Source: an uncultured bacterium (GTDB lineage Bacteria > Patescibacteriota > Minisyncoccia > UBA6257 > GWB1-50-10). From it: a DNA stretch of 64,000 nucleotides. The stretch covers positions 362,466 through 426,465 of the forward strand of contig CAVYJB010000002.1 in assembly GCA_963768835.1 (NCBI GenBank), read 5' to 3'. Shown here piece after piece: positions 1 through 64,000 of the stretch. Every line of letters starts with the position of its first letter. Positions within the stretch are counted from its first letter, which is position 1. The notes beneath the pieces are model-generated. The model searched no databases and was not told the origin of the DNA. It worked only from the letters and a program-made list of their open reading frames with translations. The translations under genes and the position numbers were made by a program.

Positions 1-267
1 GAGCGCTGCCATCGTGCCCGTGGTGAGCATTAGGTAGAATGAGTTACGGAACAAATTGTCACCAAACAGATCTCTTAATTTTCCAAACATATTTGTTGAT
101 TTCCTTGGTCTGGTTTGTGCGTACGAGATATGAATTCTAACAGTATATATAGAACGATATGATAATTACAACATCTATTAGAACCATGGGGATTGACTAA
201 GGGTATTTATCGGTTAATTATATATACTATGTTCAGGATGGTACGGTACACTGTGGCTCAGGCATAG

Positions 268-1599
268 ATGGAGAAGCATGCGGCGCATAAACAGGGTCAG
301 AAGACGCACGCAAAGCGTGCGCTGTTTTTGTTATGCCCGCTACTTGTTTTAGCAGGATTGGTATTTCTAGTATTCTCAAGGTCATCTATGCCTACATTCC
401 TGCATCCTCCGATTAATGTAAATAAACCCACTGCACCAGTTGTATCAAGTAGCGTTTTTGAAGGTAGCACATCGCCAGCCGACGAATCAACAATTACAAC
501 CCCGTCAGCCGATGACGAGTTGGCTCCTCCTCCTGCCTCTCCCGCCATGGTCTCCGCGCAAAGTAAGCTCGCGTATAAATTCGGTGTGTCGTTTGGGGAC
601 GCGTTAGTTGATCTTACTGCCACCGAGATTGGCAAGCGCCTCGACGACCTCGTTCTTCTCGGGCTCGGCTGGATACGGTTCGATATGGCATGGAACGACG
701 TCCAGCCGGATAATAGCACGAGTTATAACTGGTCAAACCTCGACCGTATCGTGGCCGCGGCGGATACCCGCCACATCAAGATGCTTCCGGTCCTTACCTA
801 CACTCCGCGATGGGCGCGTATCTCCGGGTGTTCTTCTAGTAATAATGGTAAATGCGCTCCTGCTGACCCGGCTCTTTTTGCTACCTTCGTTCAGGTTGCA
901 GTCAAGCGTTACGCCACACGGGGTATCTCCACGTGGGAGATATGGAATGAACCGAACCTAGAAGCGTTTTGGAAGCCTGCCCCAAACCCAGTGGAGTATG
1001 CGACGCTTCTCAAGGCTACGTACGGTGCCATTAAATCCCAAGAACCGAATGCCATCGTCGTCACTGGCGGTATGGGGCCGGCCGCCACAAAAAATGGTGA
1101 CATCGCGCCGCTTGAGTTTCTTGCGGAACTCTACCATGACGGAGCGGGGGGCTACTTCGATGCGGTTGGATTTCATCCCTACTCATATCCCGCCATGCCC
1201 TCATATGTACAGTCATGGAATGCATGGTCCCAGATGTCCGACACGAATCCTAGCTTGCGAAGTATTATGACGATGAACGGCGATGCGGGTAAACAAATCT
1301 GGCTTACGGAGTACGGCGCTCCTACTGGCGGCCCGGGATCCATTGAGACCTCAAGCAACGACAGGTCCTTTACCGGGGATCCGCGGTATGTGACCGAAGG
1401 ATTGCAAGCGGAGATGCTTACTGATGCAGTTAAGCTTACTGAGAGATATTCATGGGCCGGGCCGCTCTTTTGGTACAGCTATCAGGATTTGGGGACTTCA
1501 AATAATACCGCTGAGAACTTTTTTGGGCTCATCCGTTTCGATGGCAGTTTAAAACCGGCGTATAATACTCTAAAGCAATTACTCTCTGGTACGCAATGA
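268..1599 (+). CDS. membrane-anchored/secreted glycoside hydrolase, GH5-like (clan GH-A TIM barrel)
   Basis: N-terminal hydrophobic helix. WEIWNEPN (acid/base Glu) and TEYGAPTGGPG (nucleophile Glu) motifs. C-terminal LFWYSYQDLGTSN...ENFFGLIRFDGSLKPAY. Clear paralog of the catalytic domain in 3313..5976. Confidence 0.7.
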   Translation: MEKHAAHKQGQKTHAKRALFLLCPLLVLAGLVFLVFSRSSMPTFLHPPINVNKPTAPVVSSSVFEGSTSPADESTITTPSADDELAPPPASPAMVSAQSKLAYKFGVSFGDALVDLTATEIGKRLDDLVLLGLGWIRFDMAWNDVQPDNSTSYNWSNLDRIVAAADTRHIKMLPVLTYTPRWARISGCSSSNNGKCAPADPALFATFVQVAVKRYATRGISTWEIWNEPNLEAFWKPAPNPVEYATLLKATYGAIKSQEPNAIVVTGGMGPAATKNGDIAPLEFLAELYHDGAGGYFDAVGFHPYSYPAMPSYVQSWNAWSQMSDTNPSLRSIMTMNGDAGKQIWLTEYGAPTGGPGSIETSSNDRSFTGDPRYVTEGLQAEMLTDAVKLTERYSWAGPLFWYSYQDLGTSNNTAENFFGLIRFDGSLKPAYNTLKQLLSGTQ

Positions 1600-1618
1600 T
1601 ACGCCAACTTATATTTGT

Positions 1619-2242
1619 ATGAAAATATTGGGGCGAGGATGGCAATATACAGCCTATGAAATCGGGAATGGGAGGGTATTGAAGAAATTTAATACCCGAT
1701 TGGTTGCATACTGCATGATGTTGCATGATTGTTTCCCGTATGTAAAAAATCCTATGTGGAGATTTCCTGAGTATTATGCGCAAAGCAAGCGGGAAATAGT
1801 CAACTCGATGAAAATCATCCCCCATGCTACCCTTGAAGGCTGGATGTTAGGGAACCCGCGCATACTTACTGATTGTGATTATGAGCAGGATGCGCTTATG
1901 TCGCTACGCAAACATTTTAAGCATGCGACGGAAGAGGAGGGAAAGACAATCATTAACGCTTTTGTTCATTTTAATAAGACGCTTATCGCACATTCACTCG
2001 TTGACAGAAATTTCAATATCACCGACAACTTCGCCATGAATACAGAAGGAAAGATTGTGCTGATGGATTTGGGTGAGCTCTACTCCGACCCTGAGCAGAT
2101 TCGATTGTATCTTGTGTTGCGCCCATGGGCTGTATGGGACATCACGCATACCTTGCCCGAGGACCTCCGTGAATACTTTGTTCGGGCGATGGATGCGGCT
2201 TTTGCACCCACGTCCACGGATATAGGGCACGCTCAAAGCTAG
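1619..2242 (+). CDS. hypothetical protein in a low-GC island, possibly an atypical kinase-like fold
   Basis: Complete ORF. GC visibly lower than its neighbours. Gly-rich YEIGNGRV segment and a DLG motif are weakly reminiscent of small-molecule kinase folds. Sits between the GH gene and a GH remnant. Confidence 0.35.
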   Translation: MKILGRGWQYTAYEIGNGRVLKKFNTRLVAYCMMLHDCFPYVKNPMWRFPEYYAQSKREIVNSMKIIPHATLEGWMLGNPRILTDCDYEQDALMSLRKHFKHATEEEGKTIINAFVHFNKTLIAHSLVDRNFNITDNFAMNTEGKIVLMDLGELYSDPEQIRLYLVLRPWAVWDITHTLPEDLREYFVRAMDAAFAPTSTDIGHAQS

Positions 2243-2262
2243 AATCATATCAGGGTGCCATC

Positions 2263-2428
2263 ACGAATATTTGCAGGGCGTCCTGGGCCGGGCTGCTCCT
2301 TTTCTAGAACCACCGTGATATCGGTACTGTGACGATCACCAATGAGAACCTCTTCGGCGTTGTCCGCTATGATGGCATGGATAAGCCCGCCTATGCGATC
2401 CTCCAAACCTTGCTTTCCTCAAACTAAG
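2263..2428 (+). pseudogene. decayed C-terminal remnant of a third GH5-like paralog
   Basis: Frame 1 reads ..SWAGLLLF*NHRDIGTVTITNENLFGVVRYDGMDKPAYAILQTLLSSN*. This aligns to YSWAGPLFWYSYQDLGTSN..ENFFGLIRFDGSLKPAYNTLKQLL of the intact copies. There is an in-frame TAG where Trp (TGG) is expected. Confidence 0.55.
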
Positions 2429-2459
2429 ATTCAATACTTAACTTAATTTACCAACAACA

Positions 2460-2894
2460 ATGAAAACACTACGCGCGCTTTCGCTCACATTTTTTATCTT
2501 CGGTCTCCTTGGGTGGGTCTACATCGCCGGGAGCGCTGTGCTTCGTCCGGATAATCTCGACGAGCCGCTCACACACTTTCTTCCGTGGTTGCGCGCAGAT
2601 ACCTCCGGCGCCGCCTGCTTTGTCCTCTTCCTCCTCGCATTCTTTGTCTGGAACATTCTGCGTGATGAAAATCGGCGTATGAGGTCTCTGCGCTCATTAT
2701 CTCTGACGTTAGCTGTCCTTGGTTTTTCTGGCTGGGTCTATATCGCCGGGAACGCCATCTCGCACCCCGAAACACTTTCCCTTCCGCTTACGCACTTCTT
2801 GGACTTTCCCCGTGAGGATACCTTTGGTGCCGCCTGCTTTGCAATCTCATTTATCTCATTCTTTGTCTGGAATCTCCTTCGGGAAGAAAAATAA
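2460..2894 (+). CDS. small membrane protein built from an internal tandem duplication
   Basis: Residues 5-72 and 78-144 are two ~67-aa repeats (LSLTFFIFGLLGWVYIAGSAV..THFLPW..GAACF..FFVWNILRDE vs LSLTLAVLGFSGWVYIAGNAI..THFLDF..GAACF..FFVWNLLREE). Each repeat has two TM helices. Confidence 0.5.
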   Translation: MKTLRALSLTFFIFGLLGWVYIAGSAVLRPDNLDEPLTHFLPWLRADTSGAACFVLFLLAFFVWNILRDENRRMRSLRSLSLTLAVLGFSGWVYIAGNAISHPETLSLPLTHFLDFPREDTFGAACFAISFISFFVWNLLREEK

Positions 2895-3312
2895 TACCTT
2901 TTAGCTCCCACCGTCGGCTCATTCGAGTGGAATCCTCGCGTAGCTTGCTCCGTAAGGCGCTGCAATAAAAGGTTTGTGGTGTATGGGACGTAGAGGCCCG
3001 CGATGCGCAGGCCTCGCCATACTGTTGCGTAAGGCCGATCAGTTCGTGGTAACATTACGGTTTGTCCATGAACATATCCAATGTTGGTTCTTTTGGTCGG
3101 TTCGCTCTAGAGAGTCCCGGGGGATCCCGAATGATTTTCTTAATTAATATGCCTAGCGGTTCCAGGCGCATGCGGCGCTACACAGTGCATACGACACCGT
3201 GGAATTCTTTCGGTATAGTTATATAAAATGAAGCACGAAGCGTGTAGCAGGCAGCACTTGAAGCAAGAATGATGGGCTATATGTTACGTGGTGCACGATA
3301 TGGGTAGGTGCA

Positions 3313-5976
3313 ATGAAAAAGAAACACATTATCATCGTTAGCGTCGTCGCTGTGCTTCTCTTCGGCATGGTGGGGTTTCTGCGGACCGACTCCTCGGCGC
3401 GGAACACCCTTCGCGGCCTCGGGATGCTCCGGAGCAGGGGACTCGCGCAGCTCCTGGACCTTATCTCAGGCACCTCTACGTCTCCGGTTGAAACTACTTC
3501 GAATCCGCCCGAGAGCACCAGCACCTCCCCGACGCCGCCGCCACTGCCTACTGTCACGCTCCAGGCCGTCTCGACCACTATCACCGCCTCGAGCTCCACC
3601 CTGCTCCAGTGGTCCTCCACGGACGCGGATGCCTGTACGGCCTCGGGCGGGTGGAGCGGACCTGAAGCCACCTCGGGTACCGCGACGAGCTGGGCTCTCG
3701 CGACTGACACCCTTTTCTCCCTCGCCTGCACGAACGTGACGGGGAGCGCAACCTCCTCCGTCACGGTGGCCGTGGTTCCGCCGCCTGACACCACTCCGCC
3801 TACCGTCTTCTTCACAAGTCCCGTGGACGGGGCCAGCGTCTCCGGGACCGTCACGGTTGCCGCGAACGCCTCCGATAACGTGGGAGTGGCAGGAGTGCGG
3901 TTTACCCTGGACGCCGTGCCGCTCGGACCCGAGATTATCGCGACGACCTATGCGATGCAATGGGACACGGCGTCCACGACGAATGGTTCTCACACACTCG
4001 AAGCGATTGCGCGCGACGCGGCGGCGAACACGGCCTCTGCCACACTCACGGTGGCGGTCCTGAACGCTATCCCAAATACTTCAGTAGTTGTTCCGCCAAC
4101 CCTCGCAACACCCCCCTTCGGCATATCCTTTGCCGATTCTCTGCCTGGCCTTTCGGCGAACGCGCTTGGAGACCAACTCAATGCCGAGGTCGCGCTAGGG
4201 GCAAGGTGGGCGCGCATCGACATGGCCTGGAGCGACGTCCAGCCGATCTCGAGTACGACTTTCAACTGGGTAGATCTTGACCGGGTTGTGGCCGTAGCAC
4301 GGGCACGCAACATCCAGCTACTTCCCATGCTCGGCTACACACCCGCATGGGCGCGCCCCGCAGGGTGCACGGTTGAGACCTGCGCTCCCGCCAGCCCGAA
4401 TGCCTTCGCGGTTTTCGTGAAAGCGGCTGTTGCCCGCTACGCGCCCCAGGGCATCTTCGCGTGGGAGATCTGGAACGAGCCGAACATCACGGGTTTCTGG
4501 CAGCCCGCGCCGAGCCCGACGAACTACGTCGCGCTTCTCAAGGCGGCCTATGCCGCCATCAAGGCGCAGGAGCCCGCCTCCATCGTGATTTCGGGCGGTA
4601 TGGCGCCCGCGGCGACCGCAGGCTCGGATTTTTCGCCTATCGATTTCCTTACGCAGATATATCAGCAGGGCGCGGAACCGTACTTCGACGCCGTAGGGTT
4701 CCATCCGTACTCCTATCCCGCGATGCCGTCCTATGCAGTTTCATGGAACGCTTGGACGCAGATGTCGGCTACCACGCCGACGAGCCTCCGCAGCATCATG
4801 ATGGCGAACGGGGATTCTGGGAAAAACATTTGGATGACCGAGTACGGCGCGCCGACGGGAGGGCCCGGGGCGCTTGAATCCTCCGCCACAGACACACAGT
4901 TCACCGGGGCTCCCGATCACGTCACGGAAGCGCTCCAGGCGCAGATACTCTCAAGCGCCGTTGCGCTCGCGAGCGGATATTCTTGGGCGGGTCCGCTATT
5001 CTGGTACAGCTATCAGGATTTAGGGACTTCAAACACCACCAACGAGAACTTCTTTGGTATTCTCCGCTTTGATGGAAGTCAGAAGCCTGCATACGCCGCG
5101 ATGAAGCAGGCCTTCACGGGCACCGGCGGGGGAACAAGCGGAGGAACGACGACGAGTACTAGCACGAGCACTCCCTCGGGTGGAGGTGGAACTTCCACGA
5201 GCACGGCAACTTCGACACCTCCCAAGCTCGGTGGGAGTCAAACCTCAACATCCACGAGCACCTCCACGCTTCCTAAGGTGGGCGGGGGACAAACCTCAAC
5301 ATCTACAACGACCTCGACACTCTCACAGACGGCTACCAGCACCACAACCTCAACTCCGTTAACAGTTTCGGCCGTGCCGACCATCCTCGCATCCGGGGGC
5401 GGAGGAGGTGGAGGCGGAGGTGGAGGCGGCGGAGGAGGAGGCGGTATTCCTCTTATCCCGGCATCCACACCTCCAAATTCGGCTCTCAGCCCCAGTACGG
5501 CTGTTACGCTCCCTGCCACAGCGAACACGGGAACTTCAAACGCACCCGGAGGCGGTGGAGAAGGTGGTATTCCCGCACTCGCGGCCGGCGCTGTACTCGC
5601 CCCCGGCATACGCAGCACCAGCGTAGCAACCCTCCAGACCATGCTCACAGAGGATCCTACCTTGCTCCCCAAACGTTTCATCACAGGGTACTACGGAGCG
5701 GCGACGACTTGGGCTGTGGCACAGTTCCAGACGCGCTATGCGGTCCCGCTTTCTGCCGCGACCGGCGATTCCTCAGGCGTCGTGGGCAGCGTCACGCTTA
5801 TGAAACTAGATGAAGTCTTCGCACCGGAGACCTCAACCACGCCGACGTCCCCGTCCGCACCCCCAGCGGCCACCCTCCCCCCCGAGGTTCGAAGCGCGAT
5901 TACCACTAAGATTAATCTCCTTCTTCAGCTCGTGAACCTGCTCTACGCGCAGTTGCGACTCCTTACGGGCCACTGA
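3313..5976 (+). CDS. secreted multidomain hydrolase: signal peptide, Ig-like domain, GH5-like catalytic domain, Thr/Ser/poly-Gly linker, peptidoglycan-binding domain
   Basis: N-terminal signal/TM helix. Big/Ig-like segment (VTVAANASDNVGVAGVRFTLD). Catalytic core WEIWNEPN / TEYGAPTGGPG paralogous to 268..1599. TSTSTS and G17 low-complexity linker. C-terminal PG_binding_1-like motif (YYGAATTWAVAQFQTRY). Confidence 0.7.
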   Translation: MKKKHIIIVSVVAVLLFGMVGFLRTDSSARNTLRGLGMLRSRGLAQLLDLISGTSTSPVETTSNPPESTSTSPTPPPLPTVTLQAVSTTITASSSTLLQWSSTDADACTASGGWSGPEATSGTATSWALATDTLFSLACTNVTGSATSSVTVAVVPPPDTTPPTVFFTSPVDGASVSGTVTVAANASDNVGVAGVRFTLDAVPLGPEIIATTYAMQWDTASTTNGSHTLEAIARDAAANTASATLTVAVLNAIPNTSVVVPPTLATPPFGISFADSLPGLSANALGDQLNAEVALGARWARIDMAWSDVQPISSTTFNWVDLDRVVAVARARNIQLLPMLGYTPAWARPAGCTVETCAPASPNAFAVFVKAAVARYAPQGIFAWEIWNEPNITGFWQPAPSPTNYVALLKAAYAAIKAQEPASIVISGGMAPAATAGSDFSPIDFLTQIYQQGAEPYFDAVGFHPYSYPAMPSYAVSWNAWTQMSATTPTSLRSIMMANGDSGKNIWMTEYGAPTGGPGALESSATDTQFTGAPDHVTEALQAQILSSAVALASGYSWAGPLFWYSYQDLGTSNTTNENFFGILRFDGSQKPAYAAMKQAFTGTGGGTSGGTTTSTSTSTPSGGGGTSTSTATSTPPKLGGSQTSTSTSTSTLPKVGGGQTSTSTTTSTLSQTATSTTTSTPLTVSAVPTILASGGGGGGGGGGGGGGGGGIPLIPASTPPNSALSPSTAVTLPATANTGTSNAPGGGGEGGIPALAAGAVLAPGIRSTSVATLQTMLTEDPTLLPKRFITGYYGAATTWAVAQFQTRYAVPLSAATGDSSGVVGSVTLMKLDEVFAPETSTTPTSPSAPPAATLPPEVRSAITTKINLLLQLVNLLYAQLRLLTGH
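5395..5448 (+). repeat. (GGN)n simple-sequence tract encoding G17
   Basis: ggcggaggaggtggaggcggaggtggaggcggcggaggaggaggcggt inside 3313..5976. Confidence 0.85.
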
Positions 5977-6076
5977 CGCTGCTGGGATAGGGGACAGGGC
6001 CAATTGAGAAGTGGGTCAAGAGCCACTCGTTCATCGGTGTGGCCCTTTCATTTGCACTCGGCGCGCCTCGAAGATA

Positions 6077-6105
6077 TTGACGAATTATAGATAATATACT
6101 ATACT
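6077..6105 (+). promoter_or_regulatory. sigma70-type promoter TTGACG-N17-TATACT for 6167..7999
   Basis: Direct sequence match in an AT-rich stretch upstream. Confidence 0.5.
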
Positions 6106-6166
6106 ATGCCCAGCTTTTTCACAGTAGGTAATCCACATCCACAACAACCTGAAGGGAGCACCCATC

Positions 6167-7999
6167 ATGTTTTTCCTCATCGCTCTTGCTATGGCAGTCG
6201 CGGGCAGCGTTCCGCTGCTTGTTGCCCGCCAGTTTTCGAACGCGGTCATCGCGACGATCCCGTATTTCCTCCTCTCGCTGGTGGTCGTCTATTGCGGCGT
6301 TCCGTCCCTTGTCTGGCCGCTGCTTGGCGTCGTCGGAGTCCTCACGCTCGTGTATCTCGCGATCAGCGCGGCCGTCGCGATCAATACGGGGGATCTTGAA
6401 ACCCCTGGTAAGATTGCCGTTCTGGCTTTTCCTGCGATTGGGTTCCTCGCGCTCACCGTGGAATCATGCGGAGGGTGCGAAGCAATCAATGCGGAAGAGT
6501 ATTCGAATCTGATTGGCACGGTTGAGCACCGGGAATGGACGCAGGACGTGCAGCCGAAGGATCCGAAGCATATTCGGATCGTCTCCACCGAGAACGCATT
6601 CTCCCTGGCGGATAAGCAGTTCGGTTCCGTGCCCGGCGCGATCGGGAGCCAGTTCGAGATCGACAAGGAATACATGACGCTTCAGATCGTTCGGGGCGAG
6701 CTCTGGTATGTCGCTCCGCTCGATTTCCGGGGCTATAGTGTCTGGACGTCGACGGATGGCGCGCCGGGGTACGTCATGATCAGCGCGGAAGATCCGTTCT
6801 ATCCCGTGAAGGTTGTGACGAATCACAAGTTCGTGTATACGCCGGGGGCGTTCTTCGGCAACGAACTCGACCGGTATCTCTGGTTGCATGGCTATATGAT
6901 GAAGGGCCTCACCGACGTAAGCTTCGAGATCGACGAGGATCTGAAGCCGTGGTGGGTGGTGACGGTGTTCGAGCCGACCATCGCGTTCTGGGGGGAGAAG
7001 ACCCGCGGGGTGGTGCTCGTGGATCCGGAGAGTGGCGCGCTGCAGTACTATCCAATCGGGGAAATACCGAGCTGGGTCGACCGCGCCGTTCCGAAATCGT
7101 TCACAAAGAGTTACATCGAGTACGTCGGAAAACTGAAGGATGGGTGGTTGAATAGTTGGTGGGAGAAGAAGAACCTCACCCAACCCGAGGAACCGAGGCT
7201 CATCTATGGCTCCGATAAGCAGCCGTACTGGGCGACCGTGATCACCTCGACGAACAACAAGGACAACTCGATGGTCGGGCTCTACTACACGAATTCCCGC
7301 ACCGGGAAAACGGTGTTCTACCACGCGAAGGGCAGCACGGAGGAGGCCATCCTCACCGCCGTGAACAACAAGGTGTCGTACATGAAGCGCCACGGCGACA
7401 GCCCCGTGCTCTATAACATTTACGGGACCATGGCCTACATCGTGCCGGTTCTTGGCGAGAACCATATTTTCCAGGGCGTGGCCATCTGCGACGTCGAGAA
7501 CCTCCTCGTCGCGCTGGGCAGCAACGAGGTCGAGGCGTATCGGCAGTACCAGAAACTCCTCTCGTCCGTCGGGCAGCAGGTTGCCCCGGAACTCGAGCAT
7601 GGGATGTCCGAGGTGGTTGGCGTTGTCGATCGCTTCGCCGCGGAGCCAAGGGAAGGCGGTATGCTTTATATTCTCCATACGCCCGCCGCACCGGATGTCC
7701 TGTTCTCGGGAGGATACGAACTTTCACCCAAGCTTCCCGTGACGAAAGAAGGGGACAAGGTGAAGCTCGGATTCGTGAGTTCGGGCGAGGATGTCGTTCC
7801 GCTGACGCATTTCGACAATCTGTCGCTATCCTTGCGGATGACGACGGACGAGGCCGCCGTGCGTGCGCGGGGGGAGGAACGGCGCGATAGCGTCCGTGTC
7901 GAGAAGGAGGATCGATCGGCACGGGCGACGGTGCAGAACCTCTCCGATGAAGATCTGAAACAGCTTCTCAAACTCAAAGACGAGAAAGGGAAGAAATAA
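6167..7999 (+). CDS. membrane-anchored hypothetical protein (3-4 N-terminal TM helices, large extracytoplasmic domain, charged C-terminus)
   Basis: 610-aa ORF. Promoter TTGACG-N17-TATACT upstream. Hairpin terminator downstream. No recognisable catalytic motif. Confidence 0.5.
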   Translation: MFFLIALAMAVAGSVPLLVARQFSNAVIATIPYFLLSLVVVYCGVPSLVWPLLGVVGVLTLVYLAISAAVAINTGDLETPGKIAVLAFPAIGFLALTVESCGGCEAINAEEYSNLIGTVEHREWTQDVQPKDPKHIRIVSTENAFSLADKQFGSVPGAIGSQFEIDKEYMTLQIVRGELWYVAPLDFRGYSVWTSTDGAPGYVMISAEDPFYPVKVVTNHKFVYTPGAFFGNELDRYLWLHGYMMKGLTDVSFEIDEDLKPWWVVTVFEPTIAFWGEKTRGVVLVDPESGALQYYPIGEIPSWVDRAVPKSFTKSYIEYVGKLKDGWLNSWWEKKNLTQPEEPRLIYGSDKQPYWATVITSTNNKDNSMVGLYYTNSRTGKTVFYHAKGSTEEAILTAVNNKVSYMKRHGDSPVLYNIYGTMAYIVPVLGENHIFQGVAICDVENLLVALGSNEVEAYRQYQKLLSSVGQQVAPELEHGMSEVVGVVDRFAAEPREGGMLYILHTPAAPDVLFSGGYELSPKLPVTKEGDKVKLGFVSSGEDVVPLTHFDNLSLSLRMTTDEAAVRARGEERRDSVRVEKEDRSARATVQNLSDEDLKQLLKLKDEKGKK

Positions 8000-8047
8000 G
8001 ATAGGGGACCGTAGTGTACGTGTCCCATGAAACAAAGGGCGTGAGTC

Positions 8048-8080
8048 TATGACTTACGCCCTTTTTATTTACATCGGATA
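8048..8080 (+). terminator. intrinsic terminator (GC hairpin + TTTTTATTT)
   Basis: gggcgtgagtctatgacttacgccc tttttattt. Confidence 0.65.
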
Positions 8081-8114
8081 AAGCCTGCGCTCTCCGAACG
8101 AGGACCCTGAAACA

Positions 8115-8144
8115 TTGACAATATTGCATTATATATGCTATAAT
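8115..8144 (+). promoter_or_regulatory. consensus promoter TTGACA-N18-TATAAT (module copy 1)
   Basis: ttgacaatattgcattatatatgctataat, followed by a conserved leader to ATG 8196. Confidence 0.7.
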
Positions 8145-8195
8145 AGAGTTAGCAAGAAACTCACGTTTTCCCTCACAACTTCAAAAGGCACATCC

Positions 8196-9050
8196 ATGAA
8201 GATTATTGCATCTCCATCGACCGTTGCTGCGATTGAGCGGTATTTCAAATACCTCGTTCCTCCTGAATCCTTCGACGATCTCGTGATTGTCATCGCGGAG
8301 TTCGTGGAAGGCAATGGGTACTATTCCGATCTTCACGGGATCGACCAGGTGAAGCGCTACGCCGACGACCCGAAACTTTTCGTGGTTCTCATGAGCTTCT
8401 TGAATGCGGAGGCAATCGCGGAGCGGGGGCCGGAATTTGCGGGCCTTCTGAGTTATGCAAACGTCGCGTTTGCGCGTCTCCCGGACGTGGGAGAAGCAGT
8501 GCGCGTGTATCGTGAACTGAAGTCAGGAAGCAAGAAGGAGGATGCGTTGGGGAAGAGGCTGTTCGAGATCGAAAACATCGACCGGACGGTATCTATTCTC
8601 CGGCACGACCTCCATTACGCCGAGGAGAATGCCAAGAAGATGCAGAGCTGGCTTACGCAGGCTCGCGAAGCGGGTTTCAGCGGCTCTCCCCAGGAGATCG
8701 TCGCCGCCGTGCGCAACTGGAAGCGCGCCACCGCAGGAAAGTGCGAAGGGCAGTATTTCGGAGGGCTCTTCGTGGATTTCCAGGGAACCCTCGTGAAGGA
8801 TGGCGTGGTGCAGAAGGCGGTTCTGGAGAAGGTCCGTCGGCTTGCCGCGGGGCGCTCCATCACGGTCATCACAGACAGCGATCTCCAGGAGGTTCGGAAA
8901 ACCCTGGCGGGGCTGGGCTTGCCCGTGGCGTCAAAGTTTGACCTCAAGGGCGCCGAGCTCGAAACTGTCGTTGATGATCTTTCGCAGAAGGAGTTCCGCG
9001 CGACCTACGGGATCGTTCCTCGGCAGTTCATCCGCGTCGATGCGCTATAA
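8196..9050 (+). CDS. hypothetical protein (C-terminal DFQGTL HAD-motif-I-like segment, second Asp replaced)
   Basis: ORF downstream of a consensus promoter and a conserved leader. Terminator at 8048..8080 closes the upstream gene and another follows this one. Confidence 0.45.
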   Translation: MKIIASPSTVAAIERYFKYLVPPESFDDLVIVIAEFVEGNGYYSDLHGIDQVKRYADDPKLFVVLMSFLNAEAIAERGPEFAGLLSYANVAFARLPDVGEAVRVYRELKSGSKKEDALGKRLFEIENIDRTVSILRHDLHYAEENAKKMQSWLTQAREAGFSGSPQEIVAAVRNWKRATAGKCEGQYFGGLFVDFQGTLVKDGVVQKAVLEKVRRLAAGRSITVITDSDLQEVRKTLAGLGLPVASKFDLKGAELETVVDDLSQKEFRATYGIVPRQFIRVDAL

Positions 9051-9171
9051 TCTTCCACCGATCGAAATCCAGGAGGACTGGAGTGAAAAAACCGAAGGAT
9101 TTTTACTGACGTAATTGTCCCCACACGCGGAGCTCGCCGCGTGGAACTGAAGGCCCATGGCCACGAGTTAA

Positions 9172-9203
9172 GGCTCAGCATTATGCTGGGCCTTTCTATT
9201 TTT
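9172..9203 (+). terminator. intrinsic terminator
   Basis: ggctcagca tta tgctgggcc tttctattttt. Confidence 0.5.
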
Positions 9204-9217
9204 AAGCGCCTGGAATA

Positions 9218-9247
9218 TTGACAATCCGTACATATTTGTGCTATAAT
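9218..9247 (+). promoter_or_regulatory. consensus promoter TTGACA-N18-TATAAT (module copy 2)
   Basis: ttgacaatccgtacatatttgtgctataat. The leader is near-identical to copy 1. Confidence 0.7.
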
Positions 9248-9297
9248 GCTTCTAGCAAGAAACCTCACGTTTCCCCTCACAACCCTAGAGAGAAGAC

Positions 9298-10161
9298 ATG
9301 AAAACCTCAGCGCAGGAAGCAAAAGGACAGCAGAAGCCCCTCGAAGGACAGGACATCGAGATCGCCGGTCGCATGGACTGCGGGGAGATCGGCGAAGAGT
9401 TGCAGCGGCAGATCCTGCCCTACGCCAAAGACAAGACGCTGGTCGTCGCAACTCCGACGGTCGCGGCTGTCACCGATTCGCGGAGCGAATGGGGTTCGAC
9501 CGGCGGCATCGGCTACTACAGCCAGGTCCGCGTTTTCTGCGGAAGCCAGAACGAGATGCAGGAATGGCAGTGGCGCGATCGCTACAATGTGAGCAAGGAC
9601 AAGCCGTGGCTCGCCGTCGATCACCTCGGAGAGGTGAAGGTGTCGGAGAAGGACGGGAAGGTGATCGTGGAGGTCGAGCTCCTGAACAATCACTACCCCA
9701 GCCGCACCGCTACCTTCACGTTCAACCCCTCGAAGGCGGAGACCGTTCAGATGCTTTCGATGGAAGCGCAAACGGCCTTCGTCACGACGGCGGAGAACGA
9801 GATCGCCCGCATCATGGACGGGCTCAACCGGCTGTGGAAGGCCAAACCCTCCCAGTTGCCAGACTACCCGGACGCCGGCTACGTCCCGTACCGCCAGCCT
9901 TCCGTTAAACAGCGGGAGTTTCGCCCCGAGATCGGTGTCGCCGCCTTTGTGACCGAGGAGCAAATCGATCACCTGGGAAGCGATCGCCAGATGCGGTACG
10001 AGCTCTACGTGCTGACGGCGGGGAGCGGGAAGGCCGAACGCAAGGCCGATGATCACGGCTATGGTCGCGAAGGCGGTGCGTTCCTCGCGATTCTCGAGGT
10101 CAAACCGGACCGCATCGTCATCAACACCAAGCGTGGGAAGTCAACGATTTCTCTCCGTTGA
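9298..10161 (+). CDS. hypothetical cytoplasmic protein
   Basis: ORF driven by a promoter/leader module nearly identical to that of 8196..9050. Terminator at 10204..10242. Confidence 0.45.
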   Translation: MKTSAQEAKGQQKPLEGQDIEIAGRMDCGEIGEELQRQILPYAKDKTLVVATPTVAAVTDSRSEWGSTGGIGYYSQVRVFCGSQNEMQEWQWRDRYNVSKDKPWLAVDHLGEVKVSEKDGKVIVEVELLNNHYPSRTATFTFNPSKAETVQMLSMEAQTAFVTTAENEIARIMDGLNRLWKAKPSQLPDYPDAGYVPYRQPSVKQREFRPEIGVAAFVTEEQIDHLGSDRQMRYELYVLTAGSGKAERKADDHGYGREGGAFLAILEVKPDRIVINTKRGKSTISLR

Positions 10162-10203
10162 CCCCCGGGTCAGGAACTTCGGAAGCGAAAGGAGGTGATT
10201 CAC

Positions 10204-10242
10204 AGCCACCCCGCGAGTATTCAACGGGTGGCTTTTATTTAT
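10204..10242 (+). terminator. intrinsic terminator
   Basis: agccaccc cgcgagtattcaac gggtggct tttatttat. Confidence 0.65.
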
Positions 10243-10311
10243 CCCGGACGGATTCGTCGTTCGTCTTTTGCCGCGGAATCTCAGTTGAGGTCCCGCCCCC
10301 TTTGGTTTAGT

Positions 10312-12087
10312 ATGAACCCAATGCCCCCGGGAACCCTCGCTTGCAAGAACTGCAAGCAATCCTTCGCGATTGAACAGGACGACCTCAGTTTCTACGAGAA
10401 GATGCAGGTCCCTGCTCCGACGTTTTGCCCCTCTTGCAGACGGCAGCGGAGGTTTTTATGGAGGAATGAACGGTCGCTCTATAAGCGGCAGAGCGATTTC
10501 TCAGGGAAGGAAATCATTTGCCTGTACTCTAAGGAGAAACCGTTCAAGGTTTACGACCAGAAGGAATGGTGGGGCGACGAGTGGAGCGCTATCACGTATG
10601 GCAGGGCGTACAATTTTTCTAAACCATTTTTCACACAATTTTACGAACTCCAGCGAGAGGTTCCCCGGCTTTCCATTTTCAATCAGCAGTGCACGAATGC
10701 CGACTACACCAACCAGTCGTACGAGAACAAAGACTGCTATCTTTGTTTCAGTGTTGCGAAGTCAGAGGAGAGCGCTTACTGCGCCAATATCAACGAGGTA
10801 AAGCAGACGCTCGATTCCCTTTACCTCACAAAATCCGAGCTCGTATACGAGGGAATCGATTCAGAGCAGTGCTACAACTCCACGTTCCTCATCAATTCAG
10901 ACAACTGCATCAATTGTGCATTCCTGTTTGACTGTAAGAATTGTACGGATTGTATAGGAGGGGTTGGTCTACGGAATAAGCAACACGTCTTTTGGGGGGA
11001 GCAGCTCACGAAGGAGGCTTACGAACGAGAGAAGAACACTTTCGATCTGGGGAGCCGCCTGAAGCAGCAGGAAGCGAAAAAGAGGTTTGCGGACCTTATT
11101 CTCGGCTTCCCGCGTGTCTCGGAGCGATTCAAGAAATGCAGTTCCTGTACGGGGGATCTGCTTACGAACTGCAAGAATGTGAAGGAAGGATTCGGCGCAT
11201 TCGACCTCGAGGACTGCCGCTACAGCGCTCGAATCTACAGCTGCAAGGACACGCATGACAGCTATGGGTTGGGTGAAAGCCAATTGGCATATGAGACCAT
11301 CGGGAATCAAACCATCTACAACGTCGCTTTCTCGAACATTACGAGCGACTCCCGGAACTGCCGCTACTCAGACCTTTGCTTCAACTGCGAGGACTGCTTT
11401 GGCTGCGTGGGCTTGCGAAAGAAACAGTACTGCATTTTAAACAAACAGTACTCCCAGGAGGATTATGAAGCGCTCATCCCTAAAATCGTTGAGCATATGG
11501 CTACGATGCCGTTCGTTGATACGCAGGGACATGCGTATGTCTACGGTGAGTTTTTCCCTCCGGAATTTTCCCCCTTCGCATATAACGAGACCATTGCACA
11601 GGAGTATTTCCCACTAGGAAAAGAGAAAGCCGCCCAGCAAAAGTACGTGTGGAAAGACTCCGAGGTGAGGGATTACAAGATTACCAAGAGGCCCGGGGAA
11701 CTTCCAGATCACATCAAAGATGTCGGCGACGAAATACTCAACGATGTCATCGGATGCGAACATGATGGTAACTGCAAGGAGCAGTGCGCTACAGCGTTCC
11801 GGCTGACCAAGGAAGAATTGGCGTTCTATCGGCGGATGAACATTCCGCTCCCTCGGTTGTGCTCAAATTGCCGACACTATGAACGCTTAGGGAAGAGGAA
11901 TCCTTTGATGGTGTGGGGTCGCGCTTGCCAGTGCGTTGGGATGAAGTCCGAGAATGGCGTCTACCAGAATACCGTCACCCACCAGCACGGGGCAGGGAAG
12001 TGTCCCAACAAGTTCGAGACTTCTTATGCGCCGGACCGCAAGGAGATCGTCTACTGCGAGCAGTGCTACAACGCGGAGGTCGTATAG
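10312..12087 (+). CDS. Cys-rich repeat protein, paralog A (zinc-ribbon-like N- and C-terminal motifs)
   Basis: N-terminus CKNCKQSFAIEQDDLSFYEKMQVPAPTFCPSCRRQRRFLWRNERSLYKR. The C-terminus repeats the motif (AFRLTKEELAFYRRMNIPLPRLCSNCRHYERL). Internal C.[DN]C.GCVGLR repeats. Homologous along its length to 44453..46114. Confidence 0.6.
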   Translation: MNPMPPGTLACKNCKQSFAIEQDDLSFYEKMQVPAPTFCPSCRRQRRFLWRNERSLYKRQSDFSGKEIICLYSKEKPFKVYDQKEWWGDEWSAITYGRAYNFSKPFFTQFYELQREVPRLSIFNQQCTNADYTNQSYENKDCYLCFSVAKSEESAYCANINEVKQTLDSLYLTKSELVYEGIDSEQCYNSTFLINSDNCINCAFLFDCKNCTDCIGGVGLRNKQHVFWGEQLTKEAYEREKNTFDLGSRLKQQEAKKRFADLILGFPRVSERFKKCSSCTGDLLTNCKNVKEGFGAFDLEDCRYSARIYSCKDTHDSYGLGESQLAYETIGNQTIYNVAFSNITSDSRNCRYSDLCFNCEDCFGCVGLRKKQYCILNKQYSQEDYEALIPKIVEHMATMPFVDTQGHAYVYGEFFPPEFSPFAYNETIAQEYFPLGKEKAAQQKYVWKDSEVRDYKITKRPGELPDHIKDVGDEILNDVIGCEHDGNCKEQCATAFRLTKEELAFYRRMNIPLPRLCSNCRHYERLGKRNPLMVWGRACQCVGMKSENGVYQNTVTHQHGAGKCPNKFETSYAPDRKEIVYCEQCYNAEVV

Positions 12088-12127
12088 CAGTCGGTTTCGG
12101 CCGTCCTAAGGAAATCCAAGGGGTATA

Positions 12128-12157
12128 TTGACAAATAGCATTTATATATGCTATAAT
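12128..12157 (+). promoter_or_regulatory. consensus promoter TTGACA-N18-TATAAT (module copy 3, different leader)
   Basis: ttgacaaatagcatttatatatgctataat. The spacer core CATT(T)ATATATGC is shared with copy 1. Confidence 0.65.
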
Positions 12158-12162
12158 GTTAA

Positions 12163-12184
12163 CACAGAATCGAATGATTCTGTG
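12163..12184 (+). promoter_or_regulatory. perfect 9-bp inverted repeat cacagaatc-gaat-gattctgtg, starting 6 nt after the -10 box of promoter 3
   Basis: Seen directly. Overlaps the predicted TSS. Confidence 0.4.
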
Positions 12185-12257
12185 CCCTTCTCCCCGCCCA
12201 GTCTGGGGCATCGGAAGGGAGCTCTTTCAAAAACAACAGACAGACCGGAGAAATCCT

Positions 12258-12638
12258 ATGAAGACCGAACGAACACTGACCGGTGGCGAACTGGCACGGT
12301 ACGGCTTTGTGCATGTGACGGGGTTGCCCACGCGGCGCGGCATCGAAGATGAACAGATAATCTGGGCGCGTCCCGATCAGTACGGTCGCTACGAAGGCAA
12401 CAATGGAATGGAAGTCGCGATTACGGTCGACGGCGAGGTGTGGCTTCGCTCCGTTCCGAATCGAAAGACGGAAGACCCTTCTGTGTTGGAAACGCTCAAG
12501 AAGCTCTGCCCGAACGGTACAGGAGCGTTTGTTCCTTGCAGCAACGGGGAAGCGATACCTTCCCACATGGTTCTGGAGAGAATCTCAGACCCTCTCTCGG
12601 ATCACTACGGCCTCTATTCTCCTGAGATCCGACAATAA
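12258..12638 (+). CDS. hypothetical small protein
   Basis: ATG with GGAG RBS. Promoter at 12128..12157 and terminator at 12662..12694. Confidence 0.4.
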   Translation: MKTERTLTGGELARYGFVHVTGLPTRRGIEDEQIIWARPDQYGRYEGNNGMEVAITVDGEVWLRSVPNRKTEDPSVLETLKKLCPNGTGAFVPCSNGEAIPSHMVLERISDPLSDHYGLYSPEIRQ

Positions 12639-12661
12639 GACGTAGAAGTCGGAATGCTAAC

Positions 12662-12694
12662 GAGCGGGACTCCCAAGCCCCGCTCTTTTTATTT
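12662..12694 (+). terminator. intrinsic terminator
   Basis: gagcggg actcccaag ccccgctc tttttattt. Confidence 0.65.
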
Positions 12695-12726
12695 CATGAG
12701 ATAATTTCTTTCTCCGTCCCGAATGC

Positions 12727-12755
12727 TTGACAGAATGGCCGTATTTGTTTATCAT
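12727..12755 (+). promoter_or_regulatory. promoter TTGACA-N17-TATCAT for 12848..13300
   Basis: Direct match. Confidence 0.5.
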
Positions 12756-12847
12756 ACTGCTCGGCTGTGGGCTCGACGGAATTGCAGGGAGCATATGCCC
12801 ATATTGACATATCACACATACACCCACTCACCCGAAAGGAGTACCCC

Positions 12848-13300
12848 ATGAAATGGTTGCCTGCGCTGCTCGCGAAGGTAGAATCGTTCCCGGACGAAAG
12901 CATCAAAGCCCAGGAACCTACCACGAAAGTGGCCGATGGCGAAAAGGTCCTCGGCGTGGTTCCCGAAGGCGTGCGGAAATACATCGCCTATTACGGCGCC
13001 CAGGTCGATCGCATCCGCGAGATGAGAAAGGCTCACCTAATGGAGCACATGGGCCCGAACCACACACTGGAGATGTGCAAGAAGTTCAGGGCTGCGATTT
13101 CCCTCATCAAAGAGGAGAACGAGGTTGTCGCAAAGGCGTTCTGGCGAGATATCCGGAACGAGTTCAAGGCGGAAAACTGCAACCTCGGTGTTCGGAAGGG
13201 ATGGAAGGTCGTCGAAAAGCCGGAGAAGGAGGAATCTGGCATCGAGATCATCAGTGTCGAGGTGGGCTCGCTCGCGGACCTGCTGAATCTCGGCGGGTAG
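12848..13300 (+). CDS. hypothetical protein
   Basis: ATG preceded by an AAAGGAG RBS. Promoter TTGACA-N17-TATCAT at 12727..12755. Terminator at 13384..13421. Confidence 0.45.
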   Translation: MKWLPALLAKVESFPDESIKAQEPTTKVADGEKVLGVVPEGVRKYIAYYGAQVDRIREMRKAHLMEHMGPNHTLEMCKKFRAAISLIKEENEVVAKAFWRDIRNEFKAENCNLGVRKGWKVVEKPEKEESGIEIISVEVGSLADLLNLGG

Positions 13301-13383
13301 CCGAGATCGGTATCCGCAGGACAGCGTAAGGGACCTGCCGAGACACGAAGGGGACAAAACCACAACAAGAGGAGGTGAGTTAG

Positions 13384-13421
13384 ACCGCCCGATTCTTCGG
13401 AATCGTGCGGTCTTTTTATTT
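13384..13421 (+). terminator. intrinsic terminator
   Basis: gaccgcccgatt cttcgg aatcgtgcggtc tttttattt. Confidence 0.65.
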
Positions 13422-13499
13422 GTCTCCGTGCCGCCTGCTGCGATCGGCCCGTAGGGTATAATAAGAGAGGTCGCAACGACCGTTTCTAGCAACGAATCC

Positions 13500-13940
13500 A
13501 TGGACACAGTTTCAGACCCGAATTCGGCTCCTCAGGCTCCCGTACCGCCCGCAATCCTCGTCAAAAAGAAAATCTGTCCCCAGTGCCATCAGCCGGTGCT
13601 CCCGGAGTACTATTTCTGCCCCAACTGCGGCAAGAACCTCGAGGAGAAGCCTTTATCCACGACGGTGGGGGCCCAGATATGGCTTTATACCTTCAGCCTC
13701 ATCCTGATGCCCATGACCTGTTATCTCATCTACAGCAAATGGCAGGGATGGAAATATTTTAAGTCGGACGATCCCAAGGCCAAAGACATAGGGCTGATAT
13801 CCATCATTCTTCTTGGCGTCTCGTTTCTCCTGCTCATCTGGATCACATGGGCGGGGATCGCAGCGCTCCAGAAGTATTGGCTGACGGAGGAATCCAGCAT
13901 CAATACCATGGGCCTCGGTGGATTGGGAAGCGGGTTGTAA
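13500..13940 (+). CDS. zinc-ribbon membrane protein
   Basis: N-terminal CPQCHQ..(16)..CPNCGKNL zinc ribbon followed by 2-3 TM helices. Confidence 0.5.
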   Translation: MDTVSDPNSAPQAPVPPAILVKKKICPQCHQPVLPEYYFCPNCGKNLEEKPLSTTVGAQIWLYTFSLILMPMTCYLIYSKWQGWKYFKSDDPKAKDIGLISIILLGVSFLLLIWITWAGIAALQKYWLTEESSINTMGLGGLGSGL

Positions 13941-14091
13941 TCGGGTTCGCGCGATAAAAGAATTCAGGGGAAACCACGGGCGTGAGTCCGTGGAATTTCT
14001 TTGACTTTCGGGGTTCGTGTGGCGTATCGTGGGCCCAGCAGCCAGTGGGGCTGTATCTGCACATTCCCAACTAAAGAAGGGAGCATAAGCC

Positions 14092-14976
14092 ATGGATCGG
14101 AACTTCCGAAAGATGCTGGAGGAACAATGGGCGCGCGGCAAGTTCGTCTGTGTAGGGCTCGACAGCGAGTACGGGAAAATCCCTGCGCACCTTCGCAAAG
14201 ACGACATCTACCGAGGTCTCCTGGACTTCAACGAGGCCATCGTGGATGCCACGAAGGATATCGCGTGCGCGTACAAACCGAACGCCGCCTTCTATGAGAT
14301 GCACGGGACGCAGGGGGTAACGGCGCTTGCGGAATCGATACTCTATGTCCGGACCGTCGCGCCCGAGGTCCCCGTCATTCTGGATTTCAAACGGGGCGAT
14401 ATCGGGAACACCAACGACGGGTATGTGGCGGAGGCGTTCACCTATTACCAGGCGGATGCGGTGACCGTGAACCCCTATCTCGGCCGGGAAGCCCTGAAGC
14501 CGTTCCTTGACCGCGAGGACAAGGGCATCATCGTCGTCTGCTGCACCTCCAACCCTGGAGGGGGCGAGTTCCAGCGCATACCGGTCATCCCCGAGTGGAT
14601 GATCAATGGGTCGATACCACTGTACCAGTACGTCGCGCGGAGGGTCTTCAACGAATGGAACCGCAACGGCAACTGCGCACTTGTGGTGGGCGCGCCCTAC
14701 CCCGACGATCTCCGGAAGGTCCGCGAAATTGTCGGTGACATGCCCATCCTCATCCCGGGCGTCGGATTCCAGCAGAAAAACGTGCCCATCGAAACACAGG
14801 TGGAACAGGTCGTTTCCGCGGGCGGGGACAGCCGCTGGCAGGGGATGATCATCAACTCCTCGCGCGGCATCATCTTCGCCTCGAGCGGCACGGACTTTGC
14901 CGAGGCGGCACGCCGCGAAACCCTGAAGCTTCATGACCTCATCAACCAATATCGCAGAAAGGAGAAGAAGCCTTGA
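14092..14976 (+). CDS. pyrF: orotidine 5'-phosphate decarboxylase (type 2, long form)
   Basis: DFKRGDIGNT active-site motif, typical of type-2 OMP decarboxylases. 4-nt overlap with pyrE. Confidence 0.85.
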   Translation: MDRNFRKMLEEQWARGKFVCVGLDSEYGKIPAHLRKDDIYRGLLDFNEAIVDATKDIACAYKPNAAFYEMHGTQGVTALAESILYVRTVAPEVPVILDFKRGDIGNTNDGYVAEAFTYYQADAVTVNPYLGREALKPFLDREDKGIIVVCCTSNPGGGEFQRIPVIPEWMINGSIPLYQYVARRVFNEWNRNGNCALVVGAPYPDDLRKVREIVGDMPILIPGVGFQQKNVPIETQVEQVVSAGGDSRWQGMIINSSRGIIFASSGTDFAEAARRETLKLHDLINQYRRKEKKP

Positions 14977-15659
14977 ACGAACAGGAAGTTCTGCAGATTT
15001 TCGGTGACACCGGGGCGGTCATCACCGACAGCCACATCGTGTACACCTCCGGAAAGCACGGCAAGGCCTACGTCAATAAGGACGCGGTCTATCCGCACAC
15101 CCGGGAGACATCCCGTCTCTGCCGCGCCATCGCCGAATGGTTCTCGAAGGATCGTGTCGATGCGGTCATCGCACCTGCGGTGGGCGGCGTGATCCTCTCC
15201 CAGTGGACCGCGCACCACCTCACCGAGTTGACCGGGCAGCAGGTATTCGGGGTCTACGCCGAAAAGGATCCGGTGACGGTGGCCGAGCCGGGCGAAATTG
15301 TCGGGGTGCCGATCGGATGGCGGTTCGTCATCAAACACGGCTACGATAAGTTCATTGCCGGCAAACGCGTGCTGGTGGTGGAGGACGTCATGACCACCGG
15401 CGGTTCTGTCAAAAAGGTGATCGCGGCCACGCGGGCGATCGGAGGTACTGTCGTCGGTCTCGGCGTCCTCTGCAACCGCGGTGGGATCACCGCGCACGAC
15501 GTGGGGGATATCCCGAGGCTTTTCTCACTCCTGGACGTGAAGCTCGAGGCCTGGGATCCTGCCGACTGTCCGCTCTGCAAGAACGGAGTCCCTATCAACA
15601 CCGAGGTCGGCAAGGGGCGGGAGTTCCTGGCGCAGAAGGCGACAGTGATAGCGTCCTGA
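14973..15659 (+). CDS. pyrE: orotate phosphoribosyltransferase
   Basis: PRPP-binding motif VLVVEDVMTTGGS. Translationally coupled to pyrF. Terminator at 15701..15739. Confidence 0.85.
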   Translation: MNEQEVLQIFGDTGAVITDSHIVYTSGKHGKAYVNKDAVYPHTRETSRLCRAIAEWFSKDRVDAVIAPAVGGVILSQWTAHHLTELTGQQVFGVYAEKDPVTVAEPGEIVGVPIGWRFVIKHGYDKFIAGKRVLVVEDVMTTGGSVKKVIAATRAIGGTVVGLGVLCNRGGITAHDVGDIPRLFSLLDVKLEAWDPADCPLCKNGVPINTEVGKGREFLAQKATVIAS

Positions 15660-15700
15660 GCATGGCTTTACGGTAGTATTTTCTTCACATTCCACAGGAA

Positions 15701-15739
15701 GGGTGTGCGCGGAGCAATCTGCGCACGCCCTCTTTTTTT
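15701..15739 (+). terminator. intrinsic terminator after pyrE
   Basis: gggtgtgcgc ggagcaatct gcgcacgccc tcttttttt. Confidence 0.65.
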
Positions 15740-15892
15740 AGCATCAGAAATGGAACACGTGAGACACGGGTGGAACACATGGCACAGCGCACTGTCCCAC
15801 GGGATTCCCCTTTGTTTCCCGAGCGAAAACGGTCGTCCGAGGCCAAAATGGGACACGCCCTACATGCCTGTTTCGTGTCCCATATTGTTCCA

Positions 15893-16477
15893 CTATTTGG
15901 CCCGTCGGGCGCGGATCCGGGCGGCGCGGCGGGCGGCCACCTTCTCCGGGAACTGCTCGGCGAAGCGCTTCCGGTATGCCACACGGCTGTCCCGCTTCGT
16001 CTTCTTCACATGGCAGGGGACGCAGAGGAGCTGGGCGTTCGCAAGCTCGTTCTTGCCGCCCAACGCGATAGGGCGGATGTGGTCGAGGGTGAGCGGGACG
16101 TCCTTCGCCCCGCACGCGGCGCACCGCGCCCCGTCGCGCTCGATGAGCTTTTCCTTGATGCGCTGCCGGGCGGTCGAGGAGCCCCCGTCCCGGTCGTACC
16201 GCGTCTCGGCGTTGTCGTGCTCGTGGATAGGGCAGTGGCCGTGCTTCAGCTTGTACTCGAGGTACCCCACGAGCTTCTCGAGCTCCTCCAAGGACGCGGT
16301 TTTCAGGCTCTCGCCGATGTGCCCCTCCACCCAGCGGCTGGCCTCGAATCGCTCGCGGCGGTTGTCCATGTTCCAGATCTCCGAACGGAGGCGGTGACAG
16401 TGGTATCGGAGGACGCTCATACGGCGCGCTCGTTCATCCATCTCTCCATACTGTGGGGAACCCGTGAGCCTGGTCAA
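15893..16477 (-). CDS. stand-alone HNH endonuclease
   Basis: C-terminal CAACGAKDVPLTLDHIRPIALGGKNELANAQLLCVPCHVKKT, an HNH motif with Cys pairs. Lone minus-strand gene between pyrE and a secreted-protein gene. Confidence 0.7.
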   Translation of the reverse strand: MTRLTGSPQYGEMDERARRMSVLRYHCHRLRSEIWNMDNRRERFEASRWVEGHIGESLKTASLEELEKLVGYLEYKLKHGHCPIHEHDNAETRYDRDGGSSTARQRIKEKLIERDGARCAACGAKDVPLTLDHIRPIALGGKNELANAQLLCVPCHVKKTKRDSRVAYRKRFAEQFPEKVAARRAARIRARRAK

Positions 16478-16570
16478 GCGCCGAAGCCCTTGACATCACT
16501 TGCGAAAAAGATTTACTCTCCAGCTAGCACTGCATTCATCCGAATCGTTCACAATCGCATAGGTGAAGTT

Positions 16571-17281
16571 ATGAAACGACTGTTGCCGTTCTTCATTGTC
16601 CTTTTCGCGCTGATTCCAACACGTGCGGGGGCGCAGGGCTTCTATGGAACCATGGACCCCTACGTCTGGAATGCGCTGGAGAACATGGGCATCGATCCCG
16701 ACAGCGTGCTCAAAGTCGAGACTTTCGCCTACATCAAGTACGAGCTCTCGGCGTCCGGCAAGGAATACCTTCCCCGGTCCGCATGGGAAAAAGCCGTCCG
16801 CGATATTCTCGCGACGCGCTCCGACCAGCTTCTTCTCTTTCAGGGATGGAGCGACACCAAGCCCTTCCAATCGAAGAAGCAGAACGCTCCGAAGAATCGT
16901 CTCCTCGGGTATGACCGTTCCCGACCCGCCTTTGACACCGCGGTCGCCAGGGGAAAGCGGGCTCTCTTGCTCGACCCCCTCAACGATCAGAAAGTCCGGG
17001 GTTTCGGTATGTGGCGCGTGACTCCAAGGCCCGCGCCCGTGTATGCAACGAAGAAACGCGTGGATCACGTGGAAGAGCGCGTCGACCACGCGGAAGAACG
17101 CGTCGACCATATCGAGGGGCACCTGGGTCTCGTGGACTCTGCGGTGGGTAGCCTGGGCGAACGCGTCGCACGGCTCGAAGGAGGAGGGGTAACTCGCAAC
17201 CGTGGGATCTCGCGCACATCTGGGCAGGGTACGGGTTCACTCCCTTGGGCACCGGAAGAGCCGAGCATCCGAGCGGCGTGA
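16571..17281 (+). CDS. secreted protein with coiled-coil heptad repeats (RVDHVEERVDHAEERVDHIEGHLGLVD)
   Basis: Signal peptide MKRLLPFFIVLFALIPTRAGAQG. May continue in another frame into 17245..17661. Confidence 0.45.
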   Translation: MKRLLPFFIVLFALIPTRAGAQGFYGTMDPYVWNALENMGIDPDSVLKVETFAYIKYELSASGKEYLPRSAWEKAVRDILATRSDQLLLFQGWSDTKPFQSKKQNAPKNRLLGYDRSRPAFDTAVARGKRALLLDPLNDQKVRGFGMWRVTPRPAPVYATKKRVDHVEERVDHAEERVDHIEGHLGLVDSAVGSLGERVARLEGGGVTRNRGISRTSGQGTGSLPWAPEEPSIRAA

Positions 17282-17661
17282 ATATCGCCCTGTCCTTCCC
17301 GATGATCGACCTGCTCGAGTTCGGAGCTTTCGTCAACGGCTCCTATCAGGGTCAGGGAGGCATCACGGCGTACGGGGAGTGGACCATGTCTCTTCTGGGG
17401 GACGGTCCGCGGCTCTGTCTCACGGCGGGCGGCGCAGTCTCATTCTTCCGGAACCGGGACCTGGCGGCAGTTGCGCCCTCGAGGACCTTCAAGTGGGGAG
17501 GACTCTATGTGGGGCCGAAGCTCTATATACCGCTCGGCGACCGCCTCCTCGAGCTCTTCGCGGGAGCCTATCCGAACGCGGAGGTCATCTACAATCTCCA
17601 TAGCATTCGTCTCCACGATTGGTCTGGGTGGGTACTCCGAGCCTCGGTTCTCGTGTTCTGA
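17245..17661 (+). CDS. hypothetical beta-rich domain ending in ...VLVF; possibly the frameshifted C-terminal part of 16571..17281
   Basis: Overlaps the upstream ORF by 37 nt in a different frame. Aromatic/Gly-rich, ends in Phe. Terminator at 17684..17713 follows. Confidence 0.3.
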   Translation: MGTGRAEHPSGVNIALSFPMIDLLEFGAFVNGSYQGQGGITAYGEWTMSLLGDGPRLCLTAGGAVSFFRNRDLAAVAPSRTFKWGGLYVGPKLYIPLGDRLLELFAGAYPNAEVIYNLHSIRLHDWSGWVLRASVLVF

Positions 17662-17683
17662 CAGTGGGACGATTTGTCCTGGG

Positions 17684-17713
17684 GGCTGGCGTTTATCTCG
17701 CCAGCCTTTTTTT
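17684..17713 (+). terminator. intrinsic terminator
   Basis: ggctggcg tttatct cgccagcc ttttttt. Confidence 0.65.
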
Positions 17714-17799
17714 AATCCTACCGGCCTGAAATAAAACGCCTCCGCAGGGCGTAATTAATAGCACATCGAAAGGTCGATTGTTCCCTTTAAAGCATAACC

Positions 17800-18247
17800 A
17801 TGAACAAAAAACTAATCGCACTTTCCGCCTTGGCTCTCAGCCTCGCGGTCGCGGTTCCGGTGTTCGCGCAGAGCACGACATCAACCCTGCCCTCCACCAC
17901 TACCACCGCCGCCCGCATCGCCTGTCTCGCCACCGCGGATCAGTGCCCGAGAGGCAACGTTGGACAGCGCCATTGCGACCTACACCCAGGCAGTCTCTTC
18001 CGCGTACACGACGCGCGCAGCGGCTCTGAACGCGGCCTACACGAGCGGCGGGACGACCGCCCAGATCCGGGCCGCCATCAAGGCAGCCTGGTCCGTATTC
18101 ACCGCATCGATGAAGGCCGCTTCGAAGGCGTGGCGGACCGCACGGACGGGCGCATGGACCACCTTCCGCGCGGCCGCGAAGGTGTGCAAGGCTCCCTCGA
18201 GCGTGAGCGACAGCGCGAACGCCGCTTCCGAGGCCGTCGGCCAGTAG
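17800..18247 (+). CDS. small secreted Ala-rich protein, apparent +1 frameshift near 17955
   Basis: Frame 1 carries a signal peptide (MNKKLIALSALALSLAVAVPVFAQS) and TTTAARIACLATADQ. Frame 2 continues as LDSAIATYTQAVSSAYTTRAAALNAAY...ASEAVGQ*. Terminator at 18272..18300. Confidence 0.4.
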
Positions 18248-18271
18248 CCGAAGGATTCGGATGCGTGGCAG

Positions 18272-18300
18272 AACCCTCCCCGACGGGGAGGGTTTTTGTT
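18272..18300 (+). terminator. intrinsic terminator
   Basis: aaccctcccc gacg gggagggtt tttgtt. Confidence 0.6.
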
Positions 18301-18377
18301 GGATTGACCCGGCCCTCCCGCGATGGTAAACGGAAGGAGCGCTTGTTACCAATGCCAAACAACAGGAGGGGTGCGCC

Positions 18378-18851
18378 ATGTTCGTACACATGGTCGTGGT
18401 GGATGAGATACCGTTGATAGGTAGCCGCGTGAAAACGAGTTGCGGCGAGTGGATCGCGTTCTCTCGGGTGACGATTGACCGCGCGAATACGGATCCGTGC
18501 CCAGAGTGTATGAAGGCCAGTGGCGACAAAAAGCAGAAGAAGCTCCAGAGGATGCAGGGCCTGGGCCCTGTCTGGGCCATCGACTATGGCTACGTCTGTC
18601 GGATATGCGACGGCGAGATGGTCGAGGTTGGCAGGCAATCCGACGGACGGAGGGTTTTCAACTGCAGGGTCTGCAGGGCCAACGAATGTGTTGAGTGCGC
18701 GGTATGTGGCCGGCCCCGTGCCTTCTGGGCCGACAGCGGTACGGTATGTATCGTGTGCACGCTCGAGACGATAGCGGGCCAGCGGGAATTGACCGCGGAG
18801 CAGCATCGCCGTATTGCGGAGTGGAAGATTACCATCCGCTCAAGCGACTGA
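18378..18851 (+). CDS. Cys-rich zinc-finger protein (multiple CxxC pairs)
   Basis: AGGAGG RBS. CPEC, CRIC, CRVCRANECVECAVC and CIVC motifs. Terminator follows. Confidence 0.45.
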   Translation: MFVHMVVVDEIPLIGSRVKTSCGEWIAFSRVTIDRANTDPCPECMKASGDKKQKKLQRMQGLGPVWAIDYGYVCRICDGEMVEVGRQSDGRRVFNCRVCRANECVECAVCGRPRAFWADSGTVCIVCTLETIAGQRELTAEQHRRIAEWKITIRSSD

Positions 18852-18915
18852 TATATTTTGTGTTTCTCTAAATCCCTCGGGCCTTCCAGCCCCCGGGATT
18901 TTTATTTACGTATCC

Positions 18916-18944
18916 TTGACGCCGTATCCGTTCTGCCCTATAAC
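18916..18944 (+). promoter_or_regulatory. promoter TTGACG-N17-TATAAC for 18978..19289
   Basis: Direct match. Confidence 0.5.
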
Positions 18945-18977
18945 ACGACGAGCGACTACCACAACCAGGGGGAACCA

Positions 18978-19289
18978 ATGGCCGATTCAGTAGGTCGAGA
19001 GCGGGCGGCGTATCTCGTGCGGAGATACCAGGAATGCTTTCGTGAGCGTTCGATACGGCCCCGGAGAAAGACGGTGGGGGTCCTGAATCCGTCGAGGGAT
19101 GTGATTCTCGGTCACGCTGCGGCGCTTATCGATGAGGTCGCGCGCGTGGGCGAAGTAGCCACCTACCAACGGCTTCTTCTCACCGCAGGGTTTGCTCAAG
19201 GGTGCCTCCTCTCGACGGGCGATTTCACGCCCCAGGAGCTCGAAGGGCACGTCAAAGAAGCGATCCTCGAGAATCCTAGCGTCGGATAA
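18978..19289 (+). CDS. hypothetical protein
   Basis: Promoter TTGACG-N17-TATAAC at 18916..18944. GGGGGA RBS. Terminator at 19319..19351. Confidence 0.4.
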   Translation: MADSVGRERAAYLVRRYQECFRERSIRPRRKTVGVLNPSRDVILGHAAALIDEVARVGEVATYQRLLLTAGFAQGCLLSTGDFTPQELEGHVKEAILENPSVG

Positions 19290-19318
19290 GCGCCCGAAGA
19301 CGGCCCGTACCGTTTCGT

Positions 19319-19351
19319 CCCGCACCTGCTATGCCGGTGCGGGATTTTTTT
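19319..19351 (+). terminator. intrinsic terminator
   Basis: cccgcacc tgctatgcc ggtgcggg attttttt. Confidence 0.65.
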
Positions 19352-19388
19352 GTGAAAAATCGTCTGGTATTGTAAGGTAGTCCTATCC

Positions 19389-21401
19389 ATGGAATTCAAG
19401 ATCGAATCAAGCTTCAAGCCGGCCGGCGACCAGCCGAAAGCGATCGAAGAGCTTGTTGCAGGACTAAAAAAAGGTTACCGCGACCAGGTGCTTTTGGGCG
19501 TCACGGGTTCCGGGAAAACGTTCACGATGGCGAACGTTATCGCGGAGATCGCAAAAGCCGACGCTCGTGATCGCGCACAACAAAACGCTCGCGGCCCAGC
19601 TCTGCAACGAGTTCCGCGAACTTTTCCCGCACAACTCCGTCAATTATTTCGTCTCGTACTACGATTACTACCAGCCGGAGGCGTACATCCCGTCGAGCGA
19701 TACCTACATCGACAAGGAGGCGCTCATCAACGACGAGATCGACAAGCTCCGCCACGCGGCGACGACCGCGCTCCTCACGCGGCGCGACGTGATCGTCGTG
19801 GCGTCGGTGTCGTGCATCTACGGTTTGGGCGCTCCCTGCGGTCTACGCGGGGAACATCATCCATTTCAAAGTCGGCGATAAGATCGAACGCGAAAGATTT
19901 TTCGCGGAAGTTCGTGGAGCTGCAATTCAGCCGCACGACCGCCGACCTGAAGCGCGGCACGTACCGCCTGCGCGGCGAAAGCTGGGAGATCATGCCGGCC
20001 GACCGCGAGGTCATCTATAACTTTGAGGTCGACGGGACGGCGTGATTCGCGCGATCTACGAGATCGATCCGGTGCAAAGGATTCCAGCCGGGCAAAACGC
20101 CGCAGGTCGCGGACGTTATTTTCGCGCCGGCGAAGCATTTCATCACGGAGGCGCCGGAACGGCGAGCGCGCGATCAAGGAGATTCAGGTGGAACTTGCGC
20201 GACCAGCTGAAAAAGTTCGAGAGCGAAGGAGAAGTTGCTCGAGGCGGAGCGCTGGAGCGCCGGACGAAGTTCGATCTCGCGATGATGCGCGAGGTGGGTT
20301 ACTGCCACGGCATCGAAAACTATTCCCGCCATCTTTCGGGCCGTCCGCGGGCGAGCCGCCGGACACGCTCCTCGATTATTTTCCGCACACCGAGAGCGGC
20401 AAGCCGGACTTCCTTACGATCATCGACGAATCGCACATGACCGTGCCGCAGATCCAGGGCATGTATCAACGGCGACGCCGCGCGCAAGAAAACGCTCATT
20501 GAATTCGGTTTCCGATTGCCGTCCGCGGCCGACAACCGGCCCCTGCGTTTCGCCGAGTTCGAGAAGCGCATCGGGCAGGTGATCTACACGTCGGCGACGC
20601 CGGGCGCGTACGAAATAGAGAGCAAGCGAGCAGACCGTGGAACAGATCATCCGGCCGACAGGCCTCGTTGATCCGAAGATCACGATCCGGCCCGCGCGCG
20701 GGCAGGTGGACGATCTTATTCCGCGCATAGAAGACGCGGGTAAAAAAGCATGAGCGCGTGCTCGTGACGACGCTCACGAAACGGATGGCCGAGGACCTTT
20801 CGGCGTATCTCGAAGAGAAAAAAGTGAAAGTGAATTATCTGCACAGCGACGTAAAGACGCTCGACCGCATCAAGATCCTGACCGACCTTCGGAAGGGGAA
20901 GATCGAAGTGCTCGTTGGCGTGAATCTGCTTCGCGAAGGACTCGACCTGCCGGAGGTTTCGCTCGTCGCGATCCTGGACGCCGACAAAGAAGGATTTCTG
21001 CGAAGCGAGGTTTCGCTCATCCAGACGATCGGCCGCGCGGCGCGTAACGTCGAAGGCGAAGTTCTGATGTATGCCGACAACATCACCGGCTCCATTGACC
21101 GCGCCGTGAAAGAAACCGACCGCCGCCGGAAGATCCAGGTCGCGTACAACAAAGAGCACCACATCACGCCGACCACGATCGTGAAAGCGATCACGAACAT
21201 CCTGCCGACAGCGGACATCGCTGAGATCCTGAAGCTCGAGAGAAAGCGCCGCGGACGAAAACGGCGCTCAGAAGCGCTTATCGCCGAAAGGAACGCGAGA
21301 TGAGAGACAGCACCGAGGCGCTCGACTTCGAGCTCGCCGCCATCCTCCGCGACGAAATAAAAGAGCTGAGAGAAGGAGGTACAGAAGAAAGAAAAAAGTA
21401 A
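19389..21401 (+). pseudogene. uvrB: uvrB (excinuclease ABC subunit B) disrupted by multiple frameshifts
   Basis: Segments in three frames spell almost the whole of UvrB: [18 protein letters not shown] / [30 protein letters not shown] / [10 protein letters not shown] / [30 protein letters not shown] / [11 protein letters not shown] / [21 protein letters not shown] / [20 protein letters not shown] / ..[42 protein letters not shown] / C-terminal UVR domain LDFELAAILRDEI. At least 6-8 single-base shifts, two of them in A/T runs. Confidence 0.8.
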
Positions 21402-21554
21402 GAATAAGAAATAGGCGCGGCGGTGGTTGACTTATCCGCCACTCCTCCTATCCTGGGGTGGCGGTTTATACTAAACCGAATCGACGGTCCGGCGATGGTA
21501 CGCCATGCCGGACGCGCTCGATGTTCATTCACATTCACCGAAAGGAGTCACGTT

Positions 21555-22505
21555 ATGGGTACGCCCAAAAGAGTGGCTGCACCGGCGGAACCGAAGCACC
21601 CCACGGTGTCCGAGAAGGAACAATTATTCAAATTGGCTGGCGAGCGTCGAAAAGAGCTGAATCTGAAACCATTACCCCTGATACTTGAGGCGATGAGGGG
21701 TATTCTCTCTCCGCTCGTTCCCTGGCTGGATGTAGAGCTTCCTCCCCAGTTGTGTGAGCCGCGGAGAGGGCGAGCGATGCTGGTGCTGGACGGTTCGGGC
21801 CATAGGGGGTTTCCCACCCTCATGCTGGAGCGTTCCGGGAAATGGGTCGTGAAAAAAGGGTTTTGGGAGGACCTTTCGATTCACCGCATGGACTCGGATG
21901 AACTCGCCACCCTCATCGTCAAGGAAAACGACTCATTGCTTGGGTTCTCCGCGAACGGGGGCGGGAGGCGGGTGGCGGAAGAAGTTGGTTTCCTGCGCGA
22001 CATCGTGCTCTACGACTCCATTCTGGAGATGATGTCCGAATGCGGGAAGACGGTGGCACGAGCGCTCCGCGAGCGTGAGGAACGGATTCAGATCATGCAA
22101 GAACAGTTGGGGCTCCTACGCGACTTCCGGCAATCTCTCGATCCCTTGCTCGCTGCCGGAAGCGGAGTGGAGCTGAAGGAATATTCAATTTTCTCGCACG
22201 ACTCCCACGGCTCCACACGGTACACCGGGGGTTATCTCTCGGTGGACGACCTAAAACCGTTCTGGGACCACCTAGGCTCGCGGGCCACAGCGGGTTCTTA
22301 CGAGCAGTTCCTCTCGTGTCTCCATCTCAGCTCTCTTTCGAGATTCATTGAAATCATGGCGTTCTCTGCGCGGGAGATAGCCGAGACCCGGTCCAAGGGG
22401 GAAAAACAGCCTCTGAGGTTGCGGGGTACACTTCAGGACGGCTGCCATTCTCTGACAAGGAACGCGCGGTGCTCAAGGGCATTGTCGATGCCATCCGCAG
22501 TATGA
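21555..22505 (+). CDS. hypothetical protein
   Basis: AAAGGAG RBS. 317-aa ORF. Terminator at 22543..22578. Confidence 0.45.
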   Translation: MGTPKRVAAPAEPKHPTVSEKEQLFKLAGERRKELNLKPLPLILEAMRGILSPLVPWLDVELPPQLCEPRRGRAMLVLDGSGHRGFPTLMLERSGKWVVKKGFWEDLSIHRMDSDELATLIVKENDSLLGFSANGGGRRVAEEVGFLRDIVLYDSILEMMSECGKTVARALREREERIQIMQEQLGLLRDFRQSLDPLLAAGSGVELKEYSIFSHDSHGSTRYTGGYLSVDDLKPFWDHLGSRATAGSYEQFLSCLHLSSLSRFIEIMAFSAREIAETRSKGEKQPLRLRGTLQDGCHSLTRNARCSRALSMPSAV

Positions 22506-22597
22506 CGCGCTGAGGCAAGCGCATTTCTCTACCTGCCGTTCGGGCAACCCCCGGACGGCTTTTAATTTGTCCCGGAAGCTGGGTAGAATGGGGAGAC

Positions 22598-22717
22598 ATG
22601 ACAAGCAACGTCCGCATCAGAATTGAGCTCGCTACCGTCTTACAAGACGAGATCAAGGAATTAGGGAAGAAGGCCGATATCAGGAAGGTGGAAACGAAAA
22701 AGGCGCCGCGGGCGTAG
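22598..22717 (+). CDS. 39-aa mini-ORF resembling a UvrB C-terminal UVR domain
   Basis: MTSNVRIRIELATVLQDEIKELGKKADIRKVETKKAPRA, compared with the uvrB C-terminus LDFELAAILRDEIKELREGGTEERKK. Confidence 0.3.
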   Translation: MTSNVRIRIELATVLQDEIKELGKKADIRKVETKKAPRA

Positions 22718-22742
22718 TAAGAAGTAGCGGCCGACACATTCC

Positions 22743-23333
22743 ATGCCAGAGGCACCGCACGATCCACGGGAGCGAAGCGACGCAGAGCTTGTGGTGCTCG
22801 CGCTGCGCGAGCCCCAGGGCTACCGGCACCTCATGGAACGCTACGAGCCGAAGCTCCTGCGCTACATTCGTCGTATCTCCGGCGTCGTGGAAGAGGACGC
22901 GGAGGACATCCTGCAGGAGGTTTTCATCAAGGTGTACCAGAATCTGAACGACTTCGACCGCGCGCTCAGTTTTTCATCCTGGATTTACCGCATTGCCCAC
23001 AACGAGACCGTGAGCCACTGGCGGGGGCGGCAGGCGCGGCCGCCGGAGGTGTACGTGACCGATGACGACCGGGAGCTTGTGGAGCTTCTCCGTGCCGACG
23101 TGGACCTCCCGGCGACGCTCGACCGCAGCTATACCGCGGAGGCGGTCCGGGGGGTGCTGGAGCATCTGGACTCCAAGTATCGCGAGGCCCTCGTCCTACG
23201 CTTTCTTGAAGAGAAGAGCTACCAGGAGATGTCCGACATTCTCCGGAAACCGCTGGGGACGATCGCGACGCTTCTGAATCGCGCGAAGCAGCGCTTCAAC
23301 GACGAGGTTGTCCGGAGGAACCTGAAATTTTAA
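22743..23333 (+). CDS. ECF-type RNA polymerase sigma factor (sigma-70 family regions 2 and 4)
   Basis: Region 2 (DAEDILQEVFIKVYQNLNDF..WIYRIAHNE) and region 4 HTH (REALVLRFLEEKSYQEMSDILRKPLGTIATLLNRAKQRF). Confidence 0.8.
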   Translation: MPEAPHDPRERSDAELVVLALREPQGYRHLMERYEPKLLRYIRRISGVVEEDAEDILQEVFIKVYQNLNDFDRALSFSSWIYRIAHNETVSHWRGRQARPPEVYVTDDDRELVELLRADVDLPATLDRSYTAEAVRGVLEHLDSKYREALVLRFLEEKSYQEMSDILRKPLGTIATLLNRAKQRFNDEVVRRNLKF

Positions 23334-23338
23334 TCCCC

Positions 23339-24043
23339 ATGTCCGAGATACCCGACAAAATTCTGCACACCATTGAGGAACGACGCCTGGCCCCGAAGCC
23401 ACGGTGGCGCTTTGTGGTGGAGAACGCCGGGCGGTGGCTCCTGCTTTTTCTTGCGCTCCTCGTGGGCGGGCTCGCGATCGGTTTCGTGCTCGCGATTCTC
23501 CGGAACGCGGATGCCGACCTCTACACCTACCTCGGACAGAGTTCGCTCACCTACACCCTTTCCGCCATTCCCTTTCTCTGGGTGGCGATTGGTGCGCTCT
23601 GCATCGTGGCGGCCTATTATGCCTTTCATCAGACCCCGCACGGATACCGCTATCGGTTCTACGTCGTGGCGCTCGGCGTAGCGCTCATCGCGCTCCTCGC
23701 GGGGGAGAGTCTCTTCGAAGCGCGTCTCGCCGCGCGGGTGCACGAGGCGCTGACAACGCAGTTCCCGACCTATCGCGCCATGACGCCTTCCGCGGAAGCC
23801 CTCTGGACCCAGCCGGCGAACGGGCTTCTGACCGGGGTGGTCACAAGCAAGGAGAACGACGAGGAGTTCGTGGTGCAGGACGTGAAGGGAGTGCTCTGGC
23901 GCGTGGAGTCATATGCGCCGGAAATGAAGGAAGTCGTGGAACCGGAGATAGGAATGCGCCTGAAGATCATCGGCGTCGCGTACGGTTCCAACGAGTTCTA
24001 CGCCGTGGAGTTCCGTCTCTGGAACCCCCGGGGCGCGCGGTAG
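23339..24043 (+). CDS. membrane protein immediately downstream of the ECF sigma, putative anti-sigma factor
   Basis: Inferred from position. Short cytoplasmic N-terminus then several TM helices. No canonical ZAS motif. Confidence 0.4.
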   Translation: MSEIPDKILHTIEERRLAPKPRWRFVVENAGRWLLLFLALLVGGLAIGFVLAILRNADADLYTYLGQSSLTYTLSAIPFLWVAIGALCIVAAYYAFHQTPHGYRYRFYVVALGVALIALLAGESLFEARLAARVHEALTTQFPTYRAMTPSAEALWTQPANGLLTGVVTSKENDEEFVVQDVKGVLWRVESYAPEMKEVVEPEIGMRLKIIGVAYGSNEFYAVEFRLWNPRGAR

Positions 24044-24164
24044 CGGGCCCTCTATTTCGCGCGGGTACTTGACAAGGAAAGGTATAAGCTGTACTCTTCC
24101 GGGCAGATTCTTTGTCATTGTAATCCACTCACATCCATCCATATCTCACTGAAAGGAGGTAGGC

Positions 24165-25283
24165 ATGAAAAGCCTATCCTACACGCTGCTGTTTCTGGTG
24201 ATCGTTGCCCTCCTTCTGCCCGCCACCTCGAACGCTGCCGCTCCGTGGAACCTCGTGAACAGCCTGAGTCTTTCGAGCTGGTCCTCCGGATATTCCAACA
24301 CGGCGGTTTCGGGCCAGTCGTACGACTTTGTCATCACGACCGCGGCGAGCACCGGGACGCGCTTCGGGATTTTCTCTCGGGCGTATACCGCAACGAATCT
24401 GCCGCAGACCAACATGGTGGTCGCAATCGAGCTCAATGCGCCCAGCACCCAAAACGTCCGGGTCTCGATTAGCCTGTACTACCAGGGCAATCCGCAGGTG
24501 AACTCCGCCCTGGTGTATGTCGTAGGGGGCACGAGTTTCGCCGATTACACCTTCCTGTTCCCGGTCTACGCGGGTCAATTCGACGAGATGCGCTTCAACT
24601 TTTCGTATCTCGACGGAGAAACCGGCACCCGGGAAATCCTGGTGGACAACATCCGGATCGACGGGACGCTGCTGGACAACTGCGACAATCCGCTGCCCAT
24701 CCAGCTTGCGACCTTCCAGGTCGCCTCGGTGGTGGGAAGCGACGTAACGCTGTACTGGAAGACGCTGTCGGAGACCAACAACTACGGGTTCGACGTGGAA
24801 CGGAGTTCCGACGGAAAGAACTTCCAGAAGCTCAGCTTCATCGCCGGGCACGGGACCACGCTCGCGACGCATGAGTACTCCTATGAGGACAAGAGCGTTG
24901 CGGTCGGAACCTGGTACTATCGCCTGAAGCAAACGGATCTCGACGGTTCGGCGACGTACTCGGAAGTGCAGGTCGCGAAGGTCGAGGGTGTCGCGACGGT
25001 CGCGGCGCCTGAAGTGCCGACGGTGTACTCCTTGCGGCAGAACTATCCGAATCCCTTCAACCCGGCGACAAAGATCGAGTACGCGCTACCGGCAGCCGGT
25101 CGCGTGACGCTCAAGGTCTACGACGCGCTGGGGCGGGAAGTCGTGACACTCGTGGAGGGGATGCAGACCGCAGGATCGCATACGGCGACATTCGACGCCA
25201 CAAGCCTTCCGAGCGGAACTTACTTCTATCGCATCGGCGCGGGTACGTTCACGGCGACCCACAAGATGCTGCTTCTGAAGTAG
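24165..25283 (+). CDS. secreted protein with a T9SS-type C-terminal sorting domain
   Basis: Signal peptide. C-terminus YSLRQNYPNPFNPATKIEYALPAAGRVTLKVYDALGREVVTLVEG..GTYFYRIGAGTFTATHKMLLLK matches the Por-secretion-tail consensus. Confidence 0.65.
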   Translation: MKSLSYTLLFLVIVALLLPATSNAAAPWNLVNSLSLSSWSSGYSNTAVSGQSYDFVITTAASTGTRFGIFSRAYTATNLPQTNMVVAIELNAPSTQNVRVSISLYYQGNPQVNSALVYVVGGTSFADYTFLFPVYAGQFDEMRFNFSYLDGETGTREILVDNIRIDGTLLDNCDNPLPIQLATFQVASVVGSDVTLYWKTLSETNNYGFDVERSSDGKNFQKLSFIAGHGTTLATHEYSYEDKSVAVGTWYYRLKQTDLDGSATYSEVQVAKVEGVATVAAPEVPTVYSLRQNYPNPFNPATKIEYALPAAGRVTLKVYDALGREVVTLVEGMQTAGSHTATFDATSLPSGTYFYRIGAGTFTATHKMLLLK

Positions 25284-25312
25284 GGGATGGGAATCCTTCC
25301 CCTTGTTCCATG

Positions 25313-25345
25313 GGCCCGCAAGCACTATTTGCGGGCCTCTTTTTA
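25313..25345 (+). terminator. intrinsic terminator
   Basis: ggcccgca agcactattt gcgggcc tctttttat. Confidence 0.6.
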
Positions 25346-25392
25346 TCCCCCAAGGCCTGGGTCTCATTGACAGTTCAAGAGATTTATTGGTA

Positions 25393-25421
25393 TTGACAAG
25401 ATAAGGTCTGTAATTTATAAT
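25393..25421 (+). promoter_or_regulatory. promoter TTGACA-N17-TATAAT, -10 box ends only 9 nt before ATG 25431 (leaderless or near-leaderless)
   Basis: ttgacaagataaggtctgtaatttataat gccggcatt ATG. Confidence 0.55.
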
Positions 25422-25430
25422 GCCGGCATT

Positions 25431-28400
25431 ATGAATACGTTCGGAAAGTTCGCAACGGTGGCGGTTGTAGGGTCGCTCCTCGTGCTTGAGGCCGTCGTGC
25501 CCGCCGGCACCGCGCTCGCGTGGCAGGGTCCGACCCTCACCGCGACGCCCAGCGTCACCTCGGTCACCGTTTCGTGGACGACCGCGGCGGACACGTCGGA
25601 GCACTCCGTCCATTACTCGACATTGCAGATCGACGGAACGAATTTCAATTCCGCGACGAACGCGCCCGGCGTTCCGGCGCCGCTTCCGAACCAGGCGCAG
25701 AGCGTCACGGTCAACGGACTCATCTCGAACACCACCTACTACTTTGCATACTGGTCCACCTCCACGGTAGGCGAGGCGAAGTTCTCGACGGCGTCTGCGA
25801 AAACCCTCACGCCGCCGCCTCCGGCGGCTCCGAACCCGGTTTCGAACCTCACCGCGACCGCGAGCGGCACGACCTGCATCGCACTCGCCTGGGACACGCC
25901 CTCCGGAGGCTCCCTTTCCCAGTTTTATCTTAGCTATTCCACGTCCGCGATCACGGGTTCCAACTTTGCATCCGCGACGCCCGCGACGGGTCTTCCGCTC
26001 CCGATCTCCGGGACGCACCAGACCTTCACGCAGTGCGGGCTTTCCGCCGGTACGACCTATTACTTCGGTCTCACGGTGGCGAACACGGTAGGTACCCAGT
26101 CGTCTCTCGTGACTTCTTCGGCGGCCACCCAGTCGGGCGGCGGAGGCGGCGGTGGTGGAGGCGGCGGCGGAGGCCTCCTGCCTCCGGTTGCGGTTACGAG
26201 CCTTACGGCCTCGAGCTCCATCAATTCCGTGGATCTTTCCTGGAAGACTCCTTCGAGCGACAACCTTTCACAGACGAGCGTGTGGTACTCCCTTTCTCCG
26301 ATCACGTCCGGGAACGTCGCGGGCGCGACCGCCGTCACGGGCGTCCCGCTCCCGCGGAAGGGAGAGATCCAGACGGTGCATGTCCCGGGCCTCACCGCGG
26401 GCACGCTGTATTACTTCGCGGTGCAGGAGGTGGATATCGTGGGGCAGACTTCTCCTCTCGCGACCGTTTCCGCGACGACGCTCACGGGCGCGAACCTTTC
26501 GAGCGTCCCTCCGGTCACAAATCTTCTCGCCTCGAGCTCGGTGAACTTTATCAATCTCTCCTGGCTCACCCCGCAGGATGACAATCTCTCGCAGTTCAAT
26601 GTTCGGTACTCGACCTCGAGCATCACCGACGCGAACTTCGCGCAGGCGGCGGTCGCCGCAAACCCTCCGCTCCCGCGGAAGGGCCAGGGGCAGGGAATGC
26701 AGGTCTCGGGCCTGCAGGCGTCCACGCTCTACTTCTTTGCGGTCCAGGTACAGAACATCGTCGGCGCGACCTCGCCGTTGGCGACCGTCTCGACCACAAC
26801 CCTCGCGTCGGGGGGCGGTGGCGGCGGTGGGGGAGGTGGGGGTGGCGGGCTTCTTCCGCCCGGTCCCGCGACGAACCTTGCCATCACAAGCTATGTGGAC
26901 GGCGTGGATCTTTCCTGGCTCACTCCGCAGAACGACAACCTCTCGCAGTTTTCCATCCGTTACTCGACTTCAAGCATCACGGCGGGGAACTTCGCGCAGG
27001 CCGCGGTAGCTCCGAACCCTCCGCTCCCGCGGAAGGGTGAAACCCAGATGCTCCACATTGGGGGGCTCCAGAGTGGCACGACGTATTACTTCGCGATCCA
27101 GATCCAGGACATCGTGGGACAGACCTCGCCGTTGGCGACGATCTCCGGCACGACGCTTTTGAATCTCATCGGCACGCCGCCCGTGACGAATTTCACCGCG
27201 ACGCCCGATGGTACAAACGGCACGACCTGCATCGATCTCGCCTGGGACACCCCGCAGGGGCTGCTCCTCTCGGAGTTCCATCTGCGCTATTCCACGGACG
27301 CCATTACAGATGACGTGAGCTTTACCTCGGGGACTCTGGCGACCGGCGTACCGCTCCCGCGGCACGGCGAGCACCAGACTTTCACGCAGTGCGGGCTTTC
27401 GGCAGGCACCAATTATTCCTTCGGTATTAAGATCGCGAACGTTGTGGGCGTTGAATCGCCCCTCGTGACCGCATCCGCGGCCACCACGTCGGGTGGTGGA
27501 GGCGGTGGCGGCGGGGGAGGTGGAGGCGGCGGTGGAGGCGGAAGTGTCGGTGGGGGCGTCGTGACGGTCGGTGGCGGCGGTGGAGGTGGGGGCGGCGTCT
27601 CCGTGGGCCCCTCCGTGCCGACGAACGGCTCTATCCGCATCAACGGCGGTGCCGCGATCACGTACACGCGCGCTGTGACCCTCACGCTCACCGCGACGGG
27701 GGCGACACAGATGGCTATCTCGAACTCGCCGGTTTTCACGAACACCGTGTGGCTGCCGTTCGCGACGACCATGCCATGGACGCTCACGGACGGTTACGGC
27801 TCGAAGTCGGTCTACGCCCAATTCCGCAATGCGTCAGGGATCGCCTCTCCGGTTGTCGCGGGCATCCTCTATGCGCCGTATCCGGCGACGATCGGAACGG
27901 GAGGCGGCGTCGGGCGCGCCTATGACATCCAAGACGTCAACACGGCAATGGTGAACTGGGGCAAGAGCGGGACGGTCTCTGACCTGAACGGCGATGGCAC
28001 GGTGAACGTGCGGGATATCGCAGTGATGTACGCTGACTGGGCACAGAACCCTCGGCCCATCACGTCGGCGCCGACTCTCGCAACCTTCGTTTCTCCGACC
28101 CCTGGGAACGCGAACGTTCTGCCCGGTGACGAGCTCTCGGTGAACGTAGTGGCGGATCCGAAGGGAAGCCGCGATTACACCGCCGAGGTGGCGCTTCAGT
28201 ATCCGACGGATCTCCTTGAGTTTGAAACCTTCGATTTCCACGGCGGGTGGGTGCCGGTGGTGCGCCCCGAGTTCGACCAGGATAATCGGACGGACGGGAT
28301 CATTCTGAAAACCGGGGCCTACCCGGGTGGGTTCACGCGACCCGTAGCCGTCGGTACCGCCATCTTCCGTGTGAAGCAGCAGGGTGCCGGGACCGTCCGC

Positions 28401-28676
28401 GTGGCGAACGACTACTTCGTTCTGAACGCTTCGAACCAGAATGTTCTTGCACAGGGGTCCAATATGGCACCGCTCGTGGTCTTCGGGACCGTCTCACCCG
28501 CAGGGACCTTCACCGCAAACCTGCTTTCCATCTTCGGTTCGAGTAACTGGGGCGCAGGGCTTGAGGCACTTATTCTCTTCCTCATCCTCTACATCGTTTC
28601 CCGCATTCTTCAGGACCATTACCGGAAGCGCGAGGAACGGCGCACCGCCGCGCTCCAGCCGAAGCTGAGCATCTAA
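25431..28676 (+). CDS. giant surface protein: 5-6 Fn3-like repeats separated by poly-Gly linkers, dockerin-like module, cohesin-like module, C-terminal TM anchor
   Basis: Repeats of ~100 aa (LT..S..VDLSW.TP..DNLSQ..VRYSTS.IT..NFA.A..V...PLPRKG..Q...GL...TYYFA.Q..IVG..SPLATVS.TTL). Dockerin-like DLNGDGTVNVRDIAVMYADW. Cohesin-like block ..NVVADPKGSRDYTAEVALQYPTDLLEF... C-terminal hydrophobic helix plus a basic tail. Confidence 0.65.
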   Translation: MNTFGKFATVAVVGSLLVLEAVVPAGTALAWQGPTLTATPSVTSVTVSWTTAADTSEHSVHYSTLQIDGTNFNSATNAPGVPAPLPNQAQSVTVNGLISNTTYYFAYWSTSTVGEAKFSTASAKTLTPPPPAAPNPVSNLTATASGTTCIALAWDTPSGGSLSQFYLSYSTSAITGSNFASATPATGLPLPISGTHQTFTQCGLSAGTTYYFGLTVANTVGTQSSLVTSSAATQSGGGGGGGGGGGGGLLPPVAVTSLTASSSINSVDLSWKTPSSDNLSQTSVWYSLSPITSGNVAGATAVTGVPLPRKGEIQTVHVPGLTAGTLYYFAVQEVDIVGQTSPLATVSATTLTGANLSSVPPVTNLLASSSVNFINLSWLTPQDDNLSQFNVRYSTSSITDANFAQAAVAANPPLPRKGQGQGMQVSGLQASTLYFFAVQVQNIVGATSPLATVSTTTLASGGGGGGGGGGGGGLLPPGPATNLAITSYVDGVDLSWLTPQNDNLSQFSIRYSTSSITAGNFAQAAVAPNPPLPRKGETQMLHIGGLQSGTTYYFAIQIQDIVGQTSPLATISGTTLLNLIGTPPVTNFTATPDGTNGTTCIDLAWDTPQGLLLSEFHLRYSTDAITDDVSFTSGTLATGVPLPRHGEHQTFTQCGLSAGTNYSFGIKIANVVGVESPLVTASAATTSGGGGGGGGGGGGGGGGGSVGGGVVTVGGGGGGGGGVSVGPSVPTNGSIRINGGAAITYTRAVTLTLTATGATQMAISNSPVFTNTVWLPFATTMPWTLTDGYGSKSVYAQFRNASGIASPVVAGILYAPYPATIGTGGGVGRAYDIQDVNTAMVNWGKSGTVSDLNGDGTVNVRDIAVMYADWAQNPRPITSAPTLATFVSPTPGNANVLPGDELSVNVVADPKGSRDYTAEVALQYPTDLLEFETFDFHGGWVPVVRPEFDQDNRTDGIILKTGAYPGGFTRPVAVGTAIFRVKQQGAGTVRVANDYFVLNASNQNVLAQGSNMAPLVVFGTVSPAGTFTANLLSIFGSSNWGAGLEALILFLILYIVSRILQDHYRKREERRTAALQPKLSI
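26135..26172 (+). repeat. (GGN)n tract encoding poly-Gly linker 1 of the 1081-aa protein
   Basis: Seen directly. Confidence 0.85.
26810..26852 (+). repeat. (GGN)n tract encoding poly-Gly linker 2
   Basis: Seen directly. Confidence 0.85.
27494..27600 (+). repeat. long (GGN)n tract encoding poly-Gly linker 3 (G18, SVGGGVVTVG, G9)
   Basis: Seen directly. Confidence 0.85.
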
Positions 28677-28816
28677 CATCGTTATCCGAACCCGCTCCTC
28701 AGAAAGGAGCGGGTTGTGGTTTAGGGCAATGAGGTAGCGCTTGTAGGCCCGTTCGTGCTGGTATACACTCGGGCTAGCTCACGCTTCACAATAATTCACA
28801 ATTTACGGAGGATGAC

Positions 28817-29146
28817 GTGTCTATTTCTCGACTCACGCTCTACACCATCGCGGGCAACGACGATATTCTCATTGCCCATGCCGGTCCGGACGAGAAGACA
28901 GGGAAGTATTCAGGATGGATCACGCACGGCGCGGAACGATATTGTCGTCCAATCGTAAACACCGATGCCCGGTACGACACCCCCGCAGAGGCGGAAGCTG
29001 CCATGAGAGAACTCGTGAAGATCGCAAAGGCGTTCACAGATGGGGATCTGAAGGACCCCGAGAACCCGATTGTGCAACTCTTCGCGCGCCCCGAAGGGAA
29101 GATCGTCCAGAAAATTGTGGAACTATCAAAGCTCAAAGCGCCGTAA
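28817..29146 (+). CDS. hypothetical protein
   Basis: GGAGGA RBS. Terminator at 29135..29160. Confidence 0.4.
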   Translation: MSISRLTLYTIAGNDDILIAHAGPDEKTGKYSGWITHGAERYCRPIVNTDARYDTPAEAEAAMRELVKIAKAFTDGDLKDPENPIVQLFARPEGKIVQKIVELSKLKAP

Positions 29147-29160
29147 GGCGCTTTTTTATT
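29135..29160 (+). terminator. intrinsic terminator
   Basis: aaagcgcc gtaa ggcgcttt tttattt. Confidence 0.65.
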
Positions 29161-29234
29161 TGACGTTGTCTATGAATCCGCTATACTTGCCTTCGTACCC
29201 CTAGGGATTCGAGCCCCGGGGCAAATTCTGTTAT

Positions 29235-31752
29235 ATGCAGGACAAAATCATCATCAAGGGGGCCCGGGAGCACAACCTGAAGAACATCAACCTCACGATT
29301 CCGCGGGGGAAGATGGTCGTGTTTACGGGGCTCTCGGGGTCCGGGAAGTCCTCGCTCGCCTTCGATACCATCTTCGCGGAGGGCCAGCGTCGGTACATCG
29401 AATCCCTCTCCGCGTACGCGCGGCAGTTTTTGGGCCGCTTCGACAAGCCGGACGTGGACGAGATCGAGGGACTCAGCCCCGCCATCTCCATCGACCAGAA
29501 GAGCCACTCCGCGAACCCGCGCTCGACCGTGGCCACCATCACGGAGATCTACGACTACCTCCGCGTGCTTTTCGCGCGCGTGGGGCAGCCATTCTGCCCG
29601 CGGTGCGGCCGCGCCATCCAGAAGACTCACGAACGAGGAGATAGTGGACATCGTGGCCGACGCGCCAAGAATCGCAACGACGGACAAGAAAATCGTGCTC
29701 CTCGCGCCCGCCGTGCGCGGCCGGAAAGGGGAGTACTACCAGATGCTCTACGACTTCCTGAACGCGGGTTTCAGCGAGGTGCGCATTGACGGGAGTTCCA
29801 ATCGCTCCGGGAGCGCGTCGAACTCTCGCGCTACAAGCAGCACACCATCGAGCTCGTCGTGGACCGCATCCCCTCGATGCTCGACTTTACGAACAAGGAC
29901 CACCGGCTGCGGCTCTCGGAGGCCGTGGAGTCCGGTCGAAGTACGGAAACGGGGTCGTGGCGTTCTGGACGAGGAGGAAGTCTCCCTCTCCGCGCAGTTC
30001 ACCTGCCCCGTGACGGTTTCTCGTTCCCCGAGATTGAGCCGCGTCTCTTCTCCTTCAACAGCCCGTACGGCGCCTGCCCGGCGTGCAACGGCTCGGCGAC
30101 GAAAGCATCTGGTCCGAGAAGATCTGCCCCGTCTGCCTCGGCAAGCGCCTGGAAGAAAGGCCCTGAACGTTCTCGTGGGCGGGAAGAGCATCGCGGCGGT
30201 CGCGGCGATGCCCATCGACGACGCCGACGCGTACTTCGCGAAGCTGACGCTCCCAGATCGAAGGCGAAGGCGGAGTCGCCGAAGCCCCGCTCCGGGAGAT
30301 TACGGACCCGGCTCAAGTTCATGGTGGACGTGGGGCTGGAGTACCTGACGCTGGAACGGAAGGCGGGCACCCTCTCGGGCGGGGAGGCCCAGCGCATCCG
30401 GCTAGCATCCCAGATCGGCTCGCGCCTCACCGGCACGCTCTACGTGCTCGACGAGCCCACCATCGGTCTCCATCAAAGGGACAACGCGAAGCTTCTCGAG
30501 ACCCTCCACGAGCTTCGCGATCTCGGGAATACAGTCCTGGTCGTGGAGCACGACGAAGAGACCATCCGCTCCGCGGATTACCTCGTGGATATCGGTCCCG
30601 GCGCGGGCGTGCACGGCGGCCGCATCGTCGCGGAAGGCCCCATCCCGGAGGTGCTGAAAGACAGAAGGATACGGAGTCCCTGACCATCGAGTACCTGAAC
30701 GGAAGAAAGTTTATCGAGGTGCCGCGCGAGCGCCGCGCGGTGAAACGGGACCACGAAAGTCTGAAGATCCGCGGCGCGACGGCGAACAATCTCCAGAATC
30801 TCGATCTGGATATACCCCTGCGGCGCTTCACGGCCGTGACGGGCGTCTCGGGTTCCGGGAAATCCACCCTTGGTCTACGACATCCTTTTTAAAACCCTCT
30901 CGAACAAGTTCAACGGGTCGGCGTACAAGGTGGGGGCGCACAGGGCGCTCCTGGGGGCGGAGTATATCAACCGCATCGTGAACATCGACCAGTCTGCCAT
31001 CGGCCGCACGCCGCGGTCGAACCCCGCGACCTACGTCGGCGCCTGGACCTTCATTCGGGACCTCTTCGCGGCGTCGGAGGATGCGCGCGTCCGCGGCTAC
31101 AAGCCTGGCCGGTTTAGCTTCAACGTGCGCGGGGGGCCGTTGCGAGAACTGCGAGGGGCACGGCCAGATCGCCATTGAGATGCACTTCCTGCCCACGGTC
31201 TACGTGACCTGCGACGTCTGCAAGGGGAAGCGCTTCGACCGCGAAACGCTCGAGGTCGAGTACAAGGGCAAGAACATCCATGAGGTGCTCCAGATGACGG
31301 TGGAGGAGGCAGTCACGTTCTTTGAAGACATCCCCTGGCTTTTCGACCGGCTGAAGATCCTGGATGAGGTGGGGCTGGGCTACATCGAGCTTGGCCAGTC
31401 CGCGACGACGCTCTCGGGCGGGGAGGCCCAGCGCATCAAGCTGGGGGCGGAGCTCGGCAAGCGCGACACTCGGCGCACCCTTTATCTCTTGGACGAACCG
31501 ACGACGGGGCTCCATTTCGCCGATGTCCAGCACCTCTTGAATGTCCTGAACCGCCTTGTGGATCGCGGCAACACTGTGGTGGTCATCGAGCACAATTTGG
31601 ATGTCATCAAGACCGCCGACTGGGTTATCGATCTGGGGCCCGACGGTGGCGAGAAAGGCGGGAAGCTGATCGCGGTGGGCACCCCGGAGGCGGTTTCTAA
31701 AAAAGTGGGCAGCGCGACGGCGCCGTATCTGCGGAAAGTTCTGAAAGCATAG
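29235..31752 (+). pseudogene. uvrA: uvrA (excinuclease ABC subunit A) disrupted by many frameshifts
   Basis: UvrA sequence is spread over at least 5 overlapping ORFs in different frames: [61 protein letters not shown] / [36 protein letters not shown] / [23 protein letters not shown] / [25 protein letters not shown] / [59 protein letters not shown] / [27 protein letters not shown] / [60 protein letters not shown]. Both ABC modules are recognisable. Confidence 0.8.
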
Positions 31753-31761
31753 AAAAATTAA

Positions 31762-31790
31762 GGCACCCGAGGAAAGGGTGCCTTTTGTTC
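31762..31790 (+). terminator. intrinsic terminator after the uvrA pseudogene
   Basis: aaggcaccc gaggaaa gggtgcctt ttg. Confidence 0.55.
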
Positions 31791-31806
31791 TGTTATCGAT
31801 AGTCTC

Positions 31807-32319
31807 TCATGTCCTTTTGGAGGCGCTTGGTATTTCGCGTCTGGGGCTACTCGAGTTTCGGTACATCCGTTCGATTCTTCGCGCGATTTTCGGCGCGAAC
31901 TCCGTGCAGCGGAGTGTCGGCAACGTGACCAGGTACAGGACCGCTCCGAGAACCAGGCCGCCGCAAACTCCTCCCACGAGCCCGATGAGAAACACAAAAA
32001 AGAAGGTTCCACAAATGGCCGAGAACGAGTCTGTGAAGATGCCTCGGATCACGGCGAACATGAGCGCGTTCCACACACTCCCGACGCCCACGAAAAGGAG
32101 GCCGCTGAAGAATCCTGGGGGTGTTGCCCGGAGAAGCGCTAGCCCCAGGAGTACGGCGACGGTCGCACCGGAGATGATACCAAGTACGACGTCGCTTTTG
32201 CCGACGGGTTCGATGCTGAACGGTTTGAATATGTCTGCAAGAACGAACGCCATCGCGGGGAGCAGGAACGTACCGAGAAATCCCAGCCGCCCATGCTTGA
32301 AAGTAATCCATCGCTTCAT
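31807..32319 (-). CDS. hypothetical integral membrane protein (4 TM)
   Basis: 170-aa hydrophobic ORF on the minus strand. Confidence 0.45.
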   Translation of the reverse strand: MKRWITFKHGRLGFLGTFLLPAMAFVLADIFKPFSIEPVGKSDVVLGIISGATVAVLLGLALLRATPPGFFSGLLFVGVGSVWNALMFAVIRGIFTDSFSAICGTFFFVFLIGLVGGVCGGLVLGAVLYLVTLPTLRCTEFAPKIARRIERMYRNSSSPRREIPSASKRT

Positions 32320-32427
32320 TGGAGCACCTCTTGATATGTGAGTGGGATGGAAATATAGAGTGATATGAGCTGAGAACGTTGTACCACTAGTAAGACCATC
32401 GCGTCAACTCGTTGGTGGCACAGGGCC

Positions 32428-32463
32428 CAAAAAGAAGCAGGCCGTTCTGACGAAAGGCCTGCT
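32428..32463 (-). terminator. intrinsic terminator for minus-strand gene 32501..32935
   Basis: Minus strand reads agcaggcc tttcgtcagaac ggcctgct tctttttgg. Confidence 0.55.
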
Positions 32464-32500
32464 GTGGAGAGGGGGACCATCGGAGGGAGGCGGCGAGGCC

Positions 32501-32935
32501 TCATACGGGCCGCGCGGCGGGCTGGGGCAACCTCGCGGGGTTCTTGAAGGGGCCGCAGACCCACTCGACACACCAGGCGATGCAGAAGAGTATCGCGCCG
32601 GCAACGAGTCCGTAGGAAAGGCCTGCCACCACATACACGACCGATACGACGAACGTCGCGAGAGTCCCGATTGCTCCATCCCCGATAACCATCGCGGTGA
32701 TGAAGCTGAACAAGACACCACCGAGGCCCAACAGAAGGAACAGGAGCCTGAGGGACGGAGGGTCGGGTGTCCGCATCCGGACCATCCCGGCCGCGATGAC
32801 CGTTCCGAGTATGTACACGGTGATATCCTCGAGCTCCTTGTCTCTTGTATAGGAGTTCTTCCAGAAGGTGCCGAAAATGAGCGCGGTGGCGAGGAGGAGG
32901 ACTGCGATGGCGAGAACAGACAAGATCCGTTTCAT
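32501..32935 (-). CDS. hypothetical integral membrane protein (4 TM)
   Basis: 144-aa hydrophobic ORF. Minus-strand hairpin terminator at 32428..32463. Confidence 0.45.
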   Translation of the reverse strand: MKRILSVLAIAVLLLATALIFGTFWKNSYTRDKELEDITVYILGTVIAAGMVRMRTPDPPSLRLLFLLLGLGGVLFSFITAMVIGDGAIGTLATFVVSVVYVVAGLSYGLVAGAILFCIAWCVEWVCGPFKNPARLPQPAARPV

Positions 32936-33047
32936 AAAACCTCCGTGGGTTGTGGTTGGATGAGATGATCTGTGCTCGTTTTACTCCCGAACTGCGAGGG
33001 CGTCAACTCATTTGAGCGCGGGGCGGTTTTGCGCAATGATGGTGGGT

Positions 33048-34256
33048 ATGAAAGAGGAGAAGCTCTATAGCCATCTTCCTGACACCCCCGGCGTCTACCT
33101 CATGAAGGACGCCGTAGGGAGGATTCTCTATATCGGCAAAGCGGGCAATCTAAAGCGCCGCGTCTCAAGCTATTTCCAGAAAGCCCACGAGTACCGTATC
33201 GAGAAGCTCGTCTCCGAGATCCGGAAGATCGAGTACCGTCCGACCGACTCGGCGCTCGAGGCTCTGATTCTCGAATCCGCGCTCATTAAGAAGCACCAGC
33301 CCTTCTATAACATTCGCGAGAAGGACGACAAGAGTTTCCTCTATGTGGAAATCACGAAGGAGAAGTACCCGCGGGTGCTTCTGGTGCGCGGCAAGGAGCT
33401 CGCAGCGCAGAGCCGCGGAACCATCTTCGGTCCCTTCACGTTCGCCTCGAACCTGAAGGAGGCGCTCCGTATCCTCCGGCACATCTTTCCGTGGAACACG
33501 CATGACCCGGAAGCGCTCGCGAAATTCAAACGGCCCTGCTTCGATTACGAGATAGGGAACTGCCCGGGGGCTTGCACGGGTAGGCTCACGACGGGCGAGT
33601 ACGCGAAGACCGTGCGGTACATCCGCGACTTCTTCCGGGGCAAGAAGCAGGCGATTCTCCGATCGCTTGAGCGGGAGATGAAAGCGGCGGCGAAGAAGCT
33701 CGAGTTCGAGAAAGCTGCGCGGCTCCGCGGGCAGGTGTTCGCACTCCGGCATATCCGGGACACCGCGCTCATCAACAAGGATGAGTTTGGTGATTTTGAC
33801 GGCAGGCAGAGTTCACCGCGGCGGATCGAGGGCTACGATATCTCGAACATCTCCGGAACCTCTGCCGTCGGCTCGATGGTGGTTTTCACGGGCGGGGAGC
33901 CCGATAGGAACGAGTACCGCAAGTTCCGCATCCGCTGGATCACACAGTCGGACGACACAGGGATGCTGCGCGAGGTCATCGGACGCCGGTTGGGGAACGA
34001 CTGGCCCCTGCCGGATCTCATGCTCATCGATGGCGGTAAGGGCCAGGTGCACGCGGCGGAGACCGTGCTTTCCGAACATGGGGTGCGGATACCGGTCGTG
34101 GGTATCGCGAAAGGCCCGGAGCGCAAGAAGAATGAATTCATTGGAATGGTACCGAAGTGGGCAGACGAGAAAGTGCTCATCCGTATCCGGGACGAAGCCC
34201 ATCGGTTTGCGATTTCATATCATCGGACGCTGCGGGGCCACAGATCGCTGCAGTAG
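33048..34256 (+). CDS. uvrC: excinuclease ABC subunit C, short form lacking the C-terminal (HhH)2 domain
   Basis: GIY-YIG N-terminus (PGVYLMKDAVGRILYIGKAGNLKRRVSSYF). UvrBC-interaction motif (FEKAARLRGQVFALRH). RNase-H-like endonuclease domain (IEGYDISNISGTSAVGSMVVF..YRKFRI). The ORF stops after DEAHRFAISYHRTLRG, about 403 aa. Confidence 0.75.
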   Translation: MKEEKLYSHLPDTPGVYLMKDAVGRILYIGKAGNLKRRVSSYFQKAHEYRIEKLVSEIRKIEYRPTDSALEALILESALIKKHQPFYNIREKDDKSFLYVEITKEKYPRVLLVRGKELAAQSRGTIFGPFTFASNLKEALRILRHIFPWNTHDPEALAKFKRPCFDYEIGNCPGACTGRLTTGEYAKTVRYIRDFFRGKKQAILRSLEREMKAAAKKLEFEKAARLRGQVFALRHIRDTALINKDEFGDFDGRQSSPRRIEGYDISNISGTSAVGSMVVFTGGEPDRNEYRKFRIRWITQSDDTGMLREVIGRRLGNDWPLPDLMLIDGGKGQVHAAETVLSEHGVRIPVVGIAKGPERKKNEFIGMVPKWADEKVLIRIRDEAHRFAISYHRTLRGHRSLQ

Positions 34257-34338
34257 AAAAAGGTAAATGGTACAAGGACCGCAGGGGGATCACGGGAGGG
34301 GCTTGCTTTTCAAATACCCCAATGATACTTTTTAGTTC

Positions 34339-34357
34339 CGTGGCAGTTGCCACGTGG
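34339..34357 (+). promoter_or_regulatory. palindrome ccgtggcagttgccacgtgg (contains CACGTG)
   Basis: Seen directly in the intergenic region upstream of 34392 and the FAD oxidase gene. Confidence 0.3.
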
Positions 34358-34391
34358 TGTTCATCACATACATTCACTAGAGGAGTGAGTC

Positions 34392-34619
34392 ATGGAGAAG
34401 CAGAGCTTCTTCTACTCCAACACTCATCATTCCGAGTCACACGGACTGCATGGAAACCAGCCGCTCGCAACCGAGCATTTTCTGGGAGTACCTTCCAGCC
34501 GCCCGAGTGGGTTCGAGTCGGTCACCAGGTTCCCTGGTCACACTGATTTCAGTGGCCAGAGCACGCTGGATATGTTCCGGCCCGGCGGGAGCATGAGCCT
34601 TCCCACGCGGTTCCCGTGA
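34392..34619 (+). CDS. small His-rich hypothetical ORF
   Basis: GGAGTGAG RBS. Palindrome at 34339..34357 upstream. May not be a real gene. Confidence 0.25.
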   Translation: MEKQSFFYSNTHHSESHGLHGNQPLATEHFLGVPSSRPSGFESVTRFPGHTDFSGQSTLDMFRPGGSMSLPTRFP

Positions 34620-34622
34620 GGG

Positions 34623-36383
34623 ATGGAGATGGAGCGAAAAACGGGCGGCGCCTACTCGGGCCGCTCCTTTTATTTATACACAGTGAAAGGAAGGACGCTT
34701 GGAAAGGGTATAATAGATGGAATGACATTAGCTGAAGAACTAAAGGCGTTCCTCCACGGCGATGTGGCGGATGATGATGTGACGCTCGCGAAATACAGCC
34801 GCGACGCGAGCTTGTTTGAGGTCCGCCCGAAGGTGGTGGTGTATCCGAAGGATCGCGAAGATGTAGAGAGTCTCGTGAAATTCGTGGCGGAGCGTAAGAA
34901 GACCGATCCCAGCATCTCGCTCACGGCGCGCTCCGCGGGCACTGACATGTCGGGCGGGCCTCTTTCGGAATCCATCGTGGTGGACTTCATGCGTTACTTC
35001 ACTCAAATCCTTCAGATAGGGGACCGCGTCTCCGTTGAAGGAGGAGTCCAGATGGGTTTCGGTACGGTCGAGCCTGGCGTCTTCTACCGCAACTTTGAGA
35101 AAGAAACCCTGAAGCAAGGGTATCTGTTCCCGTCCTATCCCGCCTCCCGCGAGCTCTGCGCCATGGGCGGCATCGTGAACAACAACTCGGGCGGCGAGAA
35201 ATCTCTCGTGTACGGAAAGACGCAGGACTATGTGATGGAGATGAGGGTGGTTCTCGCAGACGGGAAAGAGCACCTGCTCAAGCATCTTACGGTGTCCGAC
35301 CTTGAGAGTAAGATCGCGGCCGGCGGTTTTGAGGGGGAACTCTATGGAAAGCTTCGGGACCTTTTCGAGAAGAACTACGACCTCGCGAAGCGCGCGAAGC
35401 CGCAGGTCACAAAGAACTCCGCCGGGTACAACGTCTGGGACGTCTGGGACCGGCGCACCTTCGATATCACGAAGCTCCTCGTGGGCGCGCAGGGGACGCT
35501 CGGTCTCATGACCGAGGCGACGCTCGCGCTCGTGCGGACGAAGCCCTGCTCGGGGATGCTCGTCATCTTCATGGACGACCTGAAAGTGGGCGGCATCGTG
35601 AACGAGGTCTTGCCCTTCGAGCCCTCGAGCTTCGAGTCCTTCGACGACCACACGCTCCGCTTGGCCTTGAAGTACCTCGGGGGGTTCGTGAAGCTGCTTG
35701 CGAAGAATCCCTTCTCGCTCGCGCTCGCATTCCTCCCGGAGTTCTGGATGGTGCTCACGCATGGGATGCCGAAGCTCGTTCTCATGGTCGAGTTCGAGGA
35801 GGTGGACCAGGCGACGGTGGACCAGAAGCTCCGCGACCTTCAGACAAAGCTCCGCGCCTTCCCGGTTCGGATGCGCCTCGCAAAGACCAAGGACGACGCG
35901 CGGAAGTACTGGGCTATCCGCCGCGAGAGCTTCAATCTGCTCCGCCAGAAGGTGAAGGGGATGCAGACGGCGCCGTTCGTGGACGACCTTATTGTGGCTC
36001 CGGAGCACCTGCCCGAGTATCTGCCGAAGCTCTACGCCATTCTCGACCGCTACGGATTCCTCTACACCATCGCGGGCCATATGGGGAATGGCAACTTCCA
36101 CGTGATACCCTTGATGCACCTCCAGGACGAGGCGGAGCGTGCAAAAATACGCCCGGCCATGGAGGAGATCTATGCGCTCACCTTCCAATACGGCGGTTCC
36201 ATGACCGCGGAGCACAACGACGGTCTTATCCGCTCGCCTTTTCTCCCGCAGATGTTCGGCAAGGAGGTCGTGGAACTCTTCGCGGAGGTGAAACATATTT
36301 TCGATCCGGAGAACATCTTCAACCCTGGGAAGAAAGTGGACGCCTCGCTCCCGTACGCGCTGGAGCACATGAAACGCTCCTGA
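34623..36383 (+). CDS. FAD-linked oxidase (GlcD / D-lactate dehydrogenase family)
   Basis: PCMH-type FAD-binding domain (VVVYPKDREDVESLVKFVAERK..SLTARSAGTDMSGGPL..ELCAMGGIVNNNSGGEKS) and a C-terminal oxidase domain (HMGNGNFHV). The true start may be the internal Met at ~34722. Confidence 0.75.
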   Translation: MEMERKTGGAYSGRSFYLYTVKGRTLGKGIIDGMTLAEELKAFLHGDVADDDVTLAKYSRDASLFEVRPKVVVYPKDREDVESLVKFVAERKKTDPSISLTARSAGTDMSGGPLSESIVVDFMRYFTQILQIGDRVSVEGGVQMGFGTVEPGVFYRNFEKETLKQGYLFPSYPASRELCAMGGIVNNNSGGEKSLVYGKTQDYVMEMRVVLADGKEHLLKHLTVSDLESKIAAGGFEGELYGKLRDLFEKNYDLAKRAKPQVTKNSAGYNVWDVWDRRTFDITKLLVGAQGTLGLMTEATLALVRTKPCSGMLVIFMDDLKVGGIVNEVLPFEPSSFESFDDHTLRLALKYLGGFVKLLAKNPFSLALAFLPEFWMVLTHGMPKLVLMVEFEEVDQATVDQKLRDLQTKLRAFPVRMRLAKTKDDARKYWAIRRESFNLLRQKVKGMQTAPFVDDLIVAPEHLPEYLPKLYAILDRYGFLYTIAGHMGNGNFHVIPLMHLQDEAERAKIRPAMEEIYALTFQYGGSMTAEHNDGLIRSPFLPQMFGKEVVELFAEVKHIFDPENIFNPGKKVDASLPYALEHMKRS

Positions 36384-36403
36384 GGGCCGGAACGGGGGCG
36401 TAT

Positions 36404-36433
36404 TGACATGGCACCCCTTTGGGTGCTATGCTC
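36404..36433 (+). promoter_or_regulatory. promoter TTGACA-N18-TATGCT for 36492..36884
   Basis: Direct match. Confidence 0.5.
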
Positions 36434-36491
36434 ATTCTCGGCTCTTCAAAAACGCTTCATTTCACTCATAAAACCAATATACGGGGGAAGG

Positions 36492-36884
36492 ATGGAAGGG
36501 AGTACTACCGCAAAAGCACGTTCCGCAGTTTTGCACAGGAACGGGCATGACCGCCTCACGAATGAGGCTCTCTTGGATCGTCTGACTCTCGCGTCAACAA
36601 AACGCGAGGAGGAAGATCTCGCAACCAAGCTTGCGCTCGAAGTTCTGCGTCGCGTGGCCTACCGACGATGGCCCCGCGCGCTTTCCAGGCTTCAGAGGTT
36701 AATTACTGTGGCGCGACGCGTGGAGATCAAAGGGAAGGACCACCGGATCGATTCCATCGGGGGAGAACCTGTCTCCGTCAGGAAGTTGGAGGCTCTTCGG
36801 CGGAAACTATCCGATATGCTTCCGAAAGAACTTGCAGCACCCCGGGGGAAAGCCGCCCCCGACCCACAGCCCCAACACCCATAA
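36492..36884 (+). CDS. hypothetical protein
   Basis: Promoter TTGACA-N18-TATGCT at 36404..36433. GGGGGAAGG RBS. Confidence 0.4.
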   Translation: MEGSTTAKARSAVLHRNGHDRLTNEALLDRLTLASTKREEEDLATKLALEVLRRVAYRRWPRALSRLQRLITVARRVEIKGKDHRIDSIGGEPVSVRKLEALRRKLSDMLPKELAAPRGKAAPDPQPQHP

Positions 36885-36902
36885 ACCATAAGGAGAGGTT
36901 GC

Positions 36903-37148
36903 ATGCTGACGACCATTCCCTTCAAGGAGCTGCCCACCGAGGAGCTCAGAAACGCCGTTTCCCACTTCCAGAGCCAAATGCGGATATTCCCCATCGGAAG
37001 CCCCGTACGAATGAAGTTCGAAGGTCAGATCCGAGAGCTGAAGAAAGAAGTGAACGCGCGGGTGCGTCGTGCAAGAGAAAACCGGGAGCAGCAGATACCG
37101 CCGTTCCTGGCTCTCAACCAGATGAGCCTGCATCCGTCGCAACGTTAA
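36903..37148 (+). CDS. hypothetical small protein
   Basis: 81-aa ORF with a GGAGAGG RBS. Terminator at 37174..37215. Confidence 0.35.
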   Translation: MLTTIPFKELPTEELRNAVSHFQSQMRIFPIGSPVRMKFEGQIRELKKEVNARVRRARENREQQIPPFLALNQMSLHPSQR

Positions 37149-37173
37149 CGATATTTCGATCAGATGAGAACCG

Positions 37174-37215
37174 AGGACCTCGTGCCATGCGCACCTGGTC
37201 CTTTTTATTTTTCCA
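37174..37215 (+). terminator. intrinsic terminator
   Basis: aggacc..gtgccatgcgcac..ggtcct ttttatttttcc. Confidence 0.55.
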
Positions 37216-37256
37216 CAGCTACCCCGCGCTTGCCGGATTCAGATACGCGGGGTACA

Positions 37257-38543
37257 ATGCGGACAATGTCGAAACGCGCAAAACTCGTCGCGCTCTTCTT
37301 TCTCCTCGTTGCCGTCTCCATCGTTGCGGCGGCGTTCGATTACCCGCCGGTCTGGCAGAAGTTCGGCGGTTCTCGGCCTTGGACCCTCGGCCTCGATCTC
37401 GCGGGCGGGAGCGTTCTCACGTATGATATCGATCTTTCGAGCGTGGCCGCGGCGGACCGCGATTCCGTGGTGAGCGGTCTCCGGGACGTCATCGAGCGGC
37501 GCGTGAATCTTTTCGGGGTCAGCGAACCTCGCGTGTATACCGAGAATGTCGGCGGCACGAGCCGCCTTGTGGTGGAACTCGCGGGCGTCAAGGACATCTC
37601 CACGGCGGTCGCCCAGATCGGCGCGACGCCGCTCCTCGATTTCCGGGAGCTCCAAGAAGTGGGCACCTCGAGCGTGCAGTTCATCCCCACCGCGCTCACC
37701 GGCCGCTACCTCACGAGCGCGCAGGTGGGGCAAGACACCGTGAGCGGGCGCCCCATGGTGCTTCTGCAGTTCAACGACCAGGGTTCGCAGATTTTCTCAG
37801 ATTTGACGGGCAAGGACATTGGGAAGCGCCTCTGCATTTTCCTTGACAACCAGATTCGCAGCATCGACATCGACTGTCCCGTCATCCAGTCGCAGATCAG
37901 CGGCGGCCGGGCGCAGATCACCGGCGATTTCACCTACGCGGACGTGCAGGCCCTGGTGCAGCGCTTCAATGCCGGCGCGCTCCCGGCCCCCATCAAGCTC
38001 GTGGACCAGCAGACCGTCTCGCCGGACTTCGGAAAGAACTCGCTCGACCGCGCCATCATCGCGGGTCTCATCGGCACCGCCGCCGTGATGCTCTTCATGC
38101 TCATCTACTACCGTTTCCTCGGTATCTTCGCCGTGAGCGCGCTTCTCATGTACATCGCGCTCACCCTCGCGGTTTTCAAGATCGTGCCCGTCACGATGAC
38201 GCTCGCGGGCATCGCGGGATTCGTGCTTTCCATCGGCATGGCCGTCGATGCGAACATCCTTGTCTTCGAGCGCACGAAGGAGGAGCTCCGCCGCGGGCTC
38301 ACCCGCGCGGCCGCCATCGAGGAGGGATTTCGGCGCGCGTGGCCTTCCATCCGGGACTCCAACATCTCGACCATCATCACCTCGGCCGTGCTCTACTACC
38401 TCACCTCGAGCTTCGTGAAGGGCTTCGCGCTCTCGCTGCTCCTAGGCGTTCTCCTCAGCATGTTCTCGGCCATCACGATCACGCGGACGATGCTGCGCCT
38501 GTTCCTCCGCGACCATCCCTCGTCCGCCGCGCCCGCGAAATAA
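37257..38543 (+). CDS. secD: protein translocase subunit SecD
   Basis: N-terminal TM helix, periplasmic domain, then the C-terminal 5-TM block (IIAGLIGTAAVMLFMLIYYRF..GIAGFVLSIGMAVDANILVFER). Adjacent to secF. Confidence 0.8.
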   Translation: MRTMSKRAKLVALFFLLVAVSIVAAAFDYPPVWQKFGGSRPWTLGLDLAGGSVLTYDIDLSSVAAADRDSVVSGLRDVIERRVNLFGVSEPRVYTENVGGTSRLVVELAGVKDISTAVAQIGATPLLDFRELQEVGTSSVQFIPTALTGRYLTSAQVGQDTVSGRPMVLLQFNDQGSQIFSDLTGKDIGKRLCIFLDNQIRSIDIDCPVIQSQISGGRAQITGDFTYADVQALVQRFNAGALPAPIKLVDQQTVSPDFGKNSLDRAIIAGLIGTAAVMLFMLIYYRFLGIFAVSALLMYIALTLAVFKIVPVTMTLAGIAGFVLSIGMAVDANILVFERTKEELRRGLTRAAAIEEGFRRAWPSIRDSNISTIITSAVLYYLTSSFVKGFALSLLLGVLLSMFSAITITRTMLRLFLRDHPSSAAPAK

Positions 38544-38550
38544 CTTTCCC

Positions 38551-39450
38551 ATGAAACACTTCTTCAACGTCATCGGGTATCGGAATTACTTCCTCGGTTT
38601 TTCGGGGACCCTCGTCCTCGCGAGCATCGTGCTCATCATCGTGCTGGGGCTCCGGCCGGGCATCGATCTTACGGGTGGCACCGAGATCCAGGTGCGCATC
38701 GATTCCACAACCGTGGATGAGACCGCAATCGCCGCGGCGCTCCGCCCCGTGCAGGGGCTCGCGGTCGGCGTGACGAAGCAGGGGGACGGCACATTCCTGA
38801 TCCAGCTTCCGCACGTGACCGAGGATGAGCACCAGGCGTATCTCACGGCTCTCAAGCCCCTCGGGACCGTGGACGAGGTGAACTATTCCTCGATCGGCCC
38901 CACGGTGGGGACCGAGCTCCGCACGAAGGCGTTCTGGGCCATCGGCACTGTGCTCGTCGCCATCTCTCTTTACATCGCGTTCGCGTTCCGGAAAGTTTCC
39001 GTGCCGGTGAAGTCCTGGAAGTACGGTGTGGTGACACTCCTCACGCTTTTCCACGACGTTTCCATTCCGGCGGGGCTCATCGCCATCCTCGGGGCATGGA
39101 AGGGGATTCAGGTGGACACCAACTTCATCGTGGCGCTGCTCGTGGTGATGGGGTTCTCGGTCCACGACACTATCGTGGTGTTCGACCGCATCCGGGAGCA
39201 CCTTCTTCGGGGAAACCGTCGGCTGCCCTTGGACCAGGTGGTCAATGACAGCGTGAACGAGACCTTTGCCCGCTCCATCAATACCTCCCTCACCCTTTTC
39301 CTGGTGCTTCTCGCGCTGCTGTTGGTAGGCCCGGGGAGCCTGTTCTACTTCATCCTGACCATGCTCGTGGGGACCATCTTCGGGACCTATTCCTCCATCT
39401 TCGTGGCAAGCCCTCTCCTGTACCTGTGGGGGCGGGAAAAGCCCCGCTAG
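38551..39450 (+). CDS. secF: protein translocase subunit SecF
   Basis: GIDLTGGTEIQ motif. 6-TM C-terminal block (SVHDTIVVFDRIRE). Confidence 0.8.
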   Translation: MKHFFNVIGYRNYFLGFSGTLVLASIVLIIVLGLRPGIDLTGGTEIQVRIDSTTVDETAIAAALRPVQGLAVGVTKQGDGTFLIQLPHVTEDEHQAYLTALKPLGTVDEVNYSSIGPTVGTELRTKAFWAIGTVLVAISLYIAFAFRKVSVPVKSWKYGVVTLLTLFHDVSIPAGLIAILGAWKGIQVDTNFIVALLVVMGFSVHDTIVVFDRIREHLLRGNRRLPLDQVVNDSVNETFARSINTSLTLFLVLLALLLVGPGSLFYFILTMLVGTIFGTYSSIFVASPLLYLWGREKPR

Positions 39451-39492
39451 GGGCTTGGCGGGGGAAGGGGTAGGGGGTCTGTGGACAAGGGC

Positions 39493-39528
39493 TTGACTTG
39501 AATCTGCTATATATGCTAAAGTATAAAC
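39493..39528 (+). promoter_or_regulatory. promoter-like TTGACT ... TATATATGCTAAAGT abutting ATG 39530 (possible leaderless transcript)
   Basis: Shares a TATATATGCTA core with promoter modules 1 and 3. Confidence 0.35.
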
Positions 39529-39529
39529 C

Positions 39530-40549
39530 ATGGTAAAGAATCTAGACGCCTTCATCGAACACCTTTTCGAGGGTTTCTCCCCGAAGCAGCGGAAAGTCGT
39601 TACGTCCCGGTTCGGCCTGCGGACGGGGCATCGGGCGCCTCTCCAGGAGATCGGGGATGAGCTCGGTATCACGCGGGAGCGGGTCCGCCAGATCGAGGAA
39701 CAGAGCTTGAAGAAGCTCCGGAGCCGCATCCGCGAGGAGGCCGGTGATTTCCTCGAGGTGGTGGCTAAATATCTCGACACGATGGGAGGGATCCGTCGCG
39801 ACGAGACCTTCCTCATGGAGGTCCGGAAGAAATTCCCCGGCTTCGAGAAAGTGAAGCACGCGGATCAGAAGCTCCGGTTCCTGTTCCTCGCGGCCGAGAC
39901 GCCGTTCCACCACAAGGACACGGATGACGTCTACAGTTTTTGGTACACGAGTGACATCTCGAAGAAGCGTCTATTCGATTTCCTGAAGCAGATGCTCCAA
40001 GTGTTCCGCACCGCCAACAAGCAGGAGTTCTTGGAGAAGCGCGCGTACCTCGCGTACGCGAAGGACTTCGCCTCCTCGAACTTCCTTTCGGTCTCAAAGC
40101 ACATCGGCGTGAATATGTTCGGGGACATGGGACTCCGAGTCTGGCCCGAGATCGAGCCGAAGACCATTCGTGACAAGGCGTACCTCGTGCTCCGGAAGCA
40201 CGGGAAGCCCCTCCACTTCGAGGATGTTGCGAAGTACATCGCGCGGTACGGCATTGATCGCGAGGCCGCACACGTGCAGACGGTGCACAACGAACTTATC
40301 AAAGACCCTCGCTTCGTGCTGGTGGGCCGCGGTCTCTACGCGCTCCGCGAGCACGGCTATGAGCCGGGGACGGTGCGCGAGGTGATTGCGCGGCTTCTGA
40401 AGAAGGAAGGCCCAATGGGTGCGGATGAAGTGGTAAAGGAGGTCAACAAGCAGCGCATCCTGAAGCAGAACACCATTCTTCTTAGCCTTCAGAATCGCAA
40501 GTACTTCAAGCGCCTAGATGACGGGCGCTACCACGTCCGGGAAGCGTAG
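39530..40549 (+). CDS. DNA-binding protein with an N-terminal sigma-70 region-4-like HTH
   Basis: LQEIGDELGITRERVRQIEEQSLKKLR is a region-4-type HTH. No region 2 is present. Confidence 0.5.
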   Translation: MVKNLDAFIEHLFEGFSPKQRKVVTSRFGLRTGHRAPLQEIGDELGITRERVRQIEEQSLKKLRSRIREEAGDFLEVVAKYLDTMGGIRRDETFLMEVRKKFPGFEKVKHADQKLRFLFLAAETPFHHKDTDDVYSFWYTSDISKKRLFDFLKQMLQVFRTANKQEFLEKRAYLAYAKDFASSNFLSVSKHIGVNMFGDMGLRVWPEIEPKTIRDKAYLVLRKHGKPLHFEDVAKYIARYGIDREAAHVQTVHNELIKDPRFVLVGRGLYALREHGYEPGTVREVIARLLKKEGPMGADEVVKEVNKQRILKQNTILLSLQNRKYFKRLDDGRYHVREA

Positions 40550-40550
40550 G

Positions 40551-41960
40551 ATGCTCCAGCACATCATAGAGGAGATCACGGATTTCTTCGCCGAACTCTT
40601 CAAGAAAGAAGAGATATGGGTGATTCTTGCGATCGCGGGGATTGCGGGGGTCGTAGCCCGTGTCGTGATTGTGAACCCGGAGGGCCTTGTGGCCCGCCTT
40701 TTGCATATTGTCCTCGCCCTCTGGTGGCTCTGGCTCTTCGCGGTGCTTCTCTATCTCACGGAGCAGCTCTGGCTCCACTGGCGGCAGGAGCTTTTCAAGC
40801 GCGCCATTAAGTTTAGCGTCGTCGAGTTGCGCATGCCGCGGGAGGTCACGAAAAACCCCATTGCGATGGAGCAAGTTCTTCGATCCATCCACGCGCTCCG
40901 GAACTCGGCCGGCGACATCCGGGAAAAATACTGGGAGGGAGAGGTGACGGTCTGGTTCGCGCTCGAGATGGTGAGCTTCGGCGGGCAGGTGCATTTCTAC
41001 GTACGCTGCCAGTCGAGCCGGAAAAGCTTGGTGGAGGCCGCTTTCTTCTCCTATTACCCCGACGTGGAGATCGTGGATGTGGAGGACTACGTGAGCAAGC
41101 TTCCCAAGGATCTTGCCGAGATGCATGAGAAGGGTCTCGACGTGTGGGGGACCGAGATGCTCCTCGCGAAGGATCCTATCTATCCCATCAAGACCTACCC
41201 CAACTTCGAAAGCATGGAGGAGGACAAGCAGTATGACCCGATCTCGGCGTTCCTTGAGATTCTGGGGAAGCTGAAGCCGGAGGAGACGGTCTGCATCCAG
41301 ATTCTCATCGCCCCCGCCGGCCCCGACTGGGCGAAGCCGTGGGAGAAGAAGATCGTGGAGCTCCAGACCCCGAAGACGATGGTGATGGGGACGGGGGACG
41401 AGGCTCGCGACGTCGCCATGGCGCGCTCGCCTGGTCAGACCGACGTGCTGAAGGCTGTGGAGCAGAATGTCTCGAAACCCGCGTTCCTTACGCTTGTCCG
41501 CTTCCTTTATCTTTCCCCGGCGGCCACCTATTCCGACACCTTTGCACGGCGCGGCCTCACGGGTGCATTCAACCAGTACGCGGCCCTCAACCTGAATTCT
41601 TTTAAGCCGAACCGCATGGTGGCCACGCGTGCACAGATCTGGAACTGGCCGCACGCGTATCCGAAAGTCCGTGTGGATTACCGCAAGCAGCGGCTCCTGT
41701 GGAACTATCCCCGTCGGGAGGTCCCGCCGGAGGTGTGGCTTGGACGCCTTTTCACTTCCTATCCGATGAACTTCAACTTCGCTTCGCAGCGGTTCTTTAT
41801 GAACGTGGAAGGTATCGCGACTCTTTTCCATCCGCCGACGGCCGTGGTTCTTACGGCGCCTCACATCCAGCGCGTCGAGAGCAAAAAGGCGGGTCCGCCT
41901 GCGGGCCTCGCCATCTACGGTGAGGAAAAAGAGCTGGGACGGTTCAGCGATACAGACTGA
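40551..41960 (+). CDS. membrane-anchored hypothetical protein (2-3 N-terminal TM helices, large soluble domain)
   Basis: First gene of a three-gene cluster that ends with the VirD4/TraG-like ATPase. Confidence 0.45.
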   Translation: MLQHIIEEITDFFAELFKKEEIWVILAIAGIAGVVARVVIVNPEGLVARLLHIVLALWWLWLFAVLLYLTEQLWLHWRQELFKRAIKFSVVELRMPREVTKNPIAMEQVLRSIHALRNSAGDIREKYWEGEVTVWFALEMVSFGGQVHFYVRCQSSRKSLVEAAFFSYYPDVEIVDVEDYVSKLPKDLAEMHEKGLDVWGTEMLLAKDPIYPIKTYPNFESMEEDKQYDPISAFLEILGKLKPEETVCIQILIAPAGPDWAKPWEKKIVELQTPKTMVMGTGDEARDVAMARSPGQTDVLKAVEQNVSKPAFLTLVRFLYLSPAATYSDTFARRGLTGAFNQYAALNLNSFKPNRMVATRAQIWNWPHAYPKVRVDYRKQRLLWNYPRREVPPEVWLGRLFTSYPMNFNFASQRFFMNVEGIATLFHPPTAVVLTAPHIQRVESKKAGPPAGLAIYGEEKELGRFSDTD

Positions 41961-41962
41961 CC

Positions 41963-42478
41963 ATGGATACCACGAGCACACTTGCGCTCAGCGACACCCT
42001 GCGGGGGCTCTTCGTAACCTTCCGCGCCATTTTCCTGGTCCTGGATATCGGGCTCTTGGCAACTTTCTGCGCGGTTTTTTACCGCGCGCTTGAGACGCGT
42101 CCTCGCTTCGTGTCTCCGAAAGCGAAGGTGCGTGCGAGGCCGAAGGTGGACAACAAAAAGATTCGGGATGAGTGGCACGCGCTTCTCGAGAAGGCGGACC
42201 TGAAGCCCCCAGAATCTTACGTTCTTGCGATTATCGAGGCGGACAAATTCGTAGATGGTCTTTTGAAGCAGCTGGGATTCCAGGGCGAGCACATGGCGGA
42301 CCGCCTCGAGCGCATCGGCGAGATCAATCCCAACCTCAGCACGCTCGATCGCGTGTGGCAGGCCCACCGCATCCGGAACGAGCTCGTGCACACACCCGAC
42401 TTCGAGGTCTCGCACACCGACGCGCACGAGGTCCTCAAGTCCTACGAGGCATTCCTTCGGGAGGCCGAGCTTCTGTAG
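41963..42478 (+). CDS. small membrane-anchored hypothetical protein
   Basis: N-terminal TM helix. Starts 3 nt after the upstream stop. Confidence 0.4.
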   Translation: MDTTSTLALSDTLRGLFVTFRAIFLVLDIGLLATFCAVFYRALETRPRFVSPKAKVRARPKVDNKKIRDEWHALLEKADLKPPESYVLAIIEADKFVDGLLKQLGFQGEHMADRLERIGEINPNLSTLDRVWQAHRIRNELVHTPDFEVSHTDAHEVLKSYEAFLREAELL

Positions 42479-42580
42479 CGCCGCAAGCGCCGCCTGTCCC
42501 CCCCGTACCCGCGCACCGCGCGGGCTTTTTCTACCCCTTCTCCTACAACGATTTTCGTTGTTTAATGGAGGAAAGCTTCT

Positions 42581-44041
42581 ATGCCAGAATCCGGGAAGAT
42601 TCAGATTATTAAGTACGCGCCGCCGCCGCCGGAGCTCCCGGTCCTGGGGCGCGTGGACCCGGCGGAGGTCTCCTTCTTCGGGCGGACGAACTATGTCGCG
42701 GCGCTTGAGGAGAAGCGTTTCATCTTCGGCATGAAGCGCGTCGACCGCCGCCGCCACCTCTATATCATCGGGAAAAGCGGGGTGGGGAAGTCCAAGCTTC
42801 TCGAGCTCCTGATGCGCCAGGATATCGCCTATGGCCACGGCCTCTGTCTCATGGACCCGCACGGCGACGACATCGACGCCATCCTCGATTTCATCCCGGA
42901 GAACCGCATTGACGACGTGTGTCTCATCGACCCCTCCGACGCGGGGTATCCCATCTCTTTCAACCCGCTCGCGAACGTGGACCCCACGTTCAAGCACCAG
43001 CTGACCCAGGGGCTCATCGAGGTGATGGAGAAGCAGTTCGGCGCGAACTGGACGCCGCGGCTCGAGCACGTCTTCCGCTTCACCTGCCTCGCGCTCCTCG
43101 ACTACCCGCACGCCACCATGCGCGGGATGATTTCCATGCTCACGGACCGCAACTACCGGCAGAAGGTGGTCGAGTACATCGAGGACGACATGGTGAAGCG
43201 CTTCTGGGCGATTGAGTTCGCGGACTGGTCCGAGAAGTTCGACACGGACGCCATCATTCCTCTTGTGAACAAACTGGGGCAGTTCCTCTCGAACCCCATG
43301 CTCCGGAACATCTTCGGCCAGAAGGAGAACAAGGTGGACCTCAGGGACCTGATGGCCAAAAAGAAGATTCTTCTCATCAACCTGTCGAAAGGGAAGCTGG
43401 GGGAGGAAAACTCGAGCTTCTTCGGCTCGATGTTCATCACGAAGATCAAGCAAGCGGGGATGGAGCGTGCCTCGCTCCCGGAGGCGCAGCGGAACGATTT
43501 CTATCTCTACGTCGACGAGTTCCATAACCTCGTGACCGAAACGTTCGAGAACCTCCTCTCCGAGGCCCGGAAGTACGGTCTCTGCCTCACAATGGGGCAT
43601 CAGTACATGGGCCAGCTTATCCCTTCGGTCCAGGCGGCGGTCCTAGGGAACGTAGGATCCATCGTCATTTTCCGCGTGGGAGGGGAGGATGCGCGGTTCC
43701 TCGAGGCCGAGATGACCCCGATTTTCAAAGCGAAGGACATGATTAACCTGGGGATGCAGGAGTTTTATATCAAGATGACCATCAACGGCGAGACCCAGGA
43801 TCCCTTCTCGGCAGCTACCCTCAAGGTTTTGCCGCCGGGGTATCCATCGAACCGCGACCGCATCATCGAAGCTTCGCGTCAGAAGTACTCCATCTCGGCG
43901 GATGCGGCGAAGAAACTTATCGCAGAGGAAGAGGCGGGCATCTTCCGGAGCGCGCAGGAGAAGGCCGCCATCACGGGCGGGCGGTCGTCAGAGGGGGGTG
44001 CGGCAAAACCGGAGGACAAGAACCCCGAACCGCTCATCTGA
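42581..44041 (+). CDS. P-loop NTPase, VirD4/TraG (type IV coupling protein)-like or HerA/FtsK-like
   Basis: Walker A YIIGKSGVGKSKL followed by LMDPHGD. Walker B LYVDEFHNL. Arg-finger-like GHQYMGQ region. Confidence 0.55.
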   Translation: MPESGKIQIIKYAPPPPELPVLGRVDPAEVSFFGRTNYVAALEEKRFIFGMKRVDRRRHLYIIGKSGVGKSKLLELLMRQDIAYGHGLCLMDPHGDDIDAILDFIPENRIDDVCLIDPSDAGYPISFNPLANVDPTFKHQLTQGLIEVMEKQFGANWTPRLEHVFRFTCLALLDYPHATMRGMISMLTDRNYRQKVVEYIEDDMVKRFWAIEFADWSEKFDTDAIIPLVNKLGQFLSNPMLRNIFGQKENKVDLRDLMAKKKILLINLSKGKLGEENSSFFGSMFITKIKQAGMERASLPEAQRNDFYLYVDEFHNLVTETFENLLSEARKYGLCLTMGHQYMGQLIPSVQAAVLGNVGSIVIFRVGGEDARFLEAEMTPIFKAKDMINLGMQEFYIKMTINGETQDPFSAATLKVLPPGYPSNRDRIIEASRQKYSISADAAKKLIAEEEAGIFRSAQEKAAITGGRSSEGGAAKPEDKNPEPLI

Positions 44042-44084
44042 GAAATTATGCAACTACAAAGGCCGATACAAGATTATTCATCAC

Positions 44085-44390
44085 ATGGTCTTTGTTTATA
44101 CGACGTGCGGGAAGGAGGAGGAGGGGCGAAACCTGAGCAAGCTTGTCATCGGGAAGAAACTAGCTGCGTGCGTGCACATGTGGCCTATTGAATCGTGCTA
44201 CACCTGGGAAGGTACGATGAAGTGCGAGAAGGAATTCGTGGTCCAGCTCACGACTCTGGAGTCGAAACTGCAGCCGATTGAAGATCTCATTCTTTCGAAC
44301 CACACCTACTCGACACCCTTTGTGGGGGCCGTCGACATTCGTCGCATCAACCGCGAGTACAAGGAGTGGATGGCGCAGGTGATCGAGTAA
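44085..44390 (+). CDS. cutA: divalent-cation tolerance protein CutA
   Basis: VFVYTTCGKEEEG..LVIGKKLAACVHMWPIESCYTWEGTMKCEKEFVVQLTT...HTYSTPF matches the CutA1 family. Start coordinate is +-1-2 nt. Confidence 0.65.
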   Translation: MVFVYTTCGKEEEGRNLSKLVIGKKLAACVHMWPIESCYTWEGTMKCEKEFVVQLTTLESKLQPIEDLILSNHTYSTPFVGAVDIRRINREYKEWMAQVIE

Positions 44391-44452
44391 GGGGACACTA
44401 GACGTAGACCCCTAAGCCCTCTATCTTACAAAGGGTTTACCCAATATTTTAT

Positions 44453-46114
44453 ATGGCTGATTCTAAAACAACGATTTGTCAGAACTGTAAGCGGAACTTC
44501 GCCATCGAACCGGACGATTTTTCATTCTACGAGAAAATACAGGTGCCGCCGCCGACGTTCTGCTGGCTCTGCCGCGCCCAGCGGCGTTTGGCGTGGCGTA
44601 ATGAGCGCGCGCTTTATAAACGGAAGAGTAACGCAACCGGGAGAGAGATCTTTTCAGCATTTCCTCCGGAGGCGCCCCACACGGTCTACGAGAACGATAT
44701 CTGGTACTCGGATCAATGGGATGGTATCACCTATGGTCGTGATTATGATTTTTCGAGGCCGTTCTTTGAGCAATTCAATGATTTGCACATTCAAGTCCCA
44801 CAGTTTGCACTCTCAGTCGTTTCCCCGGTGAATAGTGACTACGGGAACAACCTGACTGACGCCAAAAACTGCTACCTTATTTTTAATTGCACTCATATGG
44901 AAGATTGCCTGTATGGGAATGGCACCGTTATGTCGAAAGAGTGCATTGATTTTTCCCATCTTTCCAAGTGTGAACTCTGTTACGAAAGTTTCTGGCTTAC
45001 GCGTTGCCAGCGGACATTCTTCTCGGATTGTTGCGAGGACTGTACAGACGTCTGGTTCTCGCGGGACCTTCGCAACTGCTCGAACTGTTTTGGGTGTGTG
45101 GGACTTCGGAATGCTTCCTATCAATGGTTCAACGAGGGTTTGCAAAAAGATGAGTACGGGCGGCGGTTTCGCGCGTTCCACTCCGGATCATACGCAGAGG
45201 TTGAAAGGCACCGCGCTCAAGCGCTTGATCGGTGGAGTCGCTTCCCGGTGAAGTACATCGAGGGGGCGAAAAATACGGATGTGAGCGGAAACTACATATT
45301 CAATTCGAAGAATGTTAAAAATTCTTTCCTGGTGCGGGAGGGGGAGAATATTAAATTCTCTCAATATCTGCAAGTTCCGCCCAACAAGGATTGCTATGAC
45401 CACAGCACATGGGGCGATGGTAATGAGCTGACGTATGAGGTGTGTCAGGCTGGGTTGGGGACCTACAACATTCGGTTCTGCGTTCTGACGTATCCGAACG
45501 TGAAGAATCTTGAATACTGCATTATGTGCCAATCCTCCTCCGATCTTTTTGGCTGTGTAGGATTACGGAAAAAGCAGTATTGCGTCCTGAACAAACAGTA
45601 TCCCAAAGAGGAGTACGAAGCGCTGGTGTCGAAAATTCGACAACATATGATGGAGGTGCCGTATACCGATCGGAAGGGTAGGGTGTATCGCTACGGCGAG
45701 TTTTTTCCCGTTGAGCAGTCGCCCTATCCCTATAACGAAACTCCAGCCCAGGATTATTTCACGCTCACGAAGGAGCAGGCGCTTGAGGTGGGGTTTGCGT
45801 GGCGCGACCAGCCAACCCGGGAGCGTATCCCGACAGAGACCGAGGCTACGCTTCCTGACGATATTGGCGAGGTTTCAGACGATATTCTGAGTGAAATTGT
45901 TGAATGTGCGCACCGTGGCAAATGCAATGACAACTGTACCGGTGCATTTCGTATTGTACCTGCCGAGCTCGCATTTCATCGGCGAATGAGGGTACCGCTC
46001 CCGCGGCTTTGCCCGAATTGTAGAACGCGCAGCCGACTCGGTGGGGGGACGCGGAAGGAAAAACTTAAGAATAAGGCCCCGCGAAAGCGGGGCCCGTGCT
46101 ATACTCAGAAGTGA
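44453..46114 (+). CDS. Cys-rich repeat protein, paralog B
   Basis: N-terminus CQNCKRNFAIEPDDFSFYEKIQVPPPTFCWLCRAQRRLAWRNERALYKR. C-terminal FRIVPAELAFHRRMRVPLPRLCPNCRTRSRL. Internal CSNCFGCVGLRNAS and CIMCQSSSDLFGCVGLRKKQYCVLNKQY repeats. Homolog of 10312..12087. Confidence 0.6.
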   Translation: MADSKTTICQNCKRNFAIEPDDFSFYEKIQVPPPTFCWLCRAQRRLAWRNERALYKRKSNATGREIFSAFPPEAPHTVYENDIWYSDQWDGITYGRDYDFSRPFFEQFNDLHIQVPQFALSVVSPVNSDYGNNLTDAKNCYLIFNCTHMEDCLYGNGTVMSKECIDFSHLSKCELCYESFWLTRCQRTFFSDCCEDCTDVWFSRDLRNCSNCFGCVGLRNASYQWFNEGLQKDEYGRRFRAFHSGSYAEVERHRAQALDRWSRFPVKYIEGAKNTDVSGNYIFNSKNVKNSFLVREGENIKFSQYLQVPPNKDCYDHSTWGDGNELTYEVCQAGLGTYNIRFCVLTYPNVKNLEYCIMCQSSSDLFGCVGLRKKQYCVLNKQYPKEEYEALVSKIRQHMMEVPYTDRKGRVYRYGEFFPVEQSPYPYNETPAQDYFTLTKEQALEVGFAWRDQPTRERIPTETEATLPDDIGEVSDDILSEIVECAHRGKCNDNCTGAFRIVPAELAFHRRMRVPLPRLCPNCRTRSRLGGGTRKEKLKNKAPRKRGPCYTQK

Positions 46115-47313
46115 TGAAGCGACCGTCCGACATACTAAGCCGATGGCGGAAGGGGAGCGACGAGCGCGTGGTAGTGATCGAGGAACTGGACCGCGGCGTG
46201 GAGGTAACCGAGGCGCGCCTCAAGCCATCCGCAAAGACGCTCGACATCGTCTCCGTGCGTACATGCCCGACCCTGGCGGGGCTCGCGCGGGGGCGGACCC
46301 TCTCATTCTCCGACCGACTGATGGTCGCGGGCGGACCCCGCTCCGCGACGACCGTCGAGGGTGAAGCGGTGCTGCGCCGCGCGCATCCTCAGGAGCCGGT
46401 GGGGGAAGGCGAACTCGACAGTCTCCTCTTTCGCGCGCTCTGGGAACTCCTGAATCGCTATCGGGGCTGGGCCGCGAAAAAGATGGGTGTCACGGACCTT
46501 GATCTCGCGCTCGCGAATGTGGACATCGCGCAGGTGCGCCTCGGCACCCACCAAGCCTTCAACCCTCTGGGGCTCTCCGGAGCTTCCTTTGCAGTGAGGC
46601 TCCGCGTGACGCTCGTCCCGCGCGTCTTACTGCCAGTCTTCGAAAAACTGCAAAGCCGCACGCGCGAACTCGTGGTCCTTGAGGCCGGAGCGACCCTCGC
46701 GCGGATTCTCGGGGATAAACCCCATTTCACCGCGATTGTGGGCGAGGACCAGACCGTCGTTTTCGCGTCCTCAGAGAGCGACTCCACCTTTCAGGGTATC
46801 TATGCGTGGGGGAGTTCCGGGGCGGCACGGTCGCTCGGGGAGGAGCTCGCGATTAGTGAAAAGACCGCAGAAGATCTGGTCCGCCGAGCCCTTCGGGGGG
46901 AAGCTTCCGAACGATTCGAACGGCTGGTGGAGAAACACGCCCGCCAGGAATTCGATCGGTTTGAAGCCCTTCTAGAGCCTCTCTACGGTCGCTCCCGGCA
47001 TCCGAAACTCACAACCTTCTTCCACTTTCGACGGTCCCTGCCGCTTCTTATGGAACGCTTCAGTGAAGGGCATGCGCGCTTTTCAAATTACGGCGAGCGC
47101 CTGACGCTTTCGGGGGTGCGGCTCCACGTACCGCCGATGCTCCGGGAATCCTTCCCGGCCTATCGGCATACCACCCTTGCGCTCCTTCTCCAGCCTGCGG
47201 CCGTTCCCCAGTACGCGTTCCTCAATCAGCTTTTGAAACGGCGCGCGCGATGGCTTATCCCCGCGGCGCCGGCTACGACGCCCGGCGTCCCGCATCGGAC
47301 GGGGATGAACTGA
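46114..47313 (+). CDS. hypothetical protein (start overlaps the upstream stop, ATGA)
   Basis: 399-aa ORF translationally coupled to the Cys-rich gene. An actin-like/PilM-like fold is possible but not demonstrable here. Confidence 0.4.
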   Translation: MKRPSDILSRWRKGSDERVVVIEELDRGVEVTEARLKPSAKTLDIVSVRTCPTLAGLARGRTLSFSDRLMVAGGPRSATTVEGEAVLRRAHPQEPVGEGELDSLLFRALWELLNRYRGWAAKKMGVTDLDLALANVDIAQVRLGTHQAFNPLGLSGASFAVRLRVTLVPRVLLPVFEKLQSRTRELVVLEAGATLARILGDKPHFTAIVGEDQTVVFASSESDSTFQGIYAWGSSGAARSLGEELAISEKTAEDLVRRALRGEASERFERLVEKHARQEFDRFEALLEPLYGRSRHPKLTTFFHFRRSLPLLMERFSEGHARFSNYGERLTLSGVRLHVPPMLRESFPAYRHTTLALLLQPAAVPQYAFLNQLLKRRARWLIPAAPATTPGVPHRTGMN

Positions 47314-47355
47314 GGGAGTATGCTACTATAGGAGAGAAGGGAATACCTGATTCGA

Positions 47356-49092
47356 ATGGCGACTTCTGCGACTAAAAAAATACTCTTGGGCCGTGGCGAC
47401 GATGTAGCGGCGGTCGTAGACCTCGTCATACGCTCCACCGCGGACCAGGTGGTGCTCGTAGTGCCAAAGGGCTCGGTTCTCGGAACCTCGATGCAGAACT
47501 TCAAGGTTCTCGCTCGGGAGGCGATTACCGCACGCAAGACCGTTTCCATTGAATCGTCCGACGAACATATCCGCGAGCTCGCAGGTCTCGCGGATCTTCC
47601 GACGACAAACCCTGTCCGTGTGACTGCGGAGCATGCGTTCTCGGATATTCTTCCCCGTGGAAAATCGACGCGGCTTGCTGTTCCTGCACCGGCCCTCGAA
47701 CCCAAGCCCGAGCCCGCAAGGCCCGTTTCGCCGCCCACACCTGTGGTAGTCTCACCGAAAGCCATTGACTTCTTCGCCGCATCCGCGCCGAAGCCCGAAC
47801 CGAAACCTCGCGTGTCGTTTTTCCGCCGGATCTTCCCGCGGAAAGAGCGGCGGAGCGTTTCTTCATCTGTGCCGCCGGAGCGCATCGCGCCCGCGGCGTC
47901 CAAGCAAGTGCCTTCTCCCGTGGTTTCCTCGCCGAGGAAGCGTCGGAGTCTCCTTCGGCGGGTGGGGACTTTTGGGATTGTTATCGTTGTCCTCGCGGTT
48001 CTGTGGTACGTCGGATTTGTCGTGCTCCCGCAAGCTGTTATCACGATTCAACTTAAGACCACCACCGTGGCCCTCGACCCCACTGTGATTATTTCAAGCG
48101 TGGCGACGGTTGCAGACACGAGTTCGACGCCTCCCGTCGTGCCCGGGGAACTTCTGGTCGCGAAGCGGAACCTCGATATGTCGTTCACGGCCAGCAGTTC
48201 GCAGAATGCGTCGGTCAAGGCCACGGGCCAGCTCATCGTTACGAATTCTTTCAGCGCAGCTCCGCAGATACTCGTTCAGGGCACGCGGTTCGTCTCTCCC
48301 GATGGGCATCTGTTCCGTTTGGATCAGCGGACGGTGATCGCGGGAGAAACCGTCATAAACGGCATCGCCACTTCTTCCCAAACCGTCGTTCAGGTGACGG
48401 CGGACCAGCCCGGAGATGCATGGGATATTGGCCCCTCCACGGGTTGGACGATACCGGGATTTCAGGGCACGCCCCGGTACGCCGCATTCACGGCAGAGTC
48501 TCCGGAGGCCATGATGGGAGGCTTTATCGGGCTCCAAGCGACACCCAGCGCCGCTGATCTCGCGGCGGCGAAGGCGACGGTTGAGGGCGCACTCCGCGAC
48601 TCGCTCCGCCTGCAGATGGGCGTGCTTCTGACCGATCGCTTCAAACTTCTGGATGGCGCTTCGGACTTCAGCGTCACGAACGAAGCCGTACAGCCCGACC
48701 CGAAGGATCCCTCGAAGTTCAGCGTTTTCGCGGATGGCCAGGCGCGCAGTTTCGTGTTCGATGAAAGTGTGCTGAAGGATGTTCTTGCCGCGCGGGCGGG
48801 GAGTTCGCTCGACCCCACGCTTCGTGTGCGATCCGTTGACATCACGTACGGCACGTCGACGCCGGACTTTGACGCGGGAACGTTCACGATCAGCATCACC
48901 GGGACGGCGGTCTTCCAGCCGCCCGTGGACCCGCAGGCCCTCACGCAGGAACTTCTCGGAAAAGACACCAACGCTTTCCGGGCCGCGATGCTCAATGTCC
49001 CGGGTCTCACCACCGCGCATATCGACCTCTCGCCCTTCTGGGTCCTTAATATTCCCCGGGATCCCGCCCGGGTCCACCTGACCATCCAATAG
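47356..49092 (+). CDS. bitopic membrane protein: cytoplasmic N-domain, Pro/Ser-rich linker, TM helix, large extracytoplasmic domain
   Basis: 578-aa ORF. Single TM (VGTFGIVIVVLAVLWYVGFVVL) after a Pro-rich region. Confidence 0.45.
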   Translation: MATSATKKILLGRGDDVAAVVDLVIRSTADQVVLVVPKGSVLGTSMQNFKVLAREAITARKTVSIESSDEHIRELAGLADLPTTNPVRVTAEHAFSDILPRGKSTRLAVPAPALEPKPEPARPVSPPTPVVVSPKAIDFFAASAPKPEPKPRVSFFRRIFPRKERRSVSSSVPPERIAPAASKQVPSPVVSSPRKRRSLLRRVGTFGIVIVVLAVLWYVGFVVLPQAVITIQLKTTTVALDPTVIISSVATVADTSSTPPVVPGELLVAKRNLDMSFTASSSQNASVKATGQLIVTNSFSAAPQILVQGTRFVSPDGHLFRLDQRTVIAGETVINGIATSSQTVVQVTADQPGDAWDIGPSTGWTIPGFQGTPRYAAFTAESPEAMMGGFIGLQATPSAADLAAAKATVEGALRDSLRLQMGVLLTDRFKLLDGASDFSVTNEAVQPDPKDPSKFSVFADGQARSFVFDESVLKDVLAARAGSSLDPTLRVRSVDITYGTSTPDFDAGTFTISITGTAVFQPPVDPQALTQELLGKDTNAFRAAMLNVPGLTTAHIDLSPFWVLNIPRDPARVHLTIQ

Positions 49093-49113
49093 GCCCGCCC
49101 TCCGTCGGCAGGC

Positions 49114-49142
49114 TTGACTTTAAAGCGCACTTTCCCTATGAT
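49114..49142 (+). promoter_or_regulatory. promoter TTGACT-N17-TATGAT upstream of infA and the ribosomal-protein block
   Basis: Direct match. Confidence 0.55.
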
Positions 49143-49182
49143 GCAGTGGCATTGGTGAGGTGGTGCGCAGCCCTGAACGTTA

Positions 49183-49398
49183 ATGTCTGACCAAGAAAAG
49201 CTGGTGCGGGTCGAGGGGGTGGTCGAAGAATCACTACCCGGACTCCTCTTCCGCGTGAAGGTGAACGGGACCACGGTCCTGGGGCACCTCGGGGGGAAAT
49301 TGAAACTGCACCGCATTCGCGTGATTCCCGGTGACCGGGTGGTACTGGAGATGACTCCGTACGACCAGGAGCGCGGGCGGATCGTGCGACGGCTCTAG
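49183..49398 (+). CDS. infA: translation initiation factor IF-1
   Basis: [70 protein letters not shown] is full-length IF-1. Promoter at 49114..49142. Confidence 0.9.
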
Positions 49399-49419
49399 GC
49401 GAGCCGCAAGGGGAGGGAA

Positions 49420-49455
49420 GCGCCCGGAGCGCACCCATGAGCTGCGCTTTTTTAT
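49420..49455 (+). terminator. intrinsic terminator between infA and rpmJ (possible attenuation point)
   Basis: gagcgca cccatgagc tgcgctt ttttat. Confidence 0.5.
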
Positions 49456-49480
49456 ACCGTTCACCAACCGCAACCATTTT

Positions 49481-49594
49481 ATGAAGGTACGTGCGTCCGT
49501 GAAAAAGATTTGTATGAAGTGTAAGACCGTCCGCCGAAAGGGACGGGTGTATGTCATTTGTGTGAACCCCAAGCACAAGCAGCGACAGGGCTAA
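49481..49594 (+). CDS. rpmJ: 50S ribosomal protein L36
   Basis: [37 protein letters not shown]. 37 aa, below the ORF-track cutoff. Confidence 0.8.
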
Positions 49595-49603
49595 CCTACT
49601 CTC

Positions 49604-49987
49604 ATGCGTATCGCCGGCGTCAACATTCCCGATAATAAGCGCATTGATGTGTCTCTTGCGTACCTCTACGGCGTGGGCCGCCCCCTGGCGGTCCGCATTG
49701 TGGAAGCCGCGAAGGTGGATGGAGCGAGACGAGTGAAAGACCTCACGCCGGACGAGGTAAACCGCATCCAGTCCGCGATTGAGCGGAGCTACAAAGTGGA
49801 AGGTGAGCTGCGGCAGCTCGTGAAGCAGAACATCGCGCGCCTCAAGGACATTAAAGCGTATCGCGGCGTACGGCACCTGCGGCGGCTCCCCGTGCGAGGT
49901 CAGCGCACCAAAACGAACTCTCGCACCGTACGCGGGAACGTCCGGAAAACGGCCGGCAGCGGTAAGCGGAAGGTGGAGCTCAAGTAA
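49604..49987 (+). CDS. rpsM: 30S ribosomal protein S13
   Basis: MRIAGVNIPDNKRIDVSLAYLYGVGRPLA..AYRGVRH S13 signature. Confidence 0.92.
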   Translation: MRIAGVNIPDNKRIDVSLAYLYGVGRPLAVRIVEAAKVDGARRVKDLTPDEVNRIQSAIERSYKVEGELRQLVKQNIARLKDIKAYRGVRHLRRLPVRGQRTKTNSRTVRGNVRKTAGSGKRKVELK

Positions 49988-49995
49988 CCATCACC

Positions 49996-50448
49996 ATGGG
50001 CAAGAAGAAGGTCATCAAACCGAGTTCGGAAAAGCTCCTCAAGGAGTCGGAGCACGTAGAGGAGGCGGCCGGGAAGGTCCGGGAATCCGTTACCAAGCAC
50101 CGCGTAGAGCGCGGGCGCATCTACATCGCGGCTTCGTTCAACAACACGCTGGTGACCGTGACGGACGAGAAGGGGAACGTCATTACGTGGATGTCGGCGG
50201 GCTCCCTCGGATTCTCCGGCCCCAAGAAAGCTACCCCGTTTGCGGCGTCGAAGGTCGCGGAGGCCATCGCCGAGAAGGTGAAGAAGACGGGCCCCGTGAG
50301 CATCGATGTCTACTTGCGCGGCATCGGGAAGGGGCGGGACGCGGCGGTTCGATCCCTCGCCGCCAAGGGCTTCGACATTCTCTCGGTTCGCGACGTAACG
50401 CCGATTCCGCACAACGGGCCGCGACCCCGGAAGACCCGTCGCGTATAA
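49996..50448 (+). CDS. rpsK: 30S ribosomal protein S11
   Basis: GRIYIAASFNNTLVTVTDEKGNVITWMSAGSLGFSGPKKATPFAA S11 signature. Confidence 0.92.
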   Translation: MGKKKVIKPSSEKLLKESEHVEEAAGKVRESVTKHRVERGRIYIAASFNNTLVTVTDEKGNVITWMSAGSLGFSGPKKATPFAASKVAEAIAEKVKKTGPVSIDVYLRGIGKGRDAAVRSLAAKGFDILSVRDVTPIPHNGPRPRKTRRV

Positions 50449-50457
50449 TCCATTACC

Positions 50458-51057
50458 ATGCAACCTGTTAAGGAAAAAAAAGAACGGTCGCTCGGAGTGA
50501 AACTCCTCCTCAAGGCGGATCGCTGCAACTCGCCGAAATGCGTGATGGTCCGCCATCCGTACCGGCCCGGCCAGCACGGCCAGCGTCGCCGCACCGTGAC
50601 CGACTACGGGCGGCAGCTTCAGGAGAAGCAGAAAATCCAGTTTTTCTACGGGCTCACGAACCGTCAGATGCGCGAGCTCTTCCGGGGGACGAGTCCCGAG
50701 GTGATTGCGCGGACGCTGCAGCACCGATTGGATCAGGTGGTGTTCGCGATGGGTTTCGCCGGTTCTCCCCGCATCGCGCACCAGTTGGTTTCGCATGGCC
50801 ATATTCATGTCAACGGTCGAAAAGTGACAGTCAGCTCCTATCGTGTTAGGATAGGGGATACCGTCGCGGTGCGTCCGGAGTCTCGAGACCTCAAGGTGTT
50901 CGAGGGAGTCCGGGAGCGCTTGAAAGAGTATACGCCGCCTGCCTGGCTTACGGTGGACACGGCGACCCTTGAGGGTCGCTGCACCGGCGGGGCGGAGGAT
51001 CTCGTAACCCCTTTCCAAGCGAATCTGAACTTGGTCGTTCAGTTCTACGCCCGCTAA
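50458..51057 (+). CDS. rpsD: 30S ribosomal protein S4
   Basis: S4 N-terminal domain (..QHGQRRR..DYGRQLQEKQK) with CNSPKC. S4 RNA-binding domain (GFAGSPRIAHQLVSHGHIHVNGRKV). Confidence 0.9.
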   Translation: MQPVKEKKERSLGVKLLLKADRCNSPKCVMVRHPYRPGQHGQRRRTVTDYGRQLQEKQKIQFFYGLTNRQMRELFRGTSPEVIARTLQHRLDQVVFAMGFAGSPRIAHQLVSHGHIHVNGRKVTVSSYRVRIGDTVAVRPESRDLKVFEGVRERLKEYTPPAWLTVDTATLEGRCTGGAEDLVTPFQANLNLVVQFYAR

Positions 51058-51075
51058 TTATTTTTTCTACGTACC

Positions 51076-51825
51076 ATGTACCGCTATTTAAGTGACGCAC
51101 TAGACGTGAAGAAGGTGTCGGAGACCGGCACCCTCGGCGTCTTCCACATCGAAGGTCTCTACGCAGGGTACGGCACAACGATCGGGAACGCCCTTCGGCG
51201 CGCTCTCTTTTCGTCCCTGCCCGGTGCCGCCATCACGCAGATCAAGGTCAAGGGGGTGGACCACGAATTCTCGACGCTTGCCGGCATGACCGAGGACATC
51301 GTGGAGTTCACATTGAACCTGAAGAAGGTTCGCTTCCATTTCTTCGCCGAGGAGCCGCAGGTCCTCACCCTTCATGTAAAAGGGGAAAAGGAGGTAACCG
51401 CCGGCGATATAGATTCCACGGCGATGGTCCAGGTCATGAATTCCGATCTCCATCTCGCGACCCTCACCAAGAAAGGCGCGGACCTCGACATGGAAATCAC
51501 GGTGGAAAAAGGTCTGGGGTATGTCCCGACGGAGGGGCGGCGCCTCGAGCGCCTGCCCGTGGGGAGCATTGTCCTAGATGCGATTTTCTCGCCGGTCCAG
51601 CGGGTCTCGTTCACGGTTGAGAACATGCGTGTCGGCGATCGGACGGATTTCAACCGCGTTATCCTGGAAATTGAGACGGACGGCTCCATGAGCCCCTCTG
51701 AGGCGCTTCATAAATCCGCGAACATCCTGAAGGACCACTTCGAGAAAGTATCGTCCGTCGAAGTCGCCAAGGTTGAAATTAAGTCCGCGAAGCCGGCGGT
51801 GAAGAAGAAGGGTAAGAAGGAGTAA
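51076..51825 (+). CDS. rpoA: DNA-directed RNA polymerase alpha subunit, N-terminal (dimerisation/assembly) domain only
   Basis: Alpha-NTD sequence (GYGTTIGNALRRALFSSLPGAAIT..EFSTLAGMTEDIVEFTLNLKKV). The ORF ends at 249 aa, 8 nt before rplQ. No alpha-CTD is encoded. Confidence 0.85.
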   Translation: MYRYLSDALDVKKVSETGTLGVFHIEGLYAGYGTTIGNALRRALFSSLPGAAITQIKVKGVDHEFSTLAGMTEDIVEFTLNLKKVRFHFFAEEPQVLTLHVKGEKEVTAGDIDSTAMVQVMNSDLHLATLTKKGADLDMEITVEKGLGYVPTEGRRLERLPVGSIVLDAIFSPVQRVSFTVENMRVGDRTDFNRVILEIETDGSMSPSEALHKSANILKDHFEKVSSVEVAKVEIKSAKPAVKKKGKKE

Positions 51826-51833
51826 CCGTTCAT

Positions 51834-52184
51834 ATGCGCCACGGTGTGAAAGGAAAAAAGTTCGGGCGGGAGCGCGGTCCGCGGAGGGCGTTCATGAAGA
51901 CGCTTGCGGGGAACCTCATCCAGCGGGAGCACATTCTCACCACCGAGGCGCGCGCCAAAGCGCTCCGTCCCTTCGTGGAGCGGCTTATCACGCACGGCAA
52001 GCGCCAGAACGTGGCGTCCCTCCGTCTCCTGTTGCAGCGCCTGCCGAAGCAGGCGGCGAACAAGCTTTACTACGATATCGCACCGCGTTACCAGGATCGG
52101 AAGGGAGGCTACACTCGCATCCGGAAGCAGACAAAGCCCCGTGCGCACGATGCGTCGCATATGGCCACTATAGAATTTGTTTAG
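51834..52184 (+). CDS. rplQ: 50S ribosomal protein L17
   Basis: MRHGVKGKKFGRERGPRRA..TTEARAKALRPFVERLIT L17 signature. Confidence 0.9.
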   Translation: MRHGVKGKKFGRERGPRRAFMKTLAGNLIQREHILTTEARAKALRPFVERLITHGKRQNVASLRLLLQRLPKQAANKLYYDIAPRYQDRKGGYTRIRKQTKPRAHDASHMATIEFV

Positions 52185-52188
52185 GAAC

Positions 52189-52530
52189 ATGGACTACACC
52201 ATCGACGCTACCAAGAAACCGCTCGGCCGCCTTGCCTCAGAGATATCCGTTATTCTCCAGGGGAAGAAACATCCGCAGTACGATCCCAAGGATGTGGGGA
52301 CGGACCGCGTGATTGTGAAGAATATCGCGGGGGTGGCCCTTACCGGCAAGAAACGCACGCAGAAAATTTACTACCGGCACGCGGGCGCCTTGGGGCATCT
52401 CAAGGAACGGAAGTATCGAGATGTCGCCGCGAAGGACCCGACATGGGCCCTTCGGAATGCCGTGCGGCTCATGCTCCCGAAGAACAAACTGAACGCGAAG
52501 CGCCTCCGCCGAATTATTTTTGAACACTAG
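52189..52530 (+). CDS. rplM: 50S ribosomal protein L13
   Basis: DATKKPLGRLASEISVILQGKKHPQYDP..DRVIVKNIAGVALTGKK..YYRHAG. An alternative TTG start at 52177 overlaps rplQ. Confidence 0.88.
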   Translation: MDYTIDATKKPLGRLASEISVILQGKKHPQYDPKDVGTDRVIVKNIAGVALTGKKRTQKIYYRHAGALGHLKERKYRDVAAKDPTWALRNAVRLMLPKNKLNAKRLRRIIFEH

Positions 52531-52531
52531 C

Positions 52532-52999
52532 ATGGCTCCCACACCTGTCCACAAACCAGTGAAGCCGGTCCACGCGGTGAAGCATGAGAAACCGGAACCT
52601 GTGAAGAAAGAGCGGTACACCGAAGCTATCGGCCGCCGGAAAACCGCCATCGCACGCGTCCGGCTCTATCCCGCGGGCAACGAGAACTCTATCGTAGTGA
52701 ACGACCGTCCGCTGGGAGTATATTTTCCGCTGAAGAAGCATCAGGATGTGGTTCGGGCGCCGTTCCACGCGCTTTCCGTAGAGCACTACAAGGTAACAGT
52801 TCTGGCGACGGGGGGCGGAACATCCGCGCAGGCGGAGGCGGTGCGCCTCGGCATCGCGCGTGTGCTTGTCGCGGGAACGCCCGCCGTGCGGCCGCAACTC
52901 AAGGCTCTTGGATATATGAAGCGCGATCCGCGTATGGTGGAGCGGAAAAAGCCTGGACTCCGCAAAGCACGAAGACCGCAGCAGTGGAGGAAACGGTAA
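52532..52999 (+). CDS. rpsI: 30S ribosomal protein S9
   Basis: GRRKTAIARVRLYPAGN..VTVLATGGGTSAQAEAVRLGIARVL..KRDPRMVERKKPGLRKARRPQQWRKR S9 signature. Confidence 0.88.
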   Translation: MAPTPVHKPVKPVHAVKHEKPEPVKKERYTEAIGRRKTAIARVRLYPAGNENSIVVNDRPLGVYFPLKKHQDVVRAPFHALSVEHYKVTVLATGGGTSAQAEAVRLGIARVLVAGTPAVRPQLKALGYMKRDPRMVERKKPGLRKARRPQQWRKR

Positions 53000-53002
53000 A
53001 TC

Positions 53003-53032
53003 AAAAAGCGCCTTTCGGCGCTACTTGATTTA
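53003..53032. terminator. bidirectional hairpin terminator between rpsI (+) and 53051..54487 (-)
   Basis: aaaaagcgcc tttc ggcgct. T-run on the minus-strand side, weaker U-tract on the plus side. Confidence 0.5.
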
Positions 53033-53050
53033 TCTGCCATGCCTCACCTC

Positions 53051-54487
53051 TTATTCTGTGAGATCCACGCGCGTGAGAGCGCCTGAAGAATTCAAAAGGT
53101 AGAGGTCGCTTCCTGCGAGAGCATGAGAAGTGACGTCGGGGAAAAGAACGTATGCGTTCTCAGGCGCTCGAGGATCTACTTCTGTGACCGTGACTCGGTT
53201 ATTCCCTGCGAGCAAAAGATAGTTTGGGAAAGCGGAAGGCCACTCAAGGCTTTCCATTGCCCCGAGACCGGATACAGAGAAACGATACAGCGTGCCTTGG
53301 GGTAGCCGCGTATCTCCTTCGTAATCCGCGAGGACGTAGACGCCGATGTAATCATCATTCGTCAGGTACGCCAGCCGTTTTCCTTCGGGAGAAAAGGCGA
53401 CAGCCTGTATGCCGGACGCCAGTGGCGTAAGGGTTAGAGAGGAGGTGTCGTAGATCTGGAGCATACCGTGGCTGTCCTGAAAAACCAGGTAATTGCTGTC
53501 TGGAGATGCCCAGAGTTCGGTAACCGAGGTTGTGGAGGCGAGAGGGAAAGAAGAGGTCGCAGCCGTTCCTAAAACCAGGTTCAGCGTCAGGAGCTCATTA
53601 CGGTCTGTGACGAGGAAGGCCTTCGTGTTGCTCTCCGCCATGGCTACAAAGCGAGGGGTGACCACGGTCCCGCCCCGCCCCGTCGTCGTGGCGAGCGTCG
53701 CGAGTTCCTGAAGAGCCACGCGGCGGTAGTCCAGGGCGTAGAGAGAGCTTGTGGCTTGGAGAAGCACCTTCTGGAGGCTAAAGGGGTGGAAGGCGAGGTT
53801 TTCCGGCCCTGCGGTTGCCCGAAGGCCAAAGGTACGGCTCCGAAGGGAGTTAAAAAGCCCTTGCAGGTTTACGGCGACTGTTGGGTTCGTGAGATCAATA
53901 AGGAACTCCGTGGTACCTTCCGCCACAACGATGGCATCCGCGTCGGTTCGGGAGAGCACCACGCGGTCACCCCGGAGCGCCTGGGATCCAAGCTGCAAGT
54001 GACCATCCGCATCTTTCAAGACCACCCCCTGGTTTGTGACCCAGAACGCATCCGTGCTAGTTGCAAGAGTGTCCACGGTGAACATCGCAGGCCATAATTT
54101 AATTTCCTGTGCAGCGCTTACGGCGCCTGGGTGCACATCAAGATCCTTCACCCATCCGCGGTAGCCGTCGTGCGTGACGGTCACGTGGTAGCGCCGGGGC
54201 AGGAGATTCTGAAGGAAGACGTCACCCGAGGGAAAGAGCCCGCTGGCATTGTCGACGATATGGCCGTCCAGCGAAACCGTGCTTCCCGCGGGTTCGAAAC
54301 GAAGCGCAATGCCGCCGGTTTGGACAACCCGGAAGTTTGTGAGATCAAAATCCCAGCCGATCGTACGGAGCACGAGGTAGCCGCCGATGAGGAGGAAGGC
54401 TCCCACAGCGACTGCAAAGATGCGGCGATGTCGGCGTTTTTCGTTCATATTAGCCCTGGTCCCATTCTCTCCGAACGGCGGTTTCAC
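53051..54487 (-). CDS. membrane-anchored hypothetical protein, beta-propeller (TolB/PD40-like) character
   Basis: N-terminal TM helix. Repeated beta-strand-rich segments (LAYLTNDD, LVFQDSHGMLQIYD). Only long minus-strand gene in the core block. Confidence 0.45.
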   Translation of the reverse strand: MKPPFGENGTRANMNEKRRHRRIFAVAVGAFLLIGGYLVLRTIGWDFDLTNFRVVQTGGIALRFEPAGSTVSLDGHIVDNASGLFPSGDVFLQNLLPRRYHVTVTHDGYRGWVKDLDVHPGAVSAAQEIKLWPAMFTVDTLATSTDAFWVTNQGVVLKDADGHLQLGSQALRGDRVVLSRTDADAIVVAEGTTEFLIDLTNPTVAVNLQGLFNSLRSRTFGLRATAGPENLAFHPFSLQKVLLQATSSLYALDYRRVALQELATLATTTGRGGTVVTPRFVAMAESNTKAFLVTDRNELLTLNLVLGTAATSSFPLASTTSVTELWASPDSNYLVFQDSHGMLQIYDTSSLTLTPLASGIQAVAFSPEGKRLAYLTNDDYIGVYVLADYEGDTRLPQGTLYRFSVSGLGAMESLEWPSAFPNYLLLAGNNRVTVTEVDPRAPENAYVLFPDVTSHALAGSDLYLLNSSGALTRVDLTE

Positions 54488-54563
54488 CGCAAGCTTCCCC
54501 GCAAACGAGTACTTTCTTGAACTTCCAAGCTAAAGATAGTAGAGTGAACGGGATTCCAAAACC

Positions 54564-55574
54564 ATGTTCACGCGCAAGATCGGTATCGACCTTGGGACTA
54601 CTAATACTCTCGTCTTTCTTCCAGACCGCGGTATCGTCATCAACGAGCCAACCGTGGTGGCACTCCGGCGCCCCGACAACACCGTGCTTGCCGTGGGAGC
54701 GGAGGCGAAGGAGATGGTCGGCCGCACACCAGACGATATCGTGACCTACCGTCCTCTTAAGGACGGCGTTATCGCGGAGTACTACGTGACGCAGGCGATG
54801 CTCAAATATTTTATTAGCAAGAGCATTGGCGCGTTTAACATCTTTCGTCCGGAGGTGGTCATCTCGGTGCCCGCGGGCATCACTTCCACAGAACACCGCG
54901 CCGTGATGAACGCTTCTAAGGAAGCGGGCGCGCGGGAGGTCTATCTTGTGAAGGAGCCGCTTCTCGCGTCCCTCGGGGCTGGCATTCCCATCCACTCGGC
55001 AGAGGGCAATATGATTGTAAATATAGGAGGCGGTACCACCGAGGTGGCTGTGATATCCCTTGGCGGCATCGTCACGTGGGCGAGCCTGCGCGTGGCCGGA
55101 AACCGTTTCGACCAGGCTATCAGCGACTATATCCGTAAGAAATACGGCCTCGCAATCGGTGAAAACACCGCGGAAAACGTGAAGATTTCGATCGGAACCG
55201 CCATTTCGAACCGCGCGAAAATGGAGATGAAGATACGGGGGAGGGACCTGCCCTCGGGGCTTCCGAAAGACCTCGTCGTGAACTCGAACGAGATTGCCGA
55301 GGCTATTAACCCGCACCTCGTGGAGATCATGAATGCGATCCAGTCCGTTTTTAATGTCACGCCGCCGGAACTCGCCGCCGATATCATGGAAAAGGGCATC
55401 ATCCTTTCGGGAGGGTCGGCGCAGCTTCGCGACATTGAGGAGTTTATCAAGCGCGCGCTCGGCGTCACTGCTTATACCGCGGAGGAACCCATTCTTTGTG
55501 TGGCGAAGGGTACGGCAACCATCCTGAACCATCTCGACGTGTATAAGCGGACGTTATTGAACAAACGTTCTTAG
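54564..55574 (+). CDS. MreB/Mbl-family actin-like protein (paralog of the operon-linked mreB)
   Basis: KIGIDLGTTNTLVF..INEPTVVA phosphate-1 motif. Second copy lies at 59294. Confidence 0.85.
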   Translation: MFTRKIGIDLGTTNTLVFLPDRGIVINEPTVVALRRPDNTVLAVGAEAKEMVGRTPDDIVTYRPLKDGVIAEYYVTQAMLKYFISKSIGAFNIFRPEVVISVPAGITSTEHRAVMNASKEAGAREVYLVKEPLLASLGAGIPIHSAEGNMIVNIGGGTTEVAVISLGGIVTWASLRVAGNRFDQAISDYIRKKYGLAIGENTAENVKISIGTAISNRAKMEMKIRGRDLPSGLPKDLVVNSNEIAEAINPHLVEIMNAIQSVFNVTPPELAADIMEKGIILSGGSAQLRDIEEFIKRALGVTAYTAEEPILCVAKGTATILNHLDVYKRTLLNKRS

Positions 55575-55585
55575 GTATCAACGGC

Positions 55586-56380
55586 ATGCTTTTCGGCCAC
55601 GATGACAGGATACGGGCGCTCCGGAGTCTCGCTGACCGCGGGGCGCTCTCCCACGCGTACCTTTTCTATGGGGACCGCGGCATCGGGAAAGCCACCGTTG
55701 CCTCCGAGCTCGCGGCCTACATCGAGCGGGGGGACGGAATCACTCCAGACCCACTTCTGGATCTTGAGATCGTGCGACCCGATGCAAAAGGAACAATTGG
55801 CGTCGAGCGGGCGCGCGCCGTACGTCGATTTCTCATGCAGACCCCGTTTCGTTCCCCGCGACGCGTGGTAATTGTAGATGACGCAGAGGCTCTGACGGGG
55901 GAAGCCCAGAGCGCGCTTCTTAAGGTGGTTGAGGAGCCGCCGTCCCACGCGCTTCTTTTCTTTATCGCGCACGAGCCCTCCGCACTTTTTCCGCCGCTTC
56001 TTTCCCGACTTCAGAAAATCTATTTCCGCCGTTTCTCCCGCGCGACCGTCGCGGAGATTCTCCGCGATCATTTCCATGTTCCACCCGCTAAGGCAACAGC
56101 TGCCGCGGAAACATCCTTTGGTTCCCTCGGGCGTGCGCTCGCACTTCTCGGTCTTGCACCGAAGGCGCCCGTGGACCCGGACGCCCCTGAGGATAAATCT
56201 GCAGCGCTCCAGGCCGATATCGAGAACCAAATCCTGTTGCTGCGCCGCCACGGGCTCAGCCGGAACCGGAAACTCATCGCATGGCTGCTGGAGCGGAGCG
56301 CCATGCTCGCTCGGTATCAGCTGAACGTCGGTCTCCAGGCCAAGGCCGTAGCGTACCACATAGAACAGCTCGGAAATTAA
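55586..56380 (+). CDS. holB: DNA polymerase III delta-prime subunit-like clamp-loader protein
   Basis: AAA+ fold with a degenerate P-loop (YLFYGDRGIGKATVA) and sensor motifs (VVIVDDAEALTGEAQSALLKVVEEPP). Confidence 0.55.
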   Translation: MLFGHDDRIRALRSLADRGALSHAYLFYGDRGIGKATVASELAAYIERGDGITPDPLLDLEIVRPDAKGTIGVERARAVRRFLMQTPFRSPRRVVIVDDAEALTGEAQSALLKVVEEPPSHALLFFIAHEPSALFPPLLSRLQKIYFRRFSRATVAEILRDHFHVPPAKATAAAETSFGSLGRALALLGLAPKAPVDPDAPEDKSAALQADIENQILLLRRHGLSRNRKLIAWLLERSAMLARYQLNVGLQAKAVAYHIEQLGN

Positions 56381-56395
56381 CCCTAAATCCCTCGT

Positions 56396-56947
56396 ATGGA
56401 ACCCATTCTTCAGGAATTTCAAATGAAGACGCAGGCACTTACGGAAAAGCTTCGGGAAGACGCTTCGGGTGTGCGGACAAGCCGCCCCTCCGCGGCCCTT
56501 GTGGAGAACCTCCGTGCGTCTTATTACGACCAGTCAACACCCTTGAAACAGTTGGGGTCTATCAGCGTCATCCCGCCGCGCGAAATCGTTATCCAGGTTT
56601 GGGATAAAGGCGCCGTTCCGGCAGTCGTGAAAGCCGTCGAGGGCGCCGGCATCGGGCTCACCGCGAACACGGAAGGGACCACAATCCGTCTCTTTCTTCC
56701 TGAGCTTTCTCATGAGCGGCGGGAAGAGCTCGTAAAATATGTGCGAAAAATGACTGAGGAGCATCGCATCCAGCTCCGCCACCTTCGAGACGAAGTGAAC
56801 AAGCAGATTCAGCGACAATTGGACGCGGGCGAAGTGAACGAGGATCAGCGGTTTCGGCTGAAGGAGGAGGTGCAGAAGCGGACCGATGCGACGAACGCCG
56901 ACATCGACCGTATCCTTGAGGCAAAAGTGAAGGAAGTCCTCGAATGA
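56396..56947 (+). CDS. frr: ribosome recycling factor
   Basis: RRF signature LTEEHRIQLRHLRDEVNKQIQ and LSHERREELVKYVRKM. Confidence 0.88.
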   Translation: MEPILQEFQMKTQALTEKLREDASGVRTSRPSAALVENLRASYYDQSTPLKQLGSISVIPPREIVIQVWDKGAVPAVVKAVEGAGIGLTANTEGTTIRLFLPELSHERREELVKYVRKMTEEHRIQLRHLRDEVNKQIQRQLDAGEVNEDQRFRLKEEVQKRTDATNADIDRILEAKVKEVLE

Positions 56948-58023
56948 CCATCCTTCTTGTCGTCATCTTCCTTTCCCTTATCGTACTTCTCCACGAGTTT
57001 GGACACTTCCTCGTGGCGAAACTCTGCGGCATCCGTGTGGACGAATTCGGCTTTGGGTTCCCGCCGCGCATTTGGGGCCGGACGGTGGGGGAGACAACCT
57101 ATAGCTTGAACGCGTTGCCCTTTGGAGGCTTTGTGCGTATTCATGGTCTGGAACCGGGGGAAGAAGGCGACACCGCCAACGCTGCGCCCGACGAGGCCGC
57201 ACGGAGCTTCGAGCACCGACCGACGTGGCAACGGGGAGCGAGTCTCCTTGCGGGCGTTGCGATGAACATCATTCTCGGGTGGCTCGTGCTTGTCGTTGTT
57301 TACACGGTCGGGAGCCCTTCCCACCTCATGCTCTCCGATATCTCTGCGGGGTCCCCCGCGGAGCGCGCGGGGCTCCGCGCCGGAGACGTGGTGCTTCAAG
57401 CGCGGTTCGGGCGGACGGAGCTCTCGGATCCTATCTCGAGCCATTCCTTCTCAGATTTTGTGAAAACGTCGGCGGGCGAGACCCTGGTCCTCACGGTGGA
57501 GCGGGGGAGCCATACTTCTGATATCGCGATCGTAGGCCGTACGAATCCGCCGGAAGGGCAAGGTCCATTGGGAGTCGCCCTTGCCGATGCCGGTTATCCC
57601 GCGGAATCGCTGTGGCAAAGTCTTGGCACCGCGACGGTCATTACAGGGCAGACACTCTGGTTCGTCATACAGGGTTTCTGGCAGCTCATCGCGGGCCTCT
57701 TTGTTGCCCCCGTCACGACTCTTCAGCAGGTCGCAGGGCCTGTCGGTATTTTCTCTCTTGCAGCGCAAGTCGGCGCGTTCGGCATCGTTCCGCTTCTTCA
57801 GCTCATGGCGTTCTTGAGCTTGAACGTTGCAATCCTGAATCTGGTACCGTTCCCGGCTCTGGATGGCGGACGCTTCCTTCTGCTTCTCATTGAACGGTTC
57901 TGGCGACCCGTGCCCGAACGATGGCAGGCCTACCTGAACCGCGCGGGCTTCGCGCTCCTCATCGCCCTTATGATACTTGTCACACTGCAAGATGTTGGTA
58001 AGATTGTTAGTGGTTCGGTCTAA
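56944..58023 (+). CDS. rseP: RIP zinc metalloprotease RseP (site-2 protease) with a PDZ domain
   Basis: HEFGHFLVAK (HExxH) in TM1. PDZ segment (GSPAERAGLRAGDVVL). C-terminal LNLVPFPALDGG motif. Confidence 0.8.
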   Translation: MTILLVVIFLSLIVLLHEFGHFLVAKLCGIRVDEFGFGFPPRIWGRTVGETTYSLNALPFGGFVRIHGLEPGEEGDTANAAPDEAARSFEHRPTWQRGASLLAGVAMNIILGWLVLVVVYTVGSPSHLMLSDISAGSPAERAGLRAGDVVLQARFGRTELSDPISSHSFSDFVKTSAGETLVLTVERGSHTSDIAIVGRTNPPEGQGPLGVALADAGYPAESLWQSLGTATVITGQTLWFVIQGFWQLIAGLFVAPVTTLQQVAGPVGIFSLAAQVGAFGIVPLLQLMAFLSLNVAILNLVPFPALDGGRFLLLLIERFWRPVPERWQAYLNRAGFALLIALMILVTLQDVGKIVSGSV

Positions 58024-58032
58024 TCCTCTCAC

Positions 58033-59283
58033 ATGCGACAATCAGAACTTTTCACGAAGACGGAACGGAACGTTCCCAAAGATGAGACGACGTTGAACGC
58101 GCAGCTTCTCGTGCGCGCGGGGTTTGTGGACAAACTTATGGCGGGCGTCTACAGCTATTTACCACTTGGTCTCCGGGTTCTCCGGAACATCGAAAGTGTC
58201 GTGCGAGAAGAGATGGATGCGATCGGGGGCCAGGAAATTCTTATGCCTGTGCTCCATCCGAAGGGTATATGGCAGACGACGGGCGGATGGAACGCGATCG
58301 ACGTGCTCTTCAAGATCAAGAGCCGGACTGGGAAAGAATATGCCCTCGGACAAAGCGAAGAGGAGGTGGTGACACCCCTCGTTTTACGGCGCATCCAGAC
58401 ATATCGCGACCTGCCGCTCGCAGTCTATCAAATCCACTGGAAGTACCGCGACGAACTTCGTTCTAAGTCCGGCCTTCTCCGGGGCGTCGAGTTTTTTATG
58501 AAGGATATGTATAGTTTCCACGAGACTCAGGAGGATTTCGAGCGATTTTACACTATTGCCAAGAAGGCTTATTTTCGGGTCTTTGAGCGGTTGGGCCTCG
58601 TCGCCAAAGCCACCGAGGCTTCCGGGGGAACCTTCAGCCAAAAAATCTCTTATGAATTTATGGTGCTTACCGACGCGGGGGAGGATGATATTCTCTATTG
58701 CGACAAGTGCGAATTCTGTGTGAATGTAGTCATTGCGAAACAAAAGACGGGAGAGCGGTGCCCTGCGTGCGGGAAGGGTACGCTCACGAAAGCAACCGCC
58801 TCCGAGGTCGGGAATGTGTTCGATCTCGGACGGAAGTATGGGGAAGATTTTAAGTTATCCTTCCAGGGTCGGGATGGGAAGCCGGAGCACCCCGTGATGG
58901 GTTGCTATGGCATCGGCATCTCGCGCCTGATGGGGGTCATTGTCGAGAAGTTCCACGACAAGAAGGGGATCGTGTGGCCCGAAAGCGTGGCTCCGGCGAA
59001 GGTCCACCTCCTGCGGTTGGGGGACGGTCCCGAATTGAAAGCGGCAGCAGAGGGGGTGTATACTGCCCTCACGAAGGAAGGCGCTGCAGTGCTCTACGAT
59101 GACCGCGAAGGGGTTTCGCCCGGCGAAAAGTTCGCAGATGCGGATCTCATCGGAATCCCATGGCGGGTCGTGGTGAGCGAAAAGACCCTTCAGGAGAAGC
59201 GGATCGAGGTGAAGCGGCGGGATTCGGAAAAGCCCGAGCTTATGGATCTTAAAGAGTTTTTGAAGAAGCTTGATGTGAAGTGA
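58033..59283 (+). CDS. proS: prolyl-tRNA synthetase (short form without an editing domain)
   Basis: N-terminus ELFTKTERNVPKDETTLNAQLLVRAGFVDKLMAGVYSYLPLGLRVL. Class II motif 2 (WKYRDELRSKSGLLRGVEFFMKDMYSF) and motif 3 (GCYGIGISRLMGVIVE). Only 416 aa. Confidence 0.8.
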   Translation: MRQSELFTKTERNVPKDETTLNAQLLVRAGFVDKLMAGVYSYLPLGLRVLRNIESVVREEMDAIGGQEILMPVLHPKGIWQTTGGWNAIDVLFKIKSRTGKEYALGQSEEEVVTPLVLRRIQTYRDLPLAVYQIHWKYRDELRSKSGLLRGVEFFMKDMYSFHETQEDFERFYTIAKKAYFRVFERLGLVAKATEASGGTFSQKISYEFMVLTDAGEDDILYCDKCEFCVNVVIAKQKTGERCPACGKGTLTKATASEVGNVFDLGRKYGEDFKLSFQGRDGKPEHPVMGCYGIGISRLMGVIVEKFHDKKGIVWPESVAPAKVHLLRLGDGPELKAAAEGVYTALTKEGAAVLYDDREGVSPGEKFADADLIGIPWRVVVSEKTLQEKRIEVKRRDSEKPELMDLKEFLKKLDVK

Positions 59284-59293
59284 CCATCAACCC

Positions 59294-60325
59294 ATGATTG
59301 TAAGAAAGAACATCGGCATTGACCTCGGAACAGACACCACCCAGATTTACCTCAAAGGATCGGGGATCGTGGTGAATGAACCCTCGATCGTGGCGTTCAA
59401 CAACCGGACGAACCGCGTTGTCGCTGTCGGTTCGGAAGCAAAGAAGATGCTCTCGCGCACCCCTTCGCACGTGACCGCGCTTAGGCCCATGAGCCATGGA
59501 GTCATCGCCGATTTCGATATGGTAAAAGAGATGCTCGGTCGGTTTATGCGGGATGATCGTATGCCCTGGTCGTGGTCAACCCAAACCATCGTTAGCGTGC
59601 CTACAAATCTCACCGAGGTTGAGCGGAAGTCTGTAGAGGATTTGATGCGCGAGCTCGGCTCCACTCCCGTTTATCTTATCGAGCAGCCGCTTGCGGCCGC
59701 CGTGGGAAGCCGCCTCGACATCCAACTGCCGACCGCTTACCTTATTGTCGACATTGGAGCGGGGACTACTGATGCCGCTATCATATCTTTGAACGGTATC
59801 GTGGTGTCGAAGCGTCTGAAGATTGCGGGGGATTATTTGAACAATGAGATTATCCGAGGCGTCCGGGAGGAACTGAAGCTCCACATTGGAGAGCCCACCG
59901 CCGAGGAGATCAAGCTGGGCGTGGGTTCTGCGGTCCCGACCGGGGAGCGTCTTGAAATCGTTGTTCGGGGTCGTGATGTGGCGAACGGGCTCCCGCGTGA
60001 AGTTGTTATCAAAGACACCCAGGTGCGTTTCTGGCTCGTGAAGCCCCTGAAGCTCATGATCGATGCCATTAAAGATCTCATAGAAGGAGCTCCCGCAGAA
60101 CTTGTAGGCGACATCTACAAGAATGGGATGTACCTCTGCGGTGGCGGGAGCCTGCTTCGGGGTATCGACCTTCTGATGGAGAAAGAGATTGGCGTCTCGG
60201 TGCATGTTGTCGAAGAGCCTCTCGTGTGCGTCGCCCGCGGTACGGGGCTCGTTTGCGAGCGTGTAGACGCGTACCGGAATCTACTTAATAATTTCTCGAG
60301 CCTCAAGATGGGAGGTACGCCCTAG
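59294..60325 (+). CDS. mreB: rod shape-determining protein MreB
   Basis: IGIDLGTDTTQIY..NEPSIVA. Immediately upstream of mreC-mreD-mrdA. Confidence 0.85.
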   Translation: MIVRKNIGIDLGTDTTQIYLKGSGIVVNEPSIVAFNNRTNRVVAVGSEAKKMLSRTPSHVTALRPMSHGVIADFDMVKEMLGRFMRDDRMPWSWSTQTIVSVPTNLTEVERKSVEDLMRELGSTPVYLIEQPLAAAVGSRLDIQLPTAYLIVDIGAGTTDAAIISLNGIVVSKRLKIAGDYLNNEIIRGVREELKLHIGEPTAEEIKLGVGSAVPTGERLEIVVRGRDVANGLPREVVIKDTQVRFWLVKPLKLMIDAIKDLIEGAPAELVGDIYKNGMYLCGGGSLLRGIDLLMEKEIGVSVHVVEEPLVCVARGTGLVCERVDAYRNLLNNFSSLKMGGTP

Positions 60326-60354
60326 CATCTCCCGTCGAAATCTTCTCAATCGTC

Positions 60355-61050
60355 ATGAAATCACTGCGCCTCATTCTCGGGAGTGCTTTTTTCCTTGTAG
60401 CTGCCGCGGCAGTGTTCTTCTTTCGAGGCGATCTTGGGGTCGGCATCCACAATGTACGAGTTGCTGCGGAAGGGATCTTCAGTGCCCCCGTTTCCGATCA
60501 GTCGCTCCATGATCTCGAACTCCAGAACCGGGGGTTGGAAGCCGAGCTGGAACGCGTGCGGAGCGAGTATGCTTCTACATCTTTACCTGGGACACTTACC
60601 GTGCGCGTTTTCTCACGCTACCCCTTGAGCGATCGAGGACTCCTGACAATCGACCAGGGGAGCGCGAACGGTCTTAGGGTTGGTATGCCGGTCCTCGCCA
60701 CGGAGGGCATCCTCCTCGGTAAGATCCAGAGCGTGACACGTCTCCAGAGTGAAGTTGTGACCATCTTTGACCCGTCCTGGCGGAGCGGAGTCGTGGTGGG
60801 CGCAGCAAGAACTAAGGCGGTACTTACCGGCGGCGCGACGCCGCAACTTAATCTCCTTCCCAAAGATGCCCCGGTGGCGGTGGGAGACATGGTGCAGAGC
60901 ATTGCTCCAGATTTTCCCTTGGACCTCCTCGTGGGTTCCGTTTCGGATGTAGAATCCGCGGTCCAGGATCCTTGGCGTACCGGGTCAGTCGAGGTTTCCT
61001 ACGATCCTGAGAATCTCAATAGTGTTGTTGTTCTTACTACCTACCCATGA
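60355..61050 (+). CDS. mreC: rod shape-determining protein MreC
   Basis: N-terminal TM, coiled coil, beta domain (GMPVLATEGILLGKIQSV). Operon position. Confidence 0.75.
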   Translation: MKSLRLILGSAFFLVAAAAVFFFRGDLGVGIHNVRVAAEGIFSAPVSDQSLHDLELQNRGLEAELERVRSEYASTSLPGTLTVRVFSRYPLSDRGLLTIDQGSANGLRVGMPVLATEGILLGKIQSVTRLQSEVVTIFDPSWRSGVVVGAARTKAVLTGGATPQLNLLPKDAPVAVGDMVQSIAPDFPLDLLVGSVSDVESAVQDPWRTGSVEVSYDPENLNSVVVLTTYP

Positions 61051-61529
61051 GTACGCCTAACTTTTTCCCTCGGATTTTTGCCTTTCTCTTTCTCGTCACA
61101 GTCGCCCTGCTTCTCTCCACAAGCCATCTCTTCACGGTGGTTCGGATAGCGCCGGACTACGTACTTATCGTCCTTATCCTCGCGGCGTTTGCGGGTTTCC
61201 CACTGCTTGCCTTTGCGGGGCTTGCAGCCGTTGTAGTTGCTCTTGCCTATACATGGATGCCTTTCTGGCTTTGGGGTTGGATTCCAGCGGTGGCTCTCAT
61301 GGTTGTTGTCCGTCTTATCCGATATCGATTCACCGGCAATCGCATGGTGGACTATCTGGGGGCGGTGGCCCTAGGGACGGTCCTCGTATATACACTAAGT
61401 TCCTTACGATTTTTATCCTTTCATCTTCTTGTGACTATCGGGGTGGGGGTACTCTTGAACGTCGCACTCGCCGCTGCGGTCTGGGTAGCTCTCGAACGCC
61501 TACATCCCTATGAAGCGATCCGATCTTGA
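61047..61529 (+). CDS. mreD: rod shape-determining protein MreD
   Basis: Polytopic membrane protein between mreC and mrdA. Confidence 0.6.
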   Translation: MSTPNFFPRIFAFLFLVTVALLLSTSHLFTVVRIAPDYVLIVLILAAFAGFPLLAFAGLAAVVVALAYTWMPFWLWGWIPAVALMVVVRLIRYRFTGNRMVDYLGAVALGTVLVYTLSSLRFLSFHLLVTIGVGVLLNVALAAAVWVALERLHPYEAIRS

Positions 61530-63393
61530 TCTTGAAGATATCCTGACCGATAGCGTGCGGGAGGACGACCTCTTAGAGGTTCCGCTCGCAGGCCGAGCTT
61601 TTCGTGTCTTCTTGTGGCTGTCCTTCGCAGTTCTTGCGATTGTCGGAGCTCAGCTTGTGAACCTCGGTGTTTTGAATCACGCATGGTATGCGCAGCGCGC
61701 GGCGGCGAATATCACGGAAACCCAGATCCAGGTCGCACCCCGAGGCGCCATCGAGGATCGGTTCGGAGCGTCCCTCGTTCGGAATGTTCCATCGGTAAAT
61801 GTGTTCCTGGTTCCCAAAGACCTTCCGCGTACTGCGCCGGAACGTCTCGCGGTTCTCTCGAGCGCCGTCCAGGCTCTCAAGCTCGACCTCTCGGTCCTCT
61901 CTGCGGAGATTCAAGCCACGGACTGGAGGGTGCAGGACCGCTTGCTCCTTGCGACGGACGTCCCGCAGGACGAGCTCGTGGATCTTTCTTCTCTCAATCT
62001 GCCTGGTATTCAGATCGAGTCGGCATTCAAGCGGGCGCATGAGGTGCCACTCGCCTTTGCTCAAGTCCTCGGATATGCAGGGCTTGTGAACGCGAACGAT
62101 CTCAAGGTGGATCCAAGTCTTGTCCCGGATGACGAGGTCGGGCGCGCGGGTCTCGAGGCCTACTACGATCAGTATCTTCGTGGAACGAATGGACAGGCAG
62201 TTGCCGTGCACAATGCGATGGGTCAGGTGGAGGAGCAACGTGCGGCGTCTCCTTCGGTGCCCGGCGCTACGGTCAAAACATTCATCGACAAAGATTTCCA
62301 GACCTACCTTTACAACCGTCTTCAGCAGGCCCTGACCGAGCTCGGTCGCACCGTGGGCGCCGCGGTTGCAATCGATCCGCGCAACGGCGAGGTCTTAGCG
62401 CTTGTCGGCATCCCAAGCTTTCAAACTGACCAGATCGCAGAATCGCTTACAAACCCCGCCCAACCATTCTTCAACCGCATAGTTTCAGGTCTCTATAATC
62501 CTGGGTCCACCATTAAACCGCTCGTAGCCGTGGGAGCTCTCACGGATGGGGTTATCACGCCCACGAAGCAGATTTTTTCACCGGGTTACATTGATGTGCC
62601 GAATCCTTACGACCCCGCGAACCCCACCCGTTTCGTGGAGGTGCATCCAGCCGGATGGGTCGATGTCTACTCCGCCCTCGCGAAGTCGTCGAATGTGTAT
62701 TTCTATGAGGTTGGTGGCGGCTTCGGAGACCAGCAGGGCCTCGGTATCACCAGGCTCAAGCAGTGGTGGCAGACATTTGGCCTTGACCAAAAGACCGGTA
62801 TTGATCTTCTGGGGGAACAGTCGGGTTTTCTCCCAGACCCCGCATGGAAACTAGCGCACACGGGCCAGCCATGGCACATTGGAGATACCTATAACGTTTC
62901 AATCGGCCAGGGCGACCTTTCGATTACACCCCTTGAACTCATCAGCTATGTGAGTACGATCGCGACAGGCGGGAAGGCTTACGTACCGCGCATTATGGAA
63001 TCCATCGTCAGCGCCGGCGGAACAACGCTTACCGAGAGCCACCCCACGATTCTTCGGGATATCACGCCAGAAATAGGCTCAGAGGTTGCAAACGCGCAAC
63101 AGGGTATGCGGGATGTGGTCGCGCAGCCGTATGGACTGGCGCATTCCCTGAGTGATCTACCGTTCGCGGTTGCGGCGAAGACCGGAACGGCACAGGTGAA
63201 CTTGAACGAGAACACAAACGCTTTCTTTGTGGGATACGCTCCTTACGACAATCCGCAGATCGCGCTCCTTATTCTTATCGAGAACTCCAAGGAGGGGAGT
63301 CTGAACACTATCCCGGTGGCGAAGGATGCACTCCTGTGGTACTATGAACACCGTATCCAGCAGTCACCGAACACCACTTCTACGCAATCATGA
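61510..63393 (+). CDS. mrdA: penicillin-binding protein 2 (peptidoglycan D,D-transpeptidase)
   Basis: STIKP (SxxK), SSNVYF (SxN) and KTGTAQV (KTG) motifs. N-terminal TM anchor. Confidence 0.85.
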   Translation: MKRSDLDLEDILTDSVREDDLLEVPLAGRAFRVFLWLSFAVLAIVGAQLVNLGVLNHAWYAQRAAANITETQIQVAPRGAIEDRFGASLVRNVPSVNVFLVPKDLPRTAPERLAVLSSAVQALKLDLSVLSAEIQATDWRVQDRLLLATDVPQDELVDLSSLNLPGIQIESAFKRAHEVPLAFAQVLGYAGLVNANDLKVDPSLVPDDEVGRAGLEAYYDQYLRGTNGQAVAVHNAMGQVEEQRAASPSVPGATVKTFIDKDFQTYLYNRLQQALTELGRTVGAAVAIDPRNGEVLALVGIPSFQTDQIAESLTNPAQPFFNRIVSGLYNPGSTIKPLVAVGALTDGVITPTKQIFSPGYIDVPNPYDPANPTRFVEVHPAGWVDVYSALAKSSNVYFYEVGGGFGDQQGLGITRLKQWWQTFGLDQKTGIDLLGEQSGFLPDPAWKLAHTGQPWHIGDTYNVSIGQGDLSITPLELISYVSTIATGGKAYVPRIMESIVSAGGTTLTESHPTILRDITPEIGSEVANAQQGMRDVVAQPYGLAHSLSDLPFAVAAKTGTAQVNLNENTNAFFVGYAPYDNPQIALLILIENSKEGSLNTIPVAKDALLWYYEHRIQQSPNTTSTQS

Positions 63394-63848
63394 GCACGAC
63401 CTACCTATCCCCTGAACGCCACGAGGAGCTTACTAAAGAGCTTGAGGAGCTTCGGACCAAGGGTCGCCGCGAGGTCGCCGACCGCCTGAAGCATGCCAAG
63501 GACCTCGGGGATCTTTCCGAGAATTTCGAGTACCAAGAAGCACGTGAGGAACAATCGCGGCTTGAACAGCGCATTAGCCAGATTGAGGAGGTGCTCCGGG
63601 GTTCTGTACTTATTCACAAGACTGCGGGGTCGGCCAGCGTCCGTATTGGGTCCAAGGTGAAAGTTCGGCGCGGGAAGGAGATTCTTTCCTTCAGCATCGT
63701 GGGGTCCCATGAAGCAAAGCCCGGCGAGGGCCTTATTTCGAACGAGTCGCCTCTCGGCCGCGGGCTCCTAGGGAAAAAAATCGGAGATGCTGCTGACGTG
63801 AGAACGCCTAAAGGGAGCGTGGTGTACGAAGTACTCGAGATCGAGTAG
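63390..63848 (+). CDS. greA: transcription elongation factor GreA
   Basis: DLGDLSENFEYQEAREEQSRLEQRISQIEEVL coiled-coil tip with acidic residues. C-terminal FKBP-like domain. Confidence 0.88.
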   Translation: MSTTYLSPERHEELTKELEELRTKGRREVADRLKHAKDLGDLSENFEYQEAREEQSRLEQRISQIEEVLRGSVLIHKTAGSASVRIGSKVKVRRGKEILSFSIVGSHEAKPGEGLISNESPLGRGLLGKKIGDAADVRTPKGSVVYEVLEIE

Positions 63849-63854
63849 GCACCG

Positions 63855-64000
63855 TGTTGGACGATATCCAAAGGGAACGGAGGAAGAAGCTAGAGCGCTA
63901 CCGCGAGGTAGCGAATCCTTATCCTGCGGAGACGAAACGGAGCGCGACCCTTGGAAAGGTTGCGGAGGCCTTTGCATCACACGAGAAGGCGGGCAAGCTG
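63855..64000 (+). CDS. lysS: lysyl-tRNA synthetase, 5' partial (runs off the window)
   Basis: GTG start. LDDIQRERRKKLERYREVANPYPAE resembles LysRS N-termini. Confidence 0.45.

Follow-up and report, generated by a model that had tools for sequence, protein, structure and literature searches.

Clustered single-base frameshifts in uvrA and uvrB of a Patescibacteria metagenome-assembled genome are probably errors of the long-read consensus

Why do uvrA and uvrB fall apart into short frame segments in the deposited DNA of a bacterium whose uvrC is intact? The window analysed here, the whole stretch of 64,000 nucleotides from an uncultured member of the Patescibacteria (Paceibacterota), had been reported in a preliminary description to encode UvrB and UvrA that are readable only if the frame is changed at least six times in each gene. 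Three-frame translations reproduce this frame-hopping exactly, and neither gene can be read through in one frame in the deposited DNA. The genes in question are the following:

19389..21401, plus strand: uvrB, giving a full UvrB of 664-667 amino acids after 14-19 single-base frame corrections
29235..31752, plus strand: uvrA, a clade-typical short form of ~838 amino acids that reads through only after 12 single-base corrections
33036..34256, plus strand: uvrC, an intact single ORF with uncertain start (TTG at 33012 or ATG at 33036 or 33048)

How many frameshifts are there and where do they lie? Frameshift-aware protein-to-DNA alignment finds 14 events in uvrB against the relative protein P0001 (10 insertions and 4 deletions) and 12 in uvrA against P0123 (5 insertions and 7 deletions), amounting to 15 insertions and 11 deletions, and the same procedure finds none on five intact control loci taken from the best 80 uvrA loci. 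The uvrB count rises to about 19 in a base-level DNA alignment to a 94%-identical relative (L001), in which insertions again outnumber deletions, because this alignment resolves further +1/-1 pairs in the 3' linker. Both genes together hold 26-31 events, each of exactly 1 nt, and no larger deletions, located as follows:

uvrB insertions, plus strand: near 19552, 19834/19838, 19891/2, 20074/5, 20161-3, 20194-7, 20230/1, 20466/7, 20623 and 20736
uvrB insertions, plus strand: 20032 and 20038, alternatively a single deletion near 20037-20041
uvrB deletions, plus strand: near 20252, 20345-9 and 21242
uvrB additional +1/-1 pairs, plus strand: 21271/21288, possibly also 21308/21321
uvrA insertions, plus strand: near 29624/5, 30275, 30300-3, 30867-73 and 31130-7
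uvrA deletions, plus strand: near 29794, 29938, 29960, 30006-10, 30090-3, 30158 and 30672-9

Events are absent from uvrB between 20737 and 21241 and from the first 390 nt and the final 620 nt of uvrA. Two earlier placements in uvrB have to be revised: an extra C or G at 19551/19552 accounts better for the junction at which an extra A had been proposed in gcaAaag, and removal of the C restores the conserved ...AEIEKPTL...; the junction assigned to a T5 run lies some 10 nt further upstream, at 19891/19892.

The concentration of events is extreme, with at least 26 in 4,531 nt compared to about 0.15 expected (P ~1e-48), an expectation based on two events in the remaining sequence, namely a probable frameshift and a homopolymer discrepancy:

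17800..18290, plus strand: gene of a secreted Ala-rich protein with a probable +1 frameshift near 17935
23700..23704, plus strand: homopolymer discrepancy, G5 in the window and G3 in the Logan contig of run ERR11594402

In the first of these, signal peptide and mature part are encoded in successive frames that join near 17935, and this is the sole probable frameshift outside uvrA and uvrB, leaving about one in the remainder of the 64-kb window. The original statement that nothing comparable is found elsewhere in the window consequently holds for the density of events and has to be corrected for this one gene. As exact frameshift fragments are already on record in the public 551,795-nt contig (NCBI and ENA), the shifts were not introduced into the window, which rules out that they are synthetic or planted. 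The fragments are absent from Logan, a hint of long-read data.

What do the genes encode once the frames are joined? The repaired paths of uvrB and uvrA are free of in-frame stop codons over about 1,500 codons, the old frames contain no terminating stop at the junctions, and the repaired proteins share 96% identity with P0001, the closest relative (UvrB), and 81% with P0123 (UvrA). Repaired UvrB matches ResIII, UvrB_inter, Helicase_C, UvrB and UVR, all five above the Pfam cut-offs, and repaired UvrA matches ABC_tran twice and UvrA_inter once and carries both GSGKS Walker A motifs as well as the CxxC motifs. The three proteins thus resemble canonical UvrABC in the full domain set of UvrB, the two ABC modules and the UvrB-interaction domain of UvrA, and the GIY-YIG, UVR and RNase H endonuclease domains of UvrC (Pfam). 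They differ from it in that in the short UvrA the insertion (DNA-binding) domain is undetected by Pfam, and in that the C-terminal (HhH)2 domain is missing from UvrC, as had been noticed for its intact ORF and as is confirmed by the lack of a match to any HhH family in Pfam. The latter is typical of the clade, since the UvrC proteins of two related loci (L004 and L005) have Pfam sets without HhH too. Both the short UvrA and the HhH-less UvrC are clade-typical reductions unrelated to the frameshifts.

Are other genomes affected? In the same ENA batch single-base shifts were found in four Patescibacteria contigs, all of them named contig_N (for example contig_87090): uvrA contains 15, 11 and 2 shifts in the contigs of the ENA analyses ERZ25039512, ERZ25039491 and ERZ25039521, respectively, and the contig of ERZ25039519 contains an intact uvrA and a uvrB with 1 shift. 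The positions of the shifts are not shared among the window, L004, L005 and L088, and in L004 and L005, the most affected contigs, the uvrA DNA is only 72% identical to that of the window. Both batch loci that include uvrC (L004 and L005) have it intact (2/2), and other genes are split in the sister contigs, namely those for DUF763 and DUF3443 in L004 and thyA in L087. By contrast, in the 80 uvrA loci of other metagenomes that match best, the ORF is at least 800 amino acids long throughout (80/80), a control in which the ranking by match score favours intact genes. No copy of the window's own UvrA, whole or in fragments, was found, the best match being 76% identical, nor did look-ups yield an independent assembly of the same population that covers uvrA or uvrB. 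Exact-pattern scans of the genome contigs gave no match, and no literature report of the accessions or of the phenomenon was found.

Could the organism and its relatives be losing nucleotide excision repair? A real and very recent pseudogenisation would imply that the pathway is being lost here and, independently, in related lineages of the same habitat, with uvrC not yet affected. Consistent with such a loss, uvrA and uvrB share one pathway, uvrC remains intact in the window as in two other contigs, the frameshifts are present in the deposited record, and a 7.8-kb insertion separates uvrB from uvrA, indicating that the locus has been rearranged. Bacterial pseudogenes, as in Mycobacterium leprae, Rickettsia or recent endosymbionts, likewise are recognisable frameshifted genes beside intact neighbours, with an entire pathway apparently affected. 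However, in bacterial mutation spectra base substitutions exceed small indels by about 10:1, deletions are more frequent than insertions, and indels favour homopolymers. From such a spectrum 19 indels in 2 kb should be accompanied by about 100 or more neutral substitutions and several stops. Instead, repaired uvrB differs from L001 with a dN/dS of 0.125 at a dS of 0.19, and in 25 of 667 amino acids, only about 15 of them in the gene core, and indels and substitutions stand in a ratio of at most roughly 1:1, not about 1:10. Neither the in-frame stops nor the approach of dN/dS to 1 that mark neutral decay are seen, and the events, every one of them 1 nt long, show neither the deletion bias nor the mixed lengths nor the homopolymer preference of natural indels: only 2 of 26 could be located in a run of at least 4 bases and 7 of 26 in a run of at least 3. 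Moreover, independent multiple hits in species about 72% identical in DNA and coming from one assembly batch are better explained by a technical cause. Pseudogenisation is therefore an unlikely explanation. The preliminary description had left the choice between a repair loss with mutator genotype and a locus-specific sequence artefact; the alignment of the repaired ORFs that it proposed as a check, with its 26-31 shifts, absence of stops and few amino acid differences, lends no support to the former, and the latter is favoured by single-base events that lie mostly outside homopolymers, show no deletion bias, are accompanied by hardly any neutral substitutions and recur at other positions in other species of the batch. 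A further thought, that the shifts might occur only in homopolymers and at the rate of the entire contig, does not agree with their local and not homopolymer-driven occurrence.

A second possibility is that the copies in the window are decaying duplicates or recently acquired foreign genes and that functional, intact copies reside elsewhere in the genome. The following lie between the two genes:

21423..29146, plus strand: block of ~7.8 kb between uvrB and uvrA, which adjoin in many relatives
22598..22717, plus strand: mini-ORF of 39 amino acids, residues 6-25 of which are identical to the C-terminal UVR helix of UvrB in 13 of 20 positions

The block encodes an ECF-type sigma factor, a membrane protein of 234 aa, a Por_Secre_tail protein and a repeat protein of 1081 aa with runs of poly-Gly; it also contains the mini-ORF, an ORF of 360 aa without Pfam match and another of 109 aa. 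Queries with two fragments, with the sigma factor and with an ORF of 103 aa located upstream returned no match, and the window is devoid of tRNA or Rfam matches. The mini-ORF, already recognised earlier as UVR-like, has no Pfam match and does not resemble the end of the resident uvrB at the DNA level; judged by its sequence it is probably the relic of a uvrB 3' end, and such a relic 1.2 kb downstream would favour a duplicate, as it would mean that a second uvrB end was once present at the locus. In addition, uvrB forms an island of 94% DNA identity to L001 in flanks that share no similarity. A duplicate or foreign origin would nevertheless face the same problem with the spectrum (only indels, no stops, low dN/dS), a second uvrA or uvrB is not found within the window, and the similar pattern in other contigs of the batch would go unexplained, making this origin highly improbable. 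Nor is uvrB a mosaic from several species, as L001 is the closest match throughout the conserved part, with the highest identity (0.87-0.99) in each segment of 150 nt, leaving no patches. The 839-aa gene adjoining uvrB in L001 is not uvrA and encodes a methyltransferase of the restriction-modification type.

Might the frames be joined during expression? Many programmed +1 and -1 ribosomal frameshifts, or editing of the transcript by deletion and insertion of nucleotides, would account for a repaired frame that is free of stops and under strong purifying selection, and for multiple shifts in related contigs. In poly(A) transcriptional slippage of endosymbionts and in programmed frameshifting (prfB, dnaX, IS elements) correct reading also needs a change of frame. 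There, however, one or two shifts occur at a defined slippery or homopolymer sequence conserved among relatives, whereas here 12-19 shifts per gene lie in unrelated sequences and go in both directions, +1 and -1 events being mixed within a single gene. The sites have no slippery sequence or other motif in common, none of the 3- to 5-mers tested surviving correction for multiple testing, which also disposed of a methylation-type motif that GATC had suggested. They show no codon-phase bias or codon context and are not conserved between genomes, and the lack of stops in the old frame at the junctions also speaks against recoding. To our knowledge, no recoding system of such kind exists in bacteria, and we give this explanation hardly any credence. 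More generally, that the indels are real, so that several Patescibacteria lineages carry a dozen or more single-base indels per uvrA or uvrB in a frame under purifying selection, is very improbable; it would call for correction at the level of RNA or the ribosome, or else for an unknown mutational process that is specific to indels and targets these genes.

The frameshifts are, in our judgement, probably consensus errors of assembly or polishing in a long-read metagenome-assembled genome and not mutations of the organism. The indel pattern is present in the deposited assembly and recurs in the same assembly batch, and the contig names and homopolymer behaviour suggest Nanopore reads assembled with Flye. 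As with residual indel errors of such data, single-base indels split well-conserved ORFs, the contigs have Flye-style names and lengths of hundreds of kb, genes are split in sister contigs, and a homopolymer differs from the k-mer assembly of the same run. The latter assembly, of ERR11594402, agrees with the window over 23253-29221 without mismatch, the 2-nt difference in the G5/G3 run being the only one along a stretch of 5,967 nt; with the run as it stands in the window, the 234-aa ORF stays open. The k-mer assembly breaks at CCCCGGGG and GGGG runs, and its contig end 14 nt before uvrA, considered as a graph break at the gene, is neutral, both contig ends lying in G/C homopolymers.

The errors differ from plain residual errors in their roughly 400-fold concentration in two genes, where plain errors would be scattered over the contig, in lying mostly outside homopolymers and in insertions being at least as frequent as deletions. 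This pattern suggests that foreign homologous sequence has corrupted the consensus locally, and does not point to plain basecalling error. In such a process sequence of other community members, or reference homologues used in polishing, would align to the draft at uvrA and uvrB, and the consensus would be corrupted into scattered single-base indels with small clusters of substitutions nearby. Mismatches to L001 amount to 10.7% within 5 nt of indels and 4.7% overall (2.3-fold, p = 0.002). Exceeding all other genes in the window in length and DNA conservation, uvrB and uvrA would be the places open to foreign alignment: compared with L086 they are 85% and 74% identical, respectively, over their full length, secD/secF reach 68-73% only in parts of their length, and PBP2 cannot be aligned. 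Reads may have been cross-recruited, an inter-genome repeat may have been collapsed, or homologues may have guided the polishing.

Some observations run counter to an artefact. The events are not homopolymer-associated and lean to insertions, unlike the textbook residual Nanopore error, and both affected genes belong to one pathway, as a loss based on selection would also predict. Furthermore, a version in which both alleles are retained at wobble-site polymorphisms failed its test, insertions falling on wobble positions in 26 of 35 cases compared to a simulated null of 0.63 (p = 0.11; 10 of 15 in the window alone). By eye the wobble-site pattern had looked striking in L004 before the simulation.

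What does a consensus error mean for the organism? Most likely it has intact uvrA and uvrB and a working UvrABC system, and as biology the apparent loss of nucleotide excision repair or mutator genotype is most likely without significance. For this batch of public long-read genomes it would mean that assembly can be poorest in the most conserved of the long genes. Automatic annotation would discard uvrA and uvrB as pseudogenes, and in surveys of repair capacity or metabolism Patescibacteria would then wrongly appear to have lost nucleotide excision repair or to be mutators. Estimates of completeness from marker genes, and phylogenomic sets built on conserved genes, could suffer likewise.

The two genes uvrB and uvrA are riddled with frameshifts, as the preliminary description had claimed, and their disruption is in fact more severe than stated there: three-frame translation and alignment yield 14 and 12 events, respectively.

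Disrupted excision-repair genes of the window, read by three-frame translation
uvrB, 19389-21401: complete, well-conserved protein obtained only through many frame changes
uvrA, 29235-31752: complete, well-conserved protein obtained only through many frame changes

The best matches of the stitched proteins, conceptually read after undoing the single-base shifts, are labelled Patescibacteria, Paceibacterota or Minisyncoccia, and judged by these sequences the source genome is that of a member of the Patescibacteria (Paceibacterota). Events were counted with a purpose-written frameshift-aware protein-to-DNA alignment, which gave 14 for uvrB against the reference protein P0001, 12 for uvrA against the reference protein P0123 and 0 for five intact control loci, with no stop codon on either repaired path. 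The uvrB of the closest relative, the JGI metagenome contig L001, is 94% identical at the DNA level (window 19415-21369 versus L001 10036-11984; dS 0.19), allowing base-level resolution and bringing the uvrB count up to about 19 events, each of 1 nt and mostly insertions. The genes flanking this island of identity have no detectable similarity, and the island may reflect either exceptional conservation or exchange between Paceibacterota lineages. A codon-usage frame scan found frame hopping of this kind restricted to uvrB and uvrA. The two genes carry 26 or more events in 4.5 kb, versus 0.15 expected when 2 events are allowed for the remainder of the window (P ~1e-48). The only probable frameshift outside the two genes lies at 17800-18290, in a gene for a secreted Ala-rich protein: near 17935 the reading passes from the frame that encodes the signal peptide to the +1 frame that encodes the mature part, probably through a single extra base near CCACCGCGGATCAG.

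The frameshifts are part of the public record, and none was introduced into the window: exact look-up retrieved the first uvrA fragment (184 aa, out-of-frame tail included) and also a 104-aa uvrB fragment from the 551,795-nt contig in NCBI and ENA. Exact look-up in Logan returned no record of the uvr fragments. The Logan contig, from an independent k-mer assembly of run ERR11594402, ends on both sides in G/C homopolymers and reaches neither uvrB nor uvrA. Between these ends it reproduces window positions 23253-29221 with 0 mismatches, the sole difference being the homopolymer at 23700-23704, which reads G5 in the window but G3 in Logan. A 234-aa membrane-protein ORF is open with G5 and split with G3.

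Are these genes decaying? In bacteria, substitutions outnumber small indels by about 10:1, deletions exceed insertions, indel lengths vary and indels are concentrated in homopolymers. Given this spectrum, a pseudogene with 19 indels should carry neutral substitutions of the order of 100 and several stops. Repaired uvrB differs from L001 in 25 of 667 residues, with a dS of 0.19, a dN/dS of 0.125 and no in-frame stop, which is the substitution record of a gene under purifying selection. All events in both genes are exactly 1 nt long, insertions and deletions stand at 15:11 in a conservative count (DNA alignment raises the share of insertions), and only 2 of the 26 could lie within runs of at least four identical bases. 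Close to the indels (within 5 nt), substitutions against L001 show a 2.3-fold enrichment (p = 0.002), compatible with small clusters of consensus error. The pattern of indels and substitutions is thus not that of natural decay. A real recent loss of excision repair, which the preliminary description had offered beside an artefact, would account for two broken genes of one pathway but is unlikely in view of the purifying-selection record, the lack of stops and the uniform 1-nt indels without deletion bias. That decaying extra copies of uvrA and uvrB are being read is very unlikely. Recoding, by programmed frameshifting or editing, would leave the encoded protein whole, but it is extremely improbable, as the shift sites have no k-mer motif in common and no codon-phase preference.

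When a repaired UvrA segment was used as query, no intact copy of the window's uvrA came up (best match, 76% identity); many UvrA fragments on long contigs were returned. Four contigs belonging to a single series of ENA analysis accessions were taken, three of them via UvrA fragments and L086 via a UvrB match, and all four have Flye-style names.

Contigs from one assembly batch with single-base shifts in uvrA or uvrB
L004 (ERZ25039512, contig_87090), 126 kb: uvrA with 15 single-base shifts
L005 (ERZ25039491, contig_41201), 511 kb: uvrA with 11 shifts
L088 (ERZ25039521, contig_32295), 117 kb: uvrA with 2 shifts
L086 (ERZ25039519, contig_76937), 120 kb: uvrB with 1 shift, uvrA intact

The most affected, L004 and L005, are different species whose uvrA DNA is only 72% identical to that of the window; uvrC is unbroken in both, and L005 has the gene order uvrA, uvrC, FAD-oxidase in common with the window. 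Shift positions are not the same from contig to contig. Further split genes are found in L004 (DUF763 and DUF3443, 1006-2114 and 3858-5197) and in the recent JGI contig L087, where thyA (thymidylate synthase, 1516-2459) is split and uvrA has one shift, indicating a background of frameshifts in these assemblies. Among the best uvrA loci from other metagenomes, a set biased towards intact genes, 80 of 80 have an ORF of at least 800 aa. A continuum of 0-15 shifts across species of one batch without common sites points to a technical process and not to inheritance or selection, and so also speaks against a recent loss. An assembly or polishing artefact is the most likely explanation of the frameshifts, with good confidence.

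UvrC, as the preliminary description had it, is intact and lacks the (HhH)2 domain, as do the UvrC proteins of L004 and L005, and the 838-aa UvrA is of normal length for the clade. The 39-aa UVR-like mini-ORF at 22598-22717 was likewise recovered, with 13 of 20 residues identical to the C-terminal UVR helix of UvrB, no Pfam match and no DNA similarity to the end of the resident uvrB. Its sequence suggests the remnant of a uvrB 3' end, perhaps from an earlier copy whose tail stayed behind after rearrangement or gene replacement. In many relatives (e.g. L029, L035, L038 and L040) uvrB adjoins uvrA; in the window about 7.8 kb of inserted genes (21423-29146) lie between them, encoding an ECF sigma factor, a membrane protein, a Por_Secre_tail protein and a 1081-aa repeat protein with poly-Gly runs. 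The Por_Secre_tail domain (type IX secretion sorting) is unexpected for Patescibacteria.

Elsewhere in the window, two paralogous Cys-rich proteins, each about 550-630 aa long and containing numerous CxxC motifs (10195-12087 and 44453-46114, the latter within a stretch of lower GC, 0.50) have the N-terminal motif ...C(K/Q)NCK..F.I...D..FYEK.QVP.PTFC..CR.QRR in common. Two secreted proteins (268-1599 and 3313-5976) resemble each other closely over a long C-terminal domain, and the one encoded by 3313-5976, which is larger, additionally carries a 17-Gly run and Ser/Thr-rich linkers; GC is lower (0.48) in the first 2 kb. A spurious plus-strand ORF of 503 aa runs over an intact HNH endonuclease gene on the minus strand (15895-16450), and very long antisense ORFs over several further genes of this 60% GC genome (e.g. 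34740-36368 and 40506-41981, minus strand) should not be read as genes. Two mreB-like paralogues followed by mreC-, mreD- and PBP2-type-transpeptidase-like genes (54564-55574, 59294-60325, 60355-63393), recognised by eye in the translations, would together make up a complete rod-shape gene set for a member of the Patescibacteria. At 36408-37150 a 158-aa ORF is followed by a single stop and an ORF of about 80 aa in the same frame, either two small genes or one with an in-frame stop; the 850-nt stretch 36383-37230 has no tRNA or Rfam match.

Why would an artefact strike uvrB and uvrA? They are the longest, most DNA-conserved genes of the window. Against L086 they align over their full length with 85% (uvrB) and 74% (uvrA) DNA identity, versus 68-73% over parts only for secD/secF and no alignment for PBP2. 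A long-read platform is suggested by how the contigs are named, how long they are and how homopolymers behave; literature searches found no paper tied to the accessions. Presumably, foreign homologous sequence is alignable to the draft only in long, conserved genes such as these and would corrupt the consensus wherever it aligns. Such sequence might stem from related members of the community whose reads were recruited at the polishing step, from an inter-genome repeat that was collapsed, or from reference homologues if a homology-guided polisher was used. One version of this route, wobble-site insertions retaining both alleles, made a prediction that failed its test. In long-read genomes of this kind, the most conserved genes can be wrongly scored as pseudogenes.

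Follow-up and report, generated by a model that had tools for sequence, protein, structure and literature searches.

According to a recent survey (Quinonero-Coronel et al. 2025; PMC12102498), the virB4 loci of patescibacterial type IV systems (T4SS) are located near dnaA/dnaN, usually without an adjacent coupling protein. That survey counted 5,713 patescibacterial coupling-protein homologues, only 148 of them near virB4; in the sections considered here, the homologues far from virB4 are counted but not explained, and the authors leave exaptation possible. It is also reported there that coupling-protein genes often lie far from virB4 in ordinary systems too, that in S. epibionticum the T4SS is essential while the coupling-protein homologue is non-essential, and that TrsD, a protein resembling the N-terminal part of VirB4, is abundant in Patescibacteria (PMC12102498).

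Here, we analysed a 64-kb stretch of DNA (the window) from an ultra-small Patescibacteria bacterium (Paceibacteria-like), which carries on the chromosome a cluster encoding an ATPase and a DUF8128 protein. The ATPase fits the class of T4CP homologues far from virB4 described in the survey (PMC12102498), as it is VirD4-like and chromosomal, with no virB4 in the window; while the patescibacterial virB4/TrsD locus is reported near dnaA/dnaN, this cluster is placed beside secDF. The DUF8128 partner, the split relation, the secDF/sigma-r4-HARE synteny and the HEPN-like insert presented below are not mentioned in the sections of PMC12102498 considered here. Descriptions of the split architecture, of the synteny or of the HEPN-like insert were not found in the literature searched, and the searches returned no mention of 'DUF8128'.

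In comparison to VirD4/TrwB, the window ATPase has the same P-loop core, with Walker A and Walker B about 240 residues apart, and a two-helix hairpin tether is common to both; here, however, the hairpin is located on a separate polypeptide, the DUF8128 protein, and an alpha/beta domain of about 380 residues, which canonical VirD4 lacks, is seen between hairpin and motor. The window ATPase also differs in having no relaxase or Mpf genes nearby (within the 64-kb window) and in being chromosomal, vertically inherited and very highly conserved.

Organization of the locus

The cluster consists of three + strand ORFs, at 40551-41960 (469 aa), 41963-42478 (171 aa) and 42581-44041 (486 aa), exactly where an earlier note on this DNA had placed them. 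Its position is fixed between secDF and infA-rpsM-rpsK. The conserved upstream neighbours, secD-secF (37164..39450, + strand), were identified by Pfam on the orthologues from a related locus (L001) and by synteny in close and distant loci; secD corresponds to the ORF 37164-38543, with the true start probably downstream, and secF to 38551-39450. A promoter-like site (39493-39522) precedes the next gene (39530..40549, + strand), which encodes a 339-aa protein with Sigma-70 region 4 at residues 16-64 (Pfam 2.7e-15) and HARE-HTH at residues 212-274 (Pfam 1.5e-12), and whose stop is separated by 1 nt from the start of the DUF8128 gene.

The three genes of the cluster had been described as tightly linked or translationally coupled. 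Of the three, only the DUF8128 and 171-aa genes nearly abut (2-nt gap). Translational coupling does not hold for the ATPase gene, which starts 102 nt past the 171-aa gene and has its own GGAGG site. Inside this spacer there is a terminator-like hairpin (42508-42524, + strand; CCCGCGC-ACC-GCGCGGG followed by CTTTTTC), with 7 G-C pairs and a T run (MFE -30.7 kcal/mol, z -2.2). Since the spacer is missing in other loci, e.g., L001, the hairpin is probably local to this genome.

Downstream of the ATPase gene we found cutA (44085-44390; Pfam CutA1, 7e-21) and then a Cys-rich gene (44453-46114) with 42% identity to 10195-12087, the second Cys-rich paralogue of which the earlier note spoke. That note saw no relaxase, VirB4/VirB11 or pilin genes, and indeed no T4SS or relaxase gene recognisable by Pfam was found among the ten largest other ORFs of the window; there was also no other large P-loop ATPase or paralogue of the ATPase in the 64 kb. 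In about 160 related loci, the mapped homologues of window genes included no VirB4, VirB6 or relaxase. The further claim of an orphan, stand-alone minimal device is not inferable from 64 kb, given the location of the virB4 locus near dnaA/dnaN and the 148 of 5,713 homologues found near virB4 in the survey (PMC12102498).

The 486-aa protein resembles VirD4/TrwB coupling ATPases

Judged from its sequence, the 486-aa protein (42581..44041, + strand) is a soluble P-loop coupling ATPase of the VirD4/TrwB type and not a member of an unrelated P-loop family. It contains the Walker A motif GKSGVGKS (residues 64-71, nt 42770-42793), the DPHGD box (residues 92-96, nt 42854-42868) and Walker B, YLYVDEFHNL (residues 308-317, nt 43502-43531), all on the + strand; these are the motifs on which the assignment as a coupling-type ATPase had been founded. 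The assignment was borne out by profile search, in which the best match was to the coupling-protein family: Pfam TrwB_AAD_bind (PF10412) reached 36.3 bits against a cutoff of 20.5 over residues 56-366. T4SS-DNA_transf, TraG-D_C and DUF87 were likewise above their Pfam cutoffs, with 20.8 bits for PF02534 (cutoff 20.1) and 23.5 bits for PF12696 (cutoff 22). All curated NCBIfam coupling-protein models scored far below their cutoffs (best 35-40 bits, cutoffs 250-650), and among the NCBIfam matches the coupling models TraD (2e-10) and CD1115 (5e-9) ranked above the VirB4-type TrbE (5e-5) and CD1110 (0.007).

The best solved relative by sequence is TrwB of R388 (PDB 1E9R), and at the level of fold Cagβ of H. 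pylori (PDB 8DOL) and then HerA, as compared with a low-confidence model. In this AF2 model, residues 135-260 form a helical stretch of low confidence (pLDDT 54). The N-terminus agrees with the homologue consensus and both termini are conserved (N-terminal IIKYAPPPPELP, C-terminal PEPLI). An N-terminal membrane anchor is absent, with no hydrophobic segment in the first 340 residues.

The DUF8128 protein is a detached domain of the ATPase family

The 469-aa product of the first gene (40551..41960, + strand) was assigned to DUF8128 by precomputed Pfam matches (PF26449) of its homologues. The N-termini of 30 homologues favour the ATG at 40551 over the one upstream at 40518, and the best 150 DUF8128 representatives were all 152-588 aa long. 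Hydrophobic segments had been reported in both proteins preceding the ATPase, and they are real: two in the DUF8128 protein and one in the 171-aa protein. In the former, the Kyte-Doolittle scan placed a membrane hairpin at 40614..40754 (+ strand), with TM1 at residues 22-40, a loop of about 9 residues and TM2 at residues 50-68, and the AF2 model has helices at 20-41 and 58-85. As basic residues come after TM2, the large alpha/beta domain is predicted to be cytoplasmic. The protein lacks Walker motifs.

The earlier note took the 469-aa protein for an independent membrane partner. We conclude instead that it represents the N-terminal domain of the family to which the ATPase belongs, detached from the motor and equipped with a two-helix membrane hairpin, because four independent lines of evidence (two plasmid tblastn searches, hhalign, and the PHROG and phage G comparisons) lead to the same relation. 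When plasmids were searched with the ATPase, it matched the C-terminal part of longer proteins, including those of Embleya (812 aa), Bacillaceae (about 830-880 aa), Herpetosiphon (991 aa) and Sulfolobus pING1 (1042 aa); on plasmids, the genes of such fused relatives cluster with PrgI, VirB4-like, TcpE and replication-relaxation (relaxase-family) genes. The only matches of DUF8128 by tblastn in 7.3 Gb of plasmids were the N-terminal parts of those Bacillaceae proteins, and all were through its core (residues 91-275; 40821..41375, + strand), which aligns with the N-terminal ~170 residues of the single-chain relatives. By hhalign, DUF8128 residues 131-258 were placed on residues 52-163 of the fused Bacillaceae proteins (96%, E 2.7e-9) and ATPase residues 11-432 on residues 305-732 (99.7%, E 2e-25). 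The same order was found in phrog_5156 (824 positions), with DUF8128 at 78-203 (2e-8) and the ATPase at 396-816 (6e-55), and in gp156 of Bacillus phage G (825 aa), whose N-terminus (residues 17-167) matches DUF8128 by profile and whose C-terminal half matches the ATPase by sequence (E 9e-37).

The single-chain family (phrog_5156, gp156 and the Bacillaceae DUF87 proteins, e.g., WP_003349917.1 of pBM69, 833 aa, 'DUF87 domain-containing') thus shares with the window pair homology to DUF8128 and then to the ATPase, in this order. There are also differences: the single-chain proteins are one polypeptide of about 825-880 aa, whereas here there are two ORFs with a third gene between them, and in the distant relatives of the window pair two adjacent ORFs; they lack the N-terminal TM helices (by alignment), of which DUF8128 has two; they are borne on plasmids or phages beside replication-relaxation, TcpE and VirB4-like genes, while the window pair is chromosomal; and they are no more than about 25-29% identical to the window proteins.

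The AF2 model of the DUF8128 protein (pLDDT 82) matched gp156 by Foldseek with an E of 1e-16, in agreement with the split relation. Its top 12 PDB matches were all R388 TrwK/VirB4 (E 5e-5 to 1e-3), although this match is modest (TM 0.27-0.36) and the aligned part of VirB4 was not specified in the search output. VirB4 (R388 TrwK) shares the architecture of an N-domain followed by a RecA-like ATPase, and DUF8128 is, similarly to TrsD, a free-standing N-domain-like protein. However, no similarity between DUF8128 and VirB4 was found at the sequence level, and the ATPase half scores nearer to coupling-protein models.

The 171-aa protein has a HEPN-like motif and a restricted distribution

The middle gene (41963..42478, + strand) encodes a protein with one TM helix (residues 22-40), a basic juxtamembrane stretch and a cytoplasmic helical domain. 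Alignment revealed an RNxLVH (Rx4H) motif at residues 138-143 (nt 42374-42391, + strand), with R138, N139, L141 and H143 invariant in 30 sequences of the family. The likeness to HEPN domains consists of the Rx4H at a predicted helix end, a first helix that is conserved and acidic, and a length of roughly 110 residues; the family differs in staying below every Pfam threshold (HEPN_Swt1 in 3 of 30 members, best 0.023; Hypoth_Ymh in 2 of 30), and a search for a PDB profile match gave none. The single N-terminal TM anchor may be a further difference. From these sequence features, the protein looks like a clade-specific membrane-tethered HEPN-like protein. Its gene was present in all 82 close loci but in only 2 of the 80 distant ones, thus it is not a core partner of the DUF8128/ATPase pair, and the earlier view of it as a dedicated partner is not supported.

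The DUF8128/ATPase pair is vertically inherited

Linkage was defined as an ATPase gene at most 1.5 kb downstream of the DUF8128 gene, and the distant set was composed of metagenome loci with DUF8128 only 24-32% identical. By this measure, the two genes were linked in 66 of 73 close species and, among the distant loci, in 36/47 (median gap in the latter, 121 nt), so the neighbourhood conservation proposed as a check in the earlier note was indeed observed. Neither of the outcomes named there as refuting, i.e., an ATPase of another P-loop family or unlinked partners in relatives, was thus seen. The sigma-r4/HARE-HTH gene was found upstream of DUF8128 in 73/82 close and 33/80 distant loci (at least 60% coverage), and the pair was again located beside secDF in 80 species representatives as well as in distant loci from metagenomes. 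As this arrangement was found again in more than 100 related loci, it is not a matter of chance. Median identity of the ATPase was 80% in the close set, in comparison to 64% for SecD, and 46% versus 50.5% in the distant set.

The pair is vertically inherited under housekeeping-level constraint and is not a mobile element, since its position is fixed, the 64-kb window contains no tRNA genes, the GC content over 36-44 kb (0.59-0.61) stays inside the window's overall range of 0.48-0.65, and a search of 2.9 million viral contigs gave no relatives. The proteins scanned contained no recombinase or integrase domain.

Possible function of the split motor

On balance, the locus probably encodes a two-piece T4CP-like motor (VirD4/TrwB superfamily, FtsK-HerA clade) which would serve a T4SS encoded elsewhere. 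The gene of the single-chain family would be split in Patescibacteria into DUF8128, i.e., the N-terminal domain with a gained two-helix hairpin, and the 486-aa ATPase. DUF8128 would tether the ATPase at the cytoplasmic face of the membrane, where the latter would form a ring, as TrwB and other coupling proteins do, and use ATP to pass a polymer, either nucleic acid or unfolded protein, on to a channel in the membrane. The likeliest channel would be the VirB4/VirB6/VirB2 type IV system of Patescibacteria, whose genes lie elsewhere, close to the replication origin. In Jorgensen-/Lipton-/Brenner-/Wolfebacteria-type lineages, the HEPN-like protein may have been inserted between the halves as an accessory. 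Strict T4SS coupling is argued against by the non-essential coupling homologue of S. epibionticum, reported in PMC12102498, although this is perhaps not the orthologue of the window ATPase. Also against the proposed motor stand the loci which keep DUF8128 without a nearby ATPase gene (6/73 close and 10/47 distant), in this genome the terminator-like hairpin, the modest fold match of DUF8128 to VirB4 and the low NCBIfam scores of the ATPase.

It is possible, but doubtful, that the pair is a stand-alone housekeeping translocase without any type IV system (the minimal device of the earlier note), acting alone or with other envelope machinery, e.g., SecDF or the ComEC competence channel, and perhaps importing or exporting nucleic acid or extracting/inserting proteins. 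Its housekeeping-level conservation, the secD-secF synteny, which is kept in distant lineages even if an adjacent ATPase gene is missing (e.g., L110), and the lack of T4SS genes found in the 64 kb are in line with this, as are, from PMC12102498, the few homologues near virB4 (148/5,713), the exaptation left possible by the authors and the non-essential S. epibionticum homologue beside an essential T4SS. Yet all traceable relatives outside Patescibacteria reside in conjugation-type clusters (VirB4-like, PrgI, TcpE, relaxase-family), a two-helix hairpin with a ~9-residue loop is no channel by itself, coupling genes far from virB4 are, in the same source, common in ordinary systems, and in reduced genomes a conserved gene order may reflect history rather than function.

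An unlikely further reading is that the split motor is the conserved cytoplasmic motor of a nucleic-acid import route in Patescibacteria, pulling inward host RNA/DNA delivered by the T4SS pilus, with the HEPN-like protein cutting the polymer at entry (in Paceibacteria-type lineages) and the sigma-r4/HARE-HTH protein serving as a nucleic-acid-binding adaptor. If true, it would account for a motor conserved to the degree of core secretion genes in organisms unable to make nucleotides, and also for the fact that growth does not require competence genes (PMC11665869; bioRxiv 10.64898/2026.06.21.733656).

A motor pumping chromosomal DNA in division or segregation, as FtsK does, is quite unlikely: membership in the FtsK-HerA clade (DUF87/HerA matches), the very high conservation in a housekeeping neighbourhood and the DNA-binding-type protein (sigma-r4 and HARE-HTH) encoded directly upstream would suit it, but FtsK_SpoIIIE is absent among the ATPase Pfam matches listed at E ≤ 0.1, the nearest relatives are of conjugation type and not of division type, and at least one patescibacterium, TM7x, already has its own annotated ftsK (PMC10768705). 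We consider it very improbable that the locus is an anti-phage defence module, in which a HerA-like ATPase would act with a HEPN nuclease effector and a membrane component. The Rx4H motif and PADLOC matches of the ATPase, which are weak and single-component (mad8 4e-11, HerA 9e-5), point in this direction; the HEPN-like gene, however, is missing in 78/80 distant loci while the DUF8128-ATPase pair persists, PADLOC gave no match for DUF8128 or the 171-aa protein, and a fixed housekeeping location in more than 100 genomes with ~80% identity is unlike variable defence islands. Fused homologues on plasmids and in phages might suggest an integrated conjugative element or prophage remnant without host function, but this is extremely improbable: neither ORF is disrupted and strong purifying selection acts on both, the tRNA, GC, recombinase/integrase and viral-contig results above all speak against it, and the conserved synteny, with the same secDF-adjacent position in 80 species representatives and in distant loci, effectively refutes it.

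The cluster encodes a member of the VirD4/TrwB superfamily

The window (GC content of about 58%) is part of a Patescibacteria (CPR) chromosome, and homologues of the three proteins considered here occur in MAGs of Jorgensen-, Brenner-, Lipton- and Wolfebacteria, Paceibacteria and 'Minisyncoccia'. The three plus-strand ORFs described in the earlier note were found at exactly the positions it gave, i.e., a 469-aa protein whose homologues carry the Pfam label DUF8128 (40551-41960), a 171-aa small protein (41963-42478) and a 486-aa ATPase (42581-44041); for the first and the last, the start agrees with the N-termini of homologues. The claim of tight linkage stands for the first two genes and fails for the ATPase gene: 102 nt separate it from the small gene, a terminator-like hairpin (42508-42524) intervenes, and it has a GGAGG site of its own. 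No second large P-loop ATPase and no ATPase paralogue is encoded in the window.

All motifs ascribed to the ATPase (Walker A, DPHGD box, Walker B) are present in its sequence, and the profile search agrees with its description as a coupling-type protein: the Pfam families TrwB_AAD_bind (36.3 bits, cutoff 20.5), T4SS-DNA_transf (20.8 bits, cutoff 20.1), TraG-D_C (23.5 bits, cutoff 22) and DUF87 (24.8 bits, cutoff 23.2) all score above their gathering cutoffs. Among solved structures, the significant sequence matches are TrwB entries only. In the NCBIfam collection, coupling-protein models (TraD, 2e-10; CD1115, 5e-9) match better than VirB4-type models (TrbE, 5e-5; CD1110, 0.007), every score lying far under the curated cutoff. 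Thus, the ATPase is a member of the VirD4/TrwB superfamily which belongs to no curated orthologue group. NCBI labels it 'type IV secretion system DNA-binding domain-containing protein'. In a low-confidence AF2 model (pLDDT 54), built from a shallow alignment whose members are all 78-85% identical and used as corroboration only, Cagβ (VirD4 of H. pylori) ranks first by fold, followed by HerA. Canonical coupling proteins have a defining N-terminal membrane anchor, whereas the window ATPase has no hydrophobic helix near its N-terminus. We also considered whether the cluster could be the published patescibacterial virB4/TrsD locus; this was ruled out, since that locus lies near dnaA/dnaN/rnpA and the ATPase favours coupling-protein models.

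Distant-lineage ATPases (L100, a metagenome locus, 7552-9552, and about 30 other loci) are longer, about 600 aa, with a low-complexity Glu/Lys/Pro-rich C-terminal extension of ~180 residues, which in L100 terminates in a CxxC...CxxC zinc ribbon; in the window ATPase the tail is short and its last residues are a conserved PEPLI. In the close set of relatives, adjacent ATPases divide by identity into one group at about 80% and another at 52-63% (L014, L028, L035, L041, L044, L048, L049, L058, L060, L061), which may be two subtypes or faster-evolving lineages.

A protein fused elsewhere is here split into the DUF8128 protein and the ATPase

The earlier note had taken the 469-aa protein for a separate membrane partner of the ATPase. 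Four independent comparisons identify it instead as the other half of the ATPase's own protein family. When the ATPase was searched by tblastn against 72,556 plasmids (7.3 Gb), it matched the C-terminal part of longer proteins encoded in conjugation-type clusters: an 812-aa Embleya protein (neighbours PrgI, a VirB4-like ATPase, a replication-relaxation gene and NlpC/P60), Bacillaceae 'DUF87' proteins of 830-880 aa (neighbours replication-relaxation, TcpE and VirB4-like genes) a 991-aa Herpetosiphon protein encoded two genes downstream of a VirB4-like gene, and a 1042-aa protein of Sulfolobus pING1. The same search with DUF8128 gave three matches only, all to the N-terminal region of the same Bacillaceae proteins. 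In profile-profile comparison, DUF8128 residues 131-258 align with residues 52-163 of the fused Bacillaceae protein (96%, E 2.7e-9) and ATPase residues 11-432 with its residues 305-732 (99.7%, E 2e-25), and on the phage family phrog_5156 (824 positions) the two proteins take positions 78-203 (2e-8) and 396-816 (6e-55), respectively. The best viral fold match of DUF8128 is gp156 of Bacillus phage G (825 aa; E 1e-16), whose residues 17-167 align with DUF8128 and whose C-terminal half is homologous in sequence to the ATPase. N-terminal transmembrane helices are absent from the fused proteins, so the patescibacterial form has gained the membrane hairpin of DUF8128. Sequence resembling the one linker of the fused protein (…RLKMRSTPLPKELK…) occurs twice in the split form, in the C-terminal tail of DUF8128 (…RVESKKAGPPAGLAIYG…) and at the N-terminus of the ATPase (…IIKYAPPPPELPVLG…), and the phrog_5156 coordinates imply about 40 overlapping positions; read directly, the sequences hint that the region of the split may have been partly duplicated.

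In phage G (L172, 1196-5338), gp156 is adjoined by gp155 ('VirB-like', 549 aa); as both resemble DUF8128 by fold, this jumbo phage carries a pair of proteins from this ATPase family. SPO1-like phages have weaker homologues (gp27.4). In the B. subtilis plasmid CP025942 (L090, 4117-6752), the normally fused gene of ~870 aa is annotated as ORFs of 171 aa and 696 aa, probably through a frameshift, at a position different from that of the patescibacterial split.

A modest fold match between the DUF8128 model and VirB4

In the 469-aa protein, residues 22-40 and 50-68 form two hydrophobic helices. Its name comes from PF26449, a precomputed label on its homologues; a Pfam scan of the window protein itself gave no match. 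In the AF2 model (pLDDT 82), a helical hairpin leads into an alpha/beta domain of antiparallel sheets. In a Foldseek search of the PDB, the best 12 matches were all TrwK/VirB4 chains of the R388 T4SS (E 5e-5 to 1e-3, TM 0.27-0.36), and generic ferredoxin-like folds ranked after them. From the architecture and the non-RecA pattern of secondary structure, the model suggests a likeness to the VirB4 N-terminal domain in particular, the Foldseek output giving no aligned VirB4 residue ranges. The sequence-profile search of DUF8128 against the PDB returned chance-level matches only, and hhalign found nothing past motif-level co-linearity either with the VirB4-like proteins of the Bacillaceae plasmid pBM69 and Herpetosiphon or with the long Herpetosiphon and Sulfolobus ATPases; the comparison with the Embleya protein was weak. 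The family comprises 2,611 clusters at 50% identity at E <= 1e-3 (810 at E <= 1e-30), and the best 150 representatives are all 152-588 aa long, so there is no fused form among those 150.

The DUF8128-ATPase pair is conserved in distant lineages

Linkage was assessed in a close set of 80 GTDB species representatives, retrieved with the DUF8128 alignment, and in a distant set of 80 metagenome loci, retrieved via remote DUF8128 members, whose identity to the protein in the window is 24-32%. Since loci were selected through DUF8128, the figures are conditional on its presence, and the close loci, which share ancestry, are not independent; on this basis, the ATPase gene lies <=1.5 kb from DUF8128 in 66 of the 73 close loci with enough downstream sequence (median gap 558 nt, the size of the small gene), and an ATPase 43-50% identical directly follows DUF8128 in 36/47 distant loci (median gap 121 nt). 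The clustering noticed in the window is, for these two genes, borne out by its relatives. Gene order in the close set is almost invariant (secD, secF, sigma-r4/HARE-HTH, DUF8128, small gene, ATPase); in the distant set, secD-secF is still upstream, and usually the sigma-r4/HARE-HTH gene too. As the adjacency of DUF8128 and the ATPase is kept in distant loci, the core unit is the DUF8128→ATPase pair.

Median identity to the window protein, in close and distant loci respectively, is 80% and 46% for the ATPase, 64% and 50.5% for SecD, 59.5% and 42.5% for SecF, 55% and 33% for the sigma-r4/HARE-HTH protein, and 53% and 27% for DUF8128; for the small protein it is 41.5% in close loci, with two distant loci only. 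No relatives of DUF8128 were found among 2.9 million viral contigs. The pair is vertically inherited, under housekeeping-level constraint, and is not a mobile element.

In some loci DUF8128 is kept, often still after secDF, with no ATPase gene within reach (L020, L040, L076, L077, L078, L082, L110, L113, L120, L121, L127, L148, L150, L151, L154, L164). In L110, DUF8128 is followed by genes which, judged by eye from their translations, are tRNA-dihydrouridine-synthase-like, DnaG-primase-like, RpoD-like and PilM-like.

The 171-aa protein is a probable lineage-specific accessory

The small protein has one transmembrane helix (22-40) and a strongly basic juxtamembrane segment, from which a cytoplasmic location is expected for the C-terminal domain; its helical domain spans about 110 residues. 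Invariant in 30 sequences are an E/D in the first helix, GEHMADRL and W-x-x-H-R-x-R-N-x-L-V-H, whose RNxLVH we take to be the canonical HEPN-type Rx4H motif. A few members give sub-threshold matches to HEPN_Swt1 and Hypoth_Ymh; a profile search of the PDB gave no match. The gene is present in 82/82 close loci; of the distant loci only 2/80 have it, there on the upstream side of DUF8128. The protein is thus a probable lineage-specific accessory, with a fold that appears HEPN-like at the level of motifs. We dropped the idea of a VirB3/PrgI analogue, given the single helix, the 110-residue HEPN-like domain and the absence from most lineages.

Possible role of the split motor

Patescibacteria make up a very large share of bacterial diversity and are host-dependent, and their T4SS is essential. 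We propose that DUF8128 would anchor the ATPase on the cytoplasmic side of the membrane, that the ATPase would assemble as a ring, by analogy with TrwB-type proteins, and that ATP hydrolysis could then power the passing of a polymer substrate to a channel. For this channel the most economical candidate, with 64 kb of the genome seen here, would be the patescibacterial T4SS, which shares its monoderm (MPF-FATA-like) lineage with the plasmid systems that contain fused relatives. According to one survey, this T4SS is encoded near dnaA/dnaN and rarely has a coupling protein next to it: of 5,713 coupling-protein homologues only 148 lie near virB4, and the role of the thousands encoded elsewhere was left open there (PMC12102498). 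In the T4SS cluster of S. epibionticum no recognisable coupling protein was reported (PMC10633639).

Several points speak against a strict partnership with the T4SS. In S. epibionticum the coupling-protein homologue was reported as non-essential and the T4SS as essential (PMC12102498); moreover, DUF8128 occurs without an adjacent ATPase in some lineages, and its link to secDF proves more durable than that to the ATPase. Because of these points we lean only slightly towards a split coupling motor, with the T4SS as the system it probably serves, and a translocase that stands alone and works independently of the T4SS, as in the minimal device of the earlier note, is a possible but rather unlikely reading. 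Little weight is given to an FtsK-like motor, as replacement of FtsK is weakened by the annotated ftsK of TM7x, and little also to an anti-phage defence module, rejected on a PADLOC search, or to a mobile-element remnant or prophage, rejected on the synteny and the lack of relatives in viral contigs.

Both the counting of patescibacterial coupling-protein homologues far from virB4 and the Pfam family DUF8128 precede this work. In the literature searched, we found no paper on 'DUF8128', and no description of the DUF8128-ATPase pairing and its two-halves relation, the VirB4-like fold of the N-terminal half, the secDF/sigma-r4-HARE neighbourhood or the HEPN-like insert. The far-from-virB4 class of homologues gains an anatomy, i.e., a motor half and a membrane-anchored N-terminal half of one protein still fused in plasmids and phages of Bacillus, together with the conserved neighbours secDF and the sigma-r4/HARE-HTH protein and a lineage-specific HEPN-like accessory, and DUF8128 gains a context. 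The question of role becomes testable through a specific protein-protein pair, its phylogenetic profile against virB4 and knockout targets in Saccharibacteria. This is no new kind of machine; it yields concrete predictions on an essential, enigmatic secretion system of a huge radiation.

Neighbouring genes

The gene upstream of DUF8128 (39530-40549, its stop 1 nt before 40551) encodes a 339-aa protein with Sigma-70 region 4 and HARE-HTH domains, whose synteny with DUF8128 extends through the close lineages to most of the distant ones. It might serve the system as a DNA-binding adaptor, or it might be an RNAP-delta-like factor with no relation to it; nothing on CPR together with HARE-HTH was found in the literature searched. 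Scans of the window gave no tRNA and no Rfam match.

Downstream of the ATPase gene, cutA (44085-44390) and then a Cys-rich gene (44453-46114) are present as previously described, the latter 42% identical to the copy at 10195-12087. This family of ~550 aa has no Pfam or NCBIfam match; a copy lies 3' of the ATPase gene in 36/82 close loci, and in relatives up to four stand in tandem between the ATPase gene and cutA (e.g., the related locus L001, 9684-16669). Two uncharacterised genes, 46096-47313 (405 aa) and 47356-49092 (578 aa, one transmembrane helix), recur 3' of the cluster in several relatives, and the 578-aa gene adjoins the small gene directly where the ATPase is missing (L020, L076, L077, L082). 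On the downstream side the locus is bounded by infA-rpsM-rpsK. Elsewhere in the window, two very large proteins (3313-5976 and 25431-28676) with Big_7 and fibronectin-III/purple-acid-phosphatase-N repeats are likely surface or adhesin proteins.
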